A stretch of 64,000 bases of DNA, from the NCBI GenBank assembly GCA_964387845.1, contig CAYLXA010000001.1, positions 224,001-288,000 on the forward strand, written 5' to 3'. The stretch is from an uncultured bacterium. GTDB lineage: Bacteria; Omnitrophota; Omnitrophia; Omnitrophales; Abzuiibacteriaceae. Under the pieces are notes generated by a model. That model worked only from the letters and a program-made list of their open reading frames with translations, made no database searches and was not told the origin of the DNA. Positions 1-64,000 of the stretch are shown in pieces; the first letter of the stretch is position 1; each line of letters starts with the position of its first letter. A program made the translations under genes and the position numbers.

Positions 1-1130
1 TCATAGTCATTACTTTTGATAAGTTCCGCAAACTTGGGCGATCCCGTCACGTTAGTCCGTTCGCCGACATTCACAAAATTGGTTTCGGGCGTAATCACAA
101 GCGGCTCAAGCCCCGAGAGGCGGGTGTACGGTTTCAATTTCGGCGGAACACGCGGCGGATATTTCGCGGCAAGCTCGGCGATTTTCTGAATGTGCGCAGG
201 CGTTGTGCCGCAGCAGCCGCCGATAATGTTGAGAAATCCGTTTTTCAGGAATTCCTCAATCACTTTGCCCATGATTTCCGGAGAATCGTCGTAGCCGCCG
301 AATTGATTCGGAAGCCCGGCATTCGGATGTGCGCTGGTATAAAACTCCGAAAAATTGGAGAGTTCCTCAACGTACGGACGAAGCTCTTTGGCGCCGAGCG
401 CGCAATTAAATCCGAGTGATAACAAATTGGCGTGTGACATTGAAATTGCAAACGCTTGCGCCGTTTGGCCCGACAGCGTGCGGCCGCTGGCATCTGTAAT
501 GGTCCCCGAAACCATAATCGGAAAGTGTTTCTTTACTTTTTTGGAATATTCCTCAATCGCAAAAAGTGCGGCTTTGGCGTTCAGCGTATCAAAAACGGTT
601 TCGACCAATAAAATATCGGCACCGCCGTCAATCAATCCCCGGATTTGTTCCGTATAAGCATCCACCAATTCATCAAACGAGACCGCACGAAAACCGGGAT
701 TGTTCACATCGGGCGACAGCGATGCCGTCCGGTTGGTCGGGCCGATGGACCCTGCAACAAAACGGGGCTTTTTTGGGTTTTTGTCCGTAAATTCGAGCGT
801 GAGCTTTTTGGCAAGCTGCGCACCTTGAACATTCAAATCGTAAACCAGATTCTCCATTTTGTAATCTGCCATGGAAATCCGCTGTGAATTAAACGTGCTG
901 GTTTCCAAAATATCGGCGCCGGCTTCAAGATAAGCCCGATGGATATCGGAGATAATTTTAGGCTGCGTCAGGACAAGGAGGTCGTTATTGCCCTTCACGC
1001 TCACGGGGTGGTTGGCAAACTGCTTTCCGCGATAACCGGCCTCATCAAGCCCATAAGTCTGGACCATGGTGCCCATGGCACCGTCAAGAATCAAAATCCG
1101 CTTTTTAAGTTCCTGGGTAATATCGGTCAT
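1..1130 (-). CDS. metH: Methionine synthase (cobalamin-dependent), N-terminal homocysteine S-methyltransferase domain. The start codon is at 1130 and the gene runs off the window's left edge.
   Basis: The reverse-strand translation from the ATG at 1130 reads [24 protein letters not shown]...[11 protein letters not shown]. This is the Hcy-binding pterin/homocysteine methyltransferase fold, with the GGCCGT zinc-site motif. It is absent from the ORF track because it has no stop inside the window. Confidence 0.85.
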
Positions 1131-1193
1131 AAGTGGGATATTTTAGCAGACTTAGGGCAAAAACGCTTTAGAACTTTAAGAATACAAAGGGGG

Positions 1194-2438
1194 CTAAATA
1201 ATAAAGGCAAACGGCAAATGCAGAAGCGCCCAAAAAGCATATTTGAAGATGGTTTCCTTCCGGGCTTTCTTAGCCAAAACAGCGAAATAAATACCTTTCA
1301 TGATGGTATTACTCATCATGGTGAGCAAAATAGCAGACACAACAATACTCTGAATATCGGCAGTCCGGTGAATCATAGACAAAACAAACGGATCGACATC
1401 CACAACGCCGACAATGATCGACAAAAGATAAAGTCCGGCATCGCCAAAAAATTGTTTACAGAGCTCTATAATAATTGAGATTCCGACAAATAAGGCAGCG
1501 AAAATCAAAGCCGGACGGACTTCAAACGGATTCTTAAATGATTTAACAGCGCTCTTCGTGACAGAGCGCTCGTCCTGGGCAGTCGATAACGCAAGCCCTG
1601 CGCCGATAGCTGCCAGCACGAGCAGTTTCGGCCATAGATAAGCGATAAAATTTGAGTTCACAAACGAAACCAGCACCAGAATCCGAAGATACATAACACT
1701 GCTTGCTAAAAGAGTTGCTCGAAGCGCGTTCTTCGATTGTGCAGGCGACTGCTGGGCAATGCGGCCAGCGGCAATGCTGACAGCAGTTGACGAAACAATG
1801 CCGCCCATGATTCCCGAAAGCCAAAGGCCGACATTATTGCCGAAACGTTTGATCAAAAAATAGCCGCCGAAACTGATGCTTGAAACCATGATTACAATCA
1901 TCCAAATGGCTGCCGGATTGAGATTAAATTGCGTATAATTCCGGTTTGGCAGGACCGGGAAAATAATGACTGTCACCACAAGAAACCTGAGTGCGGCCAG
2001 AAATTCTGATTTTTCCAGGTTGGCAACTTGGTCTTCTATTTTTGCCTTCTCAGAAAGTAAAAGTGTGCTGATAATGCCGATCGTGATTGGAATCGTCACG
2101 TTCGCCATCAAGCAAAGCGCTCCGATTACAAATGTCAGAAGCGACATGACTTGGCTGGTCCATCCGAAATGTTCTTCCTGAATTTTAGCAAGATAAGTCA
2201 CAACCACGAGCGCCGTCATTGAAATCAATCCGACGGCGAATGCGAATCCAACGTTATAGTAACTTAGAATTGCGCAGCCGAATCCATAAAGTGAAATAAG
2301 GGTATAAGTTCTGACCCCTGCGCGATAGCGGTCGTCTTGGCGGGAGCTTTCGCGTTCAAGCCCGATCAAAATTCCGAGTGTAAACGCAAGAAAAAACCTG
2401 AATAAAAAAGTCCATTCAAACAAATTTAAATCGACCAT
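1194..2438 (-). CDS. MgtC/SapB-family membrane protein with a C-terminal DUF4010-type multi-TM domain
   Basis: N-terminal FLFRFFLAFTLGILIGLERE...AGVRTY is the MgtC signature. It is followed by a long polytopic hydrophobic region. Confidence 0.6.
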   Translation of the reverse strand: MVDLNLFEWTFLFRFFLAFTLGILIGLERESSRQDDRYRAGVRTYTLISLYGFGCAILSYYNVGFAFAVGLISMTALVVVTYLAKIQEEHFGWTSQVMSLLTFVIGALCLMANVTIPITIGIISTLLLSEKAKIEDQVANLEKSEFLAALRFLVVTVIIFPVLPNRNYTQFNLNPAAIWMIVIMVSSISFGGYFLIKRFGNNVGLWLSGIMGGIVSSTAVSIAAGRIAQQSPAQSKNALRATLLASSVMYLRILVLVSFVNSNFIAYLWPKLLVLAAIGAGLALSTAQDERSVTKSAVKSFKNPFEVRPALIFAALFVGISIIIELCKQFFGDAGLYLLSIIVGVVDVDPFVLSMIHRTADIQSIVVSAILLTMMSNTIMKGIYFAVLAKKARKETIFKYAFWALLHLPFAFII

Positions 2439-2532
2439 GCCGGCTTAGCCCTTTGCTTTTTGATTCAAACTGTCTCCACTTGTTAACGAACGGAAACACT
2501 AGAATCTTTAACCGTTTCAAATTCCGTTTTCG

Positions 2533-3144
2533 TCAAGATTTGCTCCGCTTTTTCTCCATCGCTCTGATATAACCCGCGCGGCCAGAGCCTTCTTTGTACA
2601 TTTCGTAGTGCACTTTATTTTTTTTGTAATATTGCTGATGATAATCTTCGGCCGGGAAAAAATCACCGGCAGGTTCAATGGAAGTGACGATCGGACGGTC
2701 GTACCAGCCGGAATTCACAATTTTTTCTTTGGAGGCCTGCGCAAGCTTCTTCTGCTCATCATCCAAATAGAAAATTGCGGTCCGGTATTGGGACCCTCGG
2801 TCGGCAAACTGCTGATCAACCGTTGTTGGATCGATGTTTTTCCAAAACACATCGAGCAATTTTTCATAGTCTACTTTTGACGGATCGTAGGCAACTTCAA
2901 TCACCTCTGCATGGCCACTTGCGCCCGATGAAACTTCTTCATAAGACGGATTGCTCGTTTTTCCGCCGGCGTACCCGACGCGGGTTTTAACAACACCTTC
3001 CGTTTGATCGAACGGCGGCTGCATGCACCAAAAACATCCCCCTGCAAAAATTGCGGTTTTCAAATTCATATCGGATTCCTCTTTCGCTTGAAGATTGATG
3101 TTAAACAAAACTGAAAATATTAAAAGGAGTGCAATCTTTTTCAT
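2533..3144 (-). CDS. msrA: Peptide methionine sulfoxide reductase MsrA with an N-terminal signal peptide
   Basis: GGCFWC active-site motif and VGYAGG...SGHAEV. The likely start is the internal MKKIALLLIF signal peptide, which removes the overlap with hemW. Confidence 0.85.
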   Translation of the reverse strand: MKKIALLLIFSVLFNINLQAKEESDMNLKTAIFAGGCFWCMQPPFDQTEGVVKTRVGYAGGKTSNPSYEEVSSGASGHAEVIEVAYDPSKVDYEKLLDVFWKNIDPTTVDQQFADRGSQYRTAIFYLDDEQKKLAQASKEKIVNSGWYDRPIVTSIEPAGDFFPAEDYHQQYYKKNKVHYEMYKEGSGRAGYIRAMEKKRSKS

Positions 3145-4265
3145 TCTTTTGCGATTAAATGCTGAATCACGGTTTCGCACAGAAACCGGCCGCGGGCCGT
3201 TAAGGCAACTCGATGCCCGGTTTTTGACAAAAGATTATTTTCAACTAAAAAGTCCAGCCGGTTTGATATGCGCGGCTTACTTAAAAGGAAATCGCCCATA
3301 TCAACACCCTGCCTGAGCCGGAGGCCGGTCATGAGATTTTCAATTTCACGTTCCTCGGCTGAAATTACGTCTTCGGTGTCATTCGCAAAATTTCCCGCTT
3401 CACACTTTTTGAAATAACGTGCCACATCGAGCGCGAATTGATAGCGGACGCCGTGCATATAAGAAAATGCGCCCGGCCCAAGTCCTAAATATTCCTGATT
3501 GTGCCAATAAATTAGATTATGCTTTGATTCGAATCCGGGCTTTGCGAAATTAGAAACCTCATACGGTAAAAATCCGGCTTCGGATAAAATTGATTCGGCG
3601 CTTGCGAACATTTGCTCGTGTGTATCGCTTGCAGGCAAACTCAATTTTCCCTGCTTCTGCATCCGGCCATAAACCGTTTTTTCGTGAACGTCTAAATCAT
3701 AAAGCGATACTTGCTGGGCACCCAACTCGAATGCGCGCCTAATTGAATCCTCGACATCCCGTATGGTTTGGTTCGGCAATTTGAGAATAAAATCCACGCT
3801 GATATTCTGAAAACCGGTTTCCCGCAAAAGCTCCATGGTGCGCATAATATCCGCAGCCGAATGAGTTCGGCCCATGGCTTTCAAGAGTTCGTCATTGAAT
3901 GATTGCGCGCCTACACTCATCCTATTTATTCCTAGATCCTTGTAGAATAATAATTTATGACGATCCGCGTCGCCGGGATTGATTTCGCAGGTGAACTCGT
4001 AACCGTTTTCAAATTCAAACTTGGCACGCAGCATCGCCAAAAGCTTTGACATTTCCTGCGACGATAAAAGCGAAGGCGTTCCGCCGCCCAAATAGAGCGT
4101 ATCGAAACGGAGCGTGCCGTATTTTTCCGCTGCAAAATCAATTTCTTTCCCAAGATTTTTGAAAAAACGCTTCCGTACTTCCGCAGAGTGATTCACTGTA
4201 ATCACAAAATCGCAGTAGAAACATTTCTTCGAACAAAATGGGATATGGACGTAAAGGCCGCGCAT
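3141..4265 (-). CDS. hemW: Radical SAM heme chaperone HemW (HemN-like, oxygen-independent coproporphyrinogen oxidase family)
   Basis: LYVHIPFCSKKCFYCDF contains the CxxxCxxC radical-SAM motif. A HemN C-terminal domain follows. The probable start is MRGLYVHIPFC. Confidence 0.8.
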   Translation of the reverse strand: MRGLYVHIPFCSKKCFYCDFVITVNHSAEVRKRFFKNLGKEIDFAAEKYGTLRFDTLYLGGGTPSLLSSQEMSKLLAMLRAKFEFENGYEFTCEINPGDADRHKLLFYKDLGINRMSVGAQSFNDELLKAMGRTHSAADIMRTMELLRETGFQNISVDFILKLPNQTIRDVEDSIRRAFELGAQQVSLYDLDVHEKTVYGRMQKQGKLSLPASDTHEQMFASAESILSEAGFLPYEVSNFAKPGFESKHNLIYWHNQEYLGLGPGAFSYMHGVRYQFALDVARYFKKCEAGNFANDTEDVISAEEREIENLMTGLRLRQGVDMGDFLLSKPRISNRLDFLVENNLLSKTGHRVALTARGRFLCETVIQHLIAKE

Positions 4266-4269
4266 GAAA

Positions 4270-5040
4270 CTATCGGATGATGAACCAGAATGAGAGTGCG
4301 ATAAAAATCCGGTAAAGGCCAAACAGGATAAACGTATGGTTTTTCACAAATTCAAGCAGCCATTTGATGCAAAAAATCGCAACCACAAAAGAAGTTAGAA
4401 ACCCTACAGCCAAGAAAATAAACTGATCGGATGAGAAAGTATAGGCGCTCTTCATTAAATCAAGGCCGGTTGCAGCCAGCATCGTCGGGACCGCCAATAA
4501 AAATGAAAACTCGACGATTAACTTCCGGTCAAGCCCGAGCATTAACCCGCCCACGATCGTTGCGGCAGATCTCGAAACGCCCGGAATCATGGCGAGCGAC
4601 TGAAAGACACCGATCAGCACCGCACTTTTAAACGGCATATCAGAAATCGAATTGACCGGCGTTTCTTTGTCCTTAAACCATAATTCAAATAAAATCAGGA
4701 AAATACCGCCGGCAAACAAGGACCACAAAACGACTTCCGTGCTTTCCAGCAGGACTTCCTTGATAACCTTGTACAAAAACAATCCGAGAACGGCGGTGGG
4801 AATAAAAGCGGCGATGACACGCGTGAGCGCTTTGAAATCGATTAAGAGCGATCTCCAATATAAAACTACCACGGCCAAAATGGCCCCGAGCTGAATCGCT
4901 ATTTCAAAACTTTTCAAAAAATCTGTTTGCTTAAGCCCAAGCAGTTTTGCGGTTAGAATCAGGTGGCCCGTAGATGAAATGGGGAGAAACTCCGAAGCGC
5001 CCTCAACAATTCCGAAGATAACTGCATGAAATAAATCCAT
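4270..5040 (-). CDS. uppP: Undecaprenyl-diphosphate phosphatase
   Basis: MDLFHAVIFGIVEGASEFLPISSTGHLIL is the BacA/UppP signature. The protein has 8 TM segments. Confidence 0.85.
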   Translation of the reverse strand: MDLFHAVIFGIVEGASEFLPISSTGHLILTAKLLGLKQTDFLKSFEIAIQLGAILAVVVLYWRSLLIDFKALTRVIAAFIPTAVLGLFLYKVIKEVLLESTEVVLWSLFAGGIFLILFELWFKDKETPVNSISDMPFKSAVLIGVFQSLAMIPGVSRSAATIVGGLMLGLDRKLIVEFSFLLAVPTMLAATGLDLMKSAYTFSSDQFIFLAVGFLTSFVVAIFCIKWLLEFVKNHTFILFGLYRIFIALSFWFIIR

Positions 5041-5084
5041 AGGCAGACATTATAGAATGAAACAAAAATTTGATAAATGAAGTT

Positions 5085-5510
5085 TTAGGAGGTCTTGCGC
5101 CAGATATGTTTTATCGCTTCAAGTCGCCCCGAACACTCGTCGCGGACTAATTGAAAGGACAACTGATTGCCCCGAAGTTCCGGTATGTAGACACCATCGC
5201 GGCCGCATTCGGGAATAATCAATCCGCCTTTGTCATTAAAAATCATTTGCCCATTGACGAGCTGGTAATAGCCCAAAATGTCCGGATTCTTGTCGCCCTC
5301 TGAATCAATTTTAAACTCACGGCTCCCTAAAAACTCGACGGTTTTATAAGCACCGGGTCCGCCGTTCACTTTCCAGGTACCAATGAGCGATTCGGGCGTA
5401 ACGCTTTGGATAGAGGGCTCTTTTTGACAACTCGAGAAGAGCATTACCGGCAGTAATCCTAGAACGATAAAAATGAGGGCGGATGATCGTTTGCGGCTCA
5501 TTGGCGTCAT
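5085..5510 (-). CDS. Small lipoprotein of unknown function
   Basis: Signal peptide with the lipobox LFSSC. Confidence 0.4.
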   Translation of the reverse strand: MTPMSRKRSSALIFIVLGLLPVMLFSSCQKEPSIQSVTPESLIGTWKVNGGPGAYKTVEFLGSREFKIDSEGDKNPDILGYYQLVNGQMIFNDKGGLIIPECGRDGVYIPELRGNQLSFQLVRDECSGRLEAIKHIWRKTS

Positions 5511-5520
5511 TTAAAAGCGA

Positions 5521-5565
5521 TGGTAGCGGGGGCCGGATTTGAACCGACGACCTTCAGGTTATGAG
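5521..5565 (-). repeat. Displaced 3' half of tRNA-Met, including an encoded CCA. This is the attR-side direct repeat of the island.
   Basis: The 42-nt stretch 5524..5565 is identical to 53424..53465, the 3' half of the intact tRNA-Met. It is preceded on the minus strand by CCA and sits next to the integrase. Confidence 0.8.
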
Positions 5566-5647
5566 TGCCCCACTCGTTCTTGTTACTTTTGTTTAATTTT
5601 GCTTAACTCTTGTTGTTATTATGAGTTAATTGAAATGGTTTTTGTTG

Positions 5648-6877
5648 CTAGTTCTTACAATTGTTTCTTATTTGTGCTGGTTTTGTTAGCACCATGTTAG
5701 CACGGCTTCCAAAAACTTCTTCATCCAATCTCTTCCCTACACCTTCATAAACAACCGGTAGCAAGTGTCCATATCGGTCAAGTGTTGTCTGAATAGAAGC
5801 ATGCCCTAATTGCGACTGAATAAGCTTAATATTTTCCCCCTGTGAAATCAAGAGGGTCGTGTAAGTATGTCTAAGGTCGTGAAACCGCACCCTTCTTAAT
5901 CCAGCCTTTTTGAGAGCACTAGAAAAATCCCGTTTCACCAAATTATCGGGATCCAGCGGATCGCCGTTTACATTGCAAAATATCAGATCGTGAAGTTTGG
6001 GAGGGAACAACTCACGGTATAAATTCAGTCCTTTCTCTAGAACTTTCGACATAACGATTGTTCTTATAGACCTTCTTGATTTTGGTGTAATAAATTTCCA
6101 ACGGTTACAATTCGTTTCTTTAATTTCGCGCCAACAGCGCCAATATAAACTCCTTCTCACGAAAATTATCTTCCGATTCCAGTCGATGTCTTTCCACTGG
6201 AGACCAAGCAACTCCCCTCTTCTCATCCCCGTCAGCACAGCTGTTAAAATGATGGTTCTTAGAGGTTCATCAGAGTTCTTTAAGAGAAGTCTGATATCTT
6301 GCGGTGTAAGAAAATCCATTTCTCTTTGCTCTTCTCGAATTCTGTCAATATCTGCCGCTGGATTTTCAAAGATATATTTCCATTTTCGAGCATGATTAAA
6401 CATGGTTTTTAAAAGGGACAGGTGGTGATTTACCGTCTTGGCGCTTCTTTTATCGTTTAACTCTGAAATGAATTTCTGAATATCATGCGGACGGATACCT
6501 AAAATAGCTCGGTCTCCCAACGCCGGAACAATGGTTGAATTAATCATTGACTCATAATTTCGGAATGTTGAGTCTTTAATAGAAACTCGAGCATAACTGT
6601 CTAGCCATTTCTTTGAAAATTCGGAAAACAAAATCTTGGGTGGCGCAAAGAAAGTTCCTTTATTAACGGATGAGAGTATTTCACTCAGCCTAGCCTCTGC
6701 GTCCTTTTTCTTCGGGCCAATGCGTTCCCACTTTTGCAAACGGCCTGACCTGAATATGATATAGTAGGCTGCTGATTGATGGCTGCATTTGCCGACACCG
6801 TCAGTCGCGTTTTTCCTGCATTTTCCACACCGCCATACGATACTACCTCTTGCCATGACTGCCTCCAGGATTAGCAA
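5648..6877 (-). CDS. int: Tyrosine-type site-specific integrase
   Basis: The C-terminal catalytic region HDLRHTYTTLLISQGENIKLIQSQLGHASIQTTLDRYGHL carries the R..H..R..Y motif. The gene is adjacent to the att repeat. The last ~10 codons read through a TGTTAGCAC repeat. Confidence 0.9.
   Translation of the reverse strand: MLILEAVMARGSIVWRCGKCRKNATDGVGKCSHQSAAYYIIFRSGRLQKWERIGPKKKDAEARLSEILSSVNKGTFFAPPKILFSEFSKKWLDSYARVSIKDSTFRNYESMINSTIVPALGDRAILGIRPHDIQKFISELNDKRSAKTVNHHLSLLKTMFNHARKWKYIFENPAADIDRIREEQREMDFLTPQDIRLLLKNSDEPLRTIILTAVLTGMRRGELLGLQWKDIDWNRKIIFVRRSLYWRCWREIKETNCNRWKFITPKSRRSIRTIVMSKVLEKGLNLYRELFPPKLHDLIFCNVNGDPLDPDNLVKRDFSSALKKAGLRRVRFHDLRHTYTTLLISQGENIKLIQSQLGHASIQTTLDRYGHLLPVVYEGVGKRLDEEVFGSRANMVLTKPAQIRNNCKN
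5685..5706. promoter_or_regulatory. Direct repeat TGTTAGCAC-N4-TGTTAGCAC. The same motif recurs at the other island end, so this is a candidate arm-type integrase-binding site.
   Basis: tgttagcaccatgttagcacgg here; tgttagcaccgtgttagcacgg at 53332..53353. Both lie just inside the att repeats. Confidence 0.4.
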
Positions 6878-6907
6878 GATTTATTGTACCGTATTTCGGT
6901 CTATTTA

Positions 6908-7117
6908 TCAACGCTTTCTTACAGGACGGCCGGCTTTTCTCCGTGTTTGAAGGTAATATCTGATGGAAGGCTCTTCTATAAGCCAGATTTTCGCGGTGTT
7001 CGTTATTTGCGCTTCCCTGCCCCTGATTAATCGCTTTCGAAGTAGGCGACGCAGATAACCCGGTGTCAATTTGTACTTCTTTGATGCTTCGAGTGTCGTT
7101 AGCATGACGTTTGCCAA
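6908..7117 (-). CDS. Small basic helix-turn-helix protein of the excisionase/AlpA type
   Basis: 69 aa. A YLRRLLRKRLI..G HTH sits next to the integrase. The C-terminus is basic. Confidence 0.45.
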   Translation of the reverse strand: MANVMLTTLEASKKYKLTPGYLRRLLRKRLIRGREAQITNTAKIWLIEEPSIRYYLQTRRKAGRPVRKR

Positions 7118-7131
7118 AAGAAATATTTGCC

Positions 7132-7329
7132 TTATGATACATTATTTCTGCTCGTTTGGAAGAACCTTATTACCTCATCCTGATTGAAGCGAACGTACTT
7201 TCCCATCTTGATATGCGGAATTGCCTTTTGGCCCAAGCGTGTACGCTGATAAATCCACGTTTTAGGAACTCGCAATACTTTTGAAAGTTCACTAACTGTG
7301 ACCAAATTCTCAGACTGATTTCGTATCAT
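7132..7329 (-). CDS. Excisionase-family DNA-binding protein (HTH_17/AlpA-like). This is the probable recombination directionality factor.
   Basis: LVTVSELSKVLRVPKTWIYQRTRLGQKAIPHIKMGKYVRFNQDEV matches the Xis/AlpA pattern. Confidence 0.6.
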   Translation of the reverse strand: MIRNQSENLVTVSELSKVLRVPKTWIYQRTRLGQKAIPHIKMGKYVRFNQDEVIRFFQTSRNNVS

Positions 7330-8076
7330 TTAGGATTGCCCCGGCAAACGCGCATTTAACTCGCTATATGTCTGCATATCACCGATATCCTTCCAAATGC
7401 CTTCAATGCGCATTGCCACAGTCGGAACCATTCTATAAAGCCATGTAATGAAATCGCCGATCCTGTCGGGCTCATGCTTGTAGATTTTTAGATACTTATA
7501 AATCATGAAAGGAATTTCTTTCGGCAACAAGTAGACTCCAGCGCTCACTAAAGTCGATTTTGGCGCGCGGGGCTTTTCATCAAAACTTGTAATAATATGG
7601 TCTTCGTTCATTTCAATGACGCCGTACTTCTTGGCTTGTTCAATATTCTTAATGTCATAGCAAGCCAACACCGGTTTTGGCAGATGATGAAGCGCCTGCA
7701 GGATGAAATGATTCAGGGGGTAATCAAAATAATTGTCACTCGCCAAGACCAAATACTCCGAACCTCTCACTCGGGAGTCGCAGACTGCATAATAAAGGTC
7801 TAAAACAGCGCCGTTTCTTTCGTCATTGGAATTTATCCCATTATTCAATATATGAATTGGAAACACGTATTTTTGAAATGACTTCCAATACACAAATTGC
7901 TCATAAAACCGGTTGTTCGTCACAATCAAAACAGAATCTGGTTTAGTCTTGGCGACATTTTCCATCAAATGCTCCAACAGGTATTTACCACCAATATCAA
8001 GCAGCGCTTTAGGCTTACCGAGAGTTAATGGATAAAGCCTTGTCCCAAATCCTCCCGCGAGAATGATCGTGTTCAA
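7330..8076 (-). CDS. Sugar-phosphate nucleotidyltransferase (glucose-1-phosphate thymidylyl/uridylyltransferase-like)
   Basis: MNTIILAGGFGTRLYPLTLGKPKALL is the NTP_transferase signature. The stop overlaps the start of the next gene. Confidence 0.7.
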   Translation of the reverse strand: MNTIILAGGFGTRLYPLTLGKPKALLDIGGKYLLEHLMENVAKTKPDSVLIVTNNRFYEQFVYWKSFQKYVFPIHILNNGINSNDERNGAVLDLYYAVCDSRVRGSEYLVLASDNYFDYPLNHFILQALHHLPKPVLACYDIKNIEQAKKYGVIEMNEDHIITSFDEKPRAPKSTLVSAGVYLLPKEIPFMIYKYLKIYKHEPDRIGDFITWLYRMVPTVAMRIEGIWKDIGDMQTYSELNARLPGQS

Positions 8077-9023
8077 TTCCGCACCTCTACATTCGGAATT
8101 TTCAGCACAAAGTCTGATTTGATTTGAACAAATCCGCGTAAACCCGGCACAAGACCCATCGGCGGATTGGTAAGCCGGACAAGAATTCGTGAGACATATT
8201 TTGTCCGGTAGATTTTCACGATTGTTTCTTCAACCTTAGCGTCTTTTTCGGAGATTTCGCCGTCGAAATTCCCCCGCACTGAATTAAACGTTACTCTAGC
8301 CCTGTCACCTACTTTTACATGGTTCAACTTCTCTTCTGTGATAAATGCCTCAAAATAGAACTCCTTGGGATTGAACAAAATACCAAGTTTTTCTCCTTGT
8401 TTGAAATAGCTCCCGATCCTCGGCTCAAGTTCACCTAGAAATATCCCGTCAAACGGCGCTTTAATTAGGAGCGATTCTTTGCGAAGTTGAAGCAGGTTTA
8501 AATACAGTGTTGATTGTTCAACGGCCTTAGCTTTCGCATTAAGTTTATCCTTAGCGGTATTTGCTTTGAATTCTTCATTATCAAGGTCAAGTTTTGAAAT
8601 AACTCCGTTTTCATACAAGACTCGCGCACTTTCTACGCGTTGACCCGCCAAGGCACTTTCCTTCTCCATTAGTTTTAACTCGTTTTCTTCAATTTCCTTC
8701 TTTTGAAGCAAATTCACAATTTCCAATTCAAGGTCTGGATTTTCGAATTCAAAAAGGATGTCATTGATATGGACCTCCTGCGCATTTCGAATATAGGCCT
8801 TCTTCAAAACACCTTCAGTCATGAGCTGAATATCGAGTTCCTGAGCGGATTTAGCCTTTCCTTCAATTGGGGACAGCATGGCGGGAACAATCTGAAATGC
8901 GAAATGCGCTGATAAAAGCAAGGCGAAAACCATTAATATTATTTTTATTTTTTTAAAAAGGTTCACCTTCTTTAATGGTTTATTTTTTTCTGATTCATCC
9001 AAAAGATTAGGTTCTTGTGTCAT
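8073..9023 (-). CDS. HlyD-family membrane fusion protein (periplasmic adaptor)
   Basis: N-terminal TM anchor, long coiled-coil region and a C-terminal beta-barrel (VKVGDRARVTF). The start codon overlaps the GT2 stop as ATGA at 9020..9023. Confidence 0.6.
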   Translation of the reverse strand: MTQEPNLLDESEKNKPLKKVNLFKKIKIILMVFALLLSAHFAFQIVPAMLSPIEGKAKSAQELDIQLMTEGVLKKAYIRNAQEVHINDILFEFENPDLELEIVNLLQKKEIEENELKLMEKESALAGQRVESARVLYENGVISKLDLDNEEFKANTAKDKLNAKAKAVEQSTLYLNLLQLRKESLLIKAPFDGIFLGELEPRIGSYFKQGEKLGILFNPKEFYFEAFITEEKLNHVKVGDRARVTFNSVRGNFDGEISEKDAKVEETIVKIYRTKYVSRILVRLTNPPMGLVPGLRGFVQIKSDFVLKIPNVEVRN

Positions 9024-10570
9024 ATAGTATTTATCCTTTTTCTGTGCATAGTTTTTGCTGAGTAATAAACAAGCGGAATAGAGAACAAAAGTGATGTGAA
9101 AATGGGGACTGCTGCCATATGGGGAAACGGTGTTCCTTGTGCTAGGTACCAAATACCCGTCAGTCCAATCACGGTCCCGGGCAACAACGCATCAATAGTT
9201 TCTGTCCACGTGATTTGCTCAAACGGATTTTTCTTCATGGGCTGCCAAATAAGCTTTTTAAGGGGGAGCGTCAGTATGTCAAATGCGGTGTAAACAAAAT
9301 TGCCCGCATAGATGAGCGTTGCAACAGTAATCTCATAGAGGAAGCGCTTAATATCATCAAATGTACGGATAAGGACTGCCTTGTGAAAGTAATTCACGAA
9401 AAGACTAAAGATCAAGATTCCGCAAAGCATCTCATTGGCCGGTTGCCCCAGGCATACGGTATTAACTTTAAATGAAATCAATTCACCGAATAGATAACTT
9501 TGCGATAAGAGGCCCAAGAGAAGCCAAAAGAGAAAAACCGGCTGCATGACGTAGCAGTAAATACCGTAAAAAGTCAAAAAACGGATAATAGGGCTGATGG
9601 ACTTCCTATATATAAGCGGAATCCCCTGCAAAGTGCCCTGCGCCCACCTAGATTCCCTGCGTCTTGATTCCAAATAATTAGAAGGCGTTTCATCATATGT
9701 CGTCACATCTGAAATAAACGCCACCCTTAATCCCAACTCATCGAGCAAGGCGGTGTCCCAGTTGTCATGTGAGAGCAGTCCTTTTGGCAGTTGAATTCTC
9801 TTAAACTGCTTTGCTCGTACGAGATGCTGATGGCCGAAAGAGATGGACTTCCTAAAGAGCGAAAAAAGAGTCGTGAAGTAAAGTCTCTGGCTTGATTCCG
9901 ACGCCAATCCTTCAAATTTGGCATAGTAAGTCTTAGCGTGCGCGGTTTTAATCAGCGTTTGAAATATGGCGATGTCCTCATTCTCCGGGTGTTGAGCCTT
10001 CCTCAGTAACTTGAGTACCGTTCTTGGAGGCACCATTGAATCGGCATCGCAGACATACAAATATTCATACACCGGATGACTGGATAGAAATTCGCTTAAA
10101 TTGCCTTGTTTCCGCTCAAAAGGTTCAGGCCGCCTTCTGTAAAACACTTTACGCCCAAGCGTTGCTTCGAGTTTTACTTGAAGTTGAAATTCTGATGGTT
10201 CATAGGCCGCGTCTGAATCACTCAGTATCCAAAAATCAACCCCGGGAAGCTGATTGTTCCTAAATGAATAAAGCATTCTTTCAAAGAGGCCGTCTTTCTC
10301 ATTTCGAATAAAATAGCAAAGCGCCGTTTTCGGAAAACGATTCACATACACTTCTTTCAGATGATGAGGCGGCGCAAACAAAAACATCAAAGCTAGGAGA
10401 AAAAGATAGATGACGTTAAGGAACAGGAAACCGAATCCGGCGATCCATCCGATTAAAATCAGACTCGACTGATATGCCGTAATCTGGTCCAAGACTAAAA
10501 ATACCGCGAGAGCATCCAGCCCGGCCAGCAACGCGATAAACCAATATTCCCGCAACCGCTTTTGTGTCAT
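9020..10570 (-). CDS. Processive family-2 glycosyltransferase, a membrane-embedded synthase of the OpgH/cellulose-synthase type
   Basis: Multi-TM N- and C-termini. It carries the DAD (DxD) motif, LLSHDNWDTALLDELG, and ESRRRESRWAQG (Q/RxxRW), as in OpgH/BcsA-type synthases. Confidence 0.7.
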   Translation of the reverse strand: MTQKRLREYWFIALLAGLDALAVFLVLDQITAYQSSLILIGWIAGFGFLFLNVIYLFLLALMFLFAPPHHLKEVYVNRFPKTALCYFIRNEKDGLFERMLYSFRNNQLPGVDFWILSDSDAAYEPSEFQLQVKLEATLGRKVFYRRRPEPFERKQGNLSEFLSSHPVYEYLYVCDADSMVPPRTVLKLLRKAQHPENEDIAIFQTLIKTAHAKTYYAKFEGLASESSQRLYFTTLFSLFRKSISFGHQHLVRAKQFKRIQLPKGLLSHDNWDTALLDELGLRVAFISDVTTYDETPSNYLESRRRESRWAQGTLQGIPLIYRKSISPIIRFLTFYGIYCYVMQPVFLFWLLLGLLSQSYLFGELISFKVNTVCLGQPANEMLCGILIFSLFVNYFHKAVLIRTFDDIKRFLYEITVATLIYAGNFVYTAFDILTLPLKKLIWQPMKKNPFEQITWTETIDALLPGTVIGLTGIWYLAQGTPFPHMAAVPIFTSLLFSIPLVYYSAKTMHRKRINTI

Positions 10571-11814
10571 GAAAGCATACCTCGCTTGAGCGCTTCCAGT
10601 TTCGCCTCGAGAATGCGGAAATTCGCAACACCTTGAATGAAATAAATCCGCGACTTTAAATAATCCTGATAAGCTTCAAAAACCTGAAGACGAGAGGCTT
10701 CGTTAACAATCATTTTCGTTTTTTCATTCTCATAGACCTCTTTCTTTTCCCGTTCAGCGGCTTTGTCTGCCTGAATCTTCTTCCTCGCAACTTCTAATTG
10801 AACCGACATGGCCTTGATCTGCCGTTCAAACTGTTTTATCTCAATCTCACCCTGCAGTTCCGCTTCCTCAACTTCCAGTCTTTTAGCTTGCACGAGATCC
10901 CGTGTCCGTCCAAAGTCCCAAATGTTCCACACGCCTTCAACGCCGAATTCGTAACGGTTCTGGTCCAGAAAGGAATCCTTGGCAACCTTGTACCGGTTTA
11001 GAACTGAAATCTGTGGATAAAGCGAAGAGCGCTCCCTCTTTTCTTCCAATCGCTTTTCTTGGGCGCGCAGCTTCACTTCCTGATAAATGGGATTTTCAGA
11101 ATATTGACTCAAGTCCGGTTTGAACCGTTTAAGATCTTGGAGGGGTTCAAGATCAATGCGAAAATCATCGGGCAGTTTCAAGAGATCTCGCAATAGGTCA
11201 ACCCCGTAATCCATCGTTTTCTTATGACTGACGAGCTCATACTGCGCAGATTTGTATAACGCTTCTGCGCGGTAAACTTCACGTTTTGTAATGAGCTCTT
11301 TTTCATGAAGCGCTTTAAAAGAGCGGTAAATCCTCTCTGACTCTTTCAGCCATTCTTGAGCAAGCAGAGTCATTTCCTTTTCCGTTATTGTTTGAATGAA
11401 AAGCGTCCTGACCTCAAACTGAACGCGCTCACGCTCATTTGAAATCTCGAGCTTCACCTGCTCTTTCTTAACAGAATGAATTTGCGCTTCGCTCCGTGCT
11501 TTCCATCCGTCAAATACCGGAAACACGATTTCGTTGGTCCAAAATAAAACGCCGGAATCCTTCTGCGTGACGGCTGCGCCGTAAGCGCTCGTTCTTACAT
11601 AAGGCCAGCAGAACTTCTTGGCATGTTTCAGCAGCGCTTGTTCCTTTTCAAGGCGGATTTGAAGCAGACGGATGCCCTCGTTGTCATTGAGCACCCGTTC
11701 AAAAGCTTCGTCCAACGTTAAGAGCTTTCCCGCTGGAAGGCCTTCTTCCGGAAACGCGGATGCCGCGTTTCCAAGAAGAAGCATGATGAGTAAACCTGCC
11801 CGCAACAATCTCAT
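10567..11814 (-). CDS. TolC-like outer-membrane efflux protein (OMF family)
   Basis: Signal peptide. A duplicated coiled-coil/beta architecture of ~415 aa. The stop overlaps the GT2 start. Confidence 0.65.
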   Translation of the reverse strand: MRLLRAGLLIMLLLGNAASAFPEEGLPAGKLLTLDEAFERVLNDNEGIRLLQIRLEKEQALLKHAKKFCWPYVRTSAYGAAVTQKDSGVLFWTNEIVFPVFDGWKARSEAQIHSVKKEQVKLEISNERERVQFEVRTLFIQTITEKEMTLLAQEWLKESERIYRSFKALHEKELITKREVYRAEALYKSAQYELVSHKKTMDYGVDLLRDLLKLPDDFRIDLEPLQDLKRFKPDLSQYSENPIYQEVKLRAQEKRLEEKRERSSLYPQISVLNRYKVAKDSFLDQNRYEFGVEGVWNIWDFGRTRDLVQAKRLEVEEAELQGEIEIKQFERQIKAMSVQLEVARKKIQADKAAEREKKEVYENEKTKMIVNEASRLQVFEAYQDYLKSRIYFIQGVANFRILEAKLEALKRGMLS

Positions 11815-11819
11815 CCTGT

Positions 11820-12065
11820 TTAGTCCGCCTTCCCGCTGCCCGTCTCGTCCATCAGCCGCTCAATGCCCTGCTTGAATTCGGCCAGCTTCGTCACGGCGAT
11901 AAACAATCCCTTTCCCGTGGCTTCTTTTGAGCCGTCTTCATGTATGTGATAGACCTGAATGTCCGCATAGGGCTTTCCCTTGTAATCCTTCACCGCAAAC
12001 TGCACTTCTTCGTATTTTGATTTTTCGAAGCTGTGCACCTTTCTCTTGTCGTAATATCTGCTCAT
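11820..12065 (-). CDS. PC4-like (transcriptional coactivator p15/YdbC-like) ssDNA-binding protein
   Basis: YDKRK...YKGKPYADIQVYHIHEDGSKEATGKGLFIAVTKLAEF matches the PC4 fold motif KGxPYvDiR...KKGi. It is a paralogue of 23142..23369. Confidence 0.6.
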   Translation of the reverse strand: MSRYYDKRKVHSFEKSKYEEVQFAVKDYKGKPYADIQVYHIHEDGSKEATGKGLFIAVTKLAEFKQGIERLMDETGSGKAD

Positions 12066-12083
12066 GCTTGTTCTCCTTTTTCA

Positions 12084-12980
12084 TTAAATCCCGTCCAGCA
12101 AAATCACCTGAATCGGGGTAAACCCGTCAACCGTGACGGATGTCTCGACTTTTACGTTCCGTAAATCCTGCCGGGCCTGGCCCGTTAAATTCTGGGCAAG
12201 GTTCATTCTGAGATTATCTTCCAATGAATAGGGGTCTCTGCTCACACCGCCTGCAAACAGACTCACCCCCGCAAGCGCTGTTTCGCCCACCGCTTTCAGA
12301 ATCCTCATGTCCGTCTGCTTGCTTACGCGCCCTTTGATGCCCGCTGAACCGTCCTCTGAAAGGGCAATCGCTCGAATCCGCCTTTCACTGCCGTCAGGCA
12401 TAATCAAAAGTTCAAAACGTACGTTGATGCGGTTGAGACTTTTTAAGACACCCGCTTCACCTAGAAACTTGGAATCCTTGGGGATAACAACTTTTCCTTC
12501 TGCTTCAAAATCTTTTGTAATAACCGCGGTTACAGGCGCCGCGACATTGAATGAAAAGATCGTATCCTTCACGAAGGCGGGAATCTTCGTGCCGGATGGA
12601 ATATTAAATTTCTGAAGCGTGGTTGATTGCGTGCCGTAAACGCTTTGGCTTCTTTTTTCCTCTTCCTTAAAAAGAAAGACATCGATATCCGTGTTGTAGT
12701 TTCTTGCTTTCCTGACCGGCCTTGCGCCGGAGAGTGCGGATGGTTTACCGTTTGATGCCTTAGGCGGCCCCGCAAAATCCGATTGGCCAAATATCTTCCT
12801 GCCGGCAGTCTCAGAATTCTTCGTGGGTTCCCCCTTATCCGTGCGCCTTTTCTGCTTGGCGCTTTGAGAATAGAAGAGAACAAGAATCATGAGCACAAGC
12901 AGTAAGACCAGCAAGACCCTGTGCTTCTTCGCCGCGCGCAACAATGTTAAGAGAGATGTCGATTTTCTAAATTCAGTCAT
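12084..12980 (-). CDS. trbI: T4SS component TrbI/VirB10
   Basis: N-terminal TM. A Pro-rich linker. The C-terminal domain IPSGTKIPAFVKDTIFSFNVAAPVTAVITKDFEAEGKVVIPKDSKFLGE...IMPDGSERRI matches the TrbI/VirB10 barrel. Confidence 0.8.
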   Translation of the reverse strand: MTEFRKSTSLLTLLRAAKKHRVLLVLLLVLMILVLFYSQSAKQKRRTDKGEPTKNSETAGRKIFGQSDFAGPPKASNGKPSALSGARPVRKARNYNTDIDVFLFKEEEKRSQSVYGTQSTTLQKFNIPSGTKIPAFVKDTIFSFNVAAPVTAVITKDFEAEGKVVIPKDSKFLGEAGVLKSLNRINVRFELLIMPDGSERRIRAIALSEDGSAGIKGRVSKQTDMRILKAVGETALAGVSLFAGGVSRDPYSLEDNLRMNLAQNLTGQARQDLRNVKVETSVTVDGFTPIQVILLDGI

Positions 12981-12990
12981 AATTATTTCC

Positions 12991-14007
12991 TCAATCTAGC
13001 CAGCGAAAGCCTTCGATCCGTAAGTTGCGCTCTCCCTCATCTTCAAACAGGAGGACTACCGGCTTTTCGCCTTTCTTCAAGGATCGTCTGTCAAATTGAA
13101 TGATGCCGTACTGATAAGAATCCGGAGCTACGCTTTTTTCACTCTTAAGATCAGACGGCAGTTCGACCAAGCCTTCTTTGACTTTGCGCAGACCCAAAGA
13201 TTTTTTCTCATAAGTCTGAAGCCCTACGACCATTTCCCTGATTTTGTAATCTGTTTTCGATAAATTACGAATACTGAACCTAAGATACGCTTTCTCGCCA
13301 ATCGTGGAGATGGTTAATAGGTTGAGCCTCACACCGCCCTCCTCTGCGTAATCTTTCAGCTGAACCGCTTCATTTCCTTTTTTGATTTCCTCTTTCAATT
13401 TTTCTTCGGACAAGTCCTCGGCTTTCGCATCAAGCGCTTCTTCCTTCTGTTTAAACTTTTCTTTTATAGCCGTTTCGGTTTCGTTAACCCGCTTTTCAAA
13501 TGCGTTGTCTACGATCATGTCCTCATCCGGATACCTGAAATCAATTACGAAATCAGCTGTTTCGGGTTTCCCGACCGTAACATCAAAAGTAAGCCGCGAG
13601 GATTGCGTCATGATAGTCAGATTTGTCCGCGCATCAGGATCATCCGTGACCGGTTTTATAATGACTTCCTTCTCAAAAACGCCGACTTTGAAGAGTTCCT
13701 GATCTCCGATAAACACCTTGAGCGCGGGCTCTGGCAGATCGATTGTGGAAGCATAACCGAGAGCTGTTTGGAGTTTGTAAACCACGTTCGGCCTCATGCT
13801 TGCGGAGTAAATCCTCTTCTCGCTAACGGAATTCCTATTGATCCGTTTTCTTTCGGCTACAGCGTCCTGCGGCACCTGGTCTGGGTTGGCGACGCTAAGC
13901 TCTGCTTGCTCTACGCTATTTAAATCCTTCCCAAATTCCTCTGCGCAATAGCCATCGTGCGCAAGTGCAATTAAAATTACTGCGATTAAAGTAAAGCATT
14001 TCATCAT
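12991..14007 (-). CDS. trbG: T4SS component TrbG/VirB9
   Basis: Signal peptide. A ~340-aa secretin-like outer-membrane-complex protein. The position between trbF and trbI matches the P-type order. Confidence 0.65.
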   Translation of the reverse strand: MMKCFTLIAVILIALAHDGYCAEEFGKDLNSVEQAELSVANPDQVPQDAVAERKRINRNSVSEKRIYSASMRPNVVYKLQTALGYASTIDLPEPALKVFIGDQELFKVGVFEKEVIIKPVTDDPDARTNLTIMTQSSRLTFDVTVGKPETADFVIDFRYPDEDMIVDNAFEKRVNETETAIKEKFKQKEEALDAKAEDLSEEKLKEEIKKGNEAVQLKDYAEEGGVRLNLLTISTIGEKAYLRFSIRNLSKTDYKIREMVVGLQTYEKKSLGLRKVKEGLVELPSDLKSEKSVAPDSYQYGIIQFDRRSLKKGEKPVVLLFEDEGERNLRIEGFRWLD

Positions 14008-14663
14008 GATTTCTGTTCATCCTTTCTTGACAAATCATTGAGAATCAACTCTTTGTAACCATCCACAAGAAGACCTTCGGGCGTGTTTGAACTTCGGGAG
14101 ACTTTCTTTAAAACGATATCTGCGCGGAATAAGATTTCCTCCCGGAAGGACGGTTCGTCATATCTCGAGATTCGCCTGACACCAAGGAGCGAAACAACCG
14201 CGGCATCGGGTGCATCACGCTCGATTTTCGTTTCTTTAAATTCAAGTTGGGTGTCAATTTGAGCGGTCTTCAGTTTTTCAACCAAGCCCGAATCAATAAG
14301 TGATTTTCTAGCCTCATGTTGAAGCCTCGTGGTCATTAAATTGAAGGCTTCCGCGAGGTCTTTTGTGACTGTGTACGAATTAAAGCCCGTATATCTGAGC
14401 GTAAACCGTTTTGATAGGGCAATGATTTCATGGTGCGTGGGCTCGTTATGTTTTGGCAGGTCTCGAATTACTTGTGCGCCCTCAACTTCTGAAACTCTGA
14501 TGACTACCGGAGGTTTCATGCCTAATATGACGGAACCCGCAAAGGCAAGCAGCACGATGAAGGCAAGTATAAGGTTGGCTTTCCTTAAGAATTGAATTTC
14601 CATTTCGAGGTCGCCAAAAGCTTCAAAGTAGCGGCGTTTGACCTTTGCAATGATTTCGCTCAT
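14004..14663 (-). CDS. trbF: T4SS component TrbF/VirB8
   Basis: Bitopic protein with an N-terminal TM and a periplasmic NTF2-like domain, at the expected position. It shares 4-nt overlaps with its neighbours. Confidence 0.6.
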   Translation of the reverse strand: MSEIIAKVKRRYFEAFGDLEMEIQFLRKANLILAFIVLLAFAGSVILGMKPPVVIRVSEVEGAQVIRDLPKHNEPTHHEIIALSKRFTLRYTGFNSYTVTKDLAEAFNLMTTRLQHEARKSLIDSGLVEKLKTAQIDTQLEFKETKIERDAPDAAVVSLLGVRRISRYDEPSFREEILFRADIVLKKVSRSSNTPEGLLVDGYKELILNDLSRKDEQKS

Positions 14664-15505
14664 GAATTTCCTCCTGAGTAATTCGTCTGCCCTCTGCGGC
14701 TAGGAGTGAACCGGACAGCCGGAATGTGCCGCACGATTCTTTCCATGATTCTTCCGCCGATGCCGAACACTCGTCCGCCCGCCTGCGTGAAACCTTCTGC
14801 GCCCCGGATCATCATCAAAGAAATCATGGGCACAAAGAAAAGTATGATCAAAATGATGATGACGTTCATCGCAAACAAATCAAGATTGAGCGTTTGGGTA
14901 TTGGTGTAAAACTCGAAGAAATTAAGTTCGAAGAGAATACGGACAAAAAGAGACAACACGACGTTCCAATTCAACACTTCAAAGAGCCAGCGTACCCATA
15001 TCCGTGCCATGCCGGGCTGGAAAATACCGACACCCAAGAAGACAGGCCCTGAGATATAAAGCGCTGAAAGGAAAACGATCCTCACCCATCCAAATCCCCG
15101 AAGAATTGCGTAGGATATGTTGTAAGTTCCCTGCATCATCAAATCGAGAAAAGTCATCTTAAGAAGCGCAAGCATTCCCAGGTCATGATTTTGACGATAA
15201 GCCGTGAAAATCTTCTGTATCTGGTCTTTAAATTCTTCAGCCGGCATGAAGAAATTGGCAAGCAAATCCATTCCTCTTGAAACTTCTTCAAAGAAGGGCG
15301 TATAAATTGAATAAAGGCCGGTGATGAGCAGGACTCGGACGAAAAGTCCCGCGTAGTCGCTCCGCCCCTCCATTCCGTGCAAAAATTCTTTAATCAAGGC
15401 GAGTGTTAGAAACACGAAGATAAAACTGTAGCCGACTTCCCGAACCTCATGATAGAAGGCCGCGAAAATAGTGATGATTTCTTGGGTGGTGGGAAGTGAA
15501 CTCAT
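14660..15505 (-). CDS. trbL: T4SS component TrbL/VirB6 (polytopic inner-membrane)
   Basis: 5-6 TM helices, Trp-rich, at the expected position. Confidence 0.6.
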   Translation of the reverse strand: MSSLPTTQEIITIFAAFYHEVREVGYSFIFVFLTLALIKEFLHGMEGRSDYAGLFVRVLLITGLYSIYTPFFEEVSRGMDLLANFFMPAEEFKDQIQKIFTAYRQNHDLGMLALLKMTFLDLMMQGTYNISYAILRGFGWVRIVFLSALYISGPVFLGVGIFQPGMARIWVRWLFEVLNWNVVLSLFVRILFELNFFEFYTNTQTLNLDLFAMNVIIILIILFFVPMISLMMIRGAEGFTQAGGRVFGIGGRIMERIVRHIPAVRFTPSRRGQTNYSGGNS

Positions 15506-16296
15506 CAGCCCGGCCTTCCCAAACTTTCAATACCAAGCTGCATCTCGCGCATATATTTAAGACGCTCCCGCTCGAAGCGCTTTTCATCGCGCGACACTTG
15601 CTCTAATTTGGTTGCTTCAACCTCAAGCAACTTGGCGAATATTTCCTGATTCTCTTGCGTAACGACAATCAATTTTCCGGAGGCATCCGCTGAAAGTCTT
15701 GCCGCCCCTTTTGGACTTGCCGTCTGCGATAATTCTTGAATGGTCTCGCCCGCTTGCTTTGTTTCATCTGAGCGCTTTCTAATTTCATGCGCCATTAAGT
15801 AAGCTTCGCCCACCTGCGATTCATCAAATGTGATATAGGGACGCTCCACAGATTGAGGGTCCATTCCATGAATGGTTTCAATATAGGACTTGATGCCTGA
15901 CGGGTCGCCGTAACCTTCAAGTATGGTCCCCAAATTTCGGATGGCGTCTTGTTCAACGGACGGTTCGAATCCAGCAAGGAATCCATCCCGAAATGTCGAC
16001 TGTGAATCTCTGAAGGCCCGCGCCGCATCCTGGACAAAACTTCTCACGAATTCTTCGATGCCAGCGTTAAAGCGCATCATTTCCTGATACGTGTTTTCAA
16101 GTTCCGTAAGCTGATCGAATAATACGATAATTTCCTGTGCAAACTGATTTTCCATCAAGGAATTGCGAAGTTCATTCAGCGCGGCATTGACAAAATCAAT
16201 CACAGGCAGATCCGCCTTCGCTGTGCCGGGGCAGACGGCTAGGCTTGCTGCTAAGTAAAGCGAGATGACCGTCAACCTTAATTTTGGTGATTTCAT
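15505..16296 (-). CDS. trbJ: T4SS component TrbJ/VirB5-like
   Basis: Signal peptide followed by an all-coiled-coil ~260-aa protein, at the expected position after VirB4. Confidence 0.55.
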   Translation of the reverse strand: MKSPKLRLTVISLYLAASLAVCPGTAKADLPVIDFVNAALNELRNSLMENQFAQEIIVLFDQLTELENTYQEMMRFNAGIEEFVRSFVQDAARAFRDSQSTFRDGFLAGFEPSVEQDAIRNLGTILEGYGDPSGIKSYIETIHGMDPQSVERPYITFDESQVGEAYLMAHEIRKRSDETKQAGETIQELSQTASPKGAARLSADASGKLIVVTQENQEIFAKLLEVEATKLEQVSRDEKRFERERLKYMREMQLGIESLGRPG

Positions 16297-18773
16297 ATGG
16301 CAGGAGCCTCCTTACGCCACGTGATTCCTCGCGGATATTTACCCGCGAGTATTCTCAGCCGTTCCAACTCACTCAAACTTGGCTCCATTGCGCGGAGCCT
16401 TTCCTCCTCGATTTGGTCGTTGGGCTCTGTTGTTGCAATCCAGTAGTCAAGGGGCGAGGGCTCAAGCTTAGCCGTGACAGCTTTGTTAAAAAACTTGATG
16501 AAGATTTCGGAGAAAACACCGGGCCTTATTTCCAATTCTTCGCAAGCGCTGACCTCATTCGGATTCAGGTCAAACTTAGACAGCAATTCATGCCCCTTTT
16601 GAAGCTTTAAAATGTATTTCACGTAGGAATTGGAAAGAATGGCGGGTGCCGCCTTTGATTGAAGAAAATCCACAGGGCTTTGGCTGATTGAAAGAACGAG
16701 ACCGTTTGTCTTTCTGGCTGTTCTGTAAAGCTCTTCAATCAGCTTTGAGCCGACATCGTCATTAAAAAAGCGCCATCCTTCGTCAATGACAATGATTTTG
16801 CGGAGCGAAATGTCACCCAGTTTTCTAGCAATGGCGGATCGGATCACAAAAAAAAGAATGGATTGCAGTTCAGGGTGCTGTGAAAGCTTGCCCAAGTCAA
16901 AAACAATGAATCGGTTATCAAAAGTCAGGCTGCTTTGCCGGTTCAAGAGCCTGCCAAAGCGACCTTCGGTCCACATGCTTAAATTCTTTGAGAATTGATA
17001 CGCTTTCCGCTTGTCCTCGTCATCACCCGCCGCATAATTTCGAAGAATCATTTGCACATCGCCCAAAAGAGGTCGGTGTGTATCCTGAATGCTTTCGTAG
17101 ACTTTCAGAATTGATTGTTCAAGAATTCGAAGCTCTGAACTTTTCACTCTCTCCCTCTCAGAGACCATCTTTTCAAGCAGGGTGCTCAGAAAACCTAAAA
17201 GATCGGCGTTCACTTCGCCGGGCTTTGGGAATAATTGACGTTTCTCAGGAAATAGGTTAAGCGCATATTCTTCCGTGCAGTCGATTTGCAAGTAATGACC
17301 GTCAAATAAACGCGCAAGTTTTTTATAACTGCCGCCCATATCGATTACGATAACGTGATTCCGATCTCCTGCGATGAGAAAACTGCTCAGCAAATGATTC
17401 GCAGTGAATGACTTCCCGGAACCCGTGCTCCCAATCATGACTGCATGCTTCGCCGGAAGCGACGGATCAAAAAGATTAAGCGCAAACCCTTCGTCTTCGT
17501 GAGTTTTGAGCAAAATATCGAAGTCATCCGTTCCCTTCCATTCTTCCCCGAGCGGCAATAGATGGCTCAATGCGCCTGTTAAGACAGGAAACACGGATTG
17601 ATTTTGATCGGCCTGCAGGGGTAAATGTGACAGAAACAACGTGTCATGCTCCAAATGATCGAAGATTCCGACTGAGCCGCCCAGTTTCGGGAAAGCTTTC
17701 AAAACAGCTTCCTTCTTACGAGCAAGCGCCGCTTCGTCCTTTGCCTTAATGAGCACAGAAAGCGAGATATCAAAGACGCTTTCGCCTTGCTCGGCCATTT
17801 GATGAAGAAATGATTCGTATTGGGACGCCTTTTGCCTTGCAAAGTGATCCTCTGAAATCCGGAAGAAGGCGTTTGCGTGCGCGAAATTGGCTCTGATTCG
17901 AAGCTTGCCAATTTCTTTGTCCTGGTCTTTCTTCCTAAGAGTAATCATCCATTCTGAATCATCCGGCATAAGGCGATCAAATGACTTAATCATTTTCAAG
18001 CCGACATGGCCGGGCAGCGTCCTTAAATTAGCAGCCGAATGAAAATAACCGTCCATATAAAGCGAATTTCTGTAAATTTTGGGCGGATGAAGCAAGAGCC
18101 GCGACCTCAGCGTTTCAAACTTGGGATTGGTTAATGGATTCTCCTGAAACGCGTCTTCGTATCGGACAATCTGAGATAGTGAAGGATTAAGTTTCCTGTA
18201 GTACTCGCGGATAACGTCCATTGCGGAAAGTCTCTCGACCGTGACACCCAAGGCCTTCAACGCCGTGATGATCAACGACTCAGCTTGAAGCAGATAAGCC
18301 TTGCCTTCTTCATGATTTGAGCGATGAAATGATCTTGACCGCTTCCGTTTTTTCTCAGGGCTTAAATGGCTTAAAAACAAAAAAATTTCCTTTTTTACCA
18401 AACGCGAATTTGTTAGTACATTTACTTTCTCCCGCACGATCACGTTGACCAATGGGTCTTGGCGTGAGGTGTTCGCTTGACACCTCCCGAGCATCTCATC
18501 GTCGCCCCGGCTTGAGCGTTTAACGAATGACAATAAAATCCCTGAGGGCAGCCGATTCAGCAGTTTCTGAAGTTCATGCATGAACGCGACTATTTCGGCG
18601 TCATCATAAAGAAGGTAATCAACACCTGAAACTTTATAGACAAGCGCCATTCGCCCTGAAACCCCGACGGCTAAGCCATCTTCTTCAACAGCCATGAGAT
18701 CAAGTGCCGGGAAAAATGGAACGCGTTGCAGTGAGTCGCTCAATTCTTTAATCGTCAGCAATGTTTCCATCAA
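16293..18773 (-). CDS. trbE: T4SS ATPase TrbE/VirB4
   Basis: 826 aa. Walker A GSTGSGKSF, and a Walker B/DExx region. This is the CagE/TrbE/VirB4 architecture. Confidence 0.85.
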   Translation of the reverse strand: MMETLLTIKELSDSLQRVPFFPALDLMAVEEDGLAVGVSGRMALVYKVSGVDYLLYDDAEIVAFMHELQKLLNRLPSGILLSFVKRSSRGDDEMLGRCQANTSRQDPLVNVIVREKVNVLTNSRLVKKEIFLFLSHLSPEKKRKRSRSFHRSNHEEGKAYLLQAESLIITALKALGVTVERLSAMDVIREYYRKLNPSLSQIVRYEDAFQENPLTNPKFETLRSRLLLHPPKIYRNSLYMDGYFHSAANLRTLPGHVGLKMIKSFDRLMPDDSEWMITLRKKDQDKEIGKLRIRANFAHANAFFRISEDHFARQKASQYESFLHQMAEQGESVFDISLSVLIKAKDEAALARKKEAVLKAFPKLGGSVGIFDHLEHDTLFLSHLPLQADQNQSVFPVLTGALSHLLPLGEEWKGTDDFDILLKTHEDEGFALNLFDPSLPAKHAVMIGSTGSGKSFTANHLLSSFLIAGDRNHVIVIDMGGSYKKLARLFDGHYLQIDCTEEYALNLFPEKRQLFPKPGEVNADLLGFLSTLLEKMVSERERVKSSELRILEQSILKVYESIQDTHRPLLGDVQMILRNYAAGDDEDKRKAYQFSKNLSMWTEGRFGRLLNRQSSLTFDNRFIVFDLGKLSQHPELQSILFFVIRSAIARKLGDISLRKIIVIDEGWRFFNDDVGSKLIEELYRTARKTNGLVLSISQSPVDFLQSKAAPAILSNSYVKYILKLQKGHELLSKFDLNPNEVSACEELEIRPGVFSEIFIKFFNKAVTAKLEPSPLDYWIATTEPNDQIEEERLRAMEPSLSELERLRILAGKYPRGITWRKEAPAI

Positions 18774-19033
18774 ATTTCCTCCCGTGTCTGTGTGAAATAG
18801 GCGGGCATGAAAAAATAACGAATCAAATTCTTAGTAAACCTGTCTGCCTTATTCCTTTTGTAATATCTGAGAAATAAATAGACCGCGAAGACAAATGAAA
18901 GATTGACCATGAGATTCTTTGAGCCGAGAAAGACCATAAGATAGACCGCTAACAAACCAAGCAAGTCCATCCATTCAAGACCGAAGAATTTGTTTTTTTG
19001 TGTAATCATTGGATACATCGTTATTGGCTTCAT
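18770..19033 (-). CDS. trbD: T4SS component TrbD/VirB3
   Basis: 87-aa two-TM protein immediately upstream of VirB4, with overlapping stop and start. Confidence 0.6.
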   Translation of the reverse strand: MKPITMYPMITQKNKFFGLEWMDLLGLLAVYLMVFLGSKNLMVNLSFVFAVYLFLRYYKRNKADRFTKNLIRYFFMPAYFTQTREEI

Positions 19034-19034
19034 G

Positions 19035-19337
19035 CTAAAACCCCGTCACATTCTTTATTAAGTCAAGCACTGCTCGGGCAAGCATAATGAGCGCTCCGCC
19101 CCCTGCTGCCAGGGCACCGCGCCTCATGCCTTGTTCATTTCCAAGCGCCATTGAAATACCAGATACCGCAATTCCGATCACAAGTATTCCAGGACCTACG
19201 CTCTGTATTAGAAAAGTCCCAACAGCATCCAGGAAATAGCCCAACTCTTCTTGATTCTGCGCCTCCGCATACGCAATGCCCGCGTGAAGATAAATAGCCG
19301 TCAGTATCACAAGATATTTCGCAATCATTTTCCGCAT
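19035..19337 (-). CDS. trbC: T4SS pilin TrbC/VirB2
   Basis: A 100-aa product from MRKMIAKYLVILTAIYLHAGIAYA (signal peptide) with two hydrophobic helices. Consensus RBS AAGGTG. The longer ORF-track start at 19430 runs through a conserved non-coding motif and is rejected. Confidence 0.65.
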   Translation of the reverse strand: MRKMIAKYLVILTAIYLHAGIAYAEAQNQEELGYFLDAVGTFLIQSVGPGILVIGIAVSGISMALGNEQGMRRGALAAGGGALIMLARAVLDLIKNVTGF

Positions 19338-19358
19338 ATATTCACCTTGGGGGATAGC

Positions 19359-19376
19359 GGGGTCAATTTTGACCCC
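19359..19376. promoter_or_regulatory. Perfect palindrome GGGGTCAATTTTGACCCC in the trbC leader. It is either an operator or a 5'-UTR hairpin.
   Basis: 8-bp arms around a TT centre, between the conserved promoter motif and the trbC RBS. Confidence 0.4.
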
Positions 19377-19412
19377 GCCCTTTGGAACAGCCGCATGCGC
19401 TGTAAAAGTCCC

Positions 19413-19462
19413 CTCATAGATGTTGTGCAAAAACGGGCATTTCGTAACAAGAAATTTAAAAT
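19413..19462 (-). promoter_or_regulatory. Conserved ~50-bp promoter/operator element, copy 1 (upstream of the trb operon)
   Basis: ctcatagatgttgtgcaaaaacGGGcatttcgtaacaagaaatttaaaat is about 88% identical to 26639..26688. The second copy is upstream of the traG/relaxase operon. Confidence 0.55.
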
Positions 19463-19468
19463 CCCATC

Positions 19469-19837
19469 TTAAAATTTATTTTTCAGTATCTGGATTCCCA
19501 CATATTTCTTGAGTTTGGTCGCAGCCCTGCGTATATGCATCCGTACGATCGCGCTATCTGAAATATTCAACTCTTCTGCTATTTCCAGATTGCTCAATCC
19601 TTGCAATGTTAATCTGACGCACTCACGCTCTCTCTTAGACAGCCCGGCACGACTTATGGCTCGTCTTGCCATTTCTTTCTGTTCATTTTCAATCAGCACC
19701 TCGACCGGCGAGGGCTGAGTGGCCACCTTCTTCAGAATTTCTTGATGCAAATCGGTTTTTGGGTCATTTTCGATCTTCTGAAAATCGACACCGATACGCA
19801 CCGTTCTCTTTGTTTTCCATTGAGTGTTGTTTTCCAT
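19469..19837 (-). CDS. Small sigma-70 region-4/LuxR-type HTH regulator
   Basis: RERECVRLTLQGLSNLEIAEELNISDSAIVRMHIRRAATKL is a sigma-70 r4 HTH. The gene is immediately upstream of the trb promoter motif. RBS GGAGGTGG. Confidence 0.6.
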   Translation of the reverse strand: MENNTQWKTKRTVRIGVDFQKIENDPKTDLHQEILKKVATQPSPVEVLIENEQKEMARRAISRAGLSKRERECVRLTLQGLSNLEIAEELNISDSAIVRMHIRRAATKLKKYVGIQILKNKF

Positions 19838-19940
19838 TTTCCACCTCCATATGGTGGAAAATGGGCGAATACCTCCTTCTATAACTCTTTAACTAATAAA
19901 TACTTACGATAATTTTATAGGCGAATATACGGATAGACAC

Positions 19941-19991
19941 AAAAAAAGACACCTGTAAGCGGACGAGGGCGGAAGGAATTCCGCCCTCGTT
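19941..19991 (-). terminator. Rho-independent terminator after the 19998..20312 gene
   Basis: 11-bp stem GACGAGGGCGG/CCGCCCTCGTT. On the minus strand it is followed by a T-run (forward aaaaaaag). Confidence 0.55.
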
Positions 19992-19997
19992 TCACAC

Positions 19998-20312
19998 TTA
20001 ATTCCTAATCCTCCGGATTGTTGAGATCCAAGCTTGAAGATCGCGATTCAAGAATCGCAACCGTTCAGCAATGTTTGCCATTGGAGGCTTCTGCTCGATG
20101 ACCTCAATACTCTTTGCGCCTGCCGAATTCGGCTGTCTGGCTTGGAGCCATCCCGCAAACGATTGGGCAAAGAAGCAAATTGCTAAGACCACCGGAGCGA
20201 TGAGAAACATTAAATTGATAAAGGCAGCCAGCATGCACTTCAGCAAGAAAATGGTGAAATTCCGCAGCCTGCCTAATGCCTTTTTTATTTCGGTTAGAAT
20301 GAATTGTTTCAT
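19998..20312 (-). CDS. Small membrane protein of unknown function
   Basis: 104 aa, two hydrophobic helices, followed by a terminator. Confidence 0.4.
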   Translation of the reverse strand: MKQFILTEIKKALGRLRNFTIFLLKCMLAAFINLMFLIAPVVLAICFFAQSFAGWLQARQPNSAGAKSIEVIEQKPPMANIAERLRFLNRDLQAWISTIRRIRN

Positions 20313-20324
20313 TTTGAATTATCC

Positions 20325-21362
20325 TTATACGAGTTGATATTGCCGGTTTTGAATTTCCAAGTTACTTTCCTCCTTTTCGTACTCCGTTAGATAATCAAAG
20401 CTGCAATCTTCACAGAATGAGCCGCCGGTTGCTTCGTCATAAAAGAGTTTGCCGGCTTCCACTTGGTCTTTACACAGTGAACATAGAAGCTTTGATTTTT
20501 CAGTGATGTTTGAATCTTCGAGAAATCCCATATACCGAAGCTCATCAAAGCTGTAGAGATAGGGATTCCCCGGCACTTTGAAGTCATCCTCTGTGAGCGA
20601 CTTGCGCATCGGGTTCTCCATCTCGCAAGGTATTTTTCGCATGGGACATTTTTCAGAAAGTTCTTCAACGTTAATTTTGTAAAGCACGTTGGATTGAATC
20701 TCGAGAAAATTGCCTTTCATGAAGTTTCTTGCAAGAGCGTATTGCAAGTGGATTTTCTCGCTCGACCAAAGCAAGGTTTTGAACTTAGGGACATAAACAG
20801 CGTAAAGCGTCCGTTCAACATTTCGGATGAGATAAAGCGTTTTCCTGTCATCCGTTTGCATGAATGCCAACGCAAAATCCCCAAACATCATCGAAAGCCG
20901 TTCAGCGACTTCTCTGTCGGAGGAGGCGCCATCCAAAACACGGAATACCGCCTCGCTATCGACGTCAGTTTTTTGCTCCGTGTTAAATCGTTTGAGAAGT
21001 TCAGTTCGATTTAGAAAATGCCCATTGTGCACACCGGCAAAATTCTCCGAGACAAACGGATGACAATTCCGGGATGAGATTGCTCCTACTGTGGCAAGCC
21101 GCGTATGGCCCAGAACAATGAGCGTATCCGCACCGATTTTCTTGATGACGTTACGCATCCGGACGGTGCGCAAAAGCTCGCTCGCTGGTCTGGCTTCCTT
21201 GAAAACGGTCATGCTCTCTTCTGCTGCTGTGAGCAATCCAGTTCCGTCTTGACCTCTTGTTTCATTGAGAAAAGCCAAATCCATCACTACGCCTTGAAGC
21301 CTCAGTTTCTCTGCTCCGCTTAAGGGCAGGGCCTCTCTCACAAATCCGAATATTCCACACAT
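20325..21362 (-). CDS. Class-II (Ntn-type) glutamine amidotransferase, YafJ-like, with a C-terminal zinc ribbon
   Basis: MCGIFGF gives the N-terminal nucleophile Cys2. The GATase-II fold continues through ...HTRLATVG...NCHPF. The C-terminus CSLCKD...CEDCS forms a CxxC-Xn-CxxC ribbon. Confidence 0.7.
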   Translation of the reverse strand: MCGIFGFVREALPLSGAEKLRLQGVVMDLAFLNETRGQDGTGLLTAAEESMTVFKEARPASELLRTVRMRNVIKKIGADTLIVLGHTRLATVGAISSRNCHPFVSENFAGVHNGHFLNRTELLKRFNTEQKTDVDSEAVFRVLDGASSDREVAERLSMMFGDFALAFMQTDDRKTLYLIRNVERTLYAVYVPKFKTLLWSSEKIHLQYALARNFMKGNFLEIQSNVLYKINVEELSEKCPMRKIPCEMENPMRKSLTEDDFKVPGNPYLYSFDELRYMGFLEDSNITEKSKLLCSLCKDQVEAGKLFYDEATGGSFCEDCSFDYLTEYEKEESNLEIQNRQYQLV

Positions 21363-21410
21363 GGTAAGTCTCCTTAGGTTTAATTGGGATTGAACTACTG
21401 AAGTGATAAA

Positions 21411-22685
21411 TTACTTTTGAACAGCTGCCAGAGTGGGAGCTGTTTCGAAGAACTTCTCGGGATGAAACTTTAAGATCCTTTGCTCGATGTAATTCCGAAT
21501 CTTCGTCCGGAATTTCAGCAGCACGCAGAATGCCTCAAACTGTTCTTTGAATGAAGCAAACTCCGAAAACCTGAAGTCTCTTTGACGCTTTGACTCGTCT
21601 ACGATCGCTTGGCAGATCACAATGAAATTTGTAATCTTAAGCGGGTTCGTTGTTCCCGAGTGATAGCGAAACTCCACTGAACGCCTGAAGAACCAAGAGT
21701 GAATGTTGACACCGAAGTATCTTGAGTTGTCAAACTTAGACTTCGTATCCACTCGCGCATTCCTTCTGCCGTACCAGAGCCGCTTTAAATCCATCTCATC
21801 TTTGACTTTGAACCGGAACCGTGATTTGGGAAATCGATTGAGCGGCACGGAGTAAGAACCGGAAAACCTTGATTCCGGAAGCATGGCATAAATCACCGGC
21901 TCAAACGCCACCGCAATCTTCAGCAATTTCTTGATGTTCTGAAAATCAAGATCCCGCCCATCAATGTGGACATGAAGACCGCAGCGCTTGTCCACGAAGT
22001 AATTCCAGTCAAGCAGCTTTTGAGTGAAAATGGCGATTTCGTTAAAGCCGTCATCGCCTTGAAGAATCGGGCTCGCAAATTCCATGCCCCAATCTCCCAG
22101 AGAGCCGTCATGCTGTTTGCTCCAAGCGCCCACTTCATCAACCGGAAGATGCATTTCCTCATCCCGAAGTATGGCTTCAATTTCCACGCCGTATTTTCTT
22201 TTTGATTTGCACAGTTTGAATTTAGCCGACGAAAATTCATGGTGCTGAATCAGCTCGCCGTTCTCCACCATGCGGTCGTAACAGTCTTCACAGTAAGTTG
22301 ACTCCCCTCTTCTAAAGCAGCGGGTAGAGTCAACCTCAGAACCGCAATCCTCGCAGAAGATTATGTTTTCAGATTCACAGGCGGAGCAGTAATAGACGTC
22401 CTGCAAATCTGAATAACGAGCGTCCTCTGACGCCGCATATTCCCCGCAGGCATTGCATTCCCTGTAATTGGCGTGAAAGCAGCTTTCACAAAGCCTCAAC
22501 CCTGCAACTGCAAAGGATTCGTCAAGCCACATGGGACGTTCGCATTTCCCGCACGGCTTCACACGTTTTTCAAAACACGCCGGGCAAAGATACCGGTCTT
22601 GATAGGTTTTAAACAAATCGACGTTTACGACAACACTGCAGGACGGGCATTTCTTTTCTTCTGCCCGTATTTCCAAAAGTTCCAT
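21411..22685 (-). CDS. Glutamine-synthetase/GCS2-like carboxylate-amine ligase (amidoligase) with an N-terminal array of four zinc ribbons
   Basis: Eight CxxC pairs lie in the first ~150 aa. They are followed by YGVEIEA, GMEFASP, GLHVHIDG and SVEFRYH, which resemble the E-x-E / H-x-H / EfR motifs of YbdK/GCS2-type ligases. Confidence 0.55.
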   Translation of the reverse strand: MELLEIRAEEKKCPSCSVVVNVDLFKTYQDRYLCPACFEKRVKPCGKCERPMWLDESFAVAGLRLCESCFHANYRECNACGEYAASEDARYSDLQDVYYCSACESENIIFCEDCGSEVDSTRCFRRGESTYCEDCYDRMVENGELIQHHEFSSAKFKLCKSKRKYGVEIEAILRDEEMHLPVDEVGAWSKQHDGSLGDWGMEFASPILQGDDGFNEIAIFTQKLLDWNYFVDKRCGLHVHIDGRDLDFQNIKKLLKIAVAFEPVIYAMLPESRFSGSYSVPLNRFPKSRFRFKVKDEMDLKRLWYGRRNARVDTKSKFDNSRYFGVNIHSWFFRRSVEFRYHSGTTNPLKITNFIVICQAIVDESKRQRDFRFSEFASFKEQFEAFCVLLKFRTKIRNYIEQRILKFHPEKFFETAPTLAAVQK

Positions 22686-22709
22686 GGCTCATCTCCTTTT
22701 CTATTGTTT

Positions 22710-22898
22710 TCAAACTGTCTGGTGATCTTGGCTTTGGTTTTTAACTGACATGCGATCTCTGCGCTTTCGCTCATAGAGACGCTTTAATATCCACAAGGGA
22801 ACGAACGTCCAATACCCTCTTGGCCTTCCTGTCCACTCCGAAAGCTGGTCCGCATAAACTGATTTGTCTTCTGAGTCAAAAATGATGTAGGGATTCAT
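22710..22898 (-). CDS. Small hypothetical protein (62 aa)
   Basis: Good RBS AAGGAG upstream. It lies between the amidoligase and a hairpin. Confidence 0.35.
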   Translation of the reverse strand: MNPYIIFDSEDKSVYADQLSEWTGRPRGYWTFVPLWILKRLYERKRRDRMSVKNQSQDHQTV

Positions 22899-22965
22899 GG
22901 CAAGCTCCTTAAGTGAGAGGGCGGAAACTTTTTATTTCCGCCCTCTTTGTGTGACATGGCTTTGA

Positions 22966-23061
22966 TCAGCGCAGGACAATGGCCCAGCCGAACCGAACAA
23001 AATCTGTAATAAGATCCGGCATCAGCATTGCTTTGGCGCGTGAAACAATCAGCGTCTTCAT
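22966..23061 (-). CDS. Possible 31-aa micro-ORF, MKTLIVSRAKAMLMPDLITDFVRFGWAIVLR
   Basis: Strong RBS AAAGGAGG 7 nt upstream of the ATG. The ORF is flanked by two GC-rich hairpins. Confidence 0.25.
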   Translation of the reverse strand: MKTLIVSRAKAMLMPDLITDFVRFGWAIVLR

Positions 23062-23141
23062 GGAATAAACCTCCTTTGAAAAGACAAAGGGCGAAGAATC
23101 GCTTCTCCGCCCTTTGCTTAATAGTTTGATCGAAGTTCTTA

Positions 23142-23369
23142 CTAGCTGACTTGGACTTGCTGTTCAGCTCTGCGCAAACCTTCAATCAGTTCGCCGATGA
23201 GCGCACAGTTAATTGTGACGCCTTTCTTCGTCGGCCGCGCTTCGCCCGTTACGGCATCAGCGAAAAAGACCCTGACATCAACGTAATCACGGTCTTTGTA
23301 CTTGCCGACTGAGATTTTAACTTCTTCGTTTTCATTACGTTTAAAACTGTAAATTTCCTGCTTTTCCAT
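23142..23369 (-). CDS. PC4-like ssDNA-binding protein (second paralogue)
   Basis: KYKDRDYVDVRVFFADAVTGEARPTKKGVTINCALIGELIEGL is the PC4/YdbC signature. RBS AAAGGAGA. Confidence 0.6.
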   Translation of the reverse strand: MEKQEIYSFKRNENEEVKISVGKYKDRDYVDVRVFFADAVTGEARPTKKGVTINCALIGELIEGLRRAEQQVQVS

Positions 23370-23452
23370 TTGAATTCTCCTTTTTTTGATTTAATGTTGG
23401 TTTATTTGAGCTTTAGTGTTTGGTCTCTTTCGCTTGAACCTCCTTTCTAAGA

Positions 23453-23493
23453 ACAAAAAAGGGGAAGAAGCCTGCTGAACAGACCTCTTCCCC
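23453..23493 (-). terminator. Rho-independent terminator after the coupling-protein gene
   Basis: GGGGAAGAAG...CTCTTCCCC hairpin. On the minus strand it is followed by TTTTTTG. Confidence 0.55.
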
Positions 23494-23536
23494 TCTTTTG
23501 ATTTAATGTTAAATTAGGACTTAATTAGCGATTAAC

Positions 23537-25360
23537 TCATCGTTTGGCTCCTCTTATCTTTTCAAATTTATGCGCAGTATCACTGAGCGTTTGAAACTGA
23601 TCGCTTTCGTCTTGAACGATTTCAGGCTTTGCGCTTTCACGTTTCCAATGCTCTGTTGCCCGCTCACGTTCATCTTTAATCTTCATGTGTATCCATGTTA
23701 AATTAATGTCTGTTTCAGAGGACAGCCGCAGATAATCAATTTTAAAACTTGGATATTTCATGACAACAATCGCTTCGCCGCGTCCAAGTGAACGAACCAA
23801 GTCAGGGTCGATGCGAAACGTCTGCGCTTCTCTGACAGATCCTCGCCCTGTCATGTCTGTGCCGAGCATGCCGGATTCAGTCTGATACGTGGAAACAAAA
23901 GTTCTTCGGGAGCCTCCAATTTTTGAATATTTGTCAATCGAGAATGGGTCATCCTGACGCATGATGATTTTTACGTTTGTGTTCTCGAGGATTTGCTGCT
24001 GAAAGGTCATGCGCTTCGCCGCGAGGTCAGCCAGGCTTTGGTGAAGAAGCGTTACAGCAAGTTTGGCGCCGCGCGCTTTATTCATGAAATCGATGAAGTT
24101 CTCGTAGACAAAGCTTGAAAATTCATCCACGTACACAGGAAAAAAGTGCCGCTCACCCTCTTCCATCTGCGTTTGAATGTAGTTGGAAACTGTTTTAATG
24201 TCCTGCAGGATGAGACGCCCGAATCTTTTCGCCGTTTCTTCGTAGCCCTGCGTATTGAGTGCGAAATAGACAATTTTATTCTTCTGATAAACCTCTAGGA
24301 GGTCAATTTTTGATTCCTGAGAATCCGTCAGTCTTGAAAACTCTGATTTAGTTACGAGGCCTAAATCCGCGATGAATCCAGAGAGAAACTTGGTATTATC
24401 ATGAAACATGTCTTTCATGACTTCCAAGTCCTTCGACATCCGGATATCGTCAAGCTGCGCTATCAGCGCTCGTAATTGATTCTTGTCCGTTAAAAGCTCA
24501 TACAAATCCCGGAACCTGACTTTTCTGTTCAAACTCACCAAAGCTCTGAGCAATGTCAATGCGGCTTCTTCCGCCTTTTTTCTGTAAAATTCCTCGCGCC
24601 ATTCAGTAGAGCCGATCAGTTTGTCCTTAATCTCTGATGCGTTTCCGCGCAAGAGTGGGTTGTATGTGTCCGATATTTCCGGATGTGATAGCGAGAAGAA
24701 TAGAAAGTCATCTTTCCTGCCGTTAATTTGAACAAAGTAACGAATCTTCGCCAATAATTCCAAATCGCCCTTGGCGTCCACGACTATCGCCCCGCGGCCT
24801 CGCTCGATATCCCTTTTAAGCAGCGGAAGCATGACTGATTCTGTTTTACCAACGCCCGTTGAACCTACAACATGCGTATGCATGAGCCTCATGTCATCCG
24901 TTAAGTAACAGCCCTTGCCCGACCAATAACTCGTACCCAGATAAGCTTGATTCGCCTCAACCGCCGTTTTTTGCTTCGTGATTTCTCTCGAAGAAATTCT
25001 CTTCAATCTGCGTTTCTTATCGTCAGAGGATGTATCTTTCGAATTCTTCATTGCATATCCCGTCAACATGAAAAACGGCAATGTAATCAACAAATAGGCG
25101 CTGTAGAGGCACGTAGCCGCGACTCCCGCTTTCGTCCAAGGTCTCGCCTCAAACCTTTCAACAAACCCATTTAAATATTTAATTGACCAAATGGTCGTAA
25201 GCGCTGCAAGCAAGGTGCTCAAATAAGCTATTATCTTGACCCAAGAACTAGATTGATTCTTGACCCATCCGTCAAGCTTCTTGCCCAACCATACCGGAAC
25301 GGATACGAAAAGGAATTCAAACGTTGACCCCGTAAGGCCCTTTGACGGCTTCTCATTCAT
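23537..25360 (-). CDS. traG: Type IV coupling protein (VirD4/TraG family)
   Basis: Two N-terminal TM helices. Walker A VVGSTGVGKTE. A TraG/TrwB-type nucleotide-binding domain of 607 aa. Confidence 0.8.
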   Translation of the reverse strand: MNEKPSKGLTGSTFEFLFVSVPVWLGKKLDGWVKNQSSSWVKIIAYLSTLLAALTTIWSIKYLNGFVERFEARPWTKAGVAATCLYSAYLLITLPFFMLTGYAMKNSKDTSSDDKKRRLKRISSREITKQKTAVEANQAYLGTSYWSGKGCYLTDDMRLMHTHVVGSTGVGKTESVMLPLLKRDIERGRGAIVVDAKGDLELLAKIRYFVQINGRKDDFLFFSLSHPEISDTYNPLLRGNASEIKDKLIGSTEWREEFYRKKAEEAALTLLRALVSLNRKVRFRDLYELLTDKNQLRALIAQLDDIRMSKDLEVMKDMFHDNTKFLSGFIADLGLVTKSEFSRLTDSQESKIDLLEVYQKNKIVYFALNTQGYEETAKRFGRLILQDIKTVSNYIQTQMEEGERHFFPVYVDEFSSFVYENFIDFMNKARGAKLAVTLLHQSLADLAAKRMTFQQQILENTNVKIIMRQDDPFSIDKYSKIGGSRRTFVSTYQTESGMLGTDMTGRGSVREAQTFRIDPDLVRSLGRGEAIVVMKYPSFKIDYLRLSSETDINLTWIHMKIKDERERATEHWKRESAKPEIVQDESDQFQTLSDTAHKFEKIRGAKR

Positions 25361-26088
25361 CCCAAGATGGAGCGTAGAGGAATTCTGGATGCCTTATTCA
25401 TCAGCTCCGCATCTTTCTTTTTCAGTAAGAGCTCATCATAGAGCACAAAGCAAAGCTTATTCTGAGGAACTTCAATGTCCAATAGCCAGCTCTTCACCAT
25501 GTGCCAAGACAGGATATAAATCACCAGGGTGAAATCATTTAGACGGCTGTATTTCGCAAACCTTGTCTCATACCTTTCCCGTTCCCTGAAGGAATTTTCA
25601 AGTTCAATCGCAATTCTCTGCCCGCTTACTTCGATGACCGCGTCAGGAAAAAATTCCCGGTCGTGCTCTTCTTTTCTGACAACCCGTTCGCTCAGCCATT
25701 TAACACCCTTAAAGTCCCGAAACAGGCACCGCAACGTCGCCAACTTGAGCGTATGCTCTATCGTATATTGGTTGATATCCCCGATTTCTCCAAAGCCACG
25801 GTCCAGCCCTTTCTCTTTCAAGACATCTATCCCCTCAGCCGTCAGCAGAAAAAGTCTCACTTTTTCTGATTTCGCCTTCTGGACATCCAAAGTCCTAATA
25901 AATCCTGCATCAACAAGCTTGCTCAAACGCTGCCTTGCAGTTCCTGACCTCACTTCGCTGTCAGGCCAAAATGCCGAGTAAATTTGATTCGCCATCATGT
26001 ACTTTTGTTCATTCAAGTACGTGAATATCTCGATATCACGCTCTGTAATGACGACACGCCGCAATTTATCCAATAAGTTTTCAGCCAC
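25357..26088 (-). CDS. Replication-relaxation (Replic_Relax) family protein, the candidate relaxase/mobilisation protein
   Basis: N-terminal wHTH (IFTYLNEQKYMMANQIYSAF...RLSKLVDAGFI). C-terminal FFPDAVIEV...IAIELENS matches the PDa...lEvD core of the Replic_Relax family. It overlaps traG by 4 nt. Confidence 0.5.
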   Translation of the reverse strand: MAENLLDKLRRVVITERDIEIFTYLNEQKYMMANQIYSAFWPDSEVRSGTARQRLSKLVDAGFIRTLDVQKAKSEKVRLFLLTAEGIDVLKEKGLDRGFGEIGDINQYTIEHTLKLATLRCLFRDFKGVKWLSERVVRKEEHDREFFPDAVIEVSGQRIAIELENSFRERERYETRFAKYSRLNDFTLVIYILSWHMVKSWLLDIEVPQNKLCFVLYDELLLKKKDAELMNKASRIPLRSILG

Positions 26089-26141
26089 AGATTCACTCCC
26101 TCGCCATGGAAAGCCGGTTGGGCCCTTCCATGGCTTGCGAA

Positions 26142-26549
26142 TTACCGAATGGCCAGATCGGCCATTTTCCTCGCTAGATTTCTTGTTTCACTGACCGTAT
26201 TGCCAATGCTCCTTAAGTCATCCCTCAAGTTCAGCTGCCTATCCTTAAACCGATTTGGCGTCTTTGGCGCTTGAACAGGCTTCATCTGATAAACTTTTGG
26301 GGCTACCGTCAAACGAGCCTCCCTTGCCGCTGGTTCAATCTTACTCACACCCGCCTCAGCGTCTTTTGTCCATTGCAATTTCATGACCTGTTTTACGAGA
26401 TAAGCAGGCAGAGTCAGCCCTATTGCCGTTGACCCGATGATCATCCAGCAAGAAATACTGATACTTACAAGCTTAACTCCTAGTTTTCTCAGCTTGAGAT
26501 CCGTACGATCAACCGTTTCACTGACTTGCTTTTCAATTTCTTTCAACAT
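26142..26549 (-). CDS. Hypothetical membrane protein, first gene of the traG operon
   Basis: 135 aa with one TM segment, preceded by the conserved promoter motif. Confidence 0.35.
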   Translation of the reverse strand: MLKEIEKQVSETVDRTDLKLRKLGVKLVSISISCWMIIGSTAIGLTLPAYLVKQVMKLQWTKDAEAGVSKIEPAAREARLTVAPKVYQMKPVQAPKTPNRFKDRQLNLRDDLRSIGNTVSETRNLARKMADLAIR

Positions 26550-26638
26550 TGTGGAACTCCTTATGTGGAAGCTTTATCGCTTCAAGTCTTTCATCCAAGT
26601 TTATGCTTGGCGGTTTCTGTTTATTTTTCGAAATGTTC

Positions 26639-26688
26639 TCTCATAGATGTTGTGCAAAAACAGCCATTTCGTAACAAGCAAATTCAAT
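26639..26688 (-). promoter_or_regulatory. Conserved ~50-bp promoter/operator element, copy 2 (upstream of the 26549 traG/relaxase operon)
   Basis: ctcatagatgttgtgcaaaaacAGCcatttcgtaacaagcaaattcaatt; see 19413..19462. Confidence 0.55.
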
Positions 26689-26766
26689 TAACAGATGGAA
26701 AATATTTTTTTATGTCTATTAATGAACTCAATTCATTCAACTCACCACTTCCTCACGAGCACCTGT

Positions 26767-26863
26767 CCAAAAACCCTATCTCTCTACACACACCACACCC
26801 ACTGACAAGTACCCCTCGATTACGGATGGGAGAGATAGGGTTTTTGGACGGGGACTCTCCCCG
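26767..26863. repeat. Inverted repeat with 18-bp perfect arms, CCAAAAACCCTATCTCTC...GAGAGATAGGGTTTTTGG, around a 45-nt loop. A 6-bp hairpin follows. Candidate oriT or structured RNA.
   Basis: The arms are read directly from the sequence at 26767..26784 and 26830..26847. It lies in the 450-bp non-coding gap between the STAND gene and the mobilisation operon. Confidence 0.5.
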
Positions 26864-27004
26864 ACGCTTGTGCGAAGTGAGGAAGTTACGTAGAATGCTT
26901 CAGTTACGAAGGAAGCGATGAATTCAAGTTCCCCTAAGTTACAATTTTTTGCGGGGATGAATGCGGAAATTTAAAATTAAACAAACATGTTCTTACGGTA
27001 ATGC

Positions 27005-30000
27005 TTATATAGTAGCCTCTGCGTCTTGGGTAAGCTCTTGTTTCATTTGTTCATCGCCGTAATTTCCAACATCTAAATAAAATTGATGCGCAGGGTGTTC
27101 TACACTAAAAAGCTTTGCGGTTTCCTTACCGCGAGTTGCTAGATTTTGGCTCTTTGCTGAGACTTCTCCAAATGACCTTGATGATCCCCCGCTAATTGCT
27201 ATTCCAAATAGATTGGATTTTACACGTTTAAGGCATTCAGCAGATTTATTTGAAGCCAATAGAATCAACTCTCCAACAAAAGCGTGCTCGTTAAATATAA
27301 AATTATCCTCCGCGTCTCTGACTAAAAGAGATATGCCCACAAGTTTATTTACAGTAGGATTTTTAAACCACTCTTTTAATATAGCTAAAGATTTAGCCGA
27401 ATACCCATCTGAAACTGCCCGAAAAAGCTTTTCAAGCCAAAAACGATCCGCTGTTTTTGCTAAAGACAGATTTCGAACTACTCTTACGTGCTTCTCATAT
27501 CCCATCATCGTGGAAATACCTTTATAAGCAGTGTCAAATCCTAAATACGGAAGGGGCGTATAATTTTCTCTTCTTGTAAGTTTTTTGACGGGCTTAGTTG
27601 ATTGACTATATAAATAGCGTGCAACTAAAAACTCAACGGCTGCCTGCGGATATTTTCTACAAACAAAAGAAAGGAATTCCTCAACATGGAAATCCTGCCG
27701 TTCAAAGATGTTAAATTTAACCAATTTGCTTAATAAGGATTTTAATTCGGTTTCATTCAGCTTAGAAAATGGAATGCCATAGTTCTCATTATAAATTTCA
27801 AAAAATTGGTCGAGCACTATTCCTCTTTCTTTCAAATCAATGCCCACAGCAAGTTTCTTAGCAGCTTCCGCATCAACCTGCCCTAGTTTTTGAAGTGCCT
27901 GAAGCGCCGTGCCAAAAATATTGTCGTTGCTATGTTTGAGTAAATACCCTACATTCTGGATATCCTCTTTAAAGGGTTTTTCTAAAAGGCCGCCCCAAGC
28001 GTAGGCATGAGCAATGTTGTGGTAGACGATTTGCCTTTTTGTTTTTAGTCCTTGTTTAATTAACGCCCTACTGATTTCTCGATAACTTTCCAATCCATTC
28101 AAGGGCCATAAAATTGATGAGCAAAATTTTTCCACTTCACCATTCTTTCTAGCGAGGCAAAGCTTAAATAATTTTACGGCGAAATCGGGATTGAGTTTTG
28201 TAATTTGAGAAAGAAGGTAATTGGGGTTAGCTGATCTTTTGTAGTGATTTAAATCGCGTAATCTTTTTTCTAAAACCATTAACAACTGACGAGGATTCTT
28301 AGCCTGTTTCAATAAGATTTCAGCTACCCCGCTCACCTCTTTTGCCGTTATTTCAGTTTGTTTACTAAAATCATGCTTTTTATTAACAAATTCTTCGAAA
28401 TCGTGAGCTATCGCACGGACAAGACGATATTCGAAATTCTCCGGTATAAGCTCATAAATACTTTTGATTTTTTTCTTTAATTCGTCGTGCCTTCCAAACA
28501 AACTAAACCAACGAAGTTGCGATCTTACGGCAAGTCGGAAACAGGACGACTTAATGATCTTTAATTTTCTTTTAACCAATTCGAGAATTGATAACTGTTC
28601 TGGCAAATAAACATCTTGCTCTGACTTTCCAGCGCGACGACCGTATAGTCCATGAGAATAGCTCAATGCTTTTAAGAGAGTATAAAGAGCTTCCATTAAC
28701 ATCTTTGGCGGGGCATCCGGTTGGATGAAGGAGCCAAGTAATTCTATAGTGCTATTACGCAAGTTTTTCACGGCTTCGTAATTTAAAGGCAAAGACCTGA
28801 AGGACATGCTTCCTTCATCGTACGAAGACTCTTCAATCTCTTTCGCGAGGAATTCTTCCAAAATATTCAAAGGTGTATAACGGTAAATAAAGTTATTTTT
28901 CTTGGCCACGGTTTCTTTAAGGAAGGCAAAAACTTTCTTATTGTAAACAAGGGGCTTTCCGACTTGATATTCAGCCAACTCTTTTAAGATTCTAACGGAA
29001 TGCTGCGGATGAGGATTTAATTCTCTTTCGTCAGTTTTTGCAATTTCCCAGAGAATTTTACAGGCAGGAGTGACATATTCTAAATTAAAGGCTATCTTTT
29101 TTAATATAGATGGAATTTTTTCCAATACATGACGATGCTTCCAGAAATCTCCATATAATTGCTTCTTAGGATTAGGGCGTGCGGGCGCTTTAATGGCGTG
29201 GTTTACTAGCTCTAATGCTTTATCAGGTTGATAATACGCCGACTCTTCGATTTCTTCCAAGATTTTAGTTCGCTCATAATGATCAGCTTTTCTAAAATCT
29301 TCGTGGATTTTTTTCCAAACGGAACTTAAAAGATCTACATTCAAGGCATTTTTTCTTGCTCGCCACTCTACTTCAGAAATATTTTTAAGAATGTTTTTTG
29401 CTAGAGTTGATTTAAATTTCTCATACACATGATCAGCAAATTTAGTGCTTGAGCCATCTTTGGCAATACAGGCTGAGTGAAGAATATGATCACTCAATAA
29501 ATCAGGAGCAAGCCTTGCCAACGCTCCGCGTCTTATCAAAACCCCTTTTTCTTCCATCGCATCAAATGCTTTGACAATATCAAAAACAGGACACGCAAGA
29601 AGTTCGGACAATTGTTTCCGTAACTCCTCGTTATTCAATCTCACTGGGGCAAGCACAGAAAGATATTGAAGAAGCTTATCTGCTAATCCCGGATTGGAGT
29701 AATTTTCTCCTTTAAGTTCATCTATAAATTTATCTAAAACGGTTCTTTGAAATTCATCGCTTTTGCTTATTTTGTATGGATGCAGCTTTTTATCGCGAAT
29801 TAATTTGCTGGCAATTACCGCTGCCAGGGGGCAGTCTCTGGTCATAGCCACGATATATTTAATCAGGCCAGAATCATGTCCGACAATGCTTTCAACGATT
29901 TCTTCTAAATCAACCTTTTTCAAATCACTTAACTCCGGAGGCCGTTCGATTTCGTTTAACAAAAGATTTGTATGCGCCAATACACTATCGACAAATTCTT

Positions 30001-30919
30001 TTCCGCGAGGGCGAATAGACAAAATGATTTTGATTTCGTCTTTCCGTGGAGAGTTGAAAATTGATAAAAGGTTGGGAAGACTCGTATATCTATGAGCATC
30101 ATCAATAACCAAAATGCTGCGGCCAGCCGGAAGAAGAGAAATTGTTTCAGTAGTTAGAACAAAGTTTTCACGAACAAATAAGACCCTAGCCCACTCACTC
30201 ACACCCACTTCTTGTTTTTTAGAAAATTCTAATAATAATTTACTTTTACCAATGCCGCCTCTTCCCGTAAGAACGATTACCTTCTTATCCGAGTTTGCAA
30301 AAGCTTCTAGACTAGACAATTCTGAGCTACGACCGACAAGATTAATCTCATGAGAAAATAAAACATCGCGCCGTAAGAGCGTACGAAAAAAATCTTGATA
30401 CGAAACAAGCGGCCCCTTTTTTCTATCTTCAAACTCCTTATAGGCGCTTATTGCGTTTAAAAATTCCTCACGAAGCTGATCAGACTCTGAAAATCTCTTA
30501 AATGTTCGCTCTTGTGCAACCTTATCAAAAAAAGCTTGGTGTTTCTTTTTTACTTCCAGGTCTTCGTCTTTAGGCTGCCATTCTTTTCCATTCGGAGTTT
30601 TTAAAAAAACAAAAACTTTTAAGCCTAAGCGGGTAGCTCGCTCATATTCTATTTGAGTATAAGAAATGCCAGCTTTGGGATTTACGGTTCCATACAGAGG
30701 CCCGATTAACAAGACAACGCAATCAGATCCCTCTAGATGCCGAAGACACGTTTCTTCAGGCGTATCAGGACTTGAAGGAAACCATTCCATTGCAGAAAAT
30801 TCTGTACCTTGTGCCGGAGTTAAACCTAAGAGGTTATTCCGTTCATCATTTAGACCAGCTTGTGGTGAACTTAAGAAGATTTTGAACTTTTTGAGGTCAG
30901 CCATTGAAAACTCTTCCAA
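27005..30919 (-). CDS. STAND-class P-loop NTPase. It has a DUF4062-like N-terminal domain and a ~900-aa C-terminal helical-repeat region, an architecture like the Avs/bNACHT antiphage sensors.
   Basis: N-terminal KIFLSSPQAGLNDERNNL matches the DUF4062-type start. Walker A is VLTGRGGIGKSKLL and Walker B is ILVIDDAH. The C-terminal ~900 aa have long alpha-helical repeats. The protein is 1304 aa. Confidence 0.6.
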   Translation of the reverse strand: MEEFSMADLKKFKIFLSSPQAGLNDERNNLLGLTPAQGTEFSAMEWFPSSPDTPEETCLRHLEGSDCVVLLIGPLYGTVNPKAGISYTQIEYERATRLGLKVFVFLKTPNGKEWQPKDEDLEVKKKHQAFFDKVAQERTFKRFSESDQLREEFLNAISAYKEFEDRKKGPLVSYQDFFRTLLRRDVLFSHEINLVGRSSELSSLEAFANSDKKVIVLTGRGGIGKSKLLLEFSKKQEVGVSEWARVLFVRENFVLTTETISLLPAGRSILVIDDAHRYTSLPNLLSIFNSPRKDEIKIILSIRPRGKEFVDSVLAHTNLLLNEIERPPELSDLKKVDLEEIVESIVGHDSGLIKYIVAMTRDCPLAAVIASKLIRDKKLHPYKISKSDEFQRTVLDKFIDELKGENYSNPGLADKLLQYLSVLAPVRLNNEELRKQLSELLACPVFDIVKAFDAMEEKGVLIRRGALARLAPDLLSDHILHSACIAKDGSSTKFADHVYEKFKSTLAKNILKNISEVEWRARKNALNVDLLSSVWKKIHEDFRKADHYERTKILEEIEESAYYQPDKALELVNHAIKAPARPNPKKQLYGDFWKHRHVLEKIPSILKKIAFNLEYVTPACKILWEIAKTDERELNPHPQHSVRILKELAEYQVGKPLVYNKKVFAFLKETVAKKNNFIYRYTPLNILEEFLAKEIEESSYDEGSMSFRSLPLNYEAVKNLRNSTIELLGSFIQPDAPPKMLMEALYTLLKALSYSHGLYGRRAGKSEQDVYLPEQLSILELVKRKLKIIKSSCFRLAVRSQLRWFSLFGRHDELKKKIKSIYELIPENFEYRLVRAIAHDFEEFVNKKHDFSKQTEITAKEVSGVAEILLKQAKNPRQLLMVLEKRLRDLNHYKRSANPNYLLSQITKLNPDFAVKLFKLCLARKNGEVEKFCSSILWPLNGLESYREISRALIKQGLKTKRQIVYHNIAHAYAWGGLLEKPFKEDIQNVGYLLKHSNDNIFGTALQALQKLGQVDAEAAKKLAVGIDLKERGIVLDQFFEIYNENYGIPFSKLNETELKSLLSKLVKFNIFERQDFHVEEFLSFVCRKYPQAAVEFLVARYLYSQSTKPVKKLTRRENYTPLPYLGFDTAYKGISTMMGYEKHVRVVRNLSLAKTADRFWLEKLFRAVSDGYSAKSLAILKEWFKNPTVNKLVGISLLVRDAEDNFIFNEHAFVGELILLASNKSAECLKRVKSNLFGIAISGGSSRSFGEVSAKSQNLATRGKETAKLFSVEHPAHQFYLDVGNYGDEQMKQELTQDAEATI

Positions 30920-31071
30920 TATTACTCTGGTGATTTGCGCTCTTTCTTATACATGATTCCATGACAAGAAATTATATCCTAATTTAGAGTTCCCCCATAA
31001 AACTAATTGGGGGGCAATTAGACTTAAACGAGGATCCTCACACTGCCCCAATCTCACTAGCGCGCAAAAAC

Positions 31072-31428
31072 TCACGCTGAGGAATTATCAAGTGAAATCG
31101 ATAAGAGCCAATGGCCATTGTGCTGATTTTTGATTTTTTTAAGATTTTCATACCGTTTAAACAAATCATCCGGCAAACGTTCAAGGGCGTTTTCGATATG
31201 CTTATTGACAGTCTTTGGCTTAATTTTCATGGCTTGAGCGATTTCCTTCCGCTTCATGAAAAGCGAGAGAATAAAAGACGCCTTCTGGCTTGCCGTCAGC
31301 GAACGGAATAAGACCGGAGAACGGGGATTAATCTTTTCAGAGAACACGCGAGAGTTTGATTGGTCTCGCTCCTGCTCTCTGACAAGTTGTTCTAATTCCG
31401 GTGAAAACTTTTTAAATTGTTTTGGCAT
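31072..31428 (-). CDS. Small sigma-70 region-4-type HTH regulator
   Basis: LTASQKASFILSLFMKRKEIAQAMKIKPKTVNKHIENALERL is an ECF sigma r4-like HTH. Confidence 0.5.
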   Translation of the reverse strand: MPKQFKKFSPELEQLVREQERDQSNSRVFSEKINPRSPVLFRSLTASQKASFILSLFMKRKEIAQAMKIKPKTVNKHIENALERLPDDLFKRYENLKKIKNQHNGHWLLSISLDNSSA

Positions 31429-31576
31429 AAGTTCTGAGAAATAAAACCGATTTCCTCAGAAGTCTCTTATGCCTGGCCGGCTTGCTGGAACGCGCTTCCT
31501 TTTGATCAAAATCAAAAGGCCAGCAGCGCTCCTGCCTCCAGCGTTAAGCCGACTTTCTGAAAACTTAGTTGGACTT

Positions 31577-31768
31577 TTACACGATAAGCCTGATTGGACT
31601 GTCCACGATTATTTCAGCGCGGACACCGAAACGGCCGGGTCGATCTATTCGTTGCTTGGGGACAATGGCGAGCTTGCCATTAATAATCTTAAGCCTGACT
31701 TCGCCAAATTCTACTTCCCCAAGAAAGTCTTCCATCTTTATTTCGGGGTGATCCATTTCTCTTGGCAC
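31577..31768 (-). CDS. Small hypothetical protein (63 aa)
   Basis: Strong RBS AAAAGGAGG upstream. I prefer it to the overlapping plus-strand ORF 31469..31783, which has no RBS. Confidence 0.4.
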   Translation of the reverse strand: MPREMDHPEIKMEDFLGEVEFGEVRLKIINGKLAIVPKQRIDRPGRFGVRAEIIVDSPIRLIV

Positions 31769-31884
31769 CTCCTTTTCTGTTGAAAGCTGTTATAAAAATC
31801 CAGTTTGAGCATTTTGAATATGACTCAACTTTAATCGGCGATGATGCACTGGTCAAGAAAATCGGTGCACATTTTGAGAGTTAT

Positions 31885-31921
31885 CTACTCACAGTAGATG
31901 AATATCCATCCACACTAGATA
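31885..31921. promoter_or_regulatory. Operator-like motif, copy A: two CACWSTAGAT direct repeats at 21-bp phasing
   Basis: tctactCACAGTAGATgaatatccatcCACACTAGATa. The 38-bp block is about 87% identical to 42093..42130. Confidence 0.45.
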
Positions 31922-31983
31922 TTTTTTAGACAAAGATTTGCAAAAGCTTTTTATAAAGTCGGGTGATTTATCTGTAACGATGA

Positions 31984-32409
31984 CTAACCTAACCTACGCA
32001 CTAGTCCTTTAGAAGTCAGAAATTGAAACACCTTATCATGGTCAAATGGCTTATCAAAAAAGGCGTCTGCCCCTTTGGTAAGCATGGCATATTTGAGAGA
32101 TGAGTCTGCCGATATGACGCAGACGACTATGCTTGGGTTTTGTGATTTGAACCAGCCTAAGAGCTGTATTCCCTGGAATTTATCATGTTCATGCAAATGC
32201 CCGTCCAATAGAATGACATGCGGGTTAAATGAATGAAATAGGGTCATCGCGTCTTTTGAGAACTCCGCTTCCTCGATTTGAAACACTCGTTCAAAAATTT
32301 CACGATAAGCCGAACGGATATCGCCCAAGTCTTCCACAATCAAGAGGCGTTTTTTCTTGATGCTTTTTTTGTGAAGATCCTCCGACCCTTCATCAAGATG
32401 ATAGTTCAT
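31984..32409 (-). CDS. Stand-alone receiver (REC) domain protein with a degenerate phospho-acceptor pocket
   Basis: Product from the internal start MNYHLDEG (RBS AAAGGAAA): KKRLLIVEDLGD...VILLDGHL...KP. The ORF-track N-terminal extension overlaps the upstream gene and a terminator hairpin at 32443..32470. Confidence 0.5.
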   Translation of the reverse strand: MNYHLDEGSEDLHKKSIKKKRLLIVEDLGDIRSAYREIFERVFQIEEAEFSKDAMTLFHSFNPHVILLDGHLHEHDKFQGIQLLGWFKSQNPSIVVCVISADSSLKYAMLTKGADAFFDKPFDHDKVFQFLTSKGLVRRLG

Positions 32410-32539
32410 GCTTCTAAATTTCCTTTCGTAACTAGAAATAGAAAACCCGGCATTTTTCAGCCGGGTTATGGAAATCCCGACAAACTTAGCCGGGTATGTA
32501 ATTTTTACTTTGTTACATTCTTGGTTGCATTGTTTATGT

Positions 32540-33172
32540 TTAAACTGGGAATTGACCTGTGTAATAATCAGCGCCTTTTTGCATAGCTTCAAAACGGTCC
32601 TTCGCAAAAGGTGTAGCGCGAAACCAATCATATTCTGTTGTTCGTGCCTTCAAATTTCTCATAAACTTGTACTCAAGTGGAAGTTTATCAATCAATTTGG
32701 GATTTAAAGCGAACGCCTTGATGATTTTGGCATCAAGAGCAGAGATATTGCCTTTAACATCCGTGGTAAATTTTAAATTTTCTTTGACTTTATCTTTAGC
32801 TGTTTTAGTCAGTTTCCAACGTTTAAGCAATCTCCCCTTCTCAATAAATCCTTTTCTTGAAAGAGAATCTATTATAGCGAGTTTAAAATTATTTACGGTT
32901 TTCAAATCAAAATAAAAATTGAGCGGCTGAGGGCAATGTAAAATTTTGATCAAATATTTCTCATGCCTCCGTAAGCGATGCTTTCTGCGTTGAAATTTTA
33001 GCACTGACTTGTCTTTACCATAGAACGCAATGATACCTTGCAATAGGAGCTCGAGAATGGAAACTCGCAATACATGTTCGAGTGCATGCCCGGTCAAAAG
33101 GCTTAACTCTGCGGCTGAAAGCTCATTGGCAGTATGCACGGCCTCAATTTTGTCGCTTGGTTGCGTAGTCAT
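32540..33172 (-). CDS. Hypothetical protein (210 aa), a candidate immunity or accessory gene downstream of the Rhs toxin
   Basis: No recognisable motif. Position only. Confidence 0.35.
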   Translation of the reverse strand: MTTQPSDKIEAVHTANELSAAELSLLTGHALEHVLRVSILELLLQGIIAFYGKDKSVLKFQRRKHRLRRHEKYLIKILHCPQPLNFYFDLKTVNNFKLAIIDSLSRKGFIEKGRLLKRWKLTKTAKDKVKENLKFTTDVKGNISALDAKIIKAFALNPKLIDKLPLEYKFMRNLKARTTEYDWFRATPFAKDRFEAMQKGADYYTGQFPV

Positions 33173-33188
33173 ATGGATTTTATAATTT

Positions 33189-33968
33189 TCAACTCAGTTT
33201 CTCTCTTGCTTTTTTCAGCCAATTCTCCCAATTTTCAAGCGACTCACTATTGTCTCTGCTATTGTCCTTTCTTGTATAATCGGCTGCCTTGTCATAACAA
33301 TCACGAGCTTGTTCGTAGTCTTCTTTTTCAAAATACTGATGGCCCCTTATGCCATAGGCGCCCGCCAATATATATGGTGCAACATCCTGTGCCATAATCA
33401 ATTTGTCAAAAAAGAAACTAGCAGATACTTCATCATCGATTTGCCAATAACAAGTAGCCAAGTCTAAATAAGCAGAGTACACTCTTTCTCTCTCAATATC
33501 GTCTTTGGGCGGATAAAATTCCTGAATAATCCTTCTCCCAAAAGTTATGGACTTTTCAAATTGATCCAAATTCTTATGACAGATGCTAAGAAGGCTCAGA
33601 ATATTTAAAAGAAATTTACTTCTGTTTTCCCCAGCCGATAACGCTTTCTCCAAATATCCTATCGCTTCAACATCGTTGCCCAAGGCAGAGTAAGATTGGC
33701 CAAGTGATTTATACAGAAAAGGTAGGTCCTTATGTTTTGGATTCATTGATAATGCTTCCTGGAAACACTCAATAGCTTTATTTTCCATATTATTTTCTGA
33801 ATATGCTTCGCCCAAAGTTTCCAAAAATTCATAACGAAGTTGTGAGTTCGAATCTTTGGGCACGTCGTTTATTATTGCTAACAGTTTTTTTAAAGCTTCC
33901 GATGCTTTGGCTTCATACATTAACTCGTCAGCCAATTTGATTTCTTTTTTGATTAAATTCGATCTCAT
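33189..33968 (-). CDS. TPR-repeat protein, a candidate immunity or accessory protein immediately after the Rhs toxin gene
   Basis: Multiple 34-aa repeats with the A/L/Y pattern (ALGNDVEAIGYLEKAL..., AYGIRGHQYFEKEDYEQARDCYDKA). Confidence 0.55.
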   Translation of the reverse strand: MRSNLIKKEIKLADELMYEAKASEALKKLLAIINDVPKDSNSQLRYEFLETLGEAYSENNMENKAIECFQEALSMNPKHKDLPFLYKSLGQSYSALGNDVEAIGYLEKALSAGENRSKFLLNILSLLSICHKNLDQFEKSITFGRRIIQEFYPPKDDIERERVYSAYLDLATCYWQIDDEVSASFFFDKLIMAQDVAPYILAGAYGIRGHQYFEKEDYEQARDCYDKAADYTRKDNSRDNSESLENWENWLKKAREKLS

Positions 33969-33979
33969 TATTTTAAACC

Positions 33980-36900
33980 CTAGTAATTATTTGTCGGATC
34001 GTGGTCAATATAATCTCTCGAAAATTCGCTGCCTTGATTTACTAACTTTGCAATGCCTTCTAGAAATCGGCCTATCTTAGTTTTGAATTGCTCCATCCTA
34101 ATTTGACGAGTAGGCTCGTTTGCTGGCCTTGGCCTAAATCTATCCATAGATTTTATGGCTTTTTGTTTAACTTTTTGATTTGCCCCTGGTTTTTCCCGCG
34201 AACTACGTTTTTGAAATTGTTTTTTAGGACTTGATCGACTTGTTTTTGCTTCTCTAAGCAAAATATCGGGAGCGGAAGCTACCTTTGCCGCAGAAATGGT
34301 TAGCGCGATCATGCCATCTGTTACGACGGGATAGTTACCCGCCGTCGGCGGCCCTCCGGGTAGCCCGGATCCCTCTCCTGGCAACTTAATGTTATCTACA
34401 AGCTTATCTGCTATCGCTTGTTTGTCAATGAATCGATCAATTGACTCTGAAAAATGTATTTCATTAGTCAAGCTTGCGCTTGTCATAGTTGCAGCGCTTA
34501 TTTGCGTAGCTGCGAGTGCCGCAGATGCAGATGCAATGCCGACAGCTTCTGAAATAGTAAAGGCGGAGCCTGATGCGGTGGTTAAAAGTGCGCTGCTTGC
34601 TTCTACATATACGTCGCCGCCTGCTAGCACAGCTTCACTGATAGTTATGTTGCCTGCGCCCGTACTCAACGCACCAGCTGCCGCTTGTAACGTTTGTAAA
34701 ATAACTGTGCCTGCCATTTGTATAATGGTAATAGCGGTTGTAGCTATAGTAATGGCTAACTTTACGACTGCGGCAATAATTGCAACTATAATCCACCAAA
34801 AATTACCGCTAGGATCGACAAATCTTATCGGATTATTCCTTGCGTAAGCATAACGATTGAAACTTTGCGGATCCTCGGGGCTTTGAATGAATGAATCGGG
34901 AGTAATAAAGCGACCTATTTGAGGATCGTAGTACCGGGCGCCAGCATAAATGAGATCAGACTCAAGATCTTCTTCATGGCCAGTATAAGTTCTATTAACA
35001 ATATCCGTTCCTTCCCGACGTTTTACTTCGCCATACGGTAAATACTCCATCAAAAGCGTTTGCATACCAGCTTCATTAGAAACAACATTGGTCGAACTTA
35101 AATGATCTTGATGGTAGAATCTTAAGTGCGGGATGCCTTGACTGGAAATTTCTAGATCGCTCACTCGTACTTCGCCCAGATAAAATCCCTTACGAGTCAA
35201 CAAATTATTAGGCCCATATTGAACTTCATAGTCCTTTCCTAAATAATAAGTGATTTGATTGTCGGCACTTTTCTTAACTCTTTGGCCCGTAGTATCGTAA
35301 ACATAAGAACCAATAAGTATAGGTTGATTGTCAGCAGGATTGCTTTGTATCGTGGCACTGATACTCTGAGAATTTGTAACATAAATCTTGTATGTTTTGC
35401 CAGTTTCCAATGTTGTGATGTCTGTAAATTCAGGGTCAATCACGAAGTGATCCCATGCTTGTGCGGTTGAATCCCAATACGAAATCTGGTCATAATCCGG
35501 ACCGATATTTAATCCAGAAAATATTTCCTGAATATCACTCATATATTGGCCGGACGTTGTGTTAAAAGGCTGGAAAGGGAGTGTGAAGGTATTCCATCCT
35601 GGATTAAATTGAAATGTATGATCTTGAGGTTCGCTAGATGCCCCCCTTGTCAGTTGCACAAGCTGGTTCTCAAAATCATACGTCAACAATTCATTATTCC
35701 GCTGGATCATATTGCCATTGGCATCATAGGAAAACGTGATTGTTTCCGATGAGTCTACGTATTGCGTAACTGCTTGGGGATGCAACGGGTCATTGTATTG
35801 AAGAGTGGCATTATTTTTTTGAGTCATGTTTCCAATTGCGTTGTATTGGAAATCATGAATTCCGTAACCTTGCGGATTAGAGGCTTGGATTAATCGATCA
35901 AGGTCGTCATATTGGAAGCTCTGTGAATTGGTGTTGATCGAATCCTGAATGGAAAGCACATTACCTTCGTTATCAAAGGAATATCCAAAATCCTGTAGTA
36001 ATTGATTTTGACCGCCTCGGGTTAATAGATGCGTTAATCGAAGTGATTGCGGATTATAGGTGTAATCTGTTGTGACACCATTCCCATATTGAATCTTTAT
36101 GACCTGCCCGGAGGGGTTATAGTCGACATTCGAAATGATTGACATTTGAGTTTGATCGGTGCGTATAAGCGCCATTATTTCCGTCTCGCCCATGCCGTTA
36201 TAAGTTATATTGAGAACATCGCCATCTGGATATTCAAGGGATGAGACTCTGTCTAGCGCATCATAAACTCGTGTAAAGACGTAATCATTTCCGTCATCAA
36301 GGGATTTTTTATCCTGAATGACACGACCTAGTGGGTCATAACGGAAAACCTGAATGCCGGAGTTGTCAGCAACTTTGACCAATTTTCCGATGGAATAATT
36401 AGTGCCAGGCAATCCGCCGCACGTATCAGATGGACATGAATCATACACGTAATCAACGTGGTTTCCGTCAGGGAATGTTTTCTTTGTGATCCGATTCAAC
36501 GGATCATATGTAAATTCTATTCGCGATCCACGCGCATCAATCTGAGCTGTTAAGTTATCGTTCGAGTCATACTCATATTGCCAGAATCCAGTATTAGGAT
36601 CATTGACGCTCCTTTTACGGCCTAATGTATCGTAAATGATGATCGTTTCATGTCCATAATGGTCGATAGTTTTCGTCAAACGACTTTGCGCATCGTATTC
36701 ATACTGCGTTGTATATATTTCTGCGCCATTAAACTCCTGCACTTCAACAATATTGCCAAACGCATCCTGCGAGATTCTTTTTTGATGATTATTTCGATCG
36801 ATTTCGGTCCTCACAAAGTCATCATAAATTATTCTGGAAAATGTTAAATCTGGATAGGTGGTTTTGATGATGCGACCCATCGGGTCGTAATCGTACGTGA

Positions 36901-45663: not shown

Positions 45664-46155
45664 TCACGCCTTATTTGATGAATCTTCTCTTTGTGGCCCC
45701 AAAATCTTCTTCAAAGCTGTAATCAAATTCAAATGAAAGGACTCATTTTTTGGAATAACAGCATGAAATAAAACTCCTTCTAACTGATAGTACCATTCCA
45801 TCCGTGGAAATTCATCTGTCGTGAGGCAAAGCATTGGGAGTTTTATGCCAGCATTTTTTATTCTGCGCGCAAGCTGAATTCCCCAATTAAAATCGATCTT
45901 GGTATCTTTCAATTTTAACAAATGTTTGGCGAGCGGTAGATTTGATTGCGTTCTCATGGACAAAGCAAGAGATTCTCCCCCAATTCGCATTTCTTTGGAA
46001 ATCACAATTGCATCGACTTCATGCCTCCTAATGGCTTCTTCAATAAAGTTTTCACTAGATATTCCTATAACCTCATAGGCAAAGGATTCAAGAATTGGCC
46101 GCAAATCAGCTACCAGATAATCTTCCTCTATGAAGAGAAGTCTTTTCATAAACAT
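45664..46155 (-). CDS. Degenerate receiver-like (pseudo-receiver) protein
   Basis: REC-like alternation of strands and helices, but the acidic pocket reads EED and the phospho-site position is Ser (IVISKEM). Confidence 0.4.
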   Translation of the reverse strand: MFMKRLLFIEEDYLVADLRPILESFAYEVIGISSENFIEEAIRRHEVDAIVISKEMRIGGESLALSMRTQSNLPLAKHLLKLKDTKIDFNWGIQLARRIKNAGIKLPMLCLTTDEFPRMEWYYQLEGVLFHAVIPKNESFHLNLITALKKILGPQREDSSNKA

Positions 46156-48434
46156 TACGATTCTGATTCTCGGTTCTCATTTACGGCATTTTCGGTGGGA
46201 AGCCAAAACACAAACTTTGATCCGCCTTCAAGTCGCTTCTCAAGCCAAATTTTTCCACCATGAAACTCTTCTATAATTTTCCGGCAAACATATAAACCCT
46301 GTCCATGCCCCGCATCCATTGAGATAACTGATTGTGGTTTGGGTTTCGTAGAAAACCCTTGTGAGAAAACCTTATCAAAGAGTGATTCAGGAACTCCAGG
46401 GCCCTCATCCCAATATTCAAACCATGTTACCGGTTTTTCGTTATTGTCACGTTCTGAACCAGTAAGATAAATTAAATCGTTCGGTTGTCCCGCTAAAGCA
46501 TCAATCGAATTCTTAAATAAATTCTCAAATACCTGCTCCATCATGTACACATTCCCGAATAATTTAAATCCTTCGGAGAGCGTGACTTTAAATTTTGGCG
46601 TGTCATCAATGTTCAAATTGCGCTTTGCTGTTTCCCACGGTACCCTAAAATCCATGACTTGCTTCATGTTCTTATCTCCCGCAAGAGCGCCAACAACTGA
46701 ATCCACAACTAACTTGACTCGATCTGCCATGCCTTCAATATCACGCGAATACTTAACGATCGATGCATCAATCTCTTCAAGCTGTCTAGCTTCAATATTG
46801 GTTAGTTTATCTTTAAGTTTATTTTTTAAGCGATTCACGCGGTCTGGCAAATGAAGGCGCATGTTAATGGCAGCACTTCCAACTCCCACTAACTTATTAC
46901 CAGCTTCGTGCTTTAAGCTCCTGGTGAAATTAACTTGTTCGGCAATCTTTTGCGCTTTGACTTTTTCTTCACGCTCAATAACAATATCATTTACGAGTCT
47001 TGTATTTTCTGTGGCAATGGCTGAATCCTGGGCAATTGTAAAAAAAACATCCAAATCCTCGCTTGTGTATGGCTCGTCAGATTTCTTACCGCCAAGAACT
47101 AGCACATTGGAGATTTTCTGATTAAATCCATTGCTTTCAATATCAGGCTGACCAATAAAACTAGGAATTAATGCTTCCGCTTTCAATGCATTGAAAATGT
47201 TGAGAATGTCAGACTGAGATTGAGAATCGAGTCTTTCATCTTTCATATTTTTTTCAATGGAATATGCTGTGATTGGACCATTCTGCGATGTTAATAATCT
47301 GATTACCGGGTGGTTTTCGGAAATTGTTAGCCGCGGACGATTACTTCTACCACCGTATCCTAATGGATACCTCAGATCATATTCATTATTATTGGTTCGC
47401 ATTAAGATTCCCGCATTTCTAATCCTCCCCTGTTTAACCAAATATGCGGAAACTTGTTTAGCTAATTCGTCCAAACTGTGGATGAATGCGATTTGCTTTG
47501 CATTCTCTTTGAGAAGTTTGTGGTAGTCGTATTTTTTTTGGAATAAAAATTTATCAGTAATATTGGTTAAAATTTTTTCCACGGGTCTATAAATAAAAAC
47601 AGATGCTGCAATTCCACATATCATGAGAAAAAAAGGTGATATGCCCACCGTTCTTCCAATAATCATCTGAGTCAACCCTATGGGAATAGAAATCGTCAGA
47701 ACAGATATCGTTACAACTCCAGCAAATACTAGAGTTCGCTTAATAATAAGTTTTATATCCAACAACTGATATTTAACAATTGAAAATGCCACGGTAGCAA
47801 CGTAAACCGCTACCAAAATATTTCCGACAGGTGGAATTTTTATGTTATACCACAAGAAATGATTTGTCATTCCGCCCAAGAAACCTATGAGCGTACCTAA
47901 AAGAACACTAAAATTTCTCTTCCAGACAATTGAATGCTTCTCCTTGATCAGCCAAACAATCATTAAATAATGCGAAACAGTAACATTTAAGGCAAACCAC
48001 AAATGAAATGCATAGAAAAGCGGTCCAGGAACAGGCCAATAGGCAAATGTTAAGCGTTGTTCGACAGTTTGGATGAAATAAGCATTGAATGAGAAAAATA
48101 TTATGACAACACCAAAAATCAAATTCATTAAACGAATAATTCTGTGCTCAGATTCCTTTCCCAGCAGATGGATTATAAACTCGGTAAAAGAAGGCGGTAT
48201 CAAGGTTGAGCCTACCATTGCTAAGCGTATCCAAAATAGCGCTACATCCGCACTAGCAGACGTCATTGTCCATACCCAGACAGCATAACACGCAGCCCAA
48301 AATCCAACGCTAATAGCGAATATTACAAATATAAGATTCAATCGTTTTGTGGGGTTTTTGTGAAGGACAAGAAAACTTACGGAAAAACTTGTAAGAGCGT
48401 TAATAATCGCGGACCAAAAATAATAACCTGTCAT
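46155..48434 (-). CDS. Membrane sensor histidine kinase (7TMR-DISM-type N-terminus, C-terminal HATPase)
   Basis: ~8 N-terminal TM helices. H-box-like SLKHEAGNKL. N/G1/G2 boxes ...NLFKNSIDA..., YWDEGPGVPE, GHGQGLYVCRKII. Confidence 0.7.
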   Translation of the reverse strand: MTGYYFWSAIINALTSFSVSFLVLHKNPTKRLNLIFVIFAISVGFWAACYAVWVWTMTSASADVALFWIRLAMVGSTLIPPSFTEFIIHLLGKESEHRIIRLMNLIFGVVIIFFSFNAYFIQTVEQRLTFAYWPVPGPLFYAFHLWFALNVTVSHYLMIVWLIKEKHSIVWKRNFSVLLGTLIGFLGGMTNHFLWYNIKIPPVGNILVAVYVATVAFSIVKYQLLDIKLIIKRTLVFAGVVTISVLTISIPIGLTQMIIGRTVGISPFFLMICGIAASVFIYRPVEKILTNITDKFLFQKKYDYHKLLKENAKQIAFIHSLDELAKQVSAYLVKQGRIRNAGILMRTNNNEYDLRYPLGYGGRSNRPRLTISENHPVIRLLTSQNGPITAYSIEKNMKDERLDSQSQSDILNIFNALKAEALIPSFIGQPDIESNGFNQKISNVLVLGGKKSDEPYTSEDLDVFFTIAQDSAIATENTRLVNDIVIEREEKVKAQKIAEQVNFTRSLKHEAGNKLVGVGSAAINMRLHLPDRVNRLKNKLKDKLTNIEARQLEEIDASIVKYSRDIEGMADRVKLVVDSVVGALAGDKNMKQVMDFRVPWETAKRNLNIDDTPKFKVTLSEGFKLFGNVYMMEQVFENLFKNSIDALAGQPNDLIYLTGSERDNNEKPVTWFEYWDEGPGVPESLFDKVFSQGFSTKPKPQSVISMDAGHGQGLYVCRKIIEEFHGGKIWLEKRLEGGSKFVFWLPTENAVNENRESES

Positions 48435-49450
48435 GTGCCATTCTTCGCAAAACAGTATTGAATAACACCTTGCTGCTCATATTCTATGCTTAAATCAGCA
48501 AGTTTAAATCCAGAATCAAGAAATATCTTCTTAAATTCATCTTCCGTTCGATAAACAAGATTCCACTCGCCGACCCATTCCATAAAGTGTATGGCCGGAT
48601 TGCTATATTTATCAAAATAATTCGCGATTACCAATACACCATTCGGGCGCAATAATTTCTTCAGATTTGAAACAAGGCGCACGGAAATCTTCTCATCCAA
48701 ATAATCAAATAATCCCGTTGAGAAAATCAAGTCATATGGTTTTGGAAACTCATGCACTATATCTTTTTTTAAAGCCATACGAACAACATTCTGCTTTACA
48801 AATGAAATGTTTGATAAATCACCTAAAAGCTTCTTTGCGTATGCAATTGCGTTTTCGTCATTGTCTAAACAATCAATATGAATATTTTCTTTGCTGAATT
48901 GAACTTGATCAATAAGTTCCTTAATATCGCGACACGGTCCCGAAGCCAGGTCCATGATATTTATTTTCTCACCATTAACTTTTCGCTCATTAATAAATTT
49001 ACTGATGATCCTTTTGAAATCGTCTTTTCTGTTCCTTGTTGCAACGGAAGCAGCGGATATTTGAAAATAATTATCAAACAATCTATCAAAACCAACGGAT
49101 GTGGGATTGTTCAAATATATATCATCGATGATTTGGAAATCGCCCGCATAACCGAAAGGTTTGTCCACACTCCATTTTATATATTGACCATAAACAAAAT
49201 CTTTCCTCAATTTTGATACAAAAAAGCGTTTCAACTTATACAGCTTTTCTTCATTGCCCCTTGCAATATTTTCCTTTTCAAATAGCATAATGTCGCGAAA
49301 AATGCCGTTTATTTCTTGATTAAATTCACTTTGAAATTTTCCCCATTTATTAGGATCAGCATACAATAATGCCTTAAGTTCCACCGCACGTTTTTTGTAT
49401 CGCTTGATTTTGCTAAGTAAAACTAAGTTTGGCTCGCCAATAGAAAACAT
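48431..49450 (-). CDS. Class-I SAM-dependent methyltransferase
   Basis: Motif I IMDLASGPCRDI, acidic motif II, and a Rossmann-fold pattern. It is not CheR-like. Confidence 0.6.
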   Translation of the reverse strand: MFSIGEPNLVLLSKIKRYKKRAVELKALLYADPNKWGKFQSEFNQEINGIFRDIMLFEKENIARGNEEKLYKLKRFFVSKLRKDFVYGQYIKWSVDKPFGYAGDFQIIDDIYLNNPTSVGFDRLFDNYFQISAASVATRNRKDDFKRIISKFINERKVNGEKINIMDLASGPCRDIKELIDQVQFSKENIHIDCLDNDENAIAYAKKLLGDLSNISFVKQNVVRMALKKDIVHEFPKPYDLIFSTGLFDYLDEKISVRLVSNLKKLLRPNGVLVIANYFDKYSNPAIHFMEWVGEWNLVYRTEDEFKKIFLDSGFKLADLSIEYEQQGVIQYCFAKNGT

Positions 49451-49453
49451 TGC

Positions 49454-49831
49454 TTACACTCCCAAACAATCCATAACTGTTTTCAATAGCTCCCTTATAT
49501 CAAAGGGCTTCATTATATAAGCAATCGGATTCAGCTTTCTCGCCTCACGCTCTATATTATCATCTGCAAATCCAGTAACAAAAATAGTGGGAATTTTCTT
49601 TTGCTTTTTACTCATGTTTTCTTGAATTTGACGCACGGTTTCAACGCCGCTCAGCCCTGGCATGCGTATATCCGAAATAACAAGATCAAAGTCATCTTCG
49701 TCCATTATAGCCACCGCGTCAGACCCATTGCGCACGGTATAAACTTCGTATCCCTGCTTTTCAAGAAGCCGACTCAGAGACTTAATGAGCAATTCCTCAT
49801 CATCAATTACCAAAATTTTCTTTGCTGACAT
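49454..49831 (-). CDS. Single-domain response regulator (CheY-like)
   Basis: KILVIDDEELLIKSL...LVISDIRMPGLSG...KP. Confidence 0.75.
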   Translation of the reverse strand: MSAKKILVIDDEELLIKSLSRLLEKQGYEVYTVRNGSDAVAIMDEDDFDLVISDIRMPGLSGVETVRQIQENMSKKQKKIPTIFVTGFADDNIEREARKLNPIAYIMKPFDIRELLKTVMDCLGV

Positions 49832-49848
49832 TACACAGCTCCTGTTTT

Positions 49849-50088
49849 TTATTTGTTGTCTAGTTTCTCAATAACGTATTGAATGATATCTTGTACTTTG
49901 TTCATTTTTGCAGCATCTTCATCGGAAATCTCAATGTTAAACTCCTCTTCAATTGCCATAATGAGTTCGACCGAATCCAAGGAATCTAATTCGAGATCCT
50001 TAATCAGTTCAGAGTCAGGCGAAACTTCTTCAGGTTTGACTCCCAACTGATCACAAATGACTTCCCTGACTCGAGCTTCAATATTCAT
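49849..50088 (-). CDS. Acyl carrier protein-like
   Basis: ELDSLDSVELIMAIEEEF carries the DSL phosphopantetheine-attachment serine motif in a 79-aa acidic four-helix protein. Confidence 0.7.
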   Translation of the reverse strand: MNIEARVREVICDQLGVKPEEVSPDSELIKDLELDSLDSVELIMAIEEEFNIEISDEDAAKMNKVQDIIQYVIEKLDNK

Positions 50089-50093
50089 AACAA

Positions 50094-50435
50094 CTATTTG
50101 GCGTTGAAACCATGAGTCATTACTTTCATGCGCTGAATAAGCTTCTCGATGATTTTCATACCTCTTTGCCTACTTTCACGGGACTGCCGTTCTTTTGAAT
50201 GTAGGATCTGGATAAGTTCGCGACAAAGGTCCTTGTCTTTATCCGTAAATGCCGTTGTCACTAGTATTTCATTAATTCTATTAATGAAATCCGGAATTCT
50301 TTCTTCAAGCATTCTTTCACAATCATTAGATGAAAATGCTATGTAAATTGGGTAAAGCTTATTTCTTTGATATGCCAGCAGTCTCTTGATGGCTTCCTTT
50401 TGTACTTTTGACCGTTCAAATGTCAATTTTTTCAT
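50094..50435 (-). CDS. Hypothetical protein (113 aa), first gene of the island's two-component operon
   Basis: Position only; there is no motif. Confidence 0.3.
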   Translation of the reverse strand: MKKLTFERSKVQKEAIKRLLAYQRNKLYPIYIAFSSNDCERMLEERIPDFINRINEILVTTAFTDKDKDLCRELIQILHSKERQSRESRQRGMKIIEKLIQRMKVMTHGFNAK

Positions 50436-50624
50436 CAGATTGGTGGCAAAATTCTATCACATTTCTCTATGCAAACTGATGTGAAATAATCAGTTCGCAG
50501 GATTGGCTTAACAGTATAAATACGGCACTTTTAAGCCGTTTTTTGACTTATGATGGAATTTGAAAACAGGAGAGTTTAGCTGAATAACATTGCTGATTGT
50601 GAAATGGGTGCTATAATAAAAACG

Positions 50625-50685
50625 TGGCTAGAGAGCGCTCGACCCGGCACGGAAGAACCTCTCAGGGCATTAAGCCTTTTCGCCA
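50625..50685. repeat. ~60-bp repeat R, copy 2
   Basis: See 41952..42013. Confidence 0.55.
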
Positions 50686-50759
50686 CGCTTGACTAATGTT
50701 AACTCTCCTTATAACCGCTACCTACAACGCGTTTAGGCAAATCCATTGTTCGCAATGAT

Positions 50760-52502
50760 TCAGGTAATTGAACCTGAAATGGCCTCTACAAGCCTTCTTC
50801 TAAAGTAAGCCGTCACAGATTTCTCGGAATTCATTTGGAGAAAGGCTGGGTTGACATTGCCTGTGAGGTCTCCGCGCCACCCACGAAAGATCCAACCTTC
50901 GGCAGTATTTGGAATAGCGTGCAATTGAACTTTAAATCCTTCCTGATATCGCCCGAAAGCATCAGGTAAAGGCAATTGGTTCACTATGCCGTCACCTACT
51001 ATGCCGATCTTGATTCCATGTTTCGGGAATAAGCCAGAATGTTTGCTATCTCGATGAAGTGCAGGCCATGGTAGAAAATTTGAATGAGCCTGCTGAGTGT
51101 CAAATGAAAAAAATCCAACTTCAAATGGATAACCTAGATTTTTCATGGACATCACTACATCGGTGTCTCCGTCCGTCCTTAAATCAGTGATCATTGCCGT
51201 GCCGGTCGACCCGATTTCTCCACCCGGGGGAACAGGAACTTGCGCTGGAAAGCCTGGCAGCATGTTACCCTCTTTTGACCATGCATATATTTTTCCTGAA
51301 GGAGCAAGAAAAACTAAGTCATATGAAGAGTCACCATTAATATCAGCGATGGTTACATTGCTCTTTGTGATATAGGAGTACTCAGGCATGATGGGCTGAG
51401 GCCATCCGGGAAACGGAGTTCCGTTCGATTTGAGTACGTTCACATAACCGTCCGAAAGGAATGCAATTTCAAGCGTTTGATCACCATCGAGGTCGGCCAA
51501 ACTAGGGCTCCCGAGTGAAAAGCCCCATCCCGATACAGTCCGCGGCCATCCGGTTAACTGCGTGCCATTTGCATTAAGAACATTGATGCGTGCGGTAGCC
51601 GTTGTGGAATCCTCCAAAACAACAACATTCAAATTTCCGTCATTATCAACATCGCCTACGGACAAGCTGGATATCTTTCCACCGACAGTGACCGGCCACC
51701 CAGGCAAGTCGCTTCCATCTTTACAGCGAATGGCATACACCTTGTTTTGGCCTCGGATGAGAATGTCTTCGATCCCGTCGTTGTCGAGATCGCCAACTGC
51801 CAAAGAGGACCCGGCGAAATTAGAGATGATTTTTGGGTAGGTATTATTGAATAAGGTTCCGTCATTCTTGAACAGGTAAAGCATTGCGGTAGGCGGCGTT
51901 CCAGGTGTTGTAATATATTGTGCGCTTAAAATTGCAATTTCGCTCTCACCATCGTGATCAAAATCCCAAACTAAAGGAGTGCTTACGACGCGACCGTTTT
52001 GAGTAGGACCAGAAATCGACACTCCTGCTACCGGCCAATTGGGGAAAACATTGCCATCAGGTCTAAGCACGAGCAATTTACTATCATGTATATTACCGGG
52101 TCGATTAATTCCCACGCTAGCTATAATTTCTTGAACACCGTCGCCGTCAAGGTCAGCTATGGCAGGCATCGTTTCTACAACATCATCCACACTACTAAAA
52201 GCGGGTGGATTTGCTAGTGTAAAAAGATTAACGGGAAATCCTGGCAGGTCGTTACCAAAGGAATCCACACCGTACAAGAACCCATTATTCGCCCCCGCCA
52301 GTATTTCCATTTGACCATCAGGTTTTAAATCACTGACTACAACGGGACCCAGATAATGAAACGCGGACGCGGAAATCCAGCGAATAAATGTTTCGTCGTC
52401 AGCGCGAGCTTCCTTCACACCCAAGTTTAACGTCAACAAAAAAAGACAAATGAGCAGTCTAATTAAGAATCTTCTTACGACGAATACAATTTCGTTTAAC
52501 AT
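50760..52502 (-). CDS. Secreted FG-GAP/VCBS beta-propeller protein with a C-terminal InlB-B-repeat-like domain
   Basis: Signal peptide. Seven D-x-D/N-x-D-G calcium-loop repeats: DLDGDGVQE, DFDHDGESE, DLDNDGIED, DVDNDGNLN, DLDGDQTLE, DINGDSSYD and DLRTDGDTD. C-terminal GWIFRGWRGDL. Confidence 0.55.
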   Translation of the reverse strand: MLNEIVFVVRRFLIRLLICLFLLTLNLGVKEARADDETFIRWISASAFHYLGPVVVSDLKPDGQMEILAGANNGFLYGVDSFGNDLPGFPVNLFTLANPPAFSSVDDVVETMPAIADLDGDGVQEIIASVGINRPGNIHDSKLLVLRPDGNVFPNWPVAGVSISGPTQNGRVVSTPLVWDFDHDGESEIAILSAQYITTPGTPPTAMLYLFKNDGTLFNNTYPKIISNFAGSSLAVGDLDNDGIEDILIRGQNKVYAIRCKDGSDLPGWPVTVGGKISSLSVGDVDNDGNLNVVVLEDSTTATARINVLNANGTQLTGWPRTVSGWGFSLGSPSLADLDGDQTLEIAFLSDGYVNVLKSNGTPFPGWPQPIMPEYSYITKSNVTIADINGDSSYDLVFLAPSGKIYAWSKEGNMLPGFPAQVPVPPGGEIGSTGTAMITDLRTDGDTDVVMSMKNLGYPFEVGFFSFDTQQAHSNFLPWPALHRDSKHSGLFPKHGIKIGIVGDGIVNQLPLPDAFGRYQEGFKVQLHAIPNTAEGWIFRGWRGDLTGNVNPAFLQMNSEKSVTAYFRRRLVEAISGSIT

Positions 52503-52528
52503 AGGGGTCTCCTTTCCACAATTAATGA

Positions 52529-53152
52529 CTATTTTTCAATGGCTTCTCTTTTTCGAATATTTTCACGGACTACGCGCAAGAAATCATCCACGGAGAAAGG
52601 TTTAAAAAGACAATCATCAACTCCAAGTTCTATTGCCTGTGTCTGTGGGTCGCCTTCATGAAAACCAGTGATCAACATTTCTCCTGCGCGAGGCCTACCT
52701 AGACTCTTTTGCGCCTTCCGAATTGCTCGAATGGTATCAAGTCCATTCATTTTCGGCATGCGAATATCGGAGATGATTAGATCGAAAAACGTTTCTTTAA
52801 TTTTCTCAATTGCGGATTCTCCGTTCTCTGCTGTTGTGACGCCATAATTCGCTTGTTTAAGCACTTTCGACAGTGAATTGCGAATAAGCTGGTCATCATC
52901 AATCAAGAGAATTTGTCTTATTTTGCCTCTGCTCTGCCGCAATTTACCCTGGCCAATAATACGAGTTACATCATTTGCATCAAAACGCAAAACACCGCCG
53001 ATCCGAATGGGAACTAACAAGCCTTTCTTTATCCAAACAAATATGGTGGAGCGATTCACTGAAAGGATCTCGGCCACTTCTTCCACACGGAGAAATTTTT
53101 GTTCCGACGCAGTATCACTTTTCAATTTCTTCTCTTTTGCCATTGTGAGCAA
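52529..53152 (-). CDS. Excisionase-family HTH (HTH_17) fused to a receiver domain, next to attL
   Basis: N-terminal LRVEEVAEILSVNRSTIFVWIKKGLLVPIRIGGVLRFDANDV is a Xis/AlpA-type HTH. C-terminal ILLIDDDQLIRNSL...LIISDIRMPKMNGLD...KP is a canonical REC domain. Confidence 0.65.
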   Translation of the reverse strand: MLTMAKEKKLKSDTASEQKFLRVEEVAEILSVNRSTIFVWIKKGLLVPIRIGGVLRFDANDVTRIIGQGKLRQSRGKIRQILLIDDDQLIRNSLSKVLKQANYGVTTAENGESAIEKIKETFFDLIISDIRMPKMNGLDTIRAIRKAQKSLGRPRAGEMLITGFHEGDPQTQAIELGVDDCLFKPFSVDDFLRVVRENIRKREAIEK

Positions 53153-53168
53153 TTCCTCAATAGTTAAA

Positions 53169-53220
53169 AGTCTAATTTAGTCTTAATTAGTCTTAATTAG
53201 TCGCTAATATAACTAATATC
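53169..53220. repeat. Tandem degenerate 10-mers (TCTTAATTAG x ~4) immediately upstream of the HTH-REC gene
   Basis: tctaatttag tcttaattag tcttaattag tcgctaatat, read directly from the sequence. Confidence 0.5.
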
Positions 53221-53331
53221 TCGGACAAGTCAACAAAAACTTTAAAAAAATTTTCATCGATCTGTCAAGTCTGACATAGACCACGTCTTTGATGATAAGC
53301 GAGAAGCATGTGTGGTGAGTTTTTCAAGGTT

Positions 53332-53353
53332 TGTTAGCACCGTGTTAGCACGG
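53332..53353. promoter_or_regulatory. TGTTAGCAC direct repeat, the attL-side copy of the candidate arm-type site
   Basis: tgttagcaccgtgttagcacgg; compare 5685..5706. Confidence 0.4.
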
Positions 53354-53371
53354 AGTGATATTTGGGCACAA

Positions 53372-53416
53372 ACAAAAAAATAGCCATCGATGTAACTATC
53401 GATGGCTATTTTATTT
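53372..53416 (-). terminator. Terminator hairpin downstream of tRNA-Met
   Basis: 13-bp perfect inverted repeat AATAGCCATCGAT/ATCGATGGCTATT flanked by A- and T-runs. Confidence 0.55.
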
Positions 53417-53423
53417 ACGAAAC

Positions 53424-53497
<74 letters not shown>

Positions 53498-53560
53498 ATA
53501 AAAGATAAAAACGAAGATGTATTATATAAAGCGAATGACAGATTTGCAAGCGCGGCTAAT

Positions 53561-53857
53561 TTAGGGCGTTTTGGCCGGAGGTTCGGAATCTTCGGGAACT
53601 ACTTTGTAAACCACTTCGCCCGGCTTCACGAGTTTCAGCTCTTCGCGGATTACCTGCTCCAAATGCTCGGCATCGTTCCGGATCAGGTAATTTTCGCGCT
53701 CCAGATCGCTGATTTTTTTCTCAAGCGTCTCTACTTCAGCCGTCAACTTTTCTTCCGAGCGCTTAAGCTCTAAATATTTCGACAGCACCGGAAAAAACAG
53801 CAGAAACACGCCCGCCAAAATTGCGAAAATCCAAAAGAGACGGTCGATGCGCTTCAT
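53561..53857 (-). CDS. ftsB: Septum-formation initiator FtsB/DivIC-like
   Basis: N-terminal TM plus a coiled coil, 98 aa, in conserved synteny downstream of eno. Confidence 0.65.
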   Translation of the reverse strand: MKRIDRLFWIFAILAGVFLLFFPVLSKYLELKRSEEKLTAEVETLEKKISDLERENYLIRNDAEHLEQVIREELKLVKPGEVVYKVVPEDSEPPAKTP

Positions 53858-53867
53858 TCAAACCGGC

Positions 53868-55202
<1,335 letters not shown>

Positions 55203-55245
55203 TTAGGATCAATCTGGTTACAAAAACGAGAGTGGCATTATAGTA

Positions 55246-55323
55246 GGGTCAGGGGTCAGGGGTCAAGTGCCAAGGCGCAAAAGACTCTTCTAAAATGGGC
55301 CTTGACACTTGCCCCTTGACCCT
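55246..55323. repeat. Long imperfect inverted repeat (GGGTCAGGGGTCAAGTGCCAAGG ... CCTTGACACTTGCCCCTTGACCC) between eno and the next gene
   Basis: Read directly from the sequence. Confidence 0.4.
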
Positions 55324-56213
55324 TAATCGTAGTCGGAGATGATAAATTCTTCGTTCTGATCGCGGACAGACCGGCTGAAAAAGTCATCGAGACGTTCGAT
55401 TGCAGTCCATTCGTCAATCTGCTTCAAAACCGGAAAAGACCGGAAGGGGCGCCAAACCGTGTGCTTGACGGCGCCGACATCGTTGAACCGTTTCCACACG
55501 AGCCAATAATCGACCCGTTTTAAATCGCGCGTACCTGCCAGCGCATAAAACAGTTCGGATGTGCTATCGAAGGAGCGCTTGTATTTGAGCTCTCCGTCGA
55601 TCCGGCTGATGTCTTCGGTGTTCATGAACATTTTCCAGCTGATCGGAATTTTAATTCTCGGATGTAAGTGATGTTTTTCTTTAAATTCACGGTTCCAATC
55701 CTTGAAATAGAGATAACTCGACCAGCTGAATTTGATTCCGCGATTGATGAAAGCCGCGGGCGTTTCATCAAGCTGATCTTCTGCATAATTTTTTGTTTTT
55801 AAGATCCATTTCATTTTACGCGCTTTCACTTCGGATTTAGGCAGCGGCTCCCACGGATCCCGGAATTTGACGGATGCGGTAAAGGGATCCTCTTTGAGCG
55901 AAAGCGGCGTGACGCCGAATCCGAAATATTCATCAATAATCCACACCCGCCACCACGTGTTCCAAATAATGTGCCTCGGAAAGGGTGAGCGCCGTTTAAC
56001 ATCCGGAGGCACAGAAATCCAGGTGCTGGCTGCGCGTACTTCGGCGTTGGGGTTTGGAATGACGACTGTGACAGGTGTTTGGTCGCTCGAAAAAATAGCT
56101 GGAGAAAAAGTGAAGCTTAGACTTACTAAAATGAAGATGAAGCGGGCAATATCGGTTTTGCGGGAATTTCCAAATCTAAACCGGCTTTCCTCCCTTAACT
56201 TGTTCTCCTGCAC
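55323..56213 (-). CDS. Hypothetical exported/membrane-anchored protein (296 aa)
   Basis: N-terminal hydrophobic anchor, Trp-rich, no motif recognised. Confidence 0.35.
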   Translation of the reverse strand: MQENKLREESRFRFGNSRKTDIARFIFILVSLSFTFSPAIFSSDQTPVTVVIPNPNAEVRAASTWISVPPDVKRRSPFPRHIIWNTWWRVWIIDEYFGFGVTPLSLKEDPFTASVKFRDPWEPLPKSEVKARKMKWILKTKNYAEDQLDETPAAFINRGIKFSWSSYLYFKDWNREFKEKHHLHPRIKIPISWKMFMNTEDISRIDGELKYKRSFDSTSELFYALAGTRDLKRVDYWLVWKRFNDVGAVKHTVWRPFRSFPVLKQIDEWTAIERLDDFFSRSVRDQNEEFIISDYD

Positions 56214-56832
56214 ATGAATTCACGACCTTTCCGTTGACAACTTTCAATTTTCCGTCCACAAGCCACTGAACCGCCAGCGGATAAACTTCATATTCCGCTG
56301 CATGTATTTTTTGCTCCAAAGATTCCAATGTGTCGGAATCTAATCTCACAACTTTTTTCTGAAAAATAACCGGGCCCGTATCGATCCCTTCATCCACAAA
56401 ATGAACCGTGACGCCGGTTTCTTTTGCCTTAGCGTTCCACGCATCTTGAATCGCATGAGCGCCCGGAAACTTCGGCAAAAGCGCCGGATGGATATTGACG
56501 ATTCTTTGCGGATAAGCCCGGATAAACTCGGGGCTGAGGATCCGCATAAAACCCGCCAACACCACAAAATCAATTTTTTCCGCTTTCAATGAACCCAGAA
56601 TTGCGTTTTCAAAATCAGCTTTCGTTTTAAAATCTTTCCGGTCAAAAATCTGCGATTTTAAATTAAATCGCTTGCTCCGCTCGAGTGCCTTCGCCTGCGG
56701 ATTATCCGTCACGACAAGCCGGATTTCACAATTTTTAAGCCTACTTTGCCGGATTGAGTCAGCCAAATTTTCGAGGTTGGTCCCCGACCCCGATACAAAA
56801 ACCGCTAATTTTTTGACGCTTCCGTGTGCCAT
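56176..56832 (-). CDS. purN: Phosphoribosylglycinamide formyltransferase
   Basis: KLAVFVSGSGTNLENL and a formyl-transferase core of 218 aa. Confidence 0.8.
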   Translation of the reverse strand: MAHGSVKKLAVFVSGSGTNLENLADSIRQSRLKNCEIRLVVTDNPQAKALERSKRFNLKSQIFDRKDFKTKADFENAILGSLKAEKIDFVVLAGFMRILSPEFIRAYPQRIVNIHPALLPKFPGAHAIQDAWNAKAKETGVTVHFVDEGIDTGPVIFQKKVVRLDSDTLESLEQKIHAAEYEVYPLAVQWLVDGKLKVVNGKVVNSCAGEQVKGGKPV

Positions 56833-56890
56833 TTAAAGTGTACCATTCAGATTATCTGAATACAAACCGCCCCAACAGATAAAAATTGCT

Positions 56891-57580
56891 CTACTCTCTT
56901 ATGCCTTCAATAATAATGACAAATTCGCCGAGAATTTTACGTTTTTCAAAGTGACGGAAAACCTCCGCCGCTCTTCCCCGCACCGTTTCTTCAAATTTCT
57001 TGGTAAGTTCGCGCGCAACCGCAATTCTGCGGTCCTGAAAAATATCGGAAATATCATGGAGCGATTTCACAAGCCGATGCGGCGACTCGTAAAAAATCAG
57101 CGTTTTTTCTTCATTCAAAACGCTTTCCAAAACTTCCCTGCGCTTTTTTTCTTTATTCGGCAAATAACCGAAAAATGCAAACGGCTCACACGAAAATCCG
57201 CTCACAACCAAAGCGCTGATAACGGCCGAAGGCCCCGGAATTGATTCGATCCGGATTTGATTTTCAATCGCTTCGCGCACAAGCGGAAATCCGGGATCCG
57301 AAATCAAAGGCGTTCCGGCATCGCTCACAAGCGCAACAGACTTTCCGGATTGAAGCTCATCGATCAATAAAAAGCGTTTTGAATCTTTGCTGTGCTCGTG
57401 AAAACTTTGAAGCGGTTTTTTAATTGCGAGATGCTTTAAAAGAGTGCCCGTGTGGCGCGTGTCTTCACATGCAACGATATCAACGGATTTCAGAATCTCG
57501 ATTGCGCGAAGCGTGATGTCCGACAAATTACCGATCGGGGTCGCAACCAAATATAAAGTTCCGGGAGTTGCAGTCTGCAT
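56891..57580 (-). CDS. rsmI: 16S rRNA (cytidine1402-2'-O)-methyltransferase
   Basis: GTLYLVATPIGNLSDITLRAIEIL...ACEDTR is the RsmI/tetrapyrrole-methylase-fold signature. Confidence 0.8.
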   Translation of the reverse strand: MQTATPGTLYLVATPIGNLSDITLRAIEILKSVDIVACEDTRHTGTLLKHLAIKKPLQSFHEHSKDSKRFLLIDELQSGKSVALVSDAGTPLISDPGFPLVREAIENQIRIESIPGPSAVISALVVSGFSCEPFAFFGYLPNKEKKRREVLESVLNEEKTLIFYESPHRLVKSLHDISDIFQDRRIAVARELTKKFEETVRGRAAEVFRHFEKRKILGEFVIIIEGIRE

Positions 57581-57603
57581 GAATGCGTCAGGCGGTGAAA
57601 CGG

Positions 57604-58587
57604 TTAACGGTTCCGTTCCAGAATGTAATCCAAAAGCAGGCCGAGACTTTTCTTGGCCGGATGATCGCCGAATGATGAAAGTTCAAGCCGTGCCAAATCC
57701 GTCAATTCCTTGGCGCGCTGATAGGAATAATCCAGCGCTTCATACTGGTTCAGGTAGTCCAACAGCCGGCGAAGCCGGTTCGGCTGTTTTTCATCTTTGA
57801 GCAATTCAATCACGTCCTGTTTCGTTTTCGGATCCGCAAGCGAAAGCAGGCGGATAATCGGAAGCGTTAAGACGCCCTGCGCTAAATCAGAGCCGAGCGT
57901 TTTTCCAAATTCGTTCTCTTCGCCGGCAAAATCAAGGCAGTCATCCACAATCTGAAACGCATTTCCAAAATGAATGCCGTAGCGTTTAAGGTGAGCGGCT
58001 TGTTCATCAGACAAGCCTGCCAACAAAGCGCCTGTTTCGAGGCAGCATGCCAAAAGCGCGGCTGTTTTCCTTTCGATGATCGTAAGGTATTTTTGCTCGG
58101 TTAACGCAAAATTTCCTTTTTCACTCAGCTCCAATATTTCGCCGTCGCAAACAATGCCGGCTGTTTCCAAAAATGATGCGATCACCTTCGGATGATTGAG
58201 CTGAAACACGGAGCCGATCGCTTTATCATGCAGAAAATCCCCCACCAAAACCGCGACTTGCGAATTCCAGGCCGCATTAATGGTCGGCATATTGCGCCTC
58301 AAGTAAGCAGAGTCTATAATGTCATCGTGGATCAAGGTTGCTGAATGGAATATTTCGAGCGCCGCGGCCATCTGAACGGCTTTGGCATCCGTTTGGCTGC
58401 CGAGACTGGCGCCAAACAGGCAAAGTGCCGGCCTTAAAAATTTGCCTTTGGCTTTGAAAAAATAACGGATAACATCGCTCGACAATTCGTTTGTTGTGGC
58501 TAAAATATCTAAGATTTTATCTTCCGCCTGAGGCAGGCGGTCTTGAATCGGAGCATAAATGGCTTCTAAATTGAGCGCTGTTTTCAT
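57604..58587 (-). CDS. Polyprenyl diphosphate synthase (all-trans, IspB-like)
   Basis: First Asp-rich motif LIHDDIID and second motif GNAFQIVDDCLDF. Confidence 0.8.
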   Translation of the reverse strand: MKTALNLEAIYAPIQDRLPQAEDKILDILATTNELSSDVIRYFFKAKGKFLRPALCLFGASLGSQTDAKAVQMAAALEIFHSATLIHDDIIDSAYLRRNMPTINAAWNSQVAVLVGDFLHDKAIGSVFQLNHPKVIASFLETAGIVCDGEILELSEKGNFALTEQKYLTIIERKTAALLACCLETGALLAGLSDEQAAHLKRYGIHFGNAFQIVDDCLDFAGEENEFGKTLGSDLAQGVLTLPIIRLLSLADPKTKQDVIELLKDEKQPNRLRRLLDYLNQYEALDYSYQRAKELTDLARLELSSFGDHPAKKSLGLLLDYILERNR

Positions 58588-58691
58588 GAATTTTTAGGGG
58601 TTTTGAAAGCCGTATTATGCCACGTGAAAAGCGGTGCTACAACTTTTTTCGAAACAGCCGATGATTTAGGTACAAAGTCGGCTTTTAACCT

Positions 58692-59063
58692 ATGAAAAAG
58701 ATACTCATTATCGACGACGAACCCGAGATTTGCGATGCGGTGGCTGAATTCCTGAAAGAAGACGGCTATGAAACCATTGTCGCGCACCGGGGCCATGAAG
58801 CGCTTGATAAAACACTCAAAGAAAAGCCGGATCTTTTGATTTTAGACGTCGCACTGCCGGATGTGGACGGCACGGTGGTTTATGAGACGCTCCGCAAGAT
58901 TCCCGAAACCAAAGAGATCAACGTGATTTTCCTGACCGCACTGGCATCGGGAGCGCCGCAGCAATTTGTCGGCGTTGACCGCGCACACTATTCCCTGCTT
59001 TCAAAACCGGTTGAAGTCGAGGTTCTTCGGCAAGAAGTCGTGCGCATGATCGGCAAGCCATAA
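58692..59063 (+). CDS. Single-domain response regulator in the chromosomal core
   Basis: KILIIDDEPEICDAVAEFL...LLILDVALPDVDG...KP. Confidence 0.7.
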   Translation: MKKILIIDDEPEICDAVAEFLKEDGYETIVAHRGHEALDKTLKEKPDLLILDVALPDVDGTVVYETLRKIPETKEINVIFLTALASGAPQQFVGVDRAHYSLLSKPVEVEVLRQEVVRMIGKP

Positions 59064-59075
59064 AACTATGATATT

Positions 59076-59170
59076 TTCCCTCTCCCTCTGGGAGAGGGTC
59101 AGGGTGAGGGAGATATCTTCTAAACTATCACCCTCATCCTAGCCTTCTCCCTCTAAAGAGGGAGAAGGAA
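59076..59170. terminator. GA/CT-rich hairpins between convergent genes; a probable bidirectional terminator
   Basis: CCTTCTCCCTCT-aaa-AGAGGGAGAAGG, a 12-bp stem with a 3-nt loop, and an upstream TCTCCCTC...GAGGGAGA pairing. Confidence 0.4.
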
Positions 59171-59698
59171 TATTTGAGAAAGCCCTAAGCTTTCCGCAAT
59201 CCGGTAAGCCAAAATTCCCGCAGCCACCGAAGCATTTAAAGAATTTTTCTCACCCAACATCGGAATTTCAACCGCCAGATCGGCAATTGAAACCAGGCTC
59301 TCATCAACGCCCGTAACTTCGTTTCCAATCACCAAACAAACCGGCGCTTTGGGTTTTGCTTCAGCATACGAAATACTGGAATTTGTGTGCTCAAGCACGA
59401 TGAGCTGAGTTCCGTTTTCTTTCAAATGGTTTGCAATTTCAAATGCATCCGCGCGATATTCCCACGGCACGGACATTTCGGCACCAAGCGCTGTCTTTGT
59501 AATCATCCGGCTTGGCGGCTTTCCGGTAATGCCGCATAAATAAATTTTCTCGGCGCGGATGCCGTCCGCGATTCTGAAAATGGCGCCGACATTGTGCAGG
59601 CTCCGGATATCATTCAAAAGAAGCGAGATTGGATTGCGTCTAGCGGATTGATTCTGCTCACGTAATCTGAGGATTTCTTCGTGGGTGAGTTTCTTCAT
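59153..59698 (-). CDS. TrmH/SpoU-family RNA 2'-O-methyltransferase
   Basis: SPOUT fold motifs LEHTNSS, GNEVTGV, EIPMLGEKNSLNASVAAGILAY. Confidence 0.7.
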   Translation of the reverse strand: MKKLTHEEILRLREQNQSARRNPISLLLNDIRSLHNVGAIFRIADGIRAEKIYLCGITGKPPSRMITKTALGAEMSVPWEYRADAFEIANHLKENGTQLIVLEHTNSSISYAEAKPKAPVCLVIGNEVTGVDESLVSIADLAVEIPMLGEKNSLNASVAAGILAYRIAESLGLSQIFLLPL

Positions 59699-59799
59699 AG
59701 CGTTCAGCGGACAGCGTTTAGCGTATAGGAAAGATAAACAAATGATTCATTTTGACTATCTCAAATCAGTCCTATCCGCTATACGCTGTGCGCTATCCG

Positions 59800-60798
59800 C
59801 TAGATTTTGAGTTTCCGGACACGCACTCCGGCTTCTTTGAGAAGATTGAGCGCCGTGCCGCCGAGCGGATAATCTACGTTATAAACCACTTCCTTCAGGC
59901 CGCTATTGATGATCATTTTGGTACACAAAAGGCAGGGTGAAAATGTTGTGTAAATCGTTGCGCCGCCGATATTGACGCCGTGGTAAGCCGATTGCGTGAT
60001 GGCGTTTTCTTCGCCGTGTGAGCAGAGGCATTCTTCTAGTTTTGTTCCGGAAGTCGTAAAGCTATTGCAGCGCGGGCACCCGCCTTCGTTGCAATTTTTA
60101 ACGCCGCGCGGCGTTCCGTTGTAGCCCGTGGAAATGATGCGTTTGTCTTTAACAATAACGGCCGCGACTTTGCGCTTCACACAATTTGACCTCAGGGAAA
60201 CGACTTTCGCGATTTCCATGAAGTATTCGTCCCAGTCAGGCCTTTTTTTTTGCGCAGAAATTTTCATGACAAGTTTCGCGATTTTATCATGAAATTCCGA
60301 AACTGTGCCCGAATTTTGCACCGTGTGATCGGCGAGCTCTAAAGTCCGGTCAAGCTGCTGGTCGCTTCCGACTTTGCTCTTCCCTTCGACATTCTCGAGC
60401 CGTTGAAATTCCGAAAAAGTAATCGGGTCTTTTTCGCGCCCGCGTTTTTTGATCCGCTGAAACCGGATTTTGGGAGAAGCCGCTACTTGAACCAACACAA
60501 AACCGTTTTTCGCGCGCAACTCCCGGACTTCTTCCGGATGCCGGATTGAATCGATCACATAATGCTTGTCGACATCTATTTTCTCGAGCGTCCGCTTCGC
60601 CAGAACACCTGCACCGTATTTTTGGCGGAGATCATTGCCGATTGCGATTAAATTTTCACGCGTGACGGGTTTTTTGCGCTTTTTGGCTTCATCCCGGACC
60701 ACATCCGAAAGCGAGAGATAATGAAAGCCGCGGTCCTTCAAAAAATCGGCAGCTACGCCCTTTCCGGAACCATTCTTGCCTGTTAAACCAATTAACAT
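59800..60798 (-). CDS. Bifunctional-looking protein: N-terminal P-loop nucleotide kinase-like domain fused to a dCMP deaminase (ComEB-type) domain
   Basis: Walker A GLTGKNGSGKG. C-terminal HGEENAI...PCLLCTKMI is the cytidine/dCMP deaminase zinc motif. Confidence 0.65.
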   Translation of the reverse strand: MLIGLTGKNGSGKGVAADFLKDRGFHYLSLSDVVRDEAKKRKKPVTRENLIAIGNDLRQKYGAGVLAKRTLEKIDVDKHYVIDSIRHPEEVRELRAKNGFVLVQVAASPKIRFQRIKKRGREKDPITFSEFQRLENVEGKSKVGSDQQLDRTLELADHTVQNSGTVSEFHDKIAKLVMKISAQKKRPDWDEYFMEIAKVVSLRSNCVKRKVAAVIVKDKRIISTGYNGTPRGVKNCNEGGCPRCNSFTTSGTKLEECLCSHGEENAITQSAYHGVNIGGATIYTTFSPCLLCTKMIINSGLKEVVYNVDYPLGGTALNLLKEAGVRVRKLKI

Positions 60799-60824
60799 GA
60801 ACCTTTTCTCCGACTTTACAAACC

Positions 60825-61754
60825 ATGAATGAGTGCCGAAATTCTATATTACACGCTTTCAGTGTTCAAGGTGTTATTTATATGGGAAAACTTACAAAAT
60901 CCACCCGCCGCGGCATTTTCTATATGGTTGCCGCTTCACTCGGGTTTGCCACCATGGCTGCTTTGGTGAAAATTTTGAGCCACAGCCTGCCGCCGTTTGA
61001 AATTGTATTCTTTCGCAGTTTGTTTGGTTCTCTGATCATGGCTGCTGTGCTTTTTAGAAAGCGGAAGTCATTCGTCGGGAAAAATCCAAAGTTGTTGGTT
61101 TGGCGGGGCGTGTTTGGGTTTGCAGCGCTTCTGATGAACTTTTATTCGATTTCAGAACTGAATCTCGGAACCGCAGTCATGCTGAACAACACCTCTCCAA
61201 TTTTTGTTGCGGTCCTTTCATCCATACTATTAAAAGAACGGATTTCGCTCCGGCTTTGGGTTTTAACACTTGCATGCTTCGCAGGCGTGTATTTGCTCAC
61301 GGCTCATCAGCTACTCATTGAACCATTTCCGGTTGTGGTTGGCATACTTTCAGGAGTTCTCGCAGCGGCCGCATTCTTGACCATCAGCGTGGCGGAAGAA
61401 TCAGAATCTTCTTACACTATCATTTTTTATTTTACGACTATTTCTGCAATCGGAAGCTTGCCGCTTTTGAAATTTGGATACGTAACGCCTCATTTAAATG
61501 ATTGGTGGGTCATCGGCGGCATTGCCATCACGTCATTTTTCGCGCAAGTTTATGTCACGCGCTCATTCCGGATTGCCCCGCCTTCGGTGGTAAGCCCATT
61601 TGGATATTTAATGCCGGTGTGTTCGTTTGGTTACGGATTTTTGCTTTGGAAAGACCCTGTAACGCCTAGTATGTTTTTGGGAGCGCTTCTCATCATCATC
61701 AGCGGAGTTCTTATTTACCTCTTCGAACACAAAGCTCGCCCGCTCACTGATTAG
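60825..61754 (+). CDS. EamA/DMT-family transporter
   Basis: 10 TM segments forming two EamA repeats. The start is probably the internal MGKL. Confidence 0.65.
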   Translation: MNECRNSILHAFSVQGVIYMGKLTKSTRRGIFYMVAASLGFATMAALVKILSHSLPPFEIVFFRSLFGSLIMAAVLFRKRKSFVGKNPKLLVWRGVFGFAALLMNFYSISELNLGTAVMLNNTSPIFVAVLSSILLKERISLRLWVLTLACFAGVYLLTAHQLLIEPFPVVVGILSGVLAAAAFLTISVAEESESSYTIIFYFTTISAIGSLPLLKFGYVTPHLNDWWVIGGIAITSFFAQVYVTRSFRIAPPSVVSPFGYLMPVCSFGYGFLLWKDPVTPSMFLGALLIIISGVLIYLFEHKARPLTD

Positions 61755-61797
61755 AAAATAAAAGGATTAAATCAGGCACGGACTCTGTGCTTTGAAC

Positions 61798-62391
61798 TTA
61801 CGAAGAAATGATGCTGACCAGAAACTCAACGTTGCGCCTGAGCGCGGCGGGATCCTGGAAAGCGCGGGCAAGCAGGTAGGCGCCCTGAATTTGCGACAAA
61901 ATCGCTTCGGCGGCTTCTCTCGGAATAATCGACTGCCGGAATTCATCCTCGTCAATTCCTTCCTGAATGACGCCTTCCAAGTGAGAAGCATAACGGATGA
62001 AGTAGTCGTTTAACTTTTCCTGAAAAAAAGAATGCCGGTCTGCAAGCTCTGCCGTTAGATTTCCGAACACATCACCCGTTTTGCCGCCGCCTGACTCAAA
62101 CTGCTTTACGAGAAACTCGGCAAGCTGCTCGAGCCGCTCCTTGGGAGAAAGTGATTTGTTGCTGAGGATTTTCTGCCAGATTTCTTCATCCACTTTTTCG
62201 AGCATCGCGTCGAATGCGGCCATCGCACAGGCCTCTTTGCTCTCGTAGTGGTAATAAAAGTTGCTTTTTTTGACGCCGCTTTTTTCGAGAATATCATCCA
62301 CGGTCATGTGGTGATAGCCCTTTTCGCGCATCAGGGCAATCGTTGCGTCAATCAATTTGAACTTGTTCCGCCTGCGGATTAGGATTTCCAT
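61798..62391 (-). CDS. TetR-family transcriptional regulator
   Basis: N-terminal KLIDATIALMREKGYHHMTVDDILEKSGVKKSNFYYHY is a TetR HTH. Confidence 0.75.
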   Translation of the reverse strand: MEILIRRRNKFKLIDATIALMREKGYHHMTVDDILEKSGVKKSNFYYHYESKEACAMAAFDAMLEKVDEEIWQKILSNKSLSPKERLEQLAEFLVKQFESGGGKTGDVFGNLTAELADRHSFFQEKLNDYFIRYASHLEGVIQEGIDEDEFRQSIIPREAAEAILSQIQGAYLLARAFQDPAALRRNVEFLVSIISS

Positions 62392-62394
62392 AGG

Positions 62395-62742
62395 TTATGT
62401 TTTGAGCTGCTTGGGTAGTTTATCAATTTTTGCAGCCAAAATAAAATCATTTTCTGAGAGGCCGCCGATCGCGTGCGTGCTGAGTTCGACGGTCAGTTTC
62501 CGGTAGGACGTTAAATGAAGGTCCGGGTGATGATTTTCCAGCTCTGCAATTTCCATGATTTTATTGATTAAATCAACGGCACATCTGAAATTTTTCATCA
62601 CGTAGCCGGCCTTAATCAATTTGGCATCCGGCGCCAAAACCCATCCCGACAAGCCCATGAGCAGTTCTTCGGATTGCGACCTTGTAAGCGGCTGCGCACC
62701 GCCTTCGCACGGCACGCATTTTTTATCGGCCAGCGAGCTCAT
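62395..62742 (-). CDS. Pterin-4a-carbinolamine dehydratase (PCD/DCoH)
   Basis: HHPDLHLTSYRKLTVELSTHAIGGLSENDFILAAKID. Confidence 0.75.
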   Translation of the reverse strand: MSSLADKKCVPCEGGAQPLTRSQSEELLMGLSGWVLAPDAKLIKAGYVMKNFRCAVDLINKIMEIAELENHHPDLHLTSYRKLTVELSTHAIGGLSENDFILAAKIDKLPKQLKT

Positions 62743-62984
62743 TGAACATCCGCTTTCGGAGGATTTGGATTGGTGAATTCATAGGTATCTAAAATGTAAG
62801 TTTTCTGCACTCTTTCGCCCGGTTTTTCATTCACGTAAGTCGCACCGCCCCACAAGCGAATGCAGCCGGTTTGAATCACCGATAGCGTCAATAAACAAAC
62901 GGCCAAAAGAAATAACCGGGGCCTGATTTTATTCTGTCTAAAAGAAAAGCGCATATTTGGCATACGGCGCTGCCGCTCCCGCAA
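62739..62984 (-). CDS. Small exported/lipoprotein-like protein
   Basis: N-terminal signal sequence with a Cys after the hydrophobic core (VIQTGC). Confidence 0.3.
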   Translation of the reverse strand: MRERQRRMPNMRFSFRQNKIRPRLFLLAVCLLTLSVIQTGCIRLWGGATYVNEKPGERVQKTYILDTYEFTNPNPPKADVQ

Positions 62985-63255
62985 TATCCCACAAGCCGCT
63001 CATTAAATAAGAAACGGTTTTGGCGGTCCCGCCGACAGCTCCGTTCAGTATACCGATCGGCGGCGCTTGTGTGAAAGATTTTTGCAATAAGTGGGCCGGA
63101 AGTTGGAACGGGGCCGATACGACCTTCCCGAAACCTTGCATGAAGCGGGATGTATCAGAATACTCAACTGCATAAGCGGGTGCTAAAAAAACGAGGAAAC
63201 AGATAAAAAATCCGCCGATGACCGATAAAGAAGAGTGTGTCTTTTTCTGTTTCAT
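62938..63255 (-). CDS. Small membrane protein with a signal peptide
   Basis: Hydrophobic N-terminus plus a second TM-like segment. Confidence 0.3.
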   Translation of the reverse strand: MKQKKTHSSLSVIGGFFICFLVFLAPAYAVEYSDTSRFMQGFGKVVSAPFQLPAHLLQKSFTQAPPIGILNGAVGGTAKTVSYLMSGLWDIAGAAAPYAKYALFF

Positions 63256-63324
63256 GAGAAACCGTTATTTAGAAAATGCCGGTATATTGAATATCGGCCT
63301 TCGTGGAGCAAAAATAATCTCTTT

Positions 63325-63930
63325 TTACCAGCCGAGCCCTAATTTCTTAAATGCCTCAATCAAACGTGCGGGCGATATGAATTGAATGCCGTGAATACCG
63401 ACCCGTTCCGCGGCTTGTACAAATTCAGCGACATCATCAACAAAAACCGACTCCTCGGGTTTTTGCCCAGACACTTCAAGTGCATGGCGAAAGATCGCTT
63501 CATCGGGTTTACGGTAACCGACTTCGTGAGAGGGAAAATGACGCTTGAAGTGCTTTAAAACAGGAAATTTCTGTTTGATGAATTCAAAGTGAAGTTCGTT
63601 CGTGTTCGAAATCAAAAAAAGCGGATACTGTTTCGAAAGCGCTGCCACCAAATCCAGCATGCCGTCATTTTCCGTGAAAATGTCGTTCCACATTTCTGAA
63701 AATGATTCAAAAGTAATTTGAGCCGGATAACGGGCTTTGATTTGATTGAAGAATTCAAGTGACGAGATTTTTCCGGTCGTGTAAGAACGTTCCAAATCGG
63801 AAACAAAAAGGTCCCGCCATAATTGCGCCTCACTAATGCCAAATGCTTTTGACAATTTTCCGGCCGCGATATTGGCGTCAAATTTGACCAACACGTTTCC
63901 CAAATCAAAAAAGATTGCGCGAATCGCCAT
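63325..63930 (-). CDS. HAD-superfamily hydrolase
   Basis: MAIRAIFFDLGNVLV carries the DxG motif I. It also has the downstream ISNT and VDD motifs. Confidence 0.7.
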   Translation of the reverse strand: MAIRAIFFDLGNVLVKFDANIAAGKLSKAFGISEAQLWRDLFVSDLERSYTTGKISSLEFFNQIKARYPAQITFESFSEMWNDIFTENDGMLDLVAALSKQYPLFLISNTNELHFEFIKQKFPVLKHFKRHFPSHEVGYRKPDEAIFRHALEVSGQKPEESVFVDDVAEFVQAAERVGIHGIQFISPARLIEAFKKLGLGW

Positions 63931-64000
63931 CAGACTGCCGTTTCTCCCTCTTTTTCCAAGTGATCCAGGAATTTCTCATCCTTTTTCCAATCTTTGCGCT

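Follow-up and report, generated by a model that had tools for sequence, protein, structure and literature searches.

Gene content of the locus and of its host ICE

Two adjacent, co-oriented genes, encoding an amidoligase and a class-II glutamine amidotransferase, lie on the minus strand of the window (the whole stretch of 64,000 nucleotides that was analysed), at the coordinates given in the first-pass annotation, and every motif quoted there is present in their translations. The amidoligase gene is located upstream of the amidotransferase gene; the two are separated by a 48-bp spacer and each is preceded by an AAGGAGA-type ribosome-binding site. The coordinates of both genes, of their domains, and of their neighbours are collected in Table 1.

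The pair is carried by an ICE of 47.9 kb delimited by perfect 42-bp direct repeats, which correspond to the end of tRNA-Met; the element is recognized by an integrase, the tRNA direct repeats, a relaxase-like protein, a coupling protein, and a VirB4-based T4SS, all of which are present. The families of the flanking genes confirm the position of the pair between two transfer gene blocks: Replic_Relax, the VirD4-type coupling protein, and a PC4-like protein are found upstream, and TrbC/VirB2, VirB4, VirB9, and VirB10 downstream. A terminator-like hairpin likely marks the start of a separate transcription unit containing the pair; the PC4-like protein, which belongs to a single-stranded-DNA-binding family, is encoded at the same position in most of the related ICEs examined. 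The 87-aa ORF that precedes VirB4 is a homologue of a gene of the related ICE L141 with a weak VirB3 match.

Table 1. Features of the amidoligase/amidotransferase locus and of its host ICE (positions in the window)
Feature	Position	Strand	Remarks
Left attachment repeat (copy of tRNA-Met end)	5524..5565	.	adjoins tyrosine integrase 6877..5648
LuxR/GerE-type regulator 19837..19469, TrbC/VirB2 pilin 19430..19035, 87-aa ORF, VirB4 18773..16293	16293..19837	-	
orf104, predicted membrane protein of 104 aa that follows the pair	19998..20312	-	no Pfam or PADLOC match
Class-II (Ntn) glutamine amidotransferase gene, 345 aa	20325..21362	-	ORF and Pfam profiles
Amidotransferase C-terminal zinc ribbon, residues 291-320	20403..20492	-	within an acidic 100-residue extension ending in a long helix
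Amidoligase gene, 424 aa	21411..22685	-	N-terminal zinc-finger array and predicted GS/GCS2-fold carboxylate-amine ligase domain
Amidoligase catalytic domain, residues ~160-424	21411..22208	-	
Amidoligase codons 1-150, four zinc units (eight CxxC pairs)	22236..22685	-	two LIM-like double fingers, acidic
orf62, 62-aa ORF just upstream of the amidoligase, backbone gene	22710..22898	-	no Pfam match
PC4-like protein, first gene past the coupling-protein terminator	23142..23369	-	PF02229, E 5e-11
Terminator-like hairpin, 20-bp stem then T run	23456..23498	-	between coupling-protein and PC4 genes
Replic_Relax 26088..25357 and VirD4-type coupling protein 25360..23537	23537..26088	-	Pfam
tRNA-Met gene holding the right attachment repeat 53424-53465	53423..53498	-	

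The genes orf62 and orf104 are part of the ICE backbone and not of the cassette, since both are kept in ICEs without the pair: orf62, 49% identical in the loci L002-L004, is retained in the pair-less ICEs L140 and L141, and orf104, which has homologues behind the pair in 13 loci, occurs in L140 as well. This sister ICE has backbone identities of 64% for Replic_Relax, 66% for the coupling protein, 63% for PC4, and 66% for VirB2, and it also keeps the LuxR gene; in place of the pair, its slot between orf62 and orf104 holds two genes without Pfam match, an AAA_5 ATPase, and a DUF2201 protein. In three further relatives (L141-L143) the pair is absent. The coupling-protein family of these ICEs comprises at least 141 clusters. 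The two genes are one exchangeable accessory cassette of a tRNA-Met-integrated ICE, and they represent payload rather than transfer machinery because sister ICEs of the same backbone carry other cassettes in the slot. On the same grounds a core conjugation function was rejected, and a role in the conjugation mechanism itself is unlikely.

The two enzymes and their zinc modules

In the ORF translation of the 424-aa protein the motifs GVEIE, GLHVHID, and VEFRYH are found at residues 166, 236, and 337, respectively. The protein matches the Pfam profile Amidoligase_2 (PF12224) with an E of 1.2e-24 and 87.9 bits (cut-off 22), and PHROG amidoligase families match it as well (best E 1.4e-28). Conservation was assessed on 101 amidoligase and 25 amidotransferase homologues; across the former, E168, E170, E202, H238, H240, R322, E338, and R340 are invariant, and their motif positions suggest that they are the metal/ATP/acyl-phosphate site residues of the GS type. 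The predicted fold of the catalytic domain is of the glutamine-synthetase/GCS2 type and, together with the Amidoligase_2 match, speaks against an unrelated fold; in the PDB, sequence profiles find no solved structure of the amidoligase domain, the LIM matches being to the N-terminus only. Its profile match, modelled fold, and conserved catalytic residues mark the protein as a predicted ATP-dependent carboxylate-amine ligase. The motifs of the pair are more than chance resemblances because for the catalytic residues and most of the Cys pairs conservation is complete or at least 90%.

The 345-aa protein opens with MCGIFGF and exceeds the Pfam cut-offs for GATase_6 (49.5 bits, cut-off 27), GATase_7 (34.8 bits, cut-off 25), and GATase_4 (27.9 bits, cut-off 23). 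M1, C2, G3, I4, and G6 are invariant in the 25 homologues, at identities as low as 26%, in agreement with the catalytic N-terminal Cys nucleophile claimed in the first-pass annotation, and profile searches, predicted fold, and conserved catalytic residues bear out both enzyme identities given there. Also invariant are R36-G37, H86, R88, T91, H101-P102-F103, H112-N113-G114, and D135-S136; in particular, R88, N113-G114, and D135 align with the HTR, HNG, and DSE/DTE glutamine-site motifs of PurF and GlmS. The AF2 model (pLDDT 89.3) has its best Foldseek matches in the GlmS glutaminase domain 1xff (E 9e-15) and in PurF, and in the profile search of the PDB GlmS is again the best match with 66.6 bits, followed by PurF with 63.8 bits; YafJ-type stand-alone class-II domains reach only about 26 bits and no EgtC-labelled chain appears at E<=1. 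The NCBIfam EgtC match is weak (E 1e-5, 24.8 bits vs a cut-off of 218). By profile and modelled fold, the amidotransferase is closest to the ammonia-delivering enzymes GlmS and PurF, with whose glutaminase domains it shares an identical set of catalytic and glutamine-binding residues. In GlmS and PurF, however, the domain is fused to a synthase, whereas the protein of the window stands alone with a zinc ribbon and a helix. The gate of the ammonia channel is an aromatic residue following the active-site Arg (Trp74 in GlmS, Tyr74 in PurF), and at this position the window protein has Leu89, which counts against the split-amidotransferase model considered below.

Both proteins bear zinc modules. 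In the amidoligase the CxxC pairs start at residues 13, 34, 45, 66, 77, 100, 111, and 132; five of them, from C66 to C135, are invariant in one alignment (A1), and in that of the 101 homologues (A2) the four from C77 to C135 reach a conservation of 90% or more. The family profile matches the tandem LIM domains of PINCH (7lt9, E 2e-5) and precomputed PF00412 (LIM) matches exist on four homologues; the window amidoligase itself has no Pfam LIM match, all its ligands are Cys, and the inter-finger spacer has seven residues rather than two. The model of this N-terminus repeats a strand/helix pattern four times with high confidence. In the amidotransferase the CxxC pairs are at 294 and 317; C294 and C317 are invariant and C297 and C320 at least 90% conserved, distant phage homologues included, and the AF2 model of the ribbon consists of four short strands followed by a helix (318-344). 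An HMM of the amidoligase zinc unit matches the amidotransferase ribbon in 23 of 85 family members (E<=0.01) and in none of 85 shuffled sequences, which shows, at the level of sequence, that the two are of the same motif type; the motif is short and Cys-defined, and homology is not proven by these matches.

The modules are also alike in charge. The zinc region of the window amidoligase has a net charge of -11 and a pI of 4.77 (median of -23 and 4.15 for the N-termini of 100 family members), the amidotransferase extension one of -12 and 4.24, and 23 of the 25 amidotransferase tails have a net charge between -7 and -20. Acidic zinc modules of one type on both proteins count in favour of a split amidotransferase. 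Targeting of protein or nucleic acid had been proposed for the ribbons: the nucleic-acid part was rejected, such targeting being unlikely in view of the strong acidity of the modules throughout the family, and the protein part is retained below.

Distribution of the pair and comparison with known systems

Close orthologues of the two genes are confined to ICEs of Candidatus Omnitrophota, each time as the same pair, and they make a bacterium of this phylum the probable host of the window ICE. The amidotransferase directly follows the amidoligase in 17/17 Omnitrophota-type loci that extend far enough. Viral loci with a zinc-finger amidoligase have an adjacent amidotransferase in 39 of 41 cases, which counts for a coupling of the two, and on about 40 viral contigs the amidotransferases adjoining such an amidoligase likewise end in CxxC...CxxC. 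A search with the family profile found 31,100 cluster representatives at 50% identity; in nearly all of the best 150 the match begins within the zinc-finger region, which makes up the first ~76 of the 427 profile positions, and extends across the catalytic domain, so that the ribbons, first regarded as unusual, are an ordinary trait of these relatives. As far as these sequences indicate, the zinc-finger architecture prevails in a large subfamily that is mostly viral and nearly always has an adjacent amidotransferase. Loci of the amidoligase family, fetched by homology to the window protein, are mostly on phages, prophages, ICEs, and conjugative plasmids; the pair did not turn up as a housekeeping operon with a known pathway in unrelated chromosomal contexts.

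Fusions of amidoligase and amidotransferase are absent among the 120 closest amidoligase homologues, the longer of which have only extra zinc units or unrelated extensions; this counts against a split amidotransferase. Sister subfamilies that lack zinc fingers have another kind of partner: in 41/77 of their loci the neighbouring gene encodes a GGACT/AIG2 gamma-glutamyl cyclotransferase. Enzymes of this type cleave gamma-glutamyl-amine bonds and do not supply ammonia, and their presence hints that the general role of the partner is bond cleavage. A Lys-rich protein of about 100 aa is encoded between amidoligase and amidotransferase in 30 of the 41 viral loci and beside them in two more; it is not homologous to the 104-aa membrane protein of the ICE (hhalign probability 0.3%), and a third component common to viral and ICE loci was rejected.

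Amidoligase systems of phages and mobile elements were reportedly predicted by Iyer, Abhiman, Burroughs, and Aravind in 2009 (Mol Biosyst 5:1636). The membership of the pair in these comparative-genomics-predicted systems, already proposed in the first-pass annotation, holds (PF12224; PMC10580990, PMC5498523) and is well supported: as these systems are relayed by Pfam and the citing papers, ligase family, class-II partner, location on invasive DNA, and predicted function are the same, whereas the minimal two-gene form, the ICE of an uncultured phylum, and the acidic zinc modules on both enzymes set the window pair apart. The seven-gene "peptidoglycan modification cassette" of RIO-1, LUZ24, PaP3, and phiEco32-like podoviruses (PMC5498523, PMC3890496) likewise places an Amidoligase_2 protein near a class-II amidotransferase in the early/replication block, but a second COOH-NH2 ligase, an ATP-grasp enzyme, and a gamma-glutamyl cyclotransferase belong to it as well, and the ORFs scanned from 12 kb to 31.4 kb include no match to these families; the LUZ24-type amidotransferase has about 486 aa vs 345 aa in the window.

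The YbdK/GCS2 carboxylate-amine ligase and the glutamate-cysteine ligases have only 10-15% identity to the window amidoligase and are housekeeping small-molecule enzymes without zinc fingers or a partner amidotransferase. The Pup ligase PafA and the deamidase Dop are similar in fold; their partner, however, is a second GS-fold enzyme and that of the window amidoligase an Ntn hydrolase, and no Pup-like tag or proteasome genes are found nearby (such a tag would end in Gly-Gly-Gln/Glu, whereas orf62 ends in ...DHQTV and orf104 in ...RRIRN). In the biosynthesis of ergothioneine, the GCS2-type ligase EgtA adds a gamma-glutamyl group that a class-II amidotransferase-like hydrolase, EgtC, later removes; unlike the window cassette, this is a chromosomal metabolic pathway with intervening enzymes. 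Asparagine synthetase follows the same split-chemistry logic as that proposed here for the window pair, which uses a different ligase fold. MurT/GatD (PMC3267633) also consists of two proteins from adjacent genes that amidate a glutamate carboxylate in an ATP- and glutamine-dependent manner, as proposed for the pair; MurT adopts the fold of Mur ligases and GatD belongs to the class-I amidotransferases, and the likeness is one of logic and not of homology.

Proposed function and alternative readings

The pair may form a split, glutamine-dependent amidotransferase whose substrate is a carboxylate on a protein or in the envelope, a tentative reading to which we assign a probability of about 40%. 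The stand-alone Cys-Ntn amidotransferase would hydrolyse glutamine through a gamma-glutamyl thioester on Cys2 and release ammonia, the GS/GCS2-fold amidoligase would phosphorylate a carboxylate at the expense of ATP, and the attack of ammonia on the acyl-phosphate would convert the carboxylate into an amide. To our knowledge, every characterised GS/GCS2-fold enzyme phosphorylates a glutamate-type gamma-carboxylate. The acidic LIM-like fingers and the matching ribbon may hold the two enzymes together and/or bring them to a target that is a basic protein or an envelope precursor and presumably not a nucleic acid. Amidation of free glutamate combined with a glutaminase would be a futile cycle, which counts against the split-amidotransferase model.

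The main rival, which we consider doubtful, is a gamma-glutamyl writer with its eraser or processing enzyme: the ligase would join the gamma-carboxylate of glutamate to a target amine (protein lysine, polyamine, or precursor) and the amidotransferase-like amidohydrolase would remove or mature the product. EgtA/EgtC and PafA/Dop are precedents for this logic; the characterised enzymes among the 19 top structural matches all activate the glutamate gamma-carboxylate, as is established for GS, GCL, YbdK, GmaS, and PafA. The cyclotransferase neighbours of the zinc-finger-less subfamilies, the lack of fusions among the closest homologues, and EgtC among the NCBIfam matches fit it too, and the glutamine-binding residues would equally accommodate a gamma-glutamyl moiety. 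The partner is presumably termed a "thiol peptidase" in the PF12224 entry and is classed as a degradative enzyme in PMC5498523. The amidotransferase is, however, much nearer to GlmS/PurF than to stand-alone class-II hydrolases, a co-expressed two-gene writer and eraser without intervening enzymes would be futile unless the two acted apart in time or place, and the adjoining genes include none for a small tag with a Gln or Glu at its end. Modification of a peptidoglycan precursor, altering the envelope of the carrier cell for superinfection or entry exclusion, is unlikely, although it fits the favoured amidation chemistry and has a precedent in the peptidoglycan amidation by the ligase and glutaminase MurT/GatD (PMC3267633). 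The phage literature, after Iyer et al. 2009 and Hardies et al. 2013, reads the larger amidoligase cassettes as cell-wall modification and relays this hypothesis (PMC5498523, PMC10580990, PMC11318856); its basis is wholly inferential, with no experiment found in the literature searched. Moreover, the window holds only two of the seven cassette genes, and no ATP-grasp enzyme, COOH-NH2 ligase, or cyclotransferase is encoded close to them; the recognition of a nucleotide- or lipid-linked muropeptide is not an obvious task for acidic LIM-like fingers, and no membrane or export feature was detected on either enzyme.

An auxiliary nitrogen or glutamine metabolism yielding a free small molecule, like phage "AMGs", is very unlikely: phage amidoligase and amidotransferase genes are treated as metabolic in PMC10945688 and PMC10580990 and both enzyme families act mostly on small molecules, but conserved tandem zinc fingers on both enzymes would be needless for a soluble metabolite, the cassette lies among transfer/establishment genes in ICEs and replication/recombination modules in phages, and no transporter or further biosynthetic gene accompanies it. 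Least probable of all is a modification of DNA or of nucleobase precursors that would protect transferred or packaged DNA. The cassette does lie beside the gene for a PC4-like, single-stranded-DNA-binding family protein, zinc-finger-less relatives adjoin orphan DNA methyltransferases, and on some viral contigs amidoligase and amidotransferase genes occur with thymidine-hypermodification genes (PMC8989533); against this, the zinc modules are strongly acidic, and neither the ICE nor the conserved gene neighbourhood of the 41 viral loci contains a base-modification gene of the hydroxymethylase, kinase, or glycosylase type.

As to the biological role of the proposed split amidotransferase, the cassette most likely serves the establishment or competition of the element (host or recipient manipulation, anti-defence, superinfection exclusion) and not DNA transfer, because phages share it and the ICE backbone exchanges it for other cassettes. 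Anti-defence is one possible candidate; neither enzyme nor the neighbours tested match a known anti-phage defence system in PADLOC. In the literature searched, the function of the pair is the subject of relayed predictions only, with no experiment found, and no member of Amidoligase_2 has a demonstrated substrate sixteen years after the prediction. The window locus is a minimal, self-contained version of these systems, two genes whose boundaries are set by a natural cassette swap, with zinc-finger modules on both enzymes as possible baits for the target; knowing this target would make it possible to assign a role to thousands of genes in phages and ICEs that at present carry the labels "auxiliary metabolic" or "cell-wall modifying". 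A more specific and rather improbable version is that phages and conjugative elements use the pair on cell entry as a protein-modifying system, in which the acidic LIM-like fingers would recruit a basic host protein (nucleoid or defence) and the ligase and its Ntn partner would glutamylate a lysine or amidate a glutamate, neutralising the target; if true, the reading would add a new post-translational chemistry of counter-defence, with a relationship by fold to pupylation.

The gene pair, its enzymes and its zinc modules

The amidoligase gene precedes the amidotransferase gene by 48 bp on the minus strand (ORF inspection in the window), and both ORFs were found where the first-pass annotation had placed them, inside an ICE and between two transfer gene blocks. 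All the motifs that it quoted are present: GVEIE at residue 166, GLHVHID at 236, VEFRYH at 337 and eight CxxC pairs at residues 13-132 of the ligase, and the N-terminal MCGIFGF with CxxC at 294 and 317 of the amidotransferase. The 47.9-kb ICE is delimited by 42-bp repeats; the housekeeping genes outside it are BacA, HemN-like and MgtC on the left and enolase on the right. On one strand it carries, in order, a 135-aa ORF, Replic_Relax, a VirD4-type coupling protein, a hairpin, a PC4-like protein, a 62-aa ORF, the amidoligase, the amidotransferase, a 104-aa membrane protein, a LuxR-type regulator, a TrbC/VirB2 pilin, an 87-aa ORF, VirB4, VirB9 and VirB10. The hairpin is strong and likely a terminator parting the relaxase/coupling-protein operon from a unit that starts with the PC4 gene.

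The enzyme identities proposed earlier, an amidoligase and a class-II amidotransferase, are confirmed by profile thresholds, predicted fold and invariant catalytic residues. The amidotransferase passes the GATase_6, GATase_7 and GATase_4 thresholds, and its structure model (pLDDT 89.3) has the GlmS glutaminase domain (E 9e-15) and PurF as top fold matches. M1-C2-G3-I4, R36-G37, H86, R88, T91, H101-P102-F103, H112-N113-G114 and D135-S136 are invariant in 25 homologues (down to 26% identity), and in the alignment they coincide with the PurF and GlmS motifs for the nucleophile, for the Arg and the Asp that bind the carboxylate and the amino group of glutamine, and for the oxyanion Asn-Gly; the protein has the intact glutamine site of a Cys-Ntn hydrolase. 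Among PDB chains its best profile scores are with GlmS (66.6 bits) and PurF (63.8 bits), far ahead of YafJ-type stand-alone class-II domains (~26 bits), and no chain with the label EgtC occurs at E<=1. In the ligase, E168, E170, D193, S195, E202, G236, H238, H240, R273, R322, Y323, N327, E338 and R340 are invariant in 101 homologues and correspond, as judged from motif position, to the E-x-E, H-x-H and E-x-R pattern expected for the metal/ATP/acyl-phosphate site of the fold. No solved structure matches its catalytic domain by sequence, and in the ligase comparison the score drops from 8.6 to 5.6 beyond the leading matches; neither an unrelated fold nor a loss of catalytic residues was found, and the proposed GS/GCS2-like enzyme is predicted to join carboxylates to amines with ATP, as an intact ligase with the GS fold.

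Residues 1 to ~150 of the ligase comprise four CxxC-x17-20-CxxC units with 7-residue spacers, and their high-confidence model shows a strand/helix pattern that recurs four times. The family profile matches the tandem LIM domains of PINCH (E 2e-5) and four ligase homologues have precomputed Pfam LIM matches, although spacing and ligand pattern are unlike those of LIM; the units are called LIM-like here. The 100-residue C-terminal extension of the amidotransferase contains one CxxC-x19-CxxC ribbon (C294, C297, C317, C320), kept even in distant phage homologues, and then a long helix. When an HMM was built from the ligase zinc unit, 23 of 85 amidotransferases matched it with this ribbon at E<=0.01 and 0 of 85 shuffled controls did, so that the two proteins bear one kind of module. 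It is strongly acidic in each: at the ligase N-terminus the median net charge is -23 and the pI 4.15 (n = 100 homologues; charge -11 in the window protein), and the amidotransferase tail carries -7 to -20 in 23 of 25 homologues. This acidity argues against nucleic-acid binding, leaving the nucleic-acid targeting suggested in the first-pass annotation without support, and favours contacts with protein, be it the partner enzyme or a basic target.

Coordinates of features in the window and in related loci (L-numbers denote loci fetched for comparison)
Feature	Sequence	Position	Strand	Remark
Left 42-bp direct repeat	window	5524-5565		perfect copy
Tyrosine integrase	window	5648-6877	minus	adjoins left repeat
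TolC-like outer-membrane factor, family-2 glycosyltransferase, HlyD-type adaptor, nucleotidyltransferase	window	7330-11814	minus	in ICE, beside VirB10
Amidotransferase gene	window	21362..20325	minus	345-aa ORF, AAGGAGA-type ribosome-binding site in front
Amidoligase gene	window	22685..21411	minus	424-aa ORF, AAGGAGA-type ribosome-binding site in front
PC4-like protein (single-stranded-DNA-binding family)	window	23142-23369	minus	after coupling-protein gene
Terminator-like hairpin	window	23498-23456	minus	20-bp stem then T run, directly after coupling-protein gene
1304-aa protein	window	27005-30919	minus	N-terminal DUF4062 and STAND-type NTPase; directly upstream of relaxase block
2070-aa RHS/Tc-type protein	window	33980-40192	minus	SpvB, TcdB_toxin_midN, RHS repeats, FG-GAP
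503-aa protein with Ig-like domains	window	40194-41705	minus	adjoins RHS/Tc-type protein
Receiver-domain proteins, 7TM histidine kinase, methyltransferase	window	44423-49831	minus	cluster overlaps low-GC stretch (0.36-0.40 at 44-50 kb)
Receiver-domain protein with HTH	window	52529-53152	minus	near right ICE end
Right 42-bp direct repeat	window	53424-53465		perfect copy; end of tRNA-Met
tRNA-Met	window	53423-53498	minus	
PC4 gene	L140; L142; L143	5603-5833; 9093-9323; 9637-9867		
PC4 gene, duplicated	L141	5113-5388 and 6392-6619		
Alternative module in the pair's slot	L140; L142; L143	6448-10277; 10064-15407; 10149-15448		
RadC-like gene	L005; L085; L087; L089	3549-4043; 9424-9918; 9165-9905; 2123-2788		six more loci
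~100-aa viral protein	L014; L009	5660-5977; 5636-5956		examples
468-aa amidoligase family protein	L139 (pCW3, NC_010937.1)	5341-6747		zinc-finger-less; Clostridium perfringens conjugative plasmid, close to dcm

Relatives in ICEs and phages

Close ligase orthologues (44-73% identity) come from metagenomes only, and the named records are Candidatus Omnitrophota genomes. The amidotransferase directly follows the ligase in all 17 Omnitrophota-type loci long enough to show it (about 14 distinct), and wherever the fetched sequence includes the flanks, the coupling-protein/PC4 genes are upstream of the pair and the VirB2/VirB4 genes downstream. The 104-aa membrane protein is found downstream in 13 of these loci. 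A coupling-protein search returned at least 141 related clusters, from which four long contigs without a previously known pair (L140-L143) were inspected. L140 shares the backbone (Replic_Relax 64%, coupling protein 66%, PC4 63%, VirB2 66%, plus the 62-aa and 104-aa ORFs, the LuxR regulator and VirB4) and holds four other genes between the two small ORFs, namely two without Pfam match, an AAA_5 ATPase and a DUF2201 protein. The same alternative module, made up of one or two ~360-380-aa proteins without Pfam match, an AAA_5 (MoxR-like) ATPase and a DUF2201 protein, is present in L142 and L143, while in L141 small genes, including the second PC4 copy, replace the pair; in L005 a restriction-modification system is inserted directly after it. 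The slot looks like a hot spot for exchangeable cassettes. Because sister ICEs with the same backbone hold other genes there, the pair does not belong to the backbone but is an exchangeable cassette, whose variable slot separates the two transfer gene blocks, and the link to the conjugation mechanism proposed earlier is not borne out.

A profile search of 1.84 billion representative proteins, among which the whole Omnitrophota ICE clade counts as one representative, gave 31,100 family members at E<=0.001, of which 2,504 reach E<=1e-30. In nearly all of the top 150 the match starts inside the zinc-finger region, which takes up the initial ~76 of 427 profile positions, and runs on through the catalytic domain. 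The viral-contig scan yielded 78 loci. In 41 of them the zinc-finger ligase is full-length (26-33% identity), and 39 of the 41 have an amidotransferase next to it, usually upstream and also with C-terminal CxxC...CxxC motifs; the genetic coupling of the two enzymes is tight from marine phages to Omnitrophota ICEs. The zinc fingers, regarded at first as an unusual decoration, are accordingly the norm of a large, mainly viral subfamily and not an ICE oddity. Since Sak annealing protein, pyrimidine-dimer glycosylase and DnaB-like helicase genes are neighbours (by inspection), the viral pair sits within a replication/recombination block. A conserved ~100-aa protein adjoins it in 32 of the 41 loci, in 30 of them between the two genes; its N-terminus is rich in Lys, its N-P-F motif invariant and its C-terminal tail hydrophobic. 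It has no significant Pfam family and no homology to the 104-aa protein of the ICE, and could be a third component or a substrate.

In ligases without zinc fingers the partner differs: no amidotransferase neighbour is detectable in 75 of 77 loci (weak matches in L047 and L128), whereas a GGACT/AIG2 gamma-glutamyl cyclotransferase is a neighbour in 41 of the 77 (among L046-L084 and L116-L134, e.g. L077 5557-6033). Frequent neighbours of these loci are orphan DNA methyltransferase genes (ParB-N6 methylase, Dcm methylase) and prophage terminase genes.

Possible chemistry of the pair

Amidoligase systems of phages and mobile elements were reportedly predicted by Iyer and colleagues in 2009. The pair belongs to these systems, encoded in Pfam PF12224, as the first-pass annotation had recognised. 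It is a predicted but uncharacterised kind of system, already known as such: no experimental characterisation was found in the literature searchable here, and the locus matches no known defence-system model (PADLOC). The cassette of RIO-1 and LUZ24-like phages has seven genes, whereas this locus has the ligase and the amidotransferase only and offers compact access to the function of a very large phage and ICE gene family. New are the recognition of the acidic zinc module common to both enzymes, the contrast between amidotransferase and cyclotransferase partners across ligase subfamilies, and the swappable two-gene cassette form in Omnitrophota ICEs.

The two activities would tentatively combine, with a probability of about 0.4, as a split glutamine-dependent amidotransferase, in which the Ntn enzyme would free ammonia from glutamine, the ligase would phosphorylate a carboxylate with ATP and the ammonia would capture the acyl-phosphate. 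This arrangement is favoured because the amidotransferase is much closer to the ammonia-delivering GlmS/PurF domains than to class-II hydrolases that stand alone, has a complete glutamine site and strictly co-occurs with an enzyme that activates carboxylates with ATP, and because MurT/GatD offers a precedent for the logic. Free glutamate would be excluded as substrate, since its amidation together with a glutaminase would form a futile cycle; the carboxylate would therefore sit on something else, most plausibly a basic protein or an envelope precursor in view of the acidic LIM-like modules. The main rival, somewhat less probable given the likeness to ammonia-delivering domains, is a gamma-glutamyl ligase/hydrolase pair, in which the ligase would join the gamma-carboxylate of glutamate to an amine and the Ntn enzyme would cleave the bond. 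To our knowledge every characterised enzyme of the GS/GCS2 ligase fold activates that carboxylate, EgtA/EgtC and PafA/Dop are precedents, no ligase-amidotransferase fusion occurs among the 120 closest ligase homologues, and in the sister subfamilies the ligase is partnered by a cyclotransferase, an enzyme able to break gamma-glutamyl-amine bonds but not to deliver ammonia.

Later papers do no more than restate the 2009 prediction as 'cell-wall modification to prevent superinfection' (PMC5498523, PMC10580990, PMC11318856); this proposal, judged unlikely, concerns the target and fits either chemistry. The reading of phage amidoligase/amidotransferase genes as 'auxiliary metabolic genes' in two reports (PMC10945688, PMC10580990) would imply a metabolic role, which fits the zinc modules and the neighbours poorly and is quite improbable. 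DNA modification, with which an unexplained co-occurrence with thymidine-hypermodification genes, noted in one paper (PMC8989533), might be connected, suffers from the same poor fit and is the least probable role.

Other cargo and other conjugative elements

Further cargo of the ICE comprises an RHS/Tc-type toxin, a STAND NTPase and several regulators. The STAND NTPase gene lies in a low-GC stretch (0.38-0.41) and its 1304-aa product has no PADLOC match; the genes beside VirB10 could form an export or polysaccharide module. A PC4-family gene follows the coupling-protein gene in most examined members of the ICE family, and its product may have a role like that of SSB on other conjugative elements. 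In 10 Omnitrophota ICE loci the amidoligase has a RadC-like JAB-domain gene directly upstream; the window lacks this gene.

Several Bacteroidales loci with a zinc-finger-less ligase have a ParA-like gene upstream and a weak VirB4 match 4-6 kb downstream. In L101, L106, L108, L110, L111 and L115 (Bacteroides, Parabacteroides, Actinomycetes MAG) a ~310-aa amidoligase is followed after 4-6 kb by a weak VirB4 match (24-26% identity), in most cases with the ParA-like gene upstream, and this type may be a third kind of conjugative element with the amidoligase family. The 468-aa protein close to dcm occurs in about 95 Clostridium plasmid records in total, pCW3 included, and in pCW3 a 57-aa ORF and a DUF4417 gene lie between the amidoligase and dcm.

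Follow-up and report, generated by a model that had tools for sequence, protein, structure and literature searches.

A nested inverted repeat ahead of a relaxase operon is the probable MOB_C-type oriT of an ICE inserted in a tRNA-Met gene

Background

MOB_C is the least understood family of relaxases, and its members are restriction-endonuclease-like. Only two or three MOB_C origins have been mapped, those of pAD1/pAM373 and of CloDF13 (PMC12857230, PMC6736028), and the same papers report that no covalent DNA intermediate has been detected for the family. In pAD1, TraX binds direct repeats that lie 70-120 bp from nic (PMC12857230); the protein has a DEE motif, and its residue Y181 is essential (PMC6736028). 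The Pfam family PF13814 corresponds to MobC/MOB_C (PMC5357655). For CloDF13, PMC5935869 gives nic as 5'-GGGTG/GTCGGG-3'.

Two of these origins were also read directly from plasmid sequences. The pAD1-like plasmid pTEF1 has five direct repeats followed by a nested repeat of ~145 bp, with outer arms of 18-19 bp and perfect inner arms of 25 bp. Francia and Clewell are said to have placed the pAD1 nick, in 2002, inside the large repeat. CloDF13 has an outer stem of 14 bp, whose arms are 106 nt apart, as well as the inner stem GACCACCC/GGGTGGTC; the Acinetobacter plasmid pAYTCM-4 bears the same inner repeat. The mapped nic of CloDF13 falls at the base of the CloDF13 inner stem, 3 bp inside it. It lies in a CCCGNCCA motif, and the DNA analysed here has this motif at the same position.

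Results

The window, by which we mean the whole stretch of 64 kb that was analysed, contains an ICE of 47.9 kb. Its ends are marked by 42-bp direct repeats at 5524-5565 and 53424-53465, which match the 3' part of a tRNA-Met gene. The integrase is encoded at 5648-6877, and the T4SS genes include homologues of VirB2, VirB4, VirB9 and VirB10 in addition to the coupling protein. The genes and leader around the element of interest are as follows.

23537-25360, minus strand: type IV coupling protein (VirD4/TraD-like), 607 aa
25357-26088, minus strand: MOB_C (Replic_Relax) relaxase, 243 aa, with an N-terminal wHTH and a PD-(D/E)XK-like nuclease domain
26142-26549, minus strand: 135-aa ORF that opens the operon, its start bordering the gap; a membrane segment is predicted, and no family matches
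26550-26675, minus strand: leader of the mob operon, conserved, the presumed promoter region, with two 5-bp palindromes that have 6-nt spacers
26568-26583, minus strand: leader palindrome GAAGCgataaaGCTTC, 5-bp arms, 6-nt spacer
26595-26610, minus strand: leader palindrome CCAAGcataaaCTTGG, 5-bp arms, 6-nt spacer
27005-30919, minus strand: STAND/DUF4062 gene, its stop bordering the gap

The original prediction placed the element in a non-coding interval of ~450 bp between the STAND gene and the mob operon; the interval measures 455 bp (26550-27004). The element lies ~200 bp upstream of the operon, which encodes the small membrane protein, the relaxase and the coupling protein. This is a non-coding gap beside genes for a MOB_C relaxase and a coupling protein on a conjugative element, the setting of a MOB_C-type oriT. 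Of the 13 related loci where the position is readable, 12 retain the 135-aa ORF at the head of the operon. A sigma-70 promoter scan of the gap found no promoter, and the sole terminator-like site returned by a terminator scan of the gap was the small leader palindrome, on the + strand. Nor, in a comparison by eye, did the conserved block have the spacing of a sigma-54 or Bacteroidota-type promoter consensus.

Several lines of evidence bear on the identity of the relaxase. The protein matches PF13814 (Replic_Relax) with 30.4 bits (cutoff 25.3), and NCBIfam NF041423, "MobC family replication-relaxation protein", with 56.6 bits (E 2e-15). The latter score is under the subfamily cutoff of 200, and the relaxase is therefore a distant branch. 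It is only 23% identical to TraX. Its residues D149, E162, E164 and Y173 align with TraX D152, E170, E172 and Y181; among 16 homologues the first three are invariant and Y173 is at least 90% conserved. A confident AF2 model (pLDDT 89) gave weak fold matches (E ~2e-3) to PD-(D/E)XK nucleases, nickases and PadR-type wHTH proteins. A Replic_Relax domain, a DEE metal-binding motif and a tyrosine equivalent to Y181 are all present, and a wHTH joined to a PD-(D/E)XK domain is consistent with the model. By its sequence, the adjacent relaxase belongs to the MOB_C family. A search of PDB sequences with the relaxase profile returned nothing at E up to 1, and tblastn of the relaxase against plasmids returned three weak matches only, to MobC family and replication-relaxation family proteins.

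The element itself is larger than the 18-bp perfect inverted repeat with a 45-nt spacer that had been described at this site. Repeat and spacer are real: CCAAAAACCCTATCTCTC occupies 26767-26784, its exact reverse complement lies at 26830-26847, and 45 nt separate them. The extent had been underestimated, since perfect pairing continues for 2 bp beyond the 18, giving 20-bp arms GTCCAAAAACCCTATCTCTC (26765-26784) and GAGAGATAGGGTTTTTGGAC (26830-26849). A perfect outer stem of 10 bp, ACTTCCTCAC/GTGAGGAAGT (26747-26756 / 26877-26886), surrounds this inner repeat together with a small hairpin, and the whole is a nested double inverted repeat of 140 bp (26747-26886) with conserved boxes beside it. 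The parts are listed below; sense refers to the orientation of the mob genes, which is the - strand of the window.

26747-26886, minus strand: whole nested element, the proposed oriT core
26877-26886, minus strand: outer stem, 5' arm (sense), ACTTCCTCAC, with an imperfect continuation ACTTCCTCACTTCGCAC to 26870; consensus across loci ACTTCCTCACCTCGCAG
26849-26863, minus strand: small hairpin CGGGGActcTCCCCG, whose TCCCCG box (sense, 26854-26849) touches the inner stem
26830-26849, minus strand: inner stem, 5' arm (sense), GTCCAAAAACCCTATCTCTC read on the - strand; holds the predicted nick
26785-26829, minus strand: loop of the inner stem, 45 nt, with CCAT(Y) conserved at its sense 5' edge (26825-26829)
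26765-26784, minus strand: inner stem, 3' arm (sense), consisting of the left arm first described plus GT
26747-26756, minus strand: outer stem, 3' arm (sense), GTGAGGAAGT, with GTGCTC before it, up to 26762; family consensus CTGCTCGGTGAGGAAGT
26903-26911, minus strand: conserved box, candidate protein-binding site, sense cTTCGTAAC, family consensus TTTCRTAAC, ~20 nt 5' of the outer stem
26930-26957, minus strand: upstream TCCCC(GC) box (26953-26957) and inverted GGGGA (26930-26934), at fixed offsets from the outer stem

Chance is excluded as the origin of the inverted repeat. With up to three mismatches allowed, the 18-mer has an expected count of 0.03 in the shuffled window, and the real window has two copies; by our own arithmetic, the expectation for a perfect 18-bp repeat with a spacer of at most 100 nt in 64 kb is ~1e-4. 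Folding of a 161-nt segment, compared with dinucleotide shuffles, gave z = -7.7 for the + strand and z = -5.9 for the - strand. The element occurs once per window and once per locus, as judged by an 18-mer scan and by a covariance model. An ORF of 131 aa on the + strand (26526-26921) overlaps the element; it was rejected as a gene because the region is kept as paired DNA and not as codons, the indels between loci being non-triplet (loop 21-48 nt).

The nested architecture was found at the same place in all 12 related loci with enough upstream DNA, where the relaxases are 44-80% identical. Absence from related ICEs had been named beforehand as a result that would weaken the oriT reading, and the opposite was observed. 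Across loci the outer stem begins 279-389 nt ahead of the first operon gene, and the genes upstream differ while the position of the element relative to the relaxase operon is constant. The covariance model, which was built on 13 homologous loci, has a single match in the window, at 26742-26891 (- strand, 115 bits).

Pairing within the element is strongly maintained. Over both helices, double changes occur in 21 of 35 pairs, and 95.9% of the cells are paired, compared to 37-48% when the partner columns are slid. The covariation score is 0.427, versus 0.143 in shuffles, and none of 500 shuffles reached the observed value. The outer helix (helix 1) is 96.7% paired, with five pairs that show double changes and three G-U-type cells on the sense strand. 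The inner helix (helix 2) has compensatory double changes in 16 of its 20 pairs; its 254 cells comprise 242 Watson-Crick pairs and 12 mismatches, and G-T/G-U wobble is absent. The sequence of the outer stem is conserved, whereas that of the inner stem is variable yet perfectly paired over 20 bp. The inner loop ranges from 21 to 48 nt in the related loci and differs in sequence except for CCAT(Y). The TCCCCG box beside the inner stem is invariant (alignment columns 38-43). The second, 6-bp hairpin of the original prediction is present in the window, but this box is the only part of it that is conserved: the small hairpin is kept in some loci and replaced or absent elsewhere.

The alignment indicates that the pairing of the element is under selection. 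The wobble-free covariation of the inner helix fits DNA pairing better than RNA pairing. Compensatory change is also expected with inverted sites for a dimeric protein or with gene conversion from arm to arm, and hairpin formation is not proven by covariation alone.

Short boxes accompany the stems. In the 13 loci, TCCCC boxes lie at fixed offsets of -84, -71 and +32 from the outer stem, with an inverted copy at -48, an arrangement that is not tandem, unlike that of pTEF1. The copy near the inner stem falls at +31 to +33 in 12 of 13 loci, and in most loci the upstream boxes at -71 and -48 make up a CCCCGC...GCGGGG hairpin. The density of the TCCCC motif is 14.7 per kb inside the region and 1.9 per kb outside it, a difference of ~8-fold. 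The boxes at -84 and -71 are ~107-120 bp from the predicted nick, and by analogy with the direct repeats of pAD1 the TCCCC boxes are candidate relaxase-binding repeats. The TTCGTAAC box and the TCCCC boxes at 26953-26957 and 26850-26854 are candidate protein-binding sites.

Discussion

We consider it probable, on comparative sequence evidence, that the element is the MOB_C-type oriT of the ICE inserted in the tRNA-Met gene. The original prediction had offered it as a candidate oriT, and that proposal gains support from the conserved position, the covariation, the MOB_C relaxase and an architecture that matches known MOB_C origins. We infer a nick on the + strand at 26846/26847, 5'-TTTTG/GACGGGG-3', from a short motif, CCCG(N)CCA, which the element has in common with the mapped nic of CloDF13; that nic lies 3 bp into the equivalent stem.

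Transfer from such an origin might proceed as follows. The wHTH domain of the relaxase would sit on the TCCCC(G) boxes at -84, -71 and +32 relative to the outer stem, and the repeat would be extruded or melted into its hairpin form. The nuclease domain would then nick the + strand (TTTTG/GACGGGG), which is complementary to the mob genes, at a point 3 bp inside the inner stem from its base. The + strand would be transferred 5' to 3', led by the STAND side, and the genes for mobilisation and type IV secretion would be the last to enter. In the recipient, the perfect hairpin in the transferred single strand could aid termination and rejoining.

A more specific version of this scheme is speculative, and we regard it as rather unlikely. 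It holds that the substrate of the relaxase is branched DNA, a cruciform or three-way junction formed by the nested repeat, and that the PD-(D/E)XK domain, as a structure-specific nickase, cuts it at the foot of the inner stem. Perfect complementarity of the arms, without wobble intermediates, would result from mismatch correction of arm against arm, in the exposed single-stranded hairpin, in each round of transfer. If true, a branched-DNA substrate would explain how MOB_C enzymes, for which no covalent intermediate has been detected, choose their site and re-seal it.

The best surviving alternative, to which we give only a small chance, is that the element acts as structured RNA. Such an RNA, whether it served the mob operon as leader or attenuator or was a small regulatory one, would fold as a nested hairpin and control how the transfer genes are expressed. 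Both strands fold strongly and the fold covaries, the G-U-type cells of the outer helix are on the sense strand, and the downstream leader is highly conserved and has small hairpins. There is also a precedent, in that PMC9299015 describes an sRNA encoded at the oriT region of SGI1. However, regulatory RNAs do not typically have perfect stems of 18-21 bp, a scan with the sigma-70 consensus showed nothing promoter-like upstream of the element, and the best-conserved candidate promoter or leader block is downstream of it. Compensatory change in RNA helices normally proceeds by way of G-U, and the 254 cells of the inner helix contain none. Nor does any Rfam family match at E < 0.9; a scan of 26000-27600 at E up to 10 gave spurious miRNA and snoRNA matches only, the best being eukaryotic miRNA models with 17.8 bits against gathering thresholds of 72-81 (E about 3). 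The sRNA that had been suggested as an alternative to an oriT thus fares worse than the oriT reading. A transcript over the element is conceivable.

A slighter chance attaches to a double-stranded operator or insulator that plays no part in nicking: a dimeric regulator would bind the two inner arms as inverted sites and would repress or insulate the mob operon. The strict symmetry of the arms, and the way in which they change together, would suit a dimeric protein that co-evolves with its site, and GerE/LuxR-type HTH regulators are encoded nearby (19469-19837 and 31072-31428). The pattern of conservation is nonetheless the reverse of that expected for a recognition sequence: 16 of 20 arm positions vary among close relatives, while the unpaired flanking boxes are invariant. 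Moreover, a spacer of 21-48 nt shifts the helical phase between half-sites, the enclosing outer stem is left unexplained, and in MOB_C plasmids a site of this architecture is proven to be the oriT.

Slimmer still is the prospect that the element provides the transferred strand with a single-strand initiation site or promoter, while the nick lies elsewhere; the hairpin would then arise in the recipient alone, to prime complementary-strand synthesis or early transcription. A long hairpin that is stable as single-stranded DNA and covaries by Watson-Crick pairs alone suits this proposal, as does the location, which would be in or beside the leading region. Like sites of the Frpo/ssi type, the element would place a long hairpin on the transferred strand, close to where the leading region begins. 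Hairpins of that type rebuild conserved -35/-10 boxes in the stem. In contrast, the stem sequence of the window element is free to vary and only its pairing is kept; because the inner stem is variable, its duplex part has no conserved -35/-10-like boxes. In addition, the homologous-looking repeat of pAD1 and CloDF13 contains or abuts the nick, and the analysis showed no second conserved region that might hold it in the window family. The element could conceivably serve both as oriT and as single-strand initiation site.

The notion of a MITE, another selfish repeat or a chance palindrome is effectively refuted by the comparative data: the arms resemble terminal inverted repeats and breaks in independent Logan contigs lie some 75 bp away, but the element is single-copy in the window and per locus, always occupies the same place relative to the relaxase even at 44-64% relaxase identity, has the chance expectation of ~1e-4 given above, and has an outer-arm 16-mer whose 20 matches in a scan of viral contigs all lack the partner arm and are chance matches. 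The earlier suggestion of an intrinsic terminator for the STAND gene was rejected as well, given a 45-nt loop, no T-tract after the repeat on either strand (as had been noted at the outset), and retention of the element in other loci beside different, unrelated upstream genes.

As a MOB_C-type oriT, the element is not a new kind of site but a member of a kind already known. It adds a distant, environmentally distributed clade whose origin is recognisable by comparison alone; one relative comes from an Omnitrophota metagenome-assembled genome (MAG). MOB_C systems that have no detectable sequence similarity have in common a large nested repeat, whose covariation is Watson-Crick only and whose inner stem has a CCCG(N)CCA box at its base; this signature could be used to find MOB_C origins in genomes, and it comes with a concrete nick prediction.

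The element differs from the origins of HUH relaxases. Like those of RP4, R388 and F, it is non-coding, lies beside the relaxase operon, has an inverted repeat near the (predicted) nic, and would be oriented so that the transfer genes enter last. HUH origins have a short imperfect repeat, with arms of roughly 6-19 bp and a small loop; nic lies a few nt 3' of the repeat, in single-stranded DNA bound by the HUH tyrosine enzyme. In the window, by contrast, the enzyme is a putative PD-(D/E)XK nuclease, the structure is nested and 140 bp long, and the nick is predicted inside a stem.

Comparison with the mapped MOB_C origins was made at two levels. The covariance model found no match in CloDF13 or pTEF1, and the link to known origins is therefore architectural, together with a 7-base motif, and not one of alignable homology; blastn of the gap against 72,556 plasmids likewise found no match. 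At the level of architecture, the element resembles pAD1 oriT2 (and the oriT of pAM373; TraX) in adjoining genes for a Replic_Relax/MOB_C relaxase and a coupling protein. As read in pTEF1, the nested repeats of both are ~140-145 bp long: the outer stem leads through an asymmetric internal loop to a long, perfect inner stem that is closed by a loop of 27-45 nt. Both also have short repeated boxes on the side that faces away from the relaxase gene. The two show no detectable sequence similarity. The pAD1 origin lies between the coupling-protein gene and traX, whereas the window element precedes the entire operon; pAD1 has five tandem repeats of ~12 bp, whereas the repeats in the window are dispersed TCCCC boxes, one pair of which forms a hairpin. 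pAD1 is a pheromone plasmid of Bacillota (Enterococcus faecalis), and the window holds an ICE with a Gram-negative-type T4SS.

The CloDF13 oriT (MobC relaxase, MobB coupling protein) is alike in having a nested repeat upstream of the mob operon, and the relaxase of the window is nearest to the CloDF13 branch by its NF041423 match. CloDF13 is a small mobilisable plasmid with a short inner stem (8 bp plus imperfect extensions), while the window element belongs to a self-transmissible ICE and has a perfect inner stem of 20 bp. In CloDF13, the mapped nic is on the strand complementary to the mob genes, within sense CCCGACCA; the window has CCCGTCCA at the equivalent place, and its family has CCCCG(T/C)CCA at the structural position that corresponds to this nic. 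A large inverted repeat of ~130-145 bp, in which an outer stem encloses an inner one, is common to the window, pTEF1 and CloDF13, and it is on this architecture plus the 7-base motif that the analogy to the pAD1 and CloDF13 origins rests.

A nested inverted repeat in the mobilisation region

The original prediction proposed as candidate oriT an 18-bp perfect inverted repeat with a 45-nt spacer, and the repeat was recovered exactly: CCAAAAACCCTATCTCTC at 26767-26784 faces its exact reverse complement at 26830-26847. The inner arms are in fact perfect over 20 bp, 2 bp more than noted (26765-26784 / 26830-26849). An outer 10-bp perfect repeat, ACTTCCTCAC/GTGAGGAAGT (26747-26756 / 26877-26886), was missed by the prediction; it surrounds the inner stem and a second small hairpin, so that the unit is a 140-bp nested structure. 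The small hairpin (CGGGGActcTCCCCG, 26849-26863) is present in the window as predicted, but in other loci it is sometimes replaced or absent, and comparison across loci shows that its conserved part is a TCCCCG box.

As single-stranded DNA, the + strand folds at -35.7 kcal/mol (z = -7.7) and the - strand at -36.1 kcal/mol (z = -5.9), with 0 shuffles as stable in either case. The chance expectation for this 18-mer, at most 3 mismatches allowed, is 0.03 occurrences in the window. A covariance model built from A2, an alignment of 13 sequences, has a single match in the window (26742-26891, - strand, 115 bits). The element is genuine: a structured DNA feature, present in single copy and strongly conserved.

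Genes surrounding the element, all on the - strand, and boundary features

27005-30919, - strand, DUF4062/STAND NTPase gene (1304 aa), upstream of the element
26142-26549, - strand, 135-aa ORF with a membrane segment and no family match, first downstream of the gap
25357-26088, - strand, Replic_Relax protein (243 aa), downstream of the 135-aa ORF
23537-25360, - strand, VirD4/TraD-like coupling protein, downstream of the Replic_Relax gene
further downstream of the coupling protein, - strand, VirB2/TrbC pilin, VirB4-like ATPase, VirB9/CagX-like and VirB10/TrbI-like proteins
5648-6877, - strand, tyrosine integrase
53423-53498, - strand, tRNA-Met gene

The gap between the STAND gene and the mobilisation operon, put at ~450 bp and non-coding in the original prediction, measures 455 bp. 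An exact 42-bp direct repeat (5524-5565 and 53424-53465) matches the 3' portion of the tRNA-Met gene, which identifies the region as a 47.9-kb ICE; these repeats (attL/attR) and the adjoining tyrosine integrase delimit it at ~47.9 kb. The predicted ICE context was thus right.

Cargo includes the DUF4062-STAND NTPase (27005-30919, -), directly beside the origin on its predicted leading side, and an RHS/Tc-toxin-like protein of 2070 aa (33980-40192, -). The cargo also takes in an amidoligase and glutamine-amidotransferase pair within the transfer operon (20325-22685, -), which occurs in the related locus L002 too. Just downstream of the coupling-protein gene is a small PC4-like (PF02229) protein (23142-23369, -) that is kept in the ICE family, with counterparts in L002 (3316-3546), L018 (5113-5388 and 6392-6619) and L019 (8077-8313). 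The PC4-like family is known for single-stranded DNA binding, and this protein may assist the transferred strand.

Conservation across related loci

The relaxase family is rare, with 17 clusters in a 5.8-billion-protein database. Twelve further loci (L004-L006, L008-L012, L014, L017-L019), one of them from a Candidatus Omnitrophota MAG, had enough upstream DNA for comparison; their relaxases are 44-80% identical to that of the window. Absence from related ICEs, which the original prediction considered damaging to its reading, was not found: all 12 keep the nested architecture, with exactly one copy per locus by the covariance model. The outer stem starts 279-389 nt ahead of the first operon gene. 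Genes upstream of the element vary from locus to locus, indicating that it goes with the mobilisation operon and not with the STAND gene. The clade carrying it is previously undescribed and environmentally distributed.

The outer stem is conserved in sequence (ACTTCCTCACCTCGCAG ... CTGCTCGGTGAGGAAGT). The inner stem is variable in sequence (examples are CCAAAAACCCTATCTCTC, CCAACTGACTAATCTCCC, CCAATTGCCTAACCCTCC, GTCAAAATGTCCCAA, CCAAAAGACTAAGTCTCT and GTCCATCTGACCTCCCC) and in every locus pairs over 17-21 bp with few or no mismatches, around a loop of 21-48 nt. In the sense orientation (window - strand), the TCCCCG box (26854-26849) abuts the inner-stem base and is invariant across loci. Relative to the outer stem, other TCCCC boxes keep constant positions at -84 and -71, and an inverted GGGGA sits at -48; in most loci a CCCCGC/GCGGGG hairpin forms between the -71 and -48 copies. 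TCCCC and inverted GGGGA lie at 26953-26957 and 26930-26934 in the window, and the region holds 14.7 motifs per kb versus 1.9 per kb in the flanks. A TTTCRTAAC box precedes the outer stem by ~20 nt (26903-26911), and the loop keeps CCAT(Y) at its 5' edge.

Conservation in the ~125 nt ahead of the first operon gene (26550-26675, -) exceeds that of the proteins. This stretch holds two similar palindromes, CCAAGcataaaCTTGG and GAAGCgataaaGCTTC (26595-26610 and 26568-26583), almost invariant in 13 loci, with a few G-T and compensatory variants and no Rfam match; these may be operators or may fold as hairpins in a leader RNA. A 9-bp hairpin, GCCATGGAA/TTCCATGGC (26103-26111 / 26126-26134, -), sits between the 135-aa ORF and the relaxase gene, directly ahead of the ribosome-binding site of the latter. 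Hairpins of other sequence occupy the same place in L002, L006, L008, L009 and L011-L013; the hairpin may have a part in translational coupling or attenuation. Contigs from independent Logan assemblies of different samples share an end point, the start of the conserved leader block (window 26671; position 1 of L001, L002 and L003), ~75 bp from the element, and the L020 contig begins (position 1) inside the inner stem. A loss of coverage at the hairpin and AT-rich tract could account for the shared ends, as could a mosaic/recombination boundary.

Pairing of DNA or RNA

Covariation was scored on A2 with a hand-written structure. Paired cells amount to 95.9%, versus 37-48% with the partner columns displaced; 21 of 35 pairs show double-sided changes (74 compensatory cells), and the covariation score of 0.427 was reached by none of 500 shuffles (0.143 ± 0.016). 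A transcript may run across the element, and the three G-T cells of the outer helix are all on the sense strand, though too few to decide anything. The inner helix has double changes in 16 of 20 pairs, one-sided (wobble) changes in none, and 12 non-Watson-Crick cells among 254, all pyrimidine-pyrimidine or C-A and none G-T. This lack of wobble despite so many changed pairs, the perfect arms in almost all loci, the lack of an Rfam match for the element and the position of the best-conserved leader and promoter block downstream of it favour pairing at the DNA level. In DNA, the arms could pair within the transferred strand as a hairpin, or within supercoiled DNA as a cruciform.

The adjacent MOB_C relaxase

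MOB_C relaxases are represented in Pfam by PF13814 (Replic_Relax; PMC5357655) and form a PD-(D/E)XK restriction-endonuclease-like family (PMC3424549, PMC12857230). Its prototypes are pAD1 TraX and CloDF13 MobC. The family has a DEE metal-binding motif, Y181 is essential in TraX, and no covalent DNA intermediate has been detected for MOB_C (PMC12857230, PMC6736028). The window relaxase scores 30.4 bits against PF13814 (threshold 25.3) and matches the NCBIfam 'MobC family replication-relaxation protein' at E 2e-15, with a score short of the subfamily cutoff. Over 181 residues aligned with the pTEF1 TraX homologue, its D149, E162, E164 and Y173 correspond to D152, E170, E172 and Y181 of TraX; all four are invariant or nearly so within its own family. 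The AlphaFold model (pLDDT 89.4) fits a wHTH plus a PD-(D/E)XK-like domain, with weak Foldseek matches (E ~2e-3) to Bax1 nuclease, Cdn1/Can2, BspD6I nickase subunits and PadR-type winged-helix proteins.

Comparison with mapped MOB_C origins

The element could not be aligned with known MOB_C origins, either by blastn against 72,556 plasmids or by the covariance model against CloDF13 and pTEF1; the likeness is one of architecture. In the pAD1-like pTEF1, the interval from the coupling-protein gene to the TraX homologue holds five TATGCCTAA-like direct repeats and then a nested repeat of ~145 bp with outer arms CGTCCTCGGCGCTTGGTAT / ATACCAAGCGCCGAGGAC, perfect 25-bp inner arms TGCAAAATTCCTGACCATTTTAGCG / CGCTAAAATGGTCAGGAATTTTGCA and a 27-nt loop. 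This matches oriT2 as Francia and Clewell reportedly described it in 2002, a large inverted repeat of ~140 bp by short direct repeats, nicked inside the repeat. TraX binds five direct repeats, 70-120 bp from nic (2025 review, PMC12857230).

CloDF13 has, upstream of mobB, a 14-bp outer stem (9650-9663 / 9770-9783, 106 nt between arms) enclosing an inner stem GACCACCC/GGGTGGTC. Its mapped nic, 5'-GGGTG/GTCGGG-3' (Núñez & de la Cruz 2001, as quoted in PMC5935869), complements sense CCCGAC/CACCC, which places the nick 3 bp into the inner-stem base on the strand complementary to the mobilisation genes. The Acinetobacter johnsonii MOB_C plasmid pAYTCM-4 carries the same GACCACCC/GGGTGGTC repeat. In this plasmid a 12-bp repeat, GCACGACCACCC/GGGTGGTCGTGC (1372-1383 / 1451-1462), contains the CloDF13 nic sequence and lies ~660 bp ahead of the operon for the coupling protein and mobC. 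A second repeat, of 10 bp (1339-1348 / 1443-1452), is interleaved with this 12-bp repeat, which is probably the unannotated oriT of pAYTCM-4.

The candidate oriT reading is therefore supported at the level of sequence by the nested architecture conserved beside the mobilisation operon, the adjacent MOB_C relaxase and the similarity to mapped MOB_C origins, and the element is best filed as a putative MOB_C-type origin of transfer. The window has sense CCCCGTC/CAAAA at the structural position of the CloDF13 nic (family consensus TCCCCG(T/C)CCA). From this 7-base motif and the shared architecture, which also underlie the transfer direction and box distance, we tentatively place the nick on the window + strand at 5'-TTTTG/GACGGGG-3', between 26846 and 26847. 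The + strand would then be transferred 5'->3', so that entry would begin with the STAND side and end with the mobilisation and T4SS genes, the usual arrangement for transfer genes. It is conceivable, though unlikely, that the PD-(D/E)XK relaxase recognises an extruded branched structure instead of a linear sequence, the arms being kept perfect by arm-against-arm correction as the single strand is transferred. Measured from the predicted nick, the TCCCC boxes at -84 and -71 would be ~107-120 bp away, comparable with the figure for pAD1.

Follow-up and report, generated by a model that had tools for sequence, protein, structure and literature searches.

The 64-kb window, i.e. the whole stretch of DNA analysed here, carries one long intact gene within a conjugative element, which raises the question of what kind of protein it encodes and how this protein might act. 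The initial annotation had described a tripartite arrangement of effector, STAND NTPase and sensor of the Avs/bNACHT type, and this architecture is supported by Pfam, AF2 and Foldseek. We consider it likely that the product works as an Avs-like (bacterial NLR-like) immune sensor encoded by a single gene, that this gene is cargo of a tRNA-Met-integrated conjugative element, and that the sensor acts by NAD+ depletion. The gene and its modules are as follows.

27005..30904, minus strand: intact gene for a DUF4062-STAND-solenoid protein, 1299 codons plus a TAA stop (27005-27007)
30410..30904, minus strand, residues 1-165: DUF4062/'NIR' TIR-like domain, predicted NADase effector
29225..30409, minus strand, residues 166-560: STAND NTPase module with linker, P-loop NBD, helical domain and winged helix
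27008..29224, minus strand, residues 561-1299: HEAT/ARM-like alpha-solenoid, predicted ligand sensor

The ORF of 1304 aa reported initially is indeed unbroken on the minus strand from 27005 to 30919 (1304 codons counted from TTG), but its start has to be moved. Translation almost certainly begins with the ATG at 30904 (MADLKKFKIF..., 1299 aa) and not with the TTG at 30919, because the 83% identical homologue P0002 is likewise 1299 aa long with the N-terminus MAGPKKFKIF, DNA similarity to P0002 sets in at 30907, and an identical 1299-aa product is recorded in an independent assembly with an independent gene call. Residue numbers throughout refer to the 1299-aa product. Comparison with P0002 gives a dN/dS of 0.078 for the whole gene and of 0.06-0.12 in each of the three modules; a value of about 0.08 indicates that the gene evolves under purifying selection. 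Similarity to the P0002 locus stops at the ORF borders, indicating that the gene travels as a single-ORF unit.

The gene is cargo inside an ICE, as had been proposed. The conjugative element measures 48 kb, has exact borders and is integrated at tRNA-Met. Its genes comprise an integrase, a T4SS (VirB4, VirB9, VirB10, TrbC), a T4CP and a Replic_Relax/MobC-like relaxase-accessory protein. The GC content of the gene departs from that of the ICE backbone (0.382 vs 0.459), and it is thus set apart as cargo. The borders and the nearest upstream gene are listed here.

5524..5565, no strand: left att, a 42-bp exact direct repeat and displaced tRNA-Met 3' fragment, adjoined by the tyrosine integrase gene (5648-6877, minus strand)
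53424..53465, no strand: right att, the same 42 bp, here within the intact tRNA-Met gene (53423-53498, minus strand) as its 3' part
31072-31428, minus strand: 118-aa GerE/sigma70-r4 HTH gene, 167 nt upstream of the gene (Pfam GerE 24.6 bits)

While this last gene bears out the presence of a sigma-r4-type regulator upstream, it is not a conserved partner. No GerE/sigma-r4 gene is found upstream of P0002, P0003, P0006 or P0020, in P0002 the place 10 nt upstream is taken by an HNH gene, and the 118-aa product has no significant similarity to other sigma-r4 genes. The long flanking non-coding regions had been read as a mark of acquisition. A 455-nt gap does follow the gene, but a 28-nt inverted repeat lies within this non-coding stretch, immediately upstream of the relaxase/T4CP module, and an ICE feature (oriT or terminator) explains it equally well.

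The DUF4062-like N-terminus is a genuine match to PF13271: residues 8-90 score 62.3 bits, where the cutoff is 24.7 (E=5e-17), and span all 82 model positions (1-82). Residues 8-25 read KIFLSSPQAGLNDERNNL, and the N-terminal sequence quoted in the initial annotation was found at its motif. The KpSwz structure (PDB 10wc) matches the head at E=1e-10, with homology to KpSwz stopping near residue 150, and the family profile reaches E=1.5e-26 against KpSwz and 4e-5 against the TEP1 TIR. In the AF2 model five beta-alpha units with a parallel beta-sheet of five strands (E7-12, H19-26, E34-37, H49-58, E62-67, H82-93, E96-102, H116-129, E136-138, H141-163) give the head a TIR/flavodoxin-like topology; pLDDT is mostly 77-94, with a single block at 64.

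The effector chemistry had been called not established, a statement that is out of date. DUF4062 ("NIR") is described as a TIR-like NAD+ hydrolase serving abortive infection in three 2026 preprints, among them Osinski et al. (10.64898/2026.05.01.722283) and Ibarra-Chavez et al. (10.64898/2026.06.25.731849). The same preprints report that NAD+ hydrolysis by KpSwz, Eva01 and TEP1 depends on an equivalent Glu, and that the activity of TEP1-TIR climbs with concentration (10.64898/2026.05.01.722283; 10.64898/2026.06.25.731849). Its counterpart here is E86.

30647..30649, minus strand: E86 codon, the residue corresponding to catalytic KpSwz E97, Eva01 E87 and TEP1 E1008

To place E86 in register, R18, D71 and the E97A substitution in the KpSwz chain as deposited served as anchors, and in the profile search E86 aligns with the Ala that replaces E97 in KpSwz(E97A). 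Within the subfamily alignment A3 this Glu never varies, and 51 of the 54 DUF4062-bearing family members retain the catalytic Glu. Also conserved are E86-Y87 (an 'E-Y' motif of the E-[YF] class, E87-Y88 in Eva01), F10 and the AME motif. By analogy with KpSwz, Eva01 and TEP1, the head is a predicted NADase.

The presence of a DUF4062 domain is no guarantee of catalysis, since among the four DUF4062-NACHT proteins of humans only TEP1 hydrolysed NAD(P)+ and the other three (NWD1, NWD2 and NPHP3) displayed no NADase activity in vitro. The head could therefore be catalytically silent, an oligomerisation or adaptor module of a protein that signals or scaffolds and does not deplete NAD+. In keeping with this, Q84, two positions ahead of the catalytic Glu and next to the active site, occupies a site where most relatives have Glu. 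Position 84 is, however, naturally variable across the family (E/H/Q/L and others), whereas E86 does not vary in its subfamily, and the equivalent mutation kills KpSwz. The head is moreover under purifying selection (dN/dS 0.12 vs P0002), and sister proteins swap in bona fide killing enzymes (Mrr, SIR2), so that an effector is favoured over an adaptor. We thus regard a silent head as unlikely and a predicted NADase as the better description.

The central module carries both nucleotide-binding motifs that had been quoted.

30242..30265, minus strand, residues 214-221: Walker A GRGGIGKS, invariant across 63 homologues
30092..30115, minus strand, residues 264-271: Walker B ILVIDDAH, with DDAH at least 90% conserved in the 63 homologues

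Invariant or nearly so among these homologues are G191-R192, G214xGGxGK220, D268-D269-A-H271, R298-P299 and P467-D468-x-L-x-D472, i.e. the VGR, GxGGxGK, DDAH and R-P motifs are conserved in the NTPase module. R298, the sensor-1 Arg, is invariant and P299 is at least 90% conserved; P0003 has TSRP. Walker A (GxxGxGK[ST]), the hhhhDD Walker B, the sensor-1 Arg behind strand 4 (TSR, TTR or 'SRP'), the helical (GxP-type) and winged-helix domains and an MHD-like His touching the bound nucleotide are reportedly the hallmarks that Leipe, Koonin and Aravind gave for STAND NTPases in 2004. Residues ~300-560, with a DC-P359-LAA motif, form the STAND helical and winged-helix modules, the winged helix comprising H426-452, E456-459, E462-465 and H468-479 in the AF2 model. 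H473, at a candidate MHD-like site after P467-D-x-L-x-D472, is kept in closer relatives, while distant ones have Y, F, V or A.

The AF2 model of the N-terminal half (pLDDT 88.3) was compared with known structures by Foldseek. The top match is the TIR-NLR RPP1 (7crc_B, E=3.3e-11, about 560 columns), followed by EfAvs5, SAMD9, Avs4, Avs3, NLRP9, Apaf-1 and MalT (6mfv is also among the highest); the Avs NTPase structures matched are 9jap, 8dgf and 8dgc. TM-scores are low (0.24-0.39) with the domains arranged differently, and the fold assignment rests on the E-values and the top-ranking proteins, generic AAA+ proteins (RuvB at rank 11, RFC, NSF) being interspersed from rank 11 down. With STAND motifs and STAND/NLR folds the protein is not a plain AAA+ protein, the distinction that the initial annotation had wished to see made. 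Against nSTAND_NTPase5 (PF25199) the query scores 31.2 bits vs a gathering cutoff of 34, over model positions 37-134 of 145, and a precomputed match exists for 72 of 105 homologues. On these profile scores the chassis family is probably a member of PF25199, with the query marginal. For nSTAND_NTPase5, one of the 'novel STAND' clades, the searchable literature offers computational descriptions only.

Plant TIRs produce signalling nucleotides, and the TIR of the top structural match RPP1 is one of them. The DUF4062 head might accordingly be a signal-generating TIR-like enzyme, comparable to those of Thoeris and plant TIR-NLRs, whose ADPR-derived messenger switches on a distinct effector encoded at another genomic site. 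A ThsB-like TIR gene near one homologue (L006) and an overlapping downstream ORF conserved in two homologues (P0003/P0006 clade) would fit such a role. KpSwz and TEP1-TIR, however, yield ADP-ribose and nicotinamide only, for TEP1-TIR explicitly with no other ADPR derivatives. The gene also moves alone, and a downstream ORF of the P0003/P0006 type is absent at this locus. We therefore hold a messenger-producing head to be very unlikely, and direct NAD+ depletion remains the favoured reading.

The C-terminal ~740 aa (residues 561-1299) are predicted by AF2 to be all-alpha with one beta-hairpin (pLDDT 91.8, pTM 0.82). Foldseek matches this solenoid to SF3B1, karyopherins, CAND1 and PR65 (E 3e-6 to 1e-4), and no Avs sensor is among the matches. 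The '~900 aa of helical repeats' of the initial annotation thus hold for 561-1299, but ~300-560 belong to the STAND module described above.

The chassis of NTPase and sensor is found in about 800 clusters at 50% identity; the solenoid is conserved over its full length in 781 clusters at E<=1e-30. On this same chassis sit DUF4062, Mrr_cat with or without an HTH, SIR2_2, DUF4365, glycine-zipper and other or unknown heads. PADLOC v2.0.0, whose models are expected to include Avs1-5 and bNACHT but not Avs6-21, gives no match to the protein at E<=0.1, and no NCBIfam model matches it. The family is uncharacterised, but the kind of system is already known.

Co-occurrence with defence genes, which had been named as a check, is present among the homologues: such genes lie nearby in five of nine contexts, a sample too small for statistics.

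L001: Lit, DrmD (DISARM-type) and an HNH effector
L004: type IIG restriction-modification and HKD-Snf2
L006: ThsB-like TIR and type II restriction-modification
L008: type IIG restriction-modification
L016: ApeA and a DpdF/GajB-like helicase

Defence neighbours are absent in the other four contexts (L007, L009, L010, L011). A related ICE has a 37% homologue at the same position among its cargo.

These surroundings bear on a non-immune function, in which the protein would be a STAND-type regulator or ICE maintenance factor (MalT-like switch, addiction module or exclusion factor). The gene adjoins regulators and the ICE transfer module, no recognised defence gene is adjacent within the 64-kb window (PADLOC), many family members have an N-terminal HTH, and STAND clades have repeatedly moved between defence and non-defence roles (PMC13581612). 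The protein itself, however, has no DNA-binding domain, and the HTH of its relatives usually accompanies the Mrr nuclease. Its GC content marks the gene as cargo outside the ICE backbone, and the closest homologue is chromosomal, beside smpB and amid Lit, DrmD and HNH genes. Such exchange of heads, here between NADase, nuclease and SIR2, is a typical trait of conflict systems. A regulatory or maintenance function is thus quite unlikely, and we infer that the protein acts in defence and that its trigger is a protein.

Avs (antiviral STAND) proteins are said to have been described by Gao and colleagues in 2022. Like the query, they (EfAvs5 SIR2-STAND, Avs3/Avs4, Avs7-21; Lee et al., Nature 2026, PMC13581612) combine an N-terminal effector, a STAND NTPase and a large helical-repeat sensor in one polypeptide, swap effectors on a conserved chassis, reside in mobile elements and defence islands, and have a similar NTPase structure. 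The query differs in lacking a PADLOC match, in a solenoid unlike any solved Avs sensor, and in a DUF4062 effector in place of a nuclease, SIR2 or canonical TIR. With Swarozyc (KpSwz) and Evangelion (Eva01-04) it shares the homologous TIR-like head, including the catalytic Glu, aromatic and ME motifs, and these too are single, mobile-element-borne genes presumed to cause abortive infection via NAD+ depletion. They are, however, proteins of ~300 aa in which a short auxiliary (HTH/winged) domain binds the trigger directly, whereas the 1299-aa query has no homology to this domain and carries the STAND module and solenoid instead. KpSwz assembles around the phage portal for activation, while activation of the query would pass through a STAND switch of 400 aa and a solenoid of 740 aa.

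TEP1, NWD1, NWD2, NPHP3 and bacterial TEP1-like proteins likewise have DUF4062 directly in front of a STAND NTPase, with a repeat sensor behind it, and the proposed logic of a NADase driven by oligomerisation is the same. The TEP1-like layout comprises TROVE, DUF4062, NACHT and WD40. In contrast to them, the query is prokaryotic ICE cargo with an nSTAND5-like and not a NACHT NTPase (Pfam) and a HEAT-like and not a WD40 sensor; it has no Pfam match to TROVE, NACHT or WD40, and no vWA domain. Plant TIR-NLRs (RPP1, ROQ1, WRR4A) resemble it in their TIR-type head, STAND NOD, repeat sensor and effector-induced oligomerisation, but have LRRs where the query has a HEAT-like sensor and NB-ARC where it has an nSTAND5-like NTPase, and show no detectable sequence relationship to it beyond the superfamily.

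Judging from the Avs, NLR and TIR precedents, activation would proceed through oligomerisation. At rest, the C-terminal HEAT-like solenoid would keep the STAND NTPase closed, nucleotide-bound and monomeric, with the DUF4062/NIR heads apart and inactive. Once a protein of a phage or of another invading mobile element binds to the solenoid, the STAND module would be freed for NTP-dependent oligomerisation. The oligomer would gather the TIR-like heads into active NAD+ glycohydrolases that convert NAD+ into ADP-ribose plus nicotinamide via E86. The exhaustion of NAD+ would then abort the infected cell, and in this way the gene may protect both the host population and the ICE that carries it.

The open reading frame encoding the DUF4062-STAND-solenoid protein lies on the minus strand from 30919 to 27005. 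The TTG at 30919 is an unlikely start, because an ATG follows 15 bases downstream, giving a 1299-aa protein that begins MADLKKFKIF, because the closest homologue (P0002, 83% identical) likewise has 1299 aa and the DNA of its locus becomes similar to the window only at 30907, and because the same 1299-aa gene is called in the independent metagenome assembly SRR15237813. Every motif quoted in the initial annotation was found in the protein. Similarity to the P0002 locus covers the open reading frame alone (30907-27006, 80.7%) and the gene therefore travels alone. The dN/dS between the two genes is 0.078 overall, with 0.12 for the head (residues 1-165), 0.06 for the NTPase (NOD, 166-560) and 0.08 for the sensor (561-1299), rough estimates at a dS of about 1.2, but each of the three modules is clearly constrained.

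What had been described as a DUF4062-like N-terminal module is a true Pfam match to DUF4062 (residues 8-90, 62.3 bits, cutoff 24.7). In a PDB sequence search residues 5-144 match the 'KpSwz TIR/DUF4062' entry 10wc of the Swarozyc protein (E=1e-10), and a profile built from 15 family heads finds KpSwz at 1.5e-26 and also the TIR-like domain of human TEP1 (11gz, 4e-5). The initial annotation had left the fold of this module to structure prediction, and an AF2 model covering residues 1-600 (pLDDT 88.3) has the expected five beta-alpha units there. Osinski et al. (bioRxiv 10.64898/2026.05.01.722283) show DUF4062 to be TIR-like and to hydrolyse NAD+. A phage portal activates KpSwz, the protein of the single-gene Swarozyc system, which then depletes NAD+ and thereby aborts infection; TEP1 likewise has NADase activity. 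The plasmid-borne Evangelion family has the same DUF4062 core with a catalytic 'E-Y' motif (Ibarra-Chavez et al., 10.64898/2026.06.25.731849). The earlier statement that the effector chemistry is not established has been overtaken by these two papers. A September 2026 preprint (10.64898/2026.09.04.749371), which mentions STAND and Avs, renames the domain NIR.

A catalytically dead head had to be considered, as a first phmmer alignment set Q84 opposite a glutamate of KpSwz. We rejected this reading on the numbering of the deposited KpSwz chain, which is the E97A mutant. R18 and D71, named in the paper, and A97 fit an offset of 13 only, at which residue 97 is the alanine two positions past the Glu facing Q84. 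This places KpSwz 97 opposite E86, which is therefore the catalytic position. E86 is invariant in the subfamily and kept in 51 of the 54 DUF4062-bearing relatives (local HMM count), where position 84 varies freely (E in 37, H in 8, Q in 2, others).

Around the P-loop, Pfam gives sub-threshold matches to nSTAND_NTPase5 (31.2, cutoff 34), AAA_16 and NB-ARC. Across 63 aligned homologues the VGR motif (G191-R192), G214xGGxGK220, D268-D269-A-H271, R298-P299 at the sensor-1 position (TSRP in the homologue P0003) and, just past the winged-helix hairpin, P467-D-x-L-x-D472 are invariant or nearly so, the last being followed by H473 in closer relatives. The top Foldseek match in the PDB is the plant TIR-NLR RPP1 (3.3e-11), with about 560 aligned columns spanning head and NOD. 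Other high matches are EfAvs5 (SIR2-STAND), SAMD9, Avs4, Avs3, NLRP9, Apaf-1, an archaeal STAND-TPR protein and MalT. The different arrangement of the domains keeps TM-scores low (0.24-0.39), so that the fold assignment rests on the E-values and on the identity of the top-ranked proteins. Generic AAA+ proteins are mixed in from rank 11 (RuvB) downward, among them RFC and NSF. A plain AAA+ core, which would speak against the proposed STAND NTPase, is thus not what we find, since RPP1, Avs and NLR-type proteins rank above the generic AAA+ proteins. The protein belongs to the STAND class, probably to the nSTAND5 clade; a literature search for 'nSTAND5' returned unrelated ecology papers only.

Residues 561-1299 are predicted to form an all-alpha solenoid with one beta-hairpin (AF2, pLDDT 91.8), resembling the HEAT/ARM proteins SF3B1, karyopherins, CAND1 and PR65 in Foldseek. 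No solved Avs sensor resembles this solenoid in the Foldseek search, and the PDB sequence search gave no match for the sensor region.

We searched for the NTPase and solenoid without the head (the chassis), using exhaustive phmmer with residues 170-1299 against 1.84 billion representatives. At E<=1e-30 the search returned 781 clusters, of which nearly all are about 1,280-1,380 aa long and match end to end, and the chassis family amounts to about 800 clusters at 50% identity in bacteria and archaea. Homologues have 56 to 402 aa ahead of the VGR motif. DUF4062 heads are present in 38 of the 150 best representatives; other members carry Mrr_cat, alone or behind an HTH, SIR2_2 (P0100, 1.3e-21) or DUF4365. 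The P0022 protein (Chloroploca) has a glycine-zipper/TM-like N-terminus, and the group of P0013 and P0027, including Methanosarcina acetivorans Q8TSN2, has a helical head of about 175 aa without assignment; both heads are candidates for new effector modules. Avs-type conflict systems are marked by just this combination of a constant switch and sensor with exchangeable killing heads. In databases the family members go by uninformative names ('ATP-binding protein', 'hypothetical'). PADLOC v2 has no match for the protein, which stands outside every family modelled there, and NCBIfam has no model for it, giving only a meaningless 14.6-bit match. Separately, many reference-genome proteins from Actinomycetota and others (L017-L047) match residues 5-230 only, at 20-28% identity. 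The matched stretch comprises DUF4062 and the start of the P-loop, which suggests that Actinomycetota commonly encode other fusions of DUF4062 with an NTPase, continued by different regions downstream.

The gene lies inside a 47.9-kb element (5524-53465) that encodes homologues of VirB4, VirB9, VirB10 and TrbC, a coupling protein (T4CP) and a MobC-type Replic_Relax protein, and is a complete ICE integrated in tRNA-Met. The gene has a GC content of 0.38, compared with 0.46 for the transfer backbone and 0.46-0.47 beyond the element's borders.

Features of the element and flanks of the gene
5524-5565: left copy of the att direct repeat, 42 bp, exact
5648-6877: tyrosine integrase, adjoining the left att copy
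19469-19837: GerE/sigma70-region-4 HTH gene of the ICE backbone, directly upstream of TrbC, a position shared with the P0006 locus (L004)
31072-31428: 118-aa GerE/sigma70-region-4 HTH gene, upstream of the STAND gene
53424-53465: right copy of the att direct repeat, 42 bp, exact, the 3' part of tRNA-Met

No recognised defence gene is found among the neighbours in the window. The initial annotation had credited the gene with its own upstream sigma-r4 regulator. The regulator gene is present, yet it stands upstream of no homologue in the loci compared, and neither of the element's two sigma-r4 genes is significantly similar to the other or to the counterparts at L004 and L009; we therefore reject a dedicated upstream regulator. 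Long non-coding flanks had been taken as a sign of acquisition, and the 455-nt downstream gap, between the gene and those for a 135-aa TM protein, the MobC-like Replic_Relax protein and T4CP, is real, but it holds a 28-nt inverted repeat (26757-26784 / 26830-26857, 89% complementary, 45-nt loop) with a folding energy of -25.6 kcal/mol as single-stranded DNA (z=-5.8). Its place shortly upstream of the relaxase/T4CP module makes this repeat a plausible candidate for an oriT of the ICE or a (bidirectional) terminator. Promoter and terminator scans stayed at background level. Structured RNA in the flanking gaps was rejected, Rfam giving tRNA-Met only in the whole window.

The ICE carries further genes, as follows. 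Those at 7330-11814 are unusual cargo or an export module.

Other cargo and backbone genes of the ICE
7330-11814: between integrase and T4SS genes, OEP outer-membrane efflux protein, HlyD-like adaptor, family-2 glycosyltransferase and nucleotidyl transferase
20325-22685: Amidoligase_2 and class-II glutamine amidotransferase gene pair, backbone, between coupling protein and TrbC/VirB4
33189-41705: polymorphic-toxin cargo, with a 503-aa Ig-like/glucodextranase-B protein ahead of the RHS gene and a 259-aa TPR protein after it
33980-40192: RHS/TcdB/SpvB/FG-GAP protein, 2070 aa, of this toxin cargo
44423-49831 and 52529-53152: signalling cargo with several receiver-domain proteins, including a MerR-HTH/receiver fusion beside the right att site
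46155-48434: 7TM-receptor histidine kinase
48431-49450: SAM methyltransferase

The homologue loci were compared for defence genes.

Neighbourhoods of homologues
P0002 (83%): adjoins smpB; HNH effector-type nuclease on one side, Lit (PADLOC 1.8e-24) on the other, DrmD (2.9e-212) beyond
P0003: TraU/TraH element, with a ThsB-like TIR and a type II restriction-modification system adjacent
P0006 (37%), upstream: HKD-Snf2 helicase and type IIG restriction-modification enzyme
P0006, downstream: Replic_Relax, T4CP, sigma-r4, TrbC, VirB4
P0020: preceded by integrase, CcdA and a type IIG enzyme
L016: flanked by ApeA and a DpdF/GajB-like helicase

Defence neighbours occur in five of the nine homologue contexts, a sample too small for statistics, and were not found at L007, L009, L010 (transposase adjacent) and L011. 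Homologues do co-occur with defence genes in this small sample, and the fraction agrees with the 'over half' given for DUF4062 genes as a whole (10.64898/2026.05.01.722283). The P0006 gene occupies the same cargo slot of the same ICE type as in the window, with a shared backbone order and Replic_Relax proteins of 31% identity (E=5e-24). The P0006 and P0003 loci each have an ORF (259-268 aa; L004 13881-14660, L006 13878-14684) that overlaps the STAND stop codon. BLASTP shows these ORFs to be homologues (4e-15), and neither Pfam nor PADLOC assigns them to a family. A two-gene system with a downstream partner was rejected, as this ORF is missing from the window and the other loci; it is possibly an accessory gene specific to the P0006/P0003 clade.

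By analogy with KpSwz, the Evangelion protein Eva01, TEP1 and the Avs and NLR precedents, the protein most likely acts in immunity in four steps. The solenoid would bind an invader protein, the STAND module would then oligomerise with NTP, the clustered DUF4062 heads would become active NADases via E86, and NAD+ depletion would abort the infection. It would thus work like Avs proteins and TIR-NLRs. What the present analysis shows directly is the architecture, the conserved residues, the relationships of the folds, the exchange of effectors, the mobility and the selection. The protein belongs to the DUF4062 domain family but is not one of the Swarozyc, Evangelion or TEP1-like proteins. A 2026 survey lists 198 defence-associated STAND clades (PMC13581612), and DUF4062-STAND fusions are already known from eukaryotes and, as TEP1-like proteins, from bacteria. 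Publications of 2022-2026 already cover the effector chemistry, the logic of Avs systems and the association of DUF4062 with STAND, and the protein is therefore a good test candidate rather than a conceptual surprise. It is a well-defined, testable candidate.

More speculatively, and in our view rather improbably as a whole, the chassis could be a so-far uncharacterised pattern-recognition family whose sensor recognises a class of invader proteins outside Avs1-21, possibly a conjugation or ICE/plasmid component because related ICEs hold the chassis gene in one and the same cargo slot. Its DUF4062 branch would then be the first prokaryotic case of STAND-gated NIR/DUF4062 NADase activation, and it would directly model how human TEP1 and NWD1/2 work.

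If the protein works as proposed, a STAND NTPase would activate a DUF4062/NIR NADase in a prokaryote. Since the domains of human TEP1, NWD1, NWD2 and NPHP3 follow the same logic, a bacterial version that is tractable and consists of a single gene could provide a mechanistic model. The list of bacterial pattern-recognition receptors, which keeps growing, would gain one more sensor family, and there would be a further case of immunity carried as cargo of conjugative elements.

Follow-up and report, generated by a model that had tools for sequence, protein, structure and literature searches.

A receiver-fused BldC/Xis-type regulator at the tRNA end of an Omnitrophota integrative conjugative element: probable control of its own cargo operon rather than of excision

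A gene that joins an excisionase-type DNA-binding domain to a receiver domain, and that lies beside an att site, raises the question of whether it controls the movement of its island or something more local. The sequence-only reading of this locus had proposed the former, namely that excision or transfer is gated by phosphorylation through the island's own two-component signalling. We analysed the gene, its island and its relatives; the window referred to below is the whole 64-kb stretch of DNA that was analysed, from an uncultured bacterium of the phylum Omnitrophota.

A perfect 42-nt direct repeat of the 3′ half of tRNA-Met bounds an island of 47.9 kb. The features of its two ends and of its signalling genes are as follows.

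53423..53498, minus strand: tRNA-Met(CAT), the integration target (tRNA search)
53424..53465: att core of the tRNA-side junction, 42 nt, with the same sequence as 5524-5565 (repeat search)
5524..5565: att core at the integrase-proximal junction (repeat search)
53377..53412, minus strand: hairpin and T-run directly after the tRNA and att core, a terminator (sequence reading)
53330..53353, minus strand: tandem GTGCTAACA, two copies at 11-nt spacing on the tRNA side, candidates for integrase arm-type sites (repeat search)
5682..5705, minus strand: tandem GTGCTAACA, two copies, candidate arm-type sites at the integrase end (repeat search)
5648..6877, minus strand: tyrosine integrase (Pfam Phage_integrase, E 7.9e-28)
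7132..7329, minus strand: canonical small Xis-type protein, 65 aa (HTH_17, E 1.4e-7)
6908..7117, minus strand: second small Xis-like protein, 69 aa, with a weak HTH_17 match (E 0.013)
46155..48434, minus strand: HisKA_7TM histidine kinase, candidate cognate kinase (domain search)
49454..49831, minus strand: stand-alone receiver, the closest paralogue of the regulator's REC domain at 35% identity (domain search; comparison)

The island encodes conjugation proteins (TrbI/VirB10, CagX/VirB9, a VirB4-like ATPase, TrbC pilin, a coupling protein (T4CP) and a Replic_Relax relaxase), and its cargo includes a STAND NTPase, an RHS/Tc toxin and the HisKA_7TM kinase together with several receivers and a methyltransferase. 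Its direct repeats at a tRNA, tyrosine integrase, relaxase, coupling protein and type IV secretion system identify the island as an integrative conjugative element (ICE). PADLOC returned domain-level matches on the window and nothing more. The enolase gene and ftsB flank the island on the side of tRNA-Met, and a lipoprotein gene (at 5510) lies past the other end; the enolase shares 71-77% identity with those listed enolases that bear an Omnitrophota name, which places the host in this phylum. In the window, four exact copies of the 9-mer GTGCTAACA are present, as one tandem pair just inside each island end; the pairs make good candidate arm-type sites for the integrase and are unrelated to the 10-mer repeats described below. 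Several claims of the sequence-only reading are borne out here. The two small Xis-like proteins that it had placed beside the integrase at the far end are present, and the two-component signalling genes that it had credited to the island consist of the histidine kinase and four receiver-domain proteins besides the regulator. The kinase is encoded on the same strand as the regulator, 4.1 kb downstream of it.

The regulator itself has the following parts.

52529..53143, minus strand: response-regulator gene, 204 aa (ORF list; Pfam; AlphaFold2 model)
53154..53158, minus strand: GAGGA ribosome-binding site, 10 nt before the regulator ATG (direct sequence reading)
52955..53095, minus strand: HTH_17 / BldC-Xis-type winged-helix domain, aa 17-63 (Pfam HTH_17, E 2.9e-9)
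52568..52912, minus strand: receiver (REC) domain, aa 78-192 (Pfam Response_reg, E 6.8e-26)

It is the first gene inside the ICE, starting 280 nt from the tRNA-proximal junction, so that its reported location at the tRNA end is correct. The ATG at 53143 with its GAGGA is the start; the TTG at 53152 given by the ORF finder is a less likely candidate. The acidic pair, phospho-acceptor Asp, Thr/Ser and Lys that define a two-component receiver are all there: the catalytic set is complete (D82, D83, D84, D126, T159 and K181-P182) and varies hardly or not at all in alignments of 9 and of 44 relatives. The predicted union of a Xis/AlpA-like HTH_17 domain with a canonical REC domain is thus upheld by both Pfam and the conserved receiver residues; weaker Pfam matches of the HTH are to MerR (the MerR_1 and MerR models) and AlpA. 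An AlphaFold2 model built on 44 sequences (mean pLDDT 89.9) has a winged helix at 17-65 (beta-alpha-alpha-beta-beta-alpha), a flexible linker at 66-76 and a standard receiver at 77-203. Foldseek aligned the model to solved receiver chains with target-normalised TM-scores of 0.85-0.92, and a search of the PDB with the full model matched receiver domains and nothing else; the PDB thus holds no structure spanning both domains. On these grounds we read the protein as a two-component response regulator with a predicted output domain of the BldC/Xis winged-helix type. With the OmpR/PhoB and NarL/FixJ regulators it shares the canonical receiver (acidic pocket, Thr, Lys), but its domain order is inverted, with the DNA-binding domain N-terminal and the receiver C-terminal, and its output domain is HTH_17 rather than OmpR or GerE. 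This architecture, with its inverted order and unusual output domain, is already in databases but uncharacterised, and we found no characterised HTH_17 or excisionase-type response regulator in the literature.

Upstream and downstream of the coding sequence lie the elements of a probable operon.

53206..53233, minus strand: sigma-70-like promoter TTGACT-16-TATATT of the regulator operon (sequence; same position in L001 and L002)
53169..53202, minus strand: tandem direct 10-mers GACTAATTAA / GACTAATTAA / GACTAAATTA (+GAC), putative operator (TRF)
50760..52502, minus strand: secreted FG-GAP / Flg_new_2 protein, 580 aa, with signal peptide; probable co-transcribed target (ORF list, domains)
50625..50680, minus strand: structured repeat resembling a terminator, downstream of the FG-GAP gene (repeat search; fold)

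Four tandem 10-mers had been described in the promoter region. The tandem repeats are real, but only three copies are good and one is degenerate (TRF period 10 nt, 3.4 copies, score 54). The order on the gene strand is TTGACT-16 nt-TATATT, AGC, GACTAATTAA GACTAATTAA GACTAAATTA GAC, ribosome-binding site and ATG, a layout in which the repeats would cover approximately +1 to +33 of the regulator transcript. Equivalent promoters are found at loci L001 (TTGACA-17-TATAAT) and L002 (TTGACA-17-TAGAAT), which encode close relatives. The autocorrelation of the operator is 22/24 at a shift of 10 (p<0.003). With up to three mismatches allowed, the 20-mer GACTAATTAAGACTAATTAA has two overlapping matches in 64 kb, both at the operator (0.01 expected), and a PWM pair scan of the same 64 kb likewise matched at the regulator operator alone (0.17 expected). 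Neither scan found a second tandem operator anywhere in the ICE: the att arms and the regions ahead of xis/int and of the T4SS operons have none. The operator is kept at L001 and in a third close relative (L095-97), and a diverged copy is present at L002. That the repeats are a chance product of AT-rich DNA, and the protein an inconsequential regulator, orphaned or in decay, is extremely improbable. Single 10-mers do occur at chance frequency in the AT-rich DNA of the window, but the tandem is unique, its position is conserved in relatives at 95%, 73% and 57% identity, and the ORF is intact with all its receiver residues.

The FG-GAP gene starts 26 nt past the regulator stop codon and has its own AGGAG, and FG-GAP homologues follow the regulator in all close relatives (L001, L002 and L095-97). 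The terminator-like element behind it has a second copy at 41952-42007; the minus-strand folds of the two copies (z -2.7 and -2.3) are each followed by a U-run, and their closing stems carry compensatory changes. The short intergenic gap and the terminator-like element after the FG-GAP gene together suggest that the regulator and the FG-GAP gene form a bicistronic operon.

How might such a protein bind its repeats? The best match of the HTH family profile in the PDB is Streptomyces BldC (6AMK/6AMA, E 1.7e-7), followed by the Xis of mycobacteriophage Pukovnik (4J2N, E 1.8e-4) and then, weakly, by GlnR and RacA. BldC forms head-to-tail multimers on AT-rich direct repeats, with approximately one protomer per DNA turn and a consensus per protomer of AATTxxxx(C) (PMC5859096). 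The regulator resembles it in its MerR/Xis-like winged helix, and its AT-rich direct repeats, which have a 10-bp period and an AATT core, are consistent with the same mode of binding; two of the three repeats read AATTAAGAC, which fits AATTxxxxC. This fit may be a coincidence, because the reported DNA-contact residues of BldC are not conserved: with an inferred numbering offset, the regulator has Ser32, Val36 and Val51 in place of Lys26, Arg30 and His46. The mismatch suggests that the binding mode, and not the recognition code, is what carries over from BldC. The two proteins also differ in that BldC is a 68-residue, stand-alone protein of Actinobacteria without a signal-receiving domain, whereas the Omnitrophota regulator has a receiver appended. 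The regulator is likely to control itself through its direct repeats, in the manner of PhoB boxes.

A MerR-type mechanism was rejected because spacer length and repeat geometry are unsuited to it. The regulator HTH also scores with the MerR models, but MerR proteins have a coiled-coil dimerisation helix and an effector domain, neither of which is present here (the model contains no coiled coil), and they act on a palindrome within a 19-20 bp spacer; the spacer is 16 bp in this promoter and 17 bp in L001 and L002, and the direct repeats lie downstream of the -10. The HTH does have the winged helix of the HTH_17/Xis type, as judged by Pfam, the 4J2N match and hhalign to the island's own Xis. In the last comparison the island's 65-aa Xis and the regulator HTH family share the same fold (94% probability) at 20% identity, and the low identity led us to reject a recent duplication of the island Xis as the origin of the regulator HTH.

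The family to which the regulator belongs was defined by sequence searches. Close full-length relatives are few among 5.8 billion proteins: P0002 (73%), P0003 (57%) and P0318, the last a variant inside the regulator's own 90%-identity cluster. In a profile search, 97 of the best 120 clusters had HTH_17 plus Response_reg; these are 171-261 aa long (most ~180-215) and 30-42% identical to the regulator, and all eight of the named clusters among them are from Omnitrophota. Annotation pipelines label the family 'response regulator' or 'excisionase family DNA binding protein'. Both domains were found in 44/44 sampled members, with a mean column identity of 44% over the 44. An exhaustive HMMER search was dominated by multi-receiver proteins, with seven single-stretch full-length matches in the top 150, and gives no estimate of family size. 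A scan of viral contigs for the regulator family found nothing. Other apparent matches were discarded: 80 genome-contig loci matched through receiver-only peptide patterns are unrelated receiver loci, and the one match that seemed full-length, L056 (Paenibacillus), is a YesN-type REC-AraC protein; L093, the sole metagenome-contig match with the HTH part, has an integrase beside it but encodes an unrelated HTH/zinc-ribbon protein.

Eleven distinct genomic contexts were read, the window included. Six of these are ordinary chromosomal loci: no integrase was called within 8 kb of the homologue, and none has a tRNA directly in front of it. At L084/85 the homologue is located between an rpsP-trmD-rplS-rnhB-Omp85 block and a 4193-aa adhesin, with the same neighbours on at least 18 contigs. 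At L086/87 it is upstream of a 1837-aa Laminin_G_3 protein, and a tRNA-Thr/tRNA-Tyr pair lies ~1.7 kb upstream with two genes between. Housekeeping genes surround the homologue at L088. At L090 the homologue, P0113, adjoins a HisKA_7TM kinase, a methyltransferase and a receiver, a module homologous to that of the island, and at L091 and L092 the homologue is directly upstream of a large PAS histidine kinase. The 57% relative (L002) is on a 7.3-kb contig with no tRNA and no integrase and precedes an FG-GAP homologue of >1421 aa.

The promoters of some chromosomal relatives also carry tandem repeats of a 10-nt period. At L091 (ATTGCACTTT ATTGCACTAT TTGACACTCA, p 0.003) and L092 (p 0.013) these differ in sequence from the repeats of the window but take the same position after the -10. 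Among the distant relatives, half have TTGCGCAA/TGCAC motifs instead of clean 10-nt tandems. The tandems at chromosomal promoters indicate that the repeats go with the protein and not with att sites. At 33-42% identity, ordinary chromosomal homologues of the regulator are thus common in Omnitrophota, next to kinases or giant surface proteins. It had been set down beforehand that homologues of this kind would speak against control of excision, and this is largely what we found, since they are common in the phylum at non-mobile loci (6/11 contexts are ordinary chromosomal ones without an integrase). The claim of phosphorylation-gated excision is weakened further by the 10-mers, which are present in the regulator's own promoter and absent elsewhere in the element.

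The remaining contexts include a recurrent arrangement. In four elements the regulator follows a tRNA with no other gene between them: tRNA-Met in the window, tRNA-Cys at L095/96 (two samples), tRNA-Val at L001 and tRNA-Pro at L089/94. L001 and L089, at different tRNAs, have common blocks at equal distances (GAAGTATCCTTTT at +52/+55) and share tandem AAAGTGGACT-type repeats at ~+110; they look like two copies of one shared type of att arm. A third type, with ACCGATCAGA twice, is present at L095, so that at least three arm types are found across the four elements. The distance from tRNA to operator is 221, ~315, ~466 and ~530 nt. At L095-97 the regulator, the FG-GAP gene, a 113-aa gene and an ACP gene form an array that is 95.5% identical to the window at the nucleotide level; the identity breaks off at position 53245 of the window, 12 nt before the -35, and a different tRNA and arm lie beyond. 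When L001 is aligned with the window, similarity is lost at this point too. A breakpoint just 5′ of the promoter implies that promoter, operator and gene make up a unit of their own, which has become attached to unrelated att arms. The tRNA-first position is unlikely to recur by chance, since on a rough estimate a single gene would lie within 700 nt downstream of one of ~50 tRNAs with a probability of ~1% if the genome measures a few Mb; the recurrence exceeds what a pure cargo role predicts.

These contexts bear directly on the proposal that the regulator is a phosphorylation-gated recombination directionality factor (RDF) acting at the tRNA-proximal att, where it would directly stimulate or block excision by Int. 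Its HTH is homologous to Xis/RDF proteins, its tRNA-end position recurs, and in the excised circle it would be ~400 nt downstream of int, across attP. Lambda Xis likewise acts on the arm distal to int. Known RDFs of the HTH_17 type (RdfS of ICEMlSymR7A, Pukovnik Xis 4J2N and lambda Xis) share the Pfam family and the fold with the regulator. They are, however, small, single-domain, integrase-adjacent proteins that bind inside the att arm, whereas the regulator has 204 aa and a receiver, is encoded 46 kb from int in the integrated state, and shares the island with a canonical 65-aa Xis and another Xis-like gene beside int, the former only 20% identical to its HTH. Its sole recognisable sites coincide with the promoter and leader of its own gene; they lie past the candidate arm-type sites, at 222-255 nt from the core, instead of keeping a fixed register with it. 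An architectural factor of the intasome requires fixed geometry, and the variable distance between tRNA and operator (221 to ~530 nt), with one module on unrelated arms and tRNAs, does not fit such a geometry. Most relatives, moreover, are at loci without an integrase. We consider a direct RDF role very unlikely. Control of excision is not supported, because the module is detachable, its distance from the tRNA varies, the arms are free of operators, chromosomal relatives have tandems too, and a canonical Xis/Int pair is present.

The regulator might instead act on the whole element through promoters and not through the intasome, as a transcriptional master that relays a kinase signal to the transfer and excision genes. 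SetR sits at the int-distal end of SXT, a position comparable to that of the regulator under such a role. The tRNA-first position in four elements with at least three arm types would be in keeping with it, as would the co-directional orientation of nearly all island genes with the regulator at the head of the array. There are also precedents. RdfS binds and represses its own promoter and also activates ICE genes (PMC11963761), and excision of CTnDOT is controlled through the element-encoded two-component system RteA/RteB (PMC3809561), a precedent for such control of both excision and transfer; RteB, however, is of the NtrC type and works via RteC and the separate Xis2c/Xis2d/Exc, without a fusion of a Xis-type domain to a receiver. 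Against a master role, the ICE has no second tandem operator, its backbone and T4SS operons share another conserved upstream element that is unlike the 10-mers, two LuxR-type small regulators are already present in the backbone, a terminator-like element follows the FG-GAP gene, and many family members are at non-mobile loci. We regard this role as unlikely, though it is a credible alternative. A related proposal, which we rate as rather doubtful, treats the regulator as a boundary gene conserved among tRNA-integrating Omnitrophota elements, coupling a kinase signal to excision or transfer either as a receiver-fused RDF or as a master switch; this would explain the tRNA-first position at Met, Cys, Val and Pro with different att arms.

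We suggest instead that the protein is probably an autoregulated, BldC-like response regulator that assembles head-to-tail on its repeats and controls a bicistronic cargo operon, not excision of the island. The likely phosphodonor would be the island's HisKA_7TM kinase module (46155-49450), a partnership suggested by co-occurrence, as the HisKA_7TM kinase and methyltransferase module also accompanies a regulator homologue at the chromosomal locus L090. Phosphorylation of D126 would switch head-to-tail winged-helix multimerisation on the three 10-bp repeats; the regulator would bind these between its own -10 and ribosome-binding site, and their occupancy would set transcription of the regulator and the secreted FG-GAP protein. 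Since the repeats lie downstream of the -10, repression would be the simplest effect. The operon would end at the structured terminator-like element. The module as a whole would be accessory cargo of the ICE, and the role of RDF would fall to the small Xis proteins beside Int.

If this autoregulatory reading is right, the family would represent a class of response regulator not yet characterised, in which a signal controls a head-to-tail filament of the BldC/Xis type and not the dimerisation of OmpR/NarL proteins, and which would join phospho-switching with cooperative winged-helix multimers on direct repeats. Were the regulator to act at the level of the element, it would be a simple example of environmental gating of ICE mobility; were it a boundary gene with an RDF role, it would be the first receiver-fused architectural protein of the RDF type. 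Omnitrophota are an uncultured phylum noted for giant surface proteins, and we know of no regulators of these proteins. Family members are often located directly upstream of giant surface protein genes, a position which suggests that the HTH_17-REC proteins may be the regulators of the giant surface proteins of Omnitrophota.

The cargo array at window positions 49915–53245, which contains the HTH_17–receiver regulator gene, recurs with 95.5% nucleotide identity in three loci from other sequencing runs (L095, L096 and L097). There it lies behind tRNA-Cys, and its counterpart in the window lies behind tRNA-Met. The recombination breakpoint between the window and these loci precedes the regulator's -35 by 12 nt. 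Together, these observations are evidence for module exchange between int/att systems. The RHS/Tc-type toxin at 33980–40192 (SpvB, TcdB_toxin_midN, FG-GAP and RHS domains) shares 37% identity over 1730 aa with a toxin in L094 (13891–20607), which is carried behind a regulator homologue at tRNA-Pro. The RHS/Tc toxin is a cargo type recurring across these elements.

The two ends of the island carry a common motif.

53330–53353 and 5682–5705: GTGCTAACA tandem pairs with 11-nt spacing, just inside each island end

We regard these pairs as candidate arm-type Int sites. The pair at the integrase end (5682–5705) falls inside the int coding sequence, at its 3' end. An independent assembly of identical sequence, L003 (Logan SRR15237813 contig), breaks at its position 1 within the 42-nt att repeat; a duplicated repeat, or the coexistence of integrated and excised forms, would be expected to produce such a break.

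Two further repeats, a single gene and a gene pair were found within the ICE.

19404–19483 and 26631–26710: 80-nt repeat, two copies (78% identity), preceding the TrbC pilin operon and gene 26142–26549
50625–50680 and 41952–42007: 56-nt repeat, two copies (89% identity), minus strand, a fold followed by a U-run
27005–30919: DUF4062/STAND NTPase protein of 1304 aa, in the low-GC cargo part (GC 0.37–0.39)
20325–22685: class-II glutamine amidotransferase and Amidoligase_2 gene pair, set among conjugation genes

The 80-nt repeat has a near-identical core of 44 nt (CTTGTTACGAAATGsCyGTTTTTGCACAACATCTATGAG) and is probably a promoter or 5' leader common to ICE backbone operons and served by a regulator of its own. 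The LuxR-type proteins at 19469–19837 and 31072–31428 are candidates for this regulator. On the minus strand the 56-nt repeat folds (z -2.7 and -2.3) into a closed multi-stem structure that precedes the U-run, with compensatory changes in the closing stem. Both copies are intergenic, one (50625–50680) immediately 3' of the secreted FG-GAP protein gene, the other (41952–42007) in the gap between a 182-aa gene (42351–42899) and gene 40194–41705. The repeat, which matched no Rfam family, is possibly a complex terminator, or else an element of the 3' UTR. The STAND NTPase had no match in PADLOC; it is possibly an NTPase of defence or signalling that is as yet uncharacterised.

Upstream of the more distant subfamily of regulator homologues (L084, L086, L088, L089 and L090), the 10-nt tandems are replaced by TTGCGCAA/TGCAC motifs directly after the -10, which in L090 include the palindrome TTTGCACAAAATTTTGTGCAAA. 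This suggests that the sequence and geometry of the putative operators co-vary with protein clade. One tRNA-Pro element has an additional unit between the tRNA and the regulator gene.

L089 7553–7660, also in L094: TTGACA-17-TAGAAT promoter, then a strong intrinsic terminator ~70 nt on

This unit may give rise to a small RNA within that element's att arm. Directly downstream of the homologues in L084/L085 and L086 lie giant surface protein genes, encoding 4193 aa (fn3/cadherin/Big_9; 9162 onward) and 1837 aa (Laminin_G_3; 8605–14118) respectively. These pairs lie in core chromosomal loci of Omnitrophota, and the regulator homologues may be regulators of Omnitrophota giant genes.
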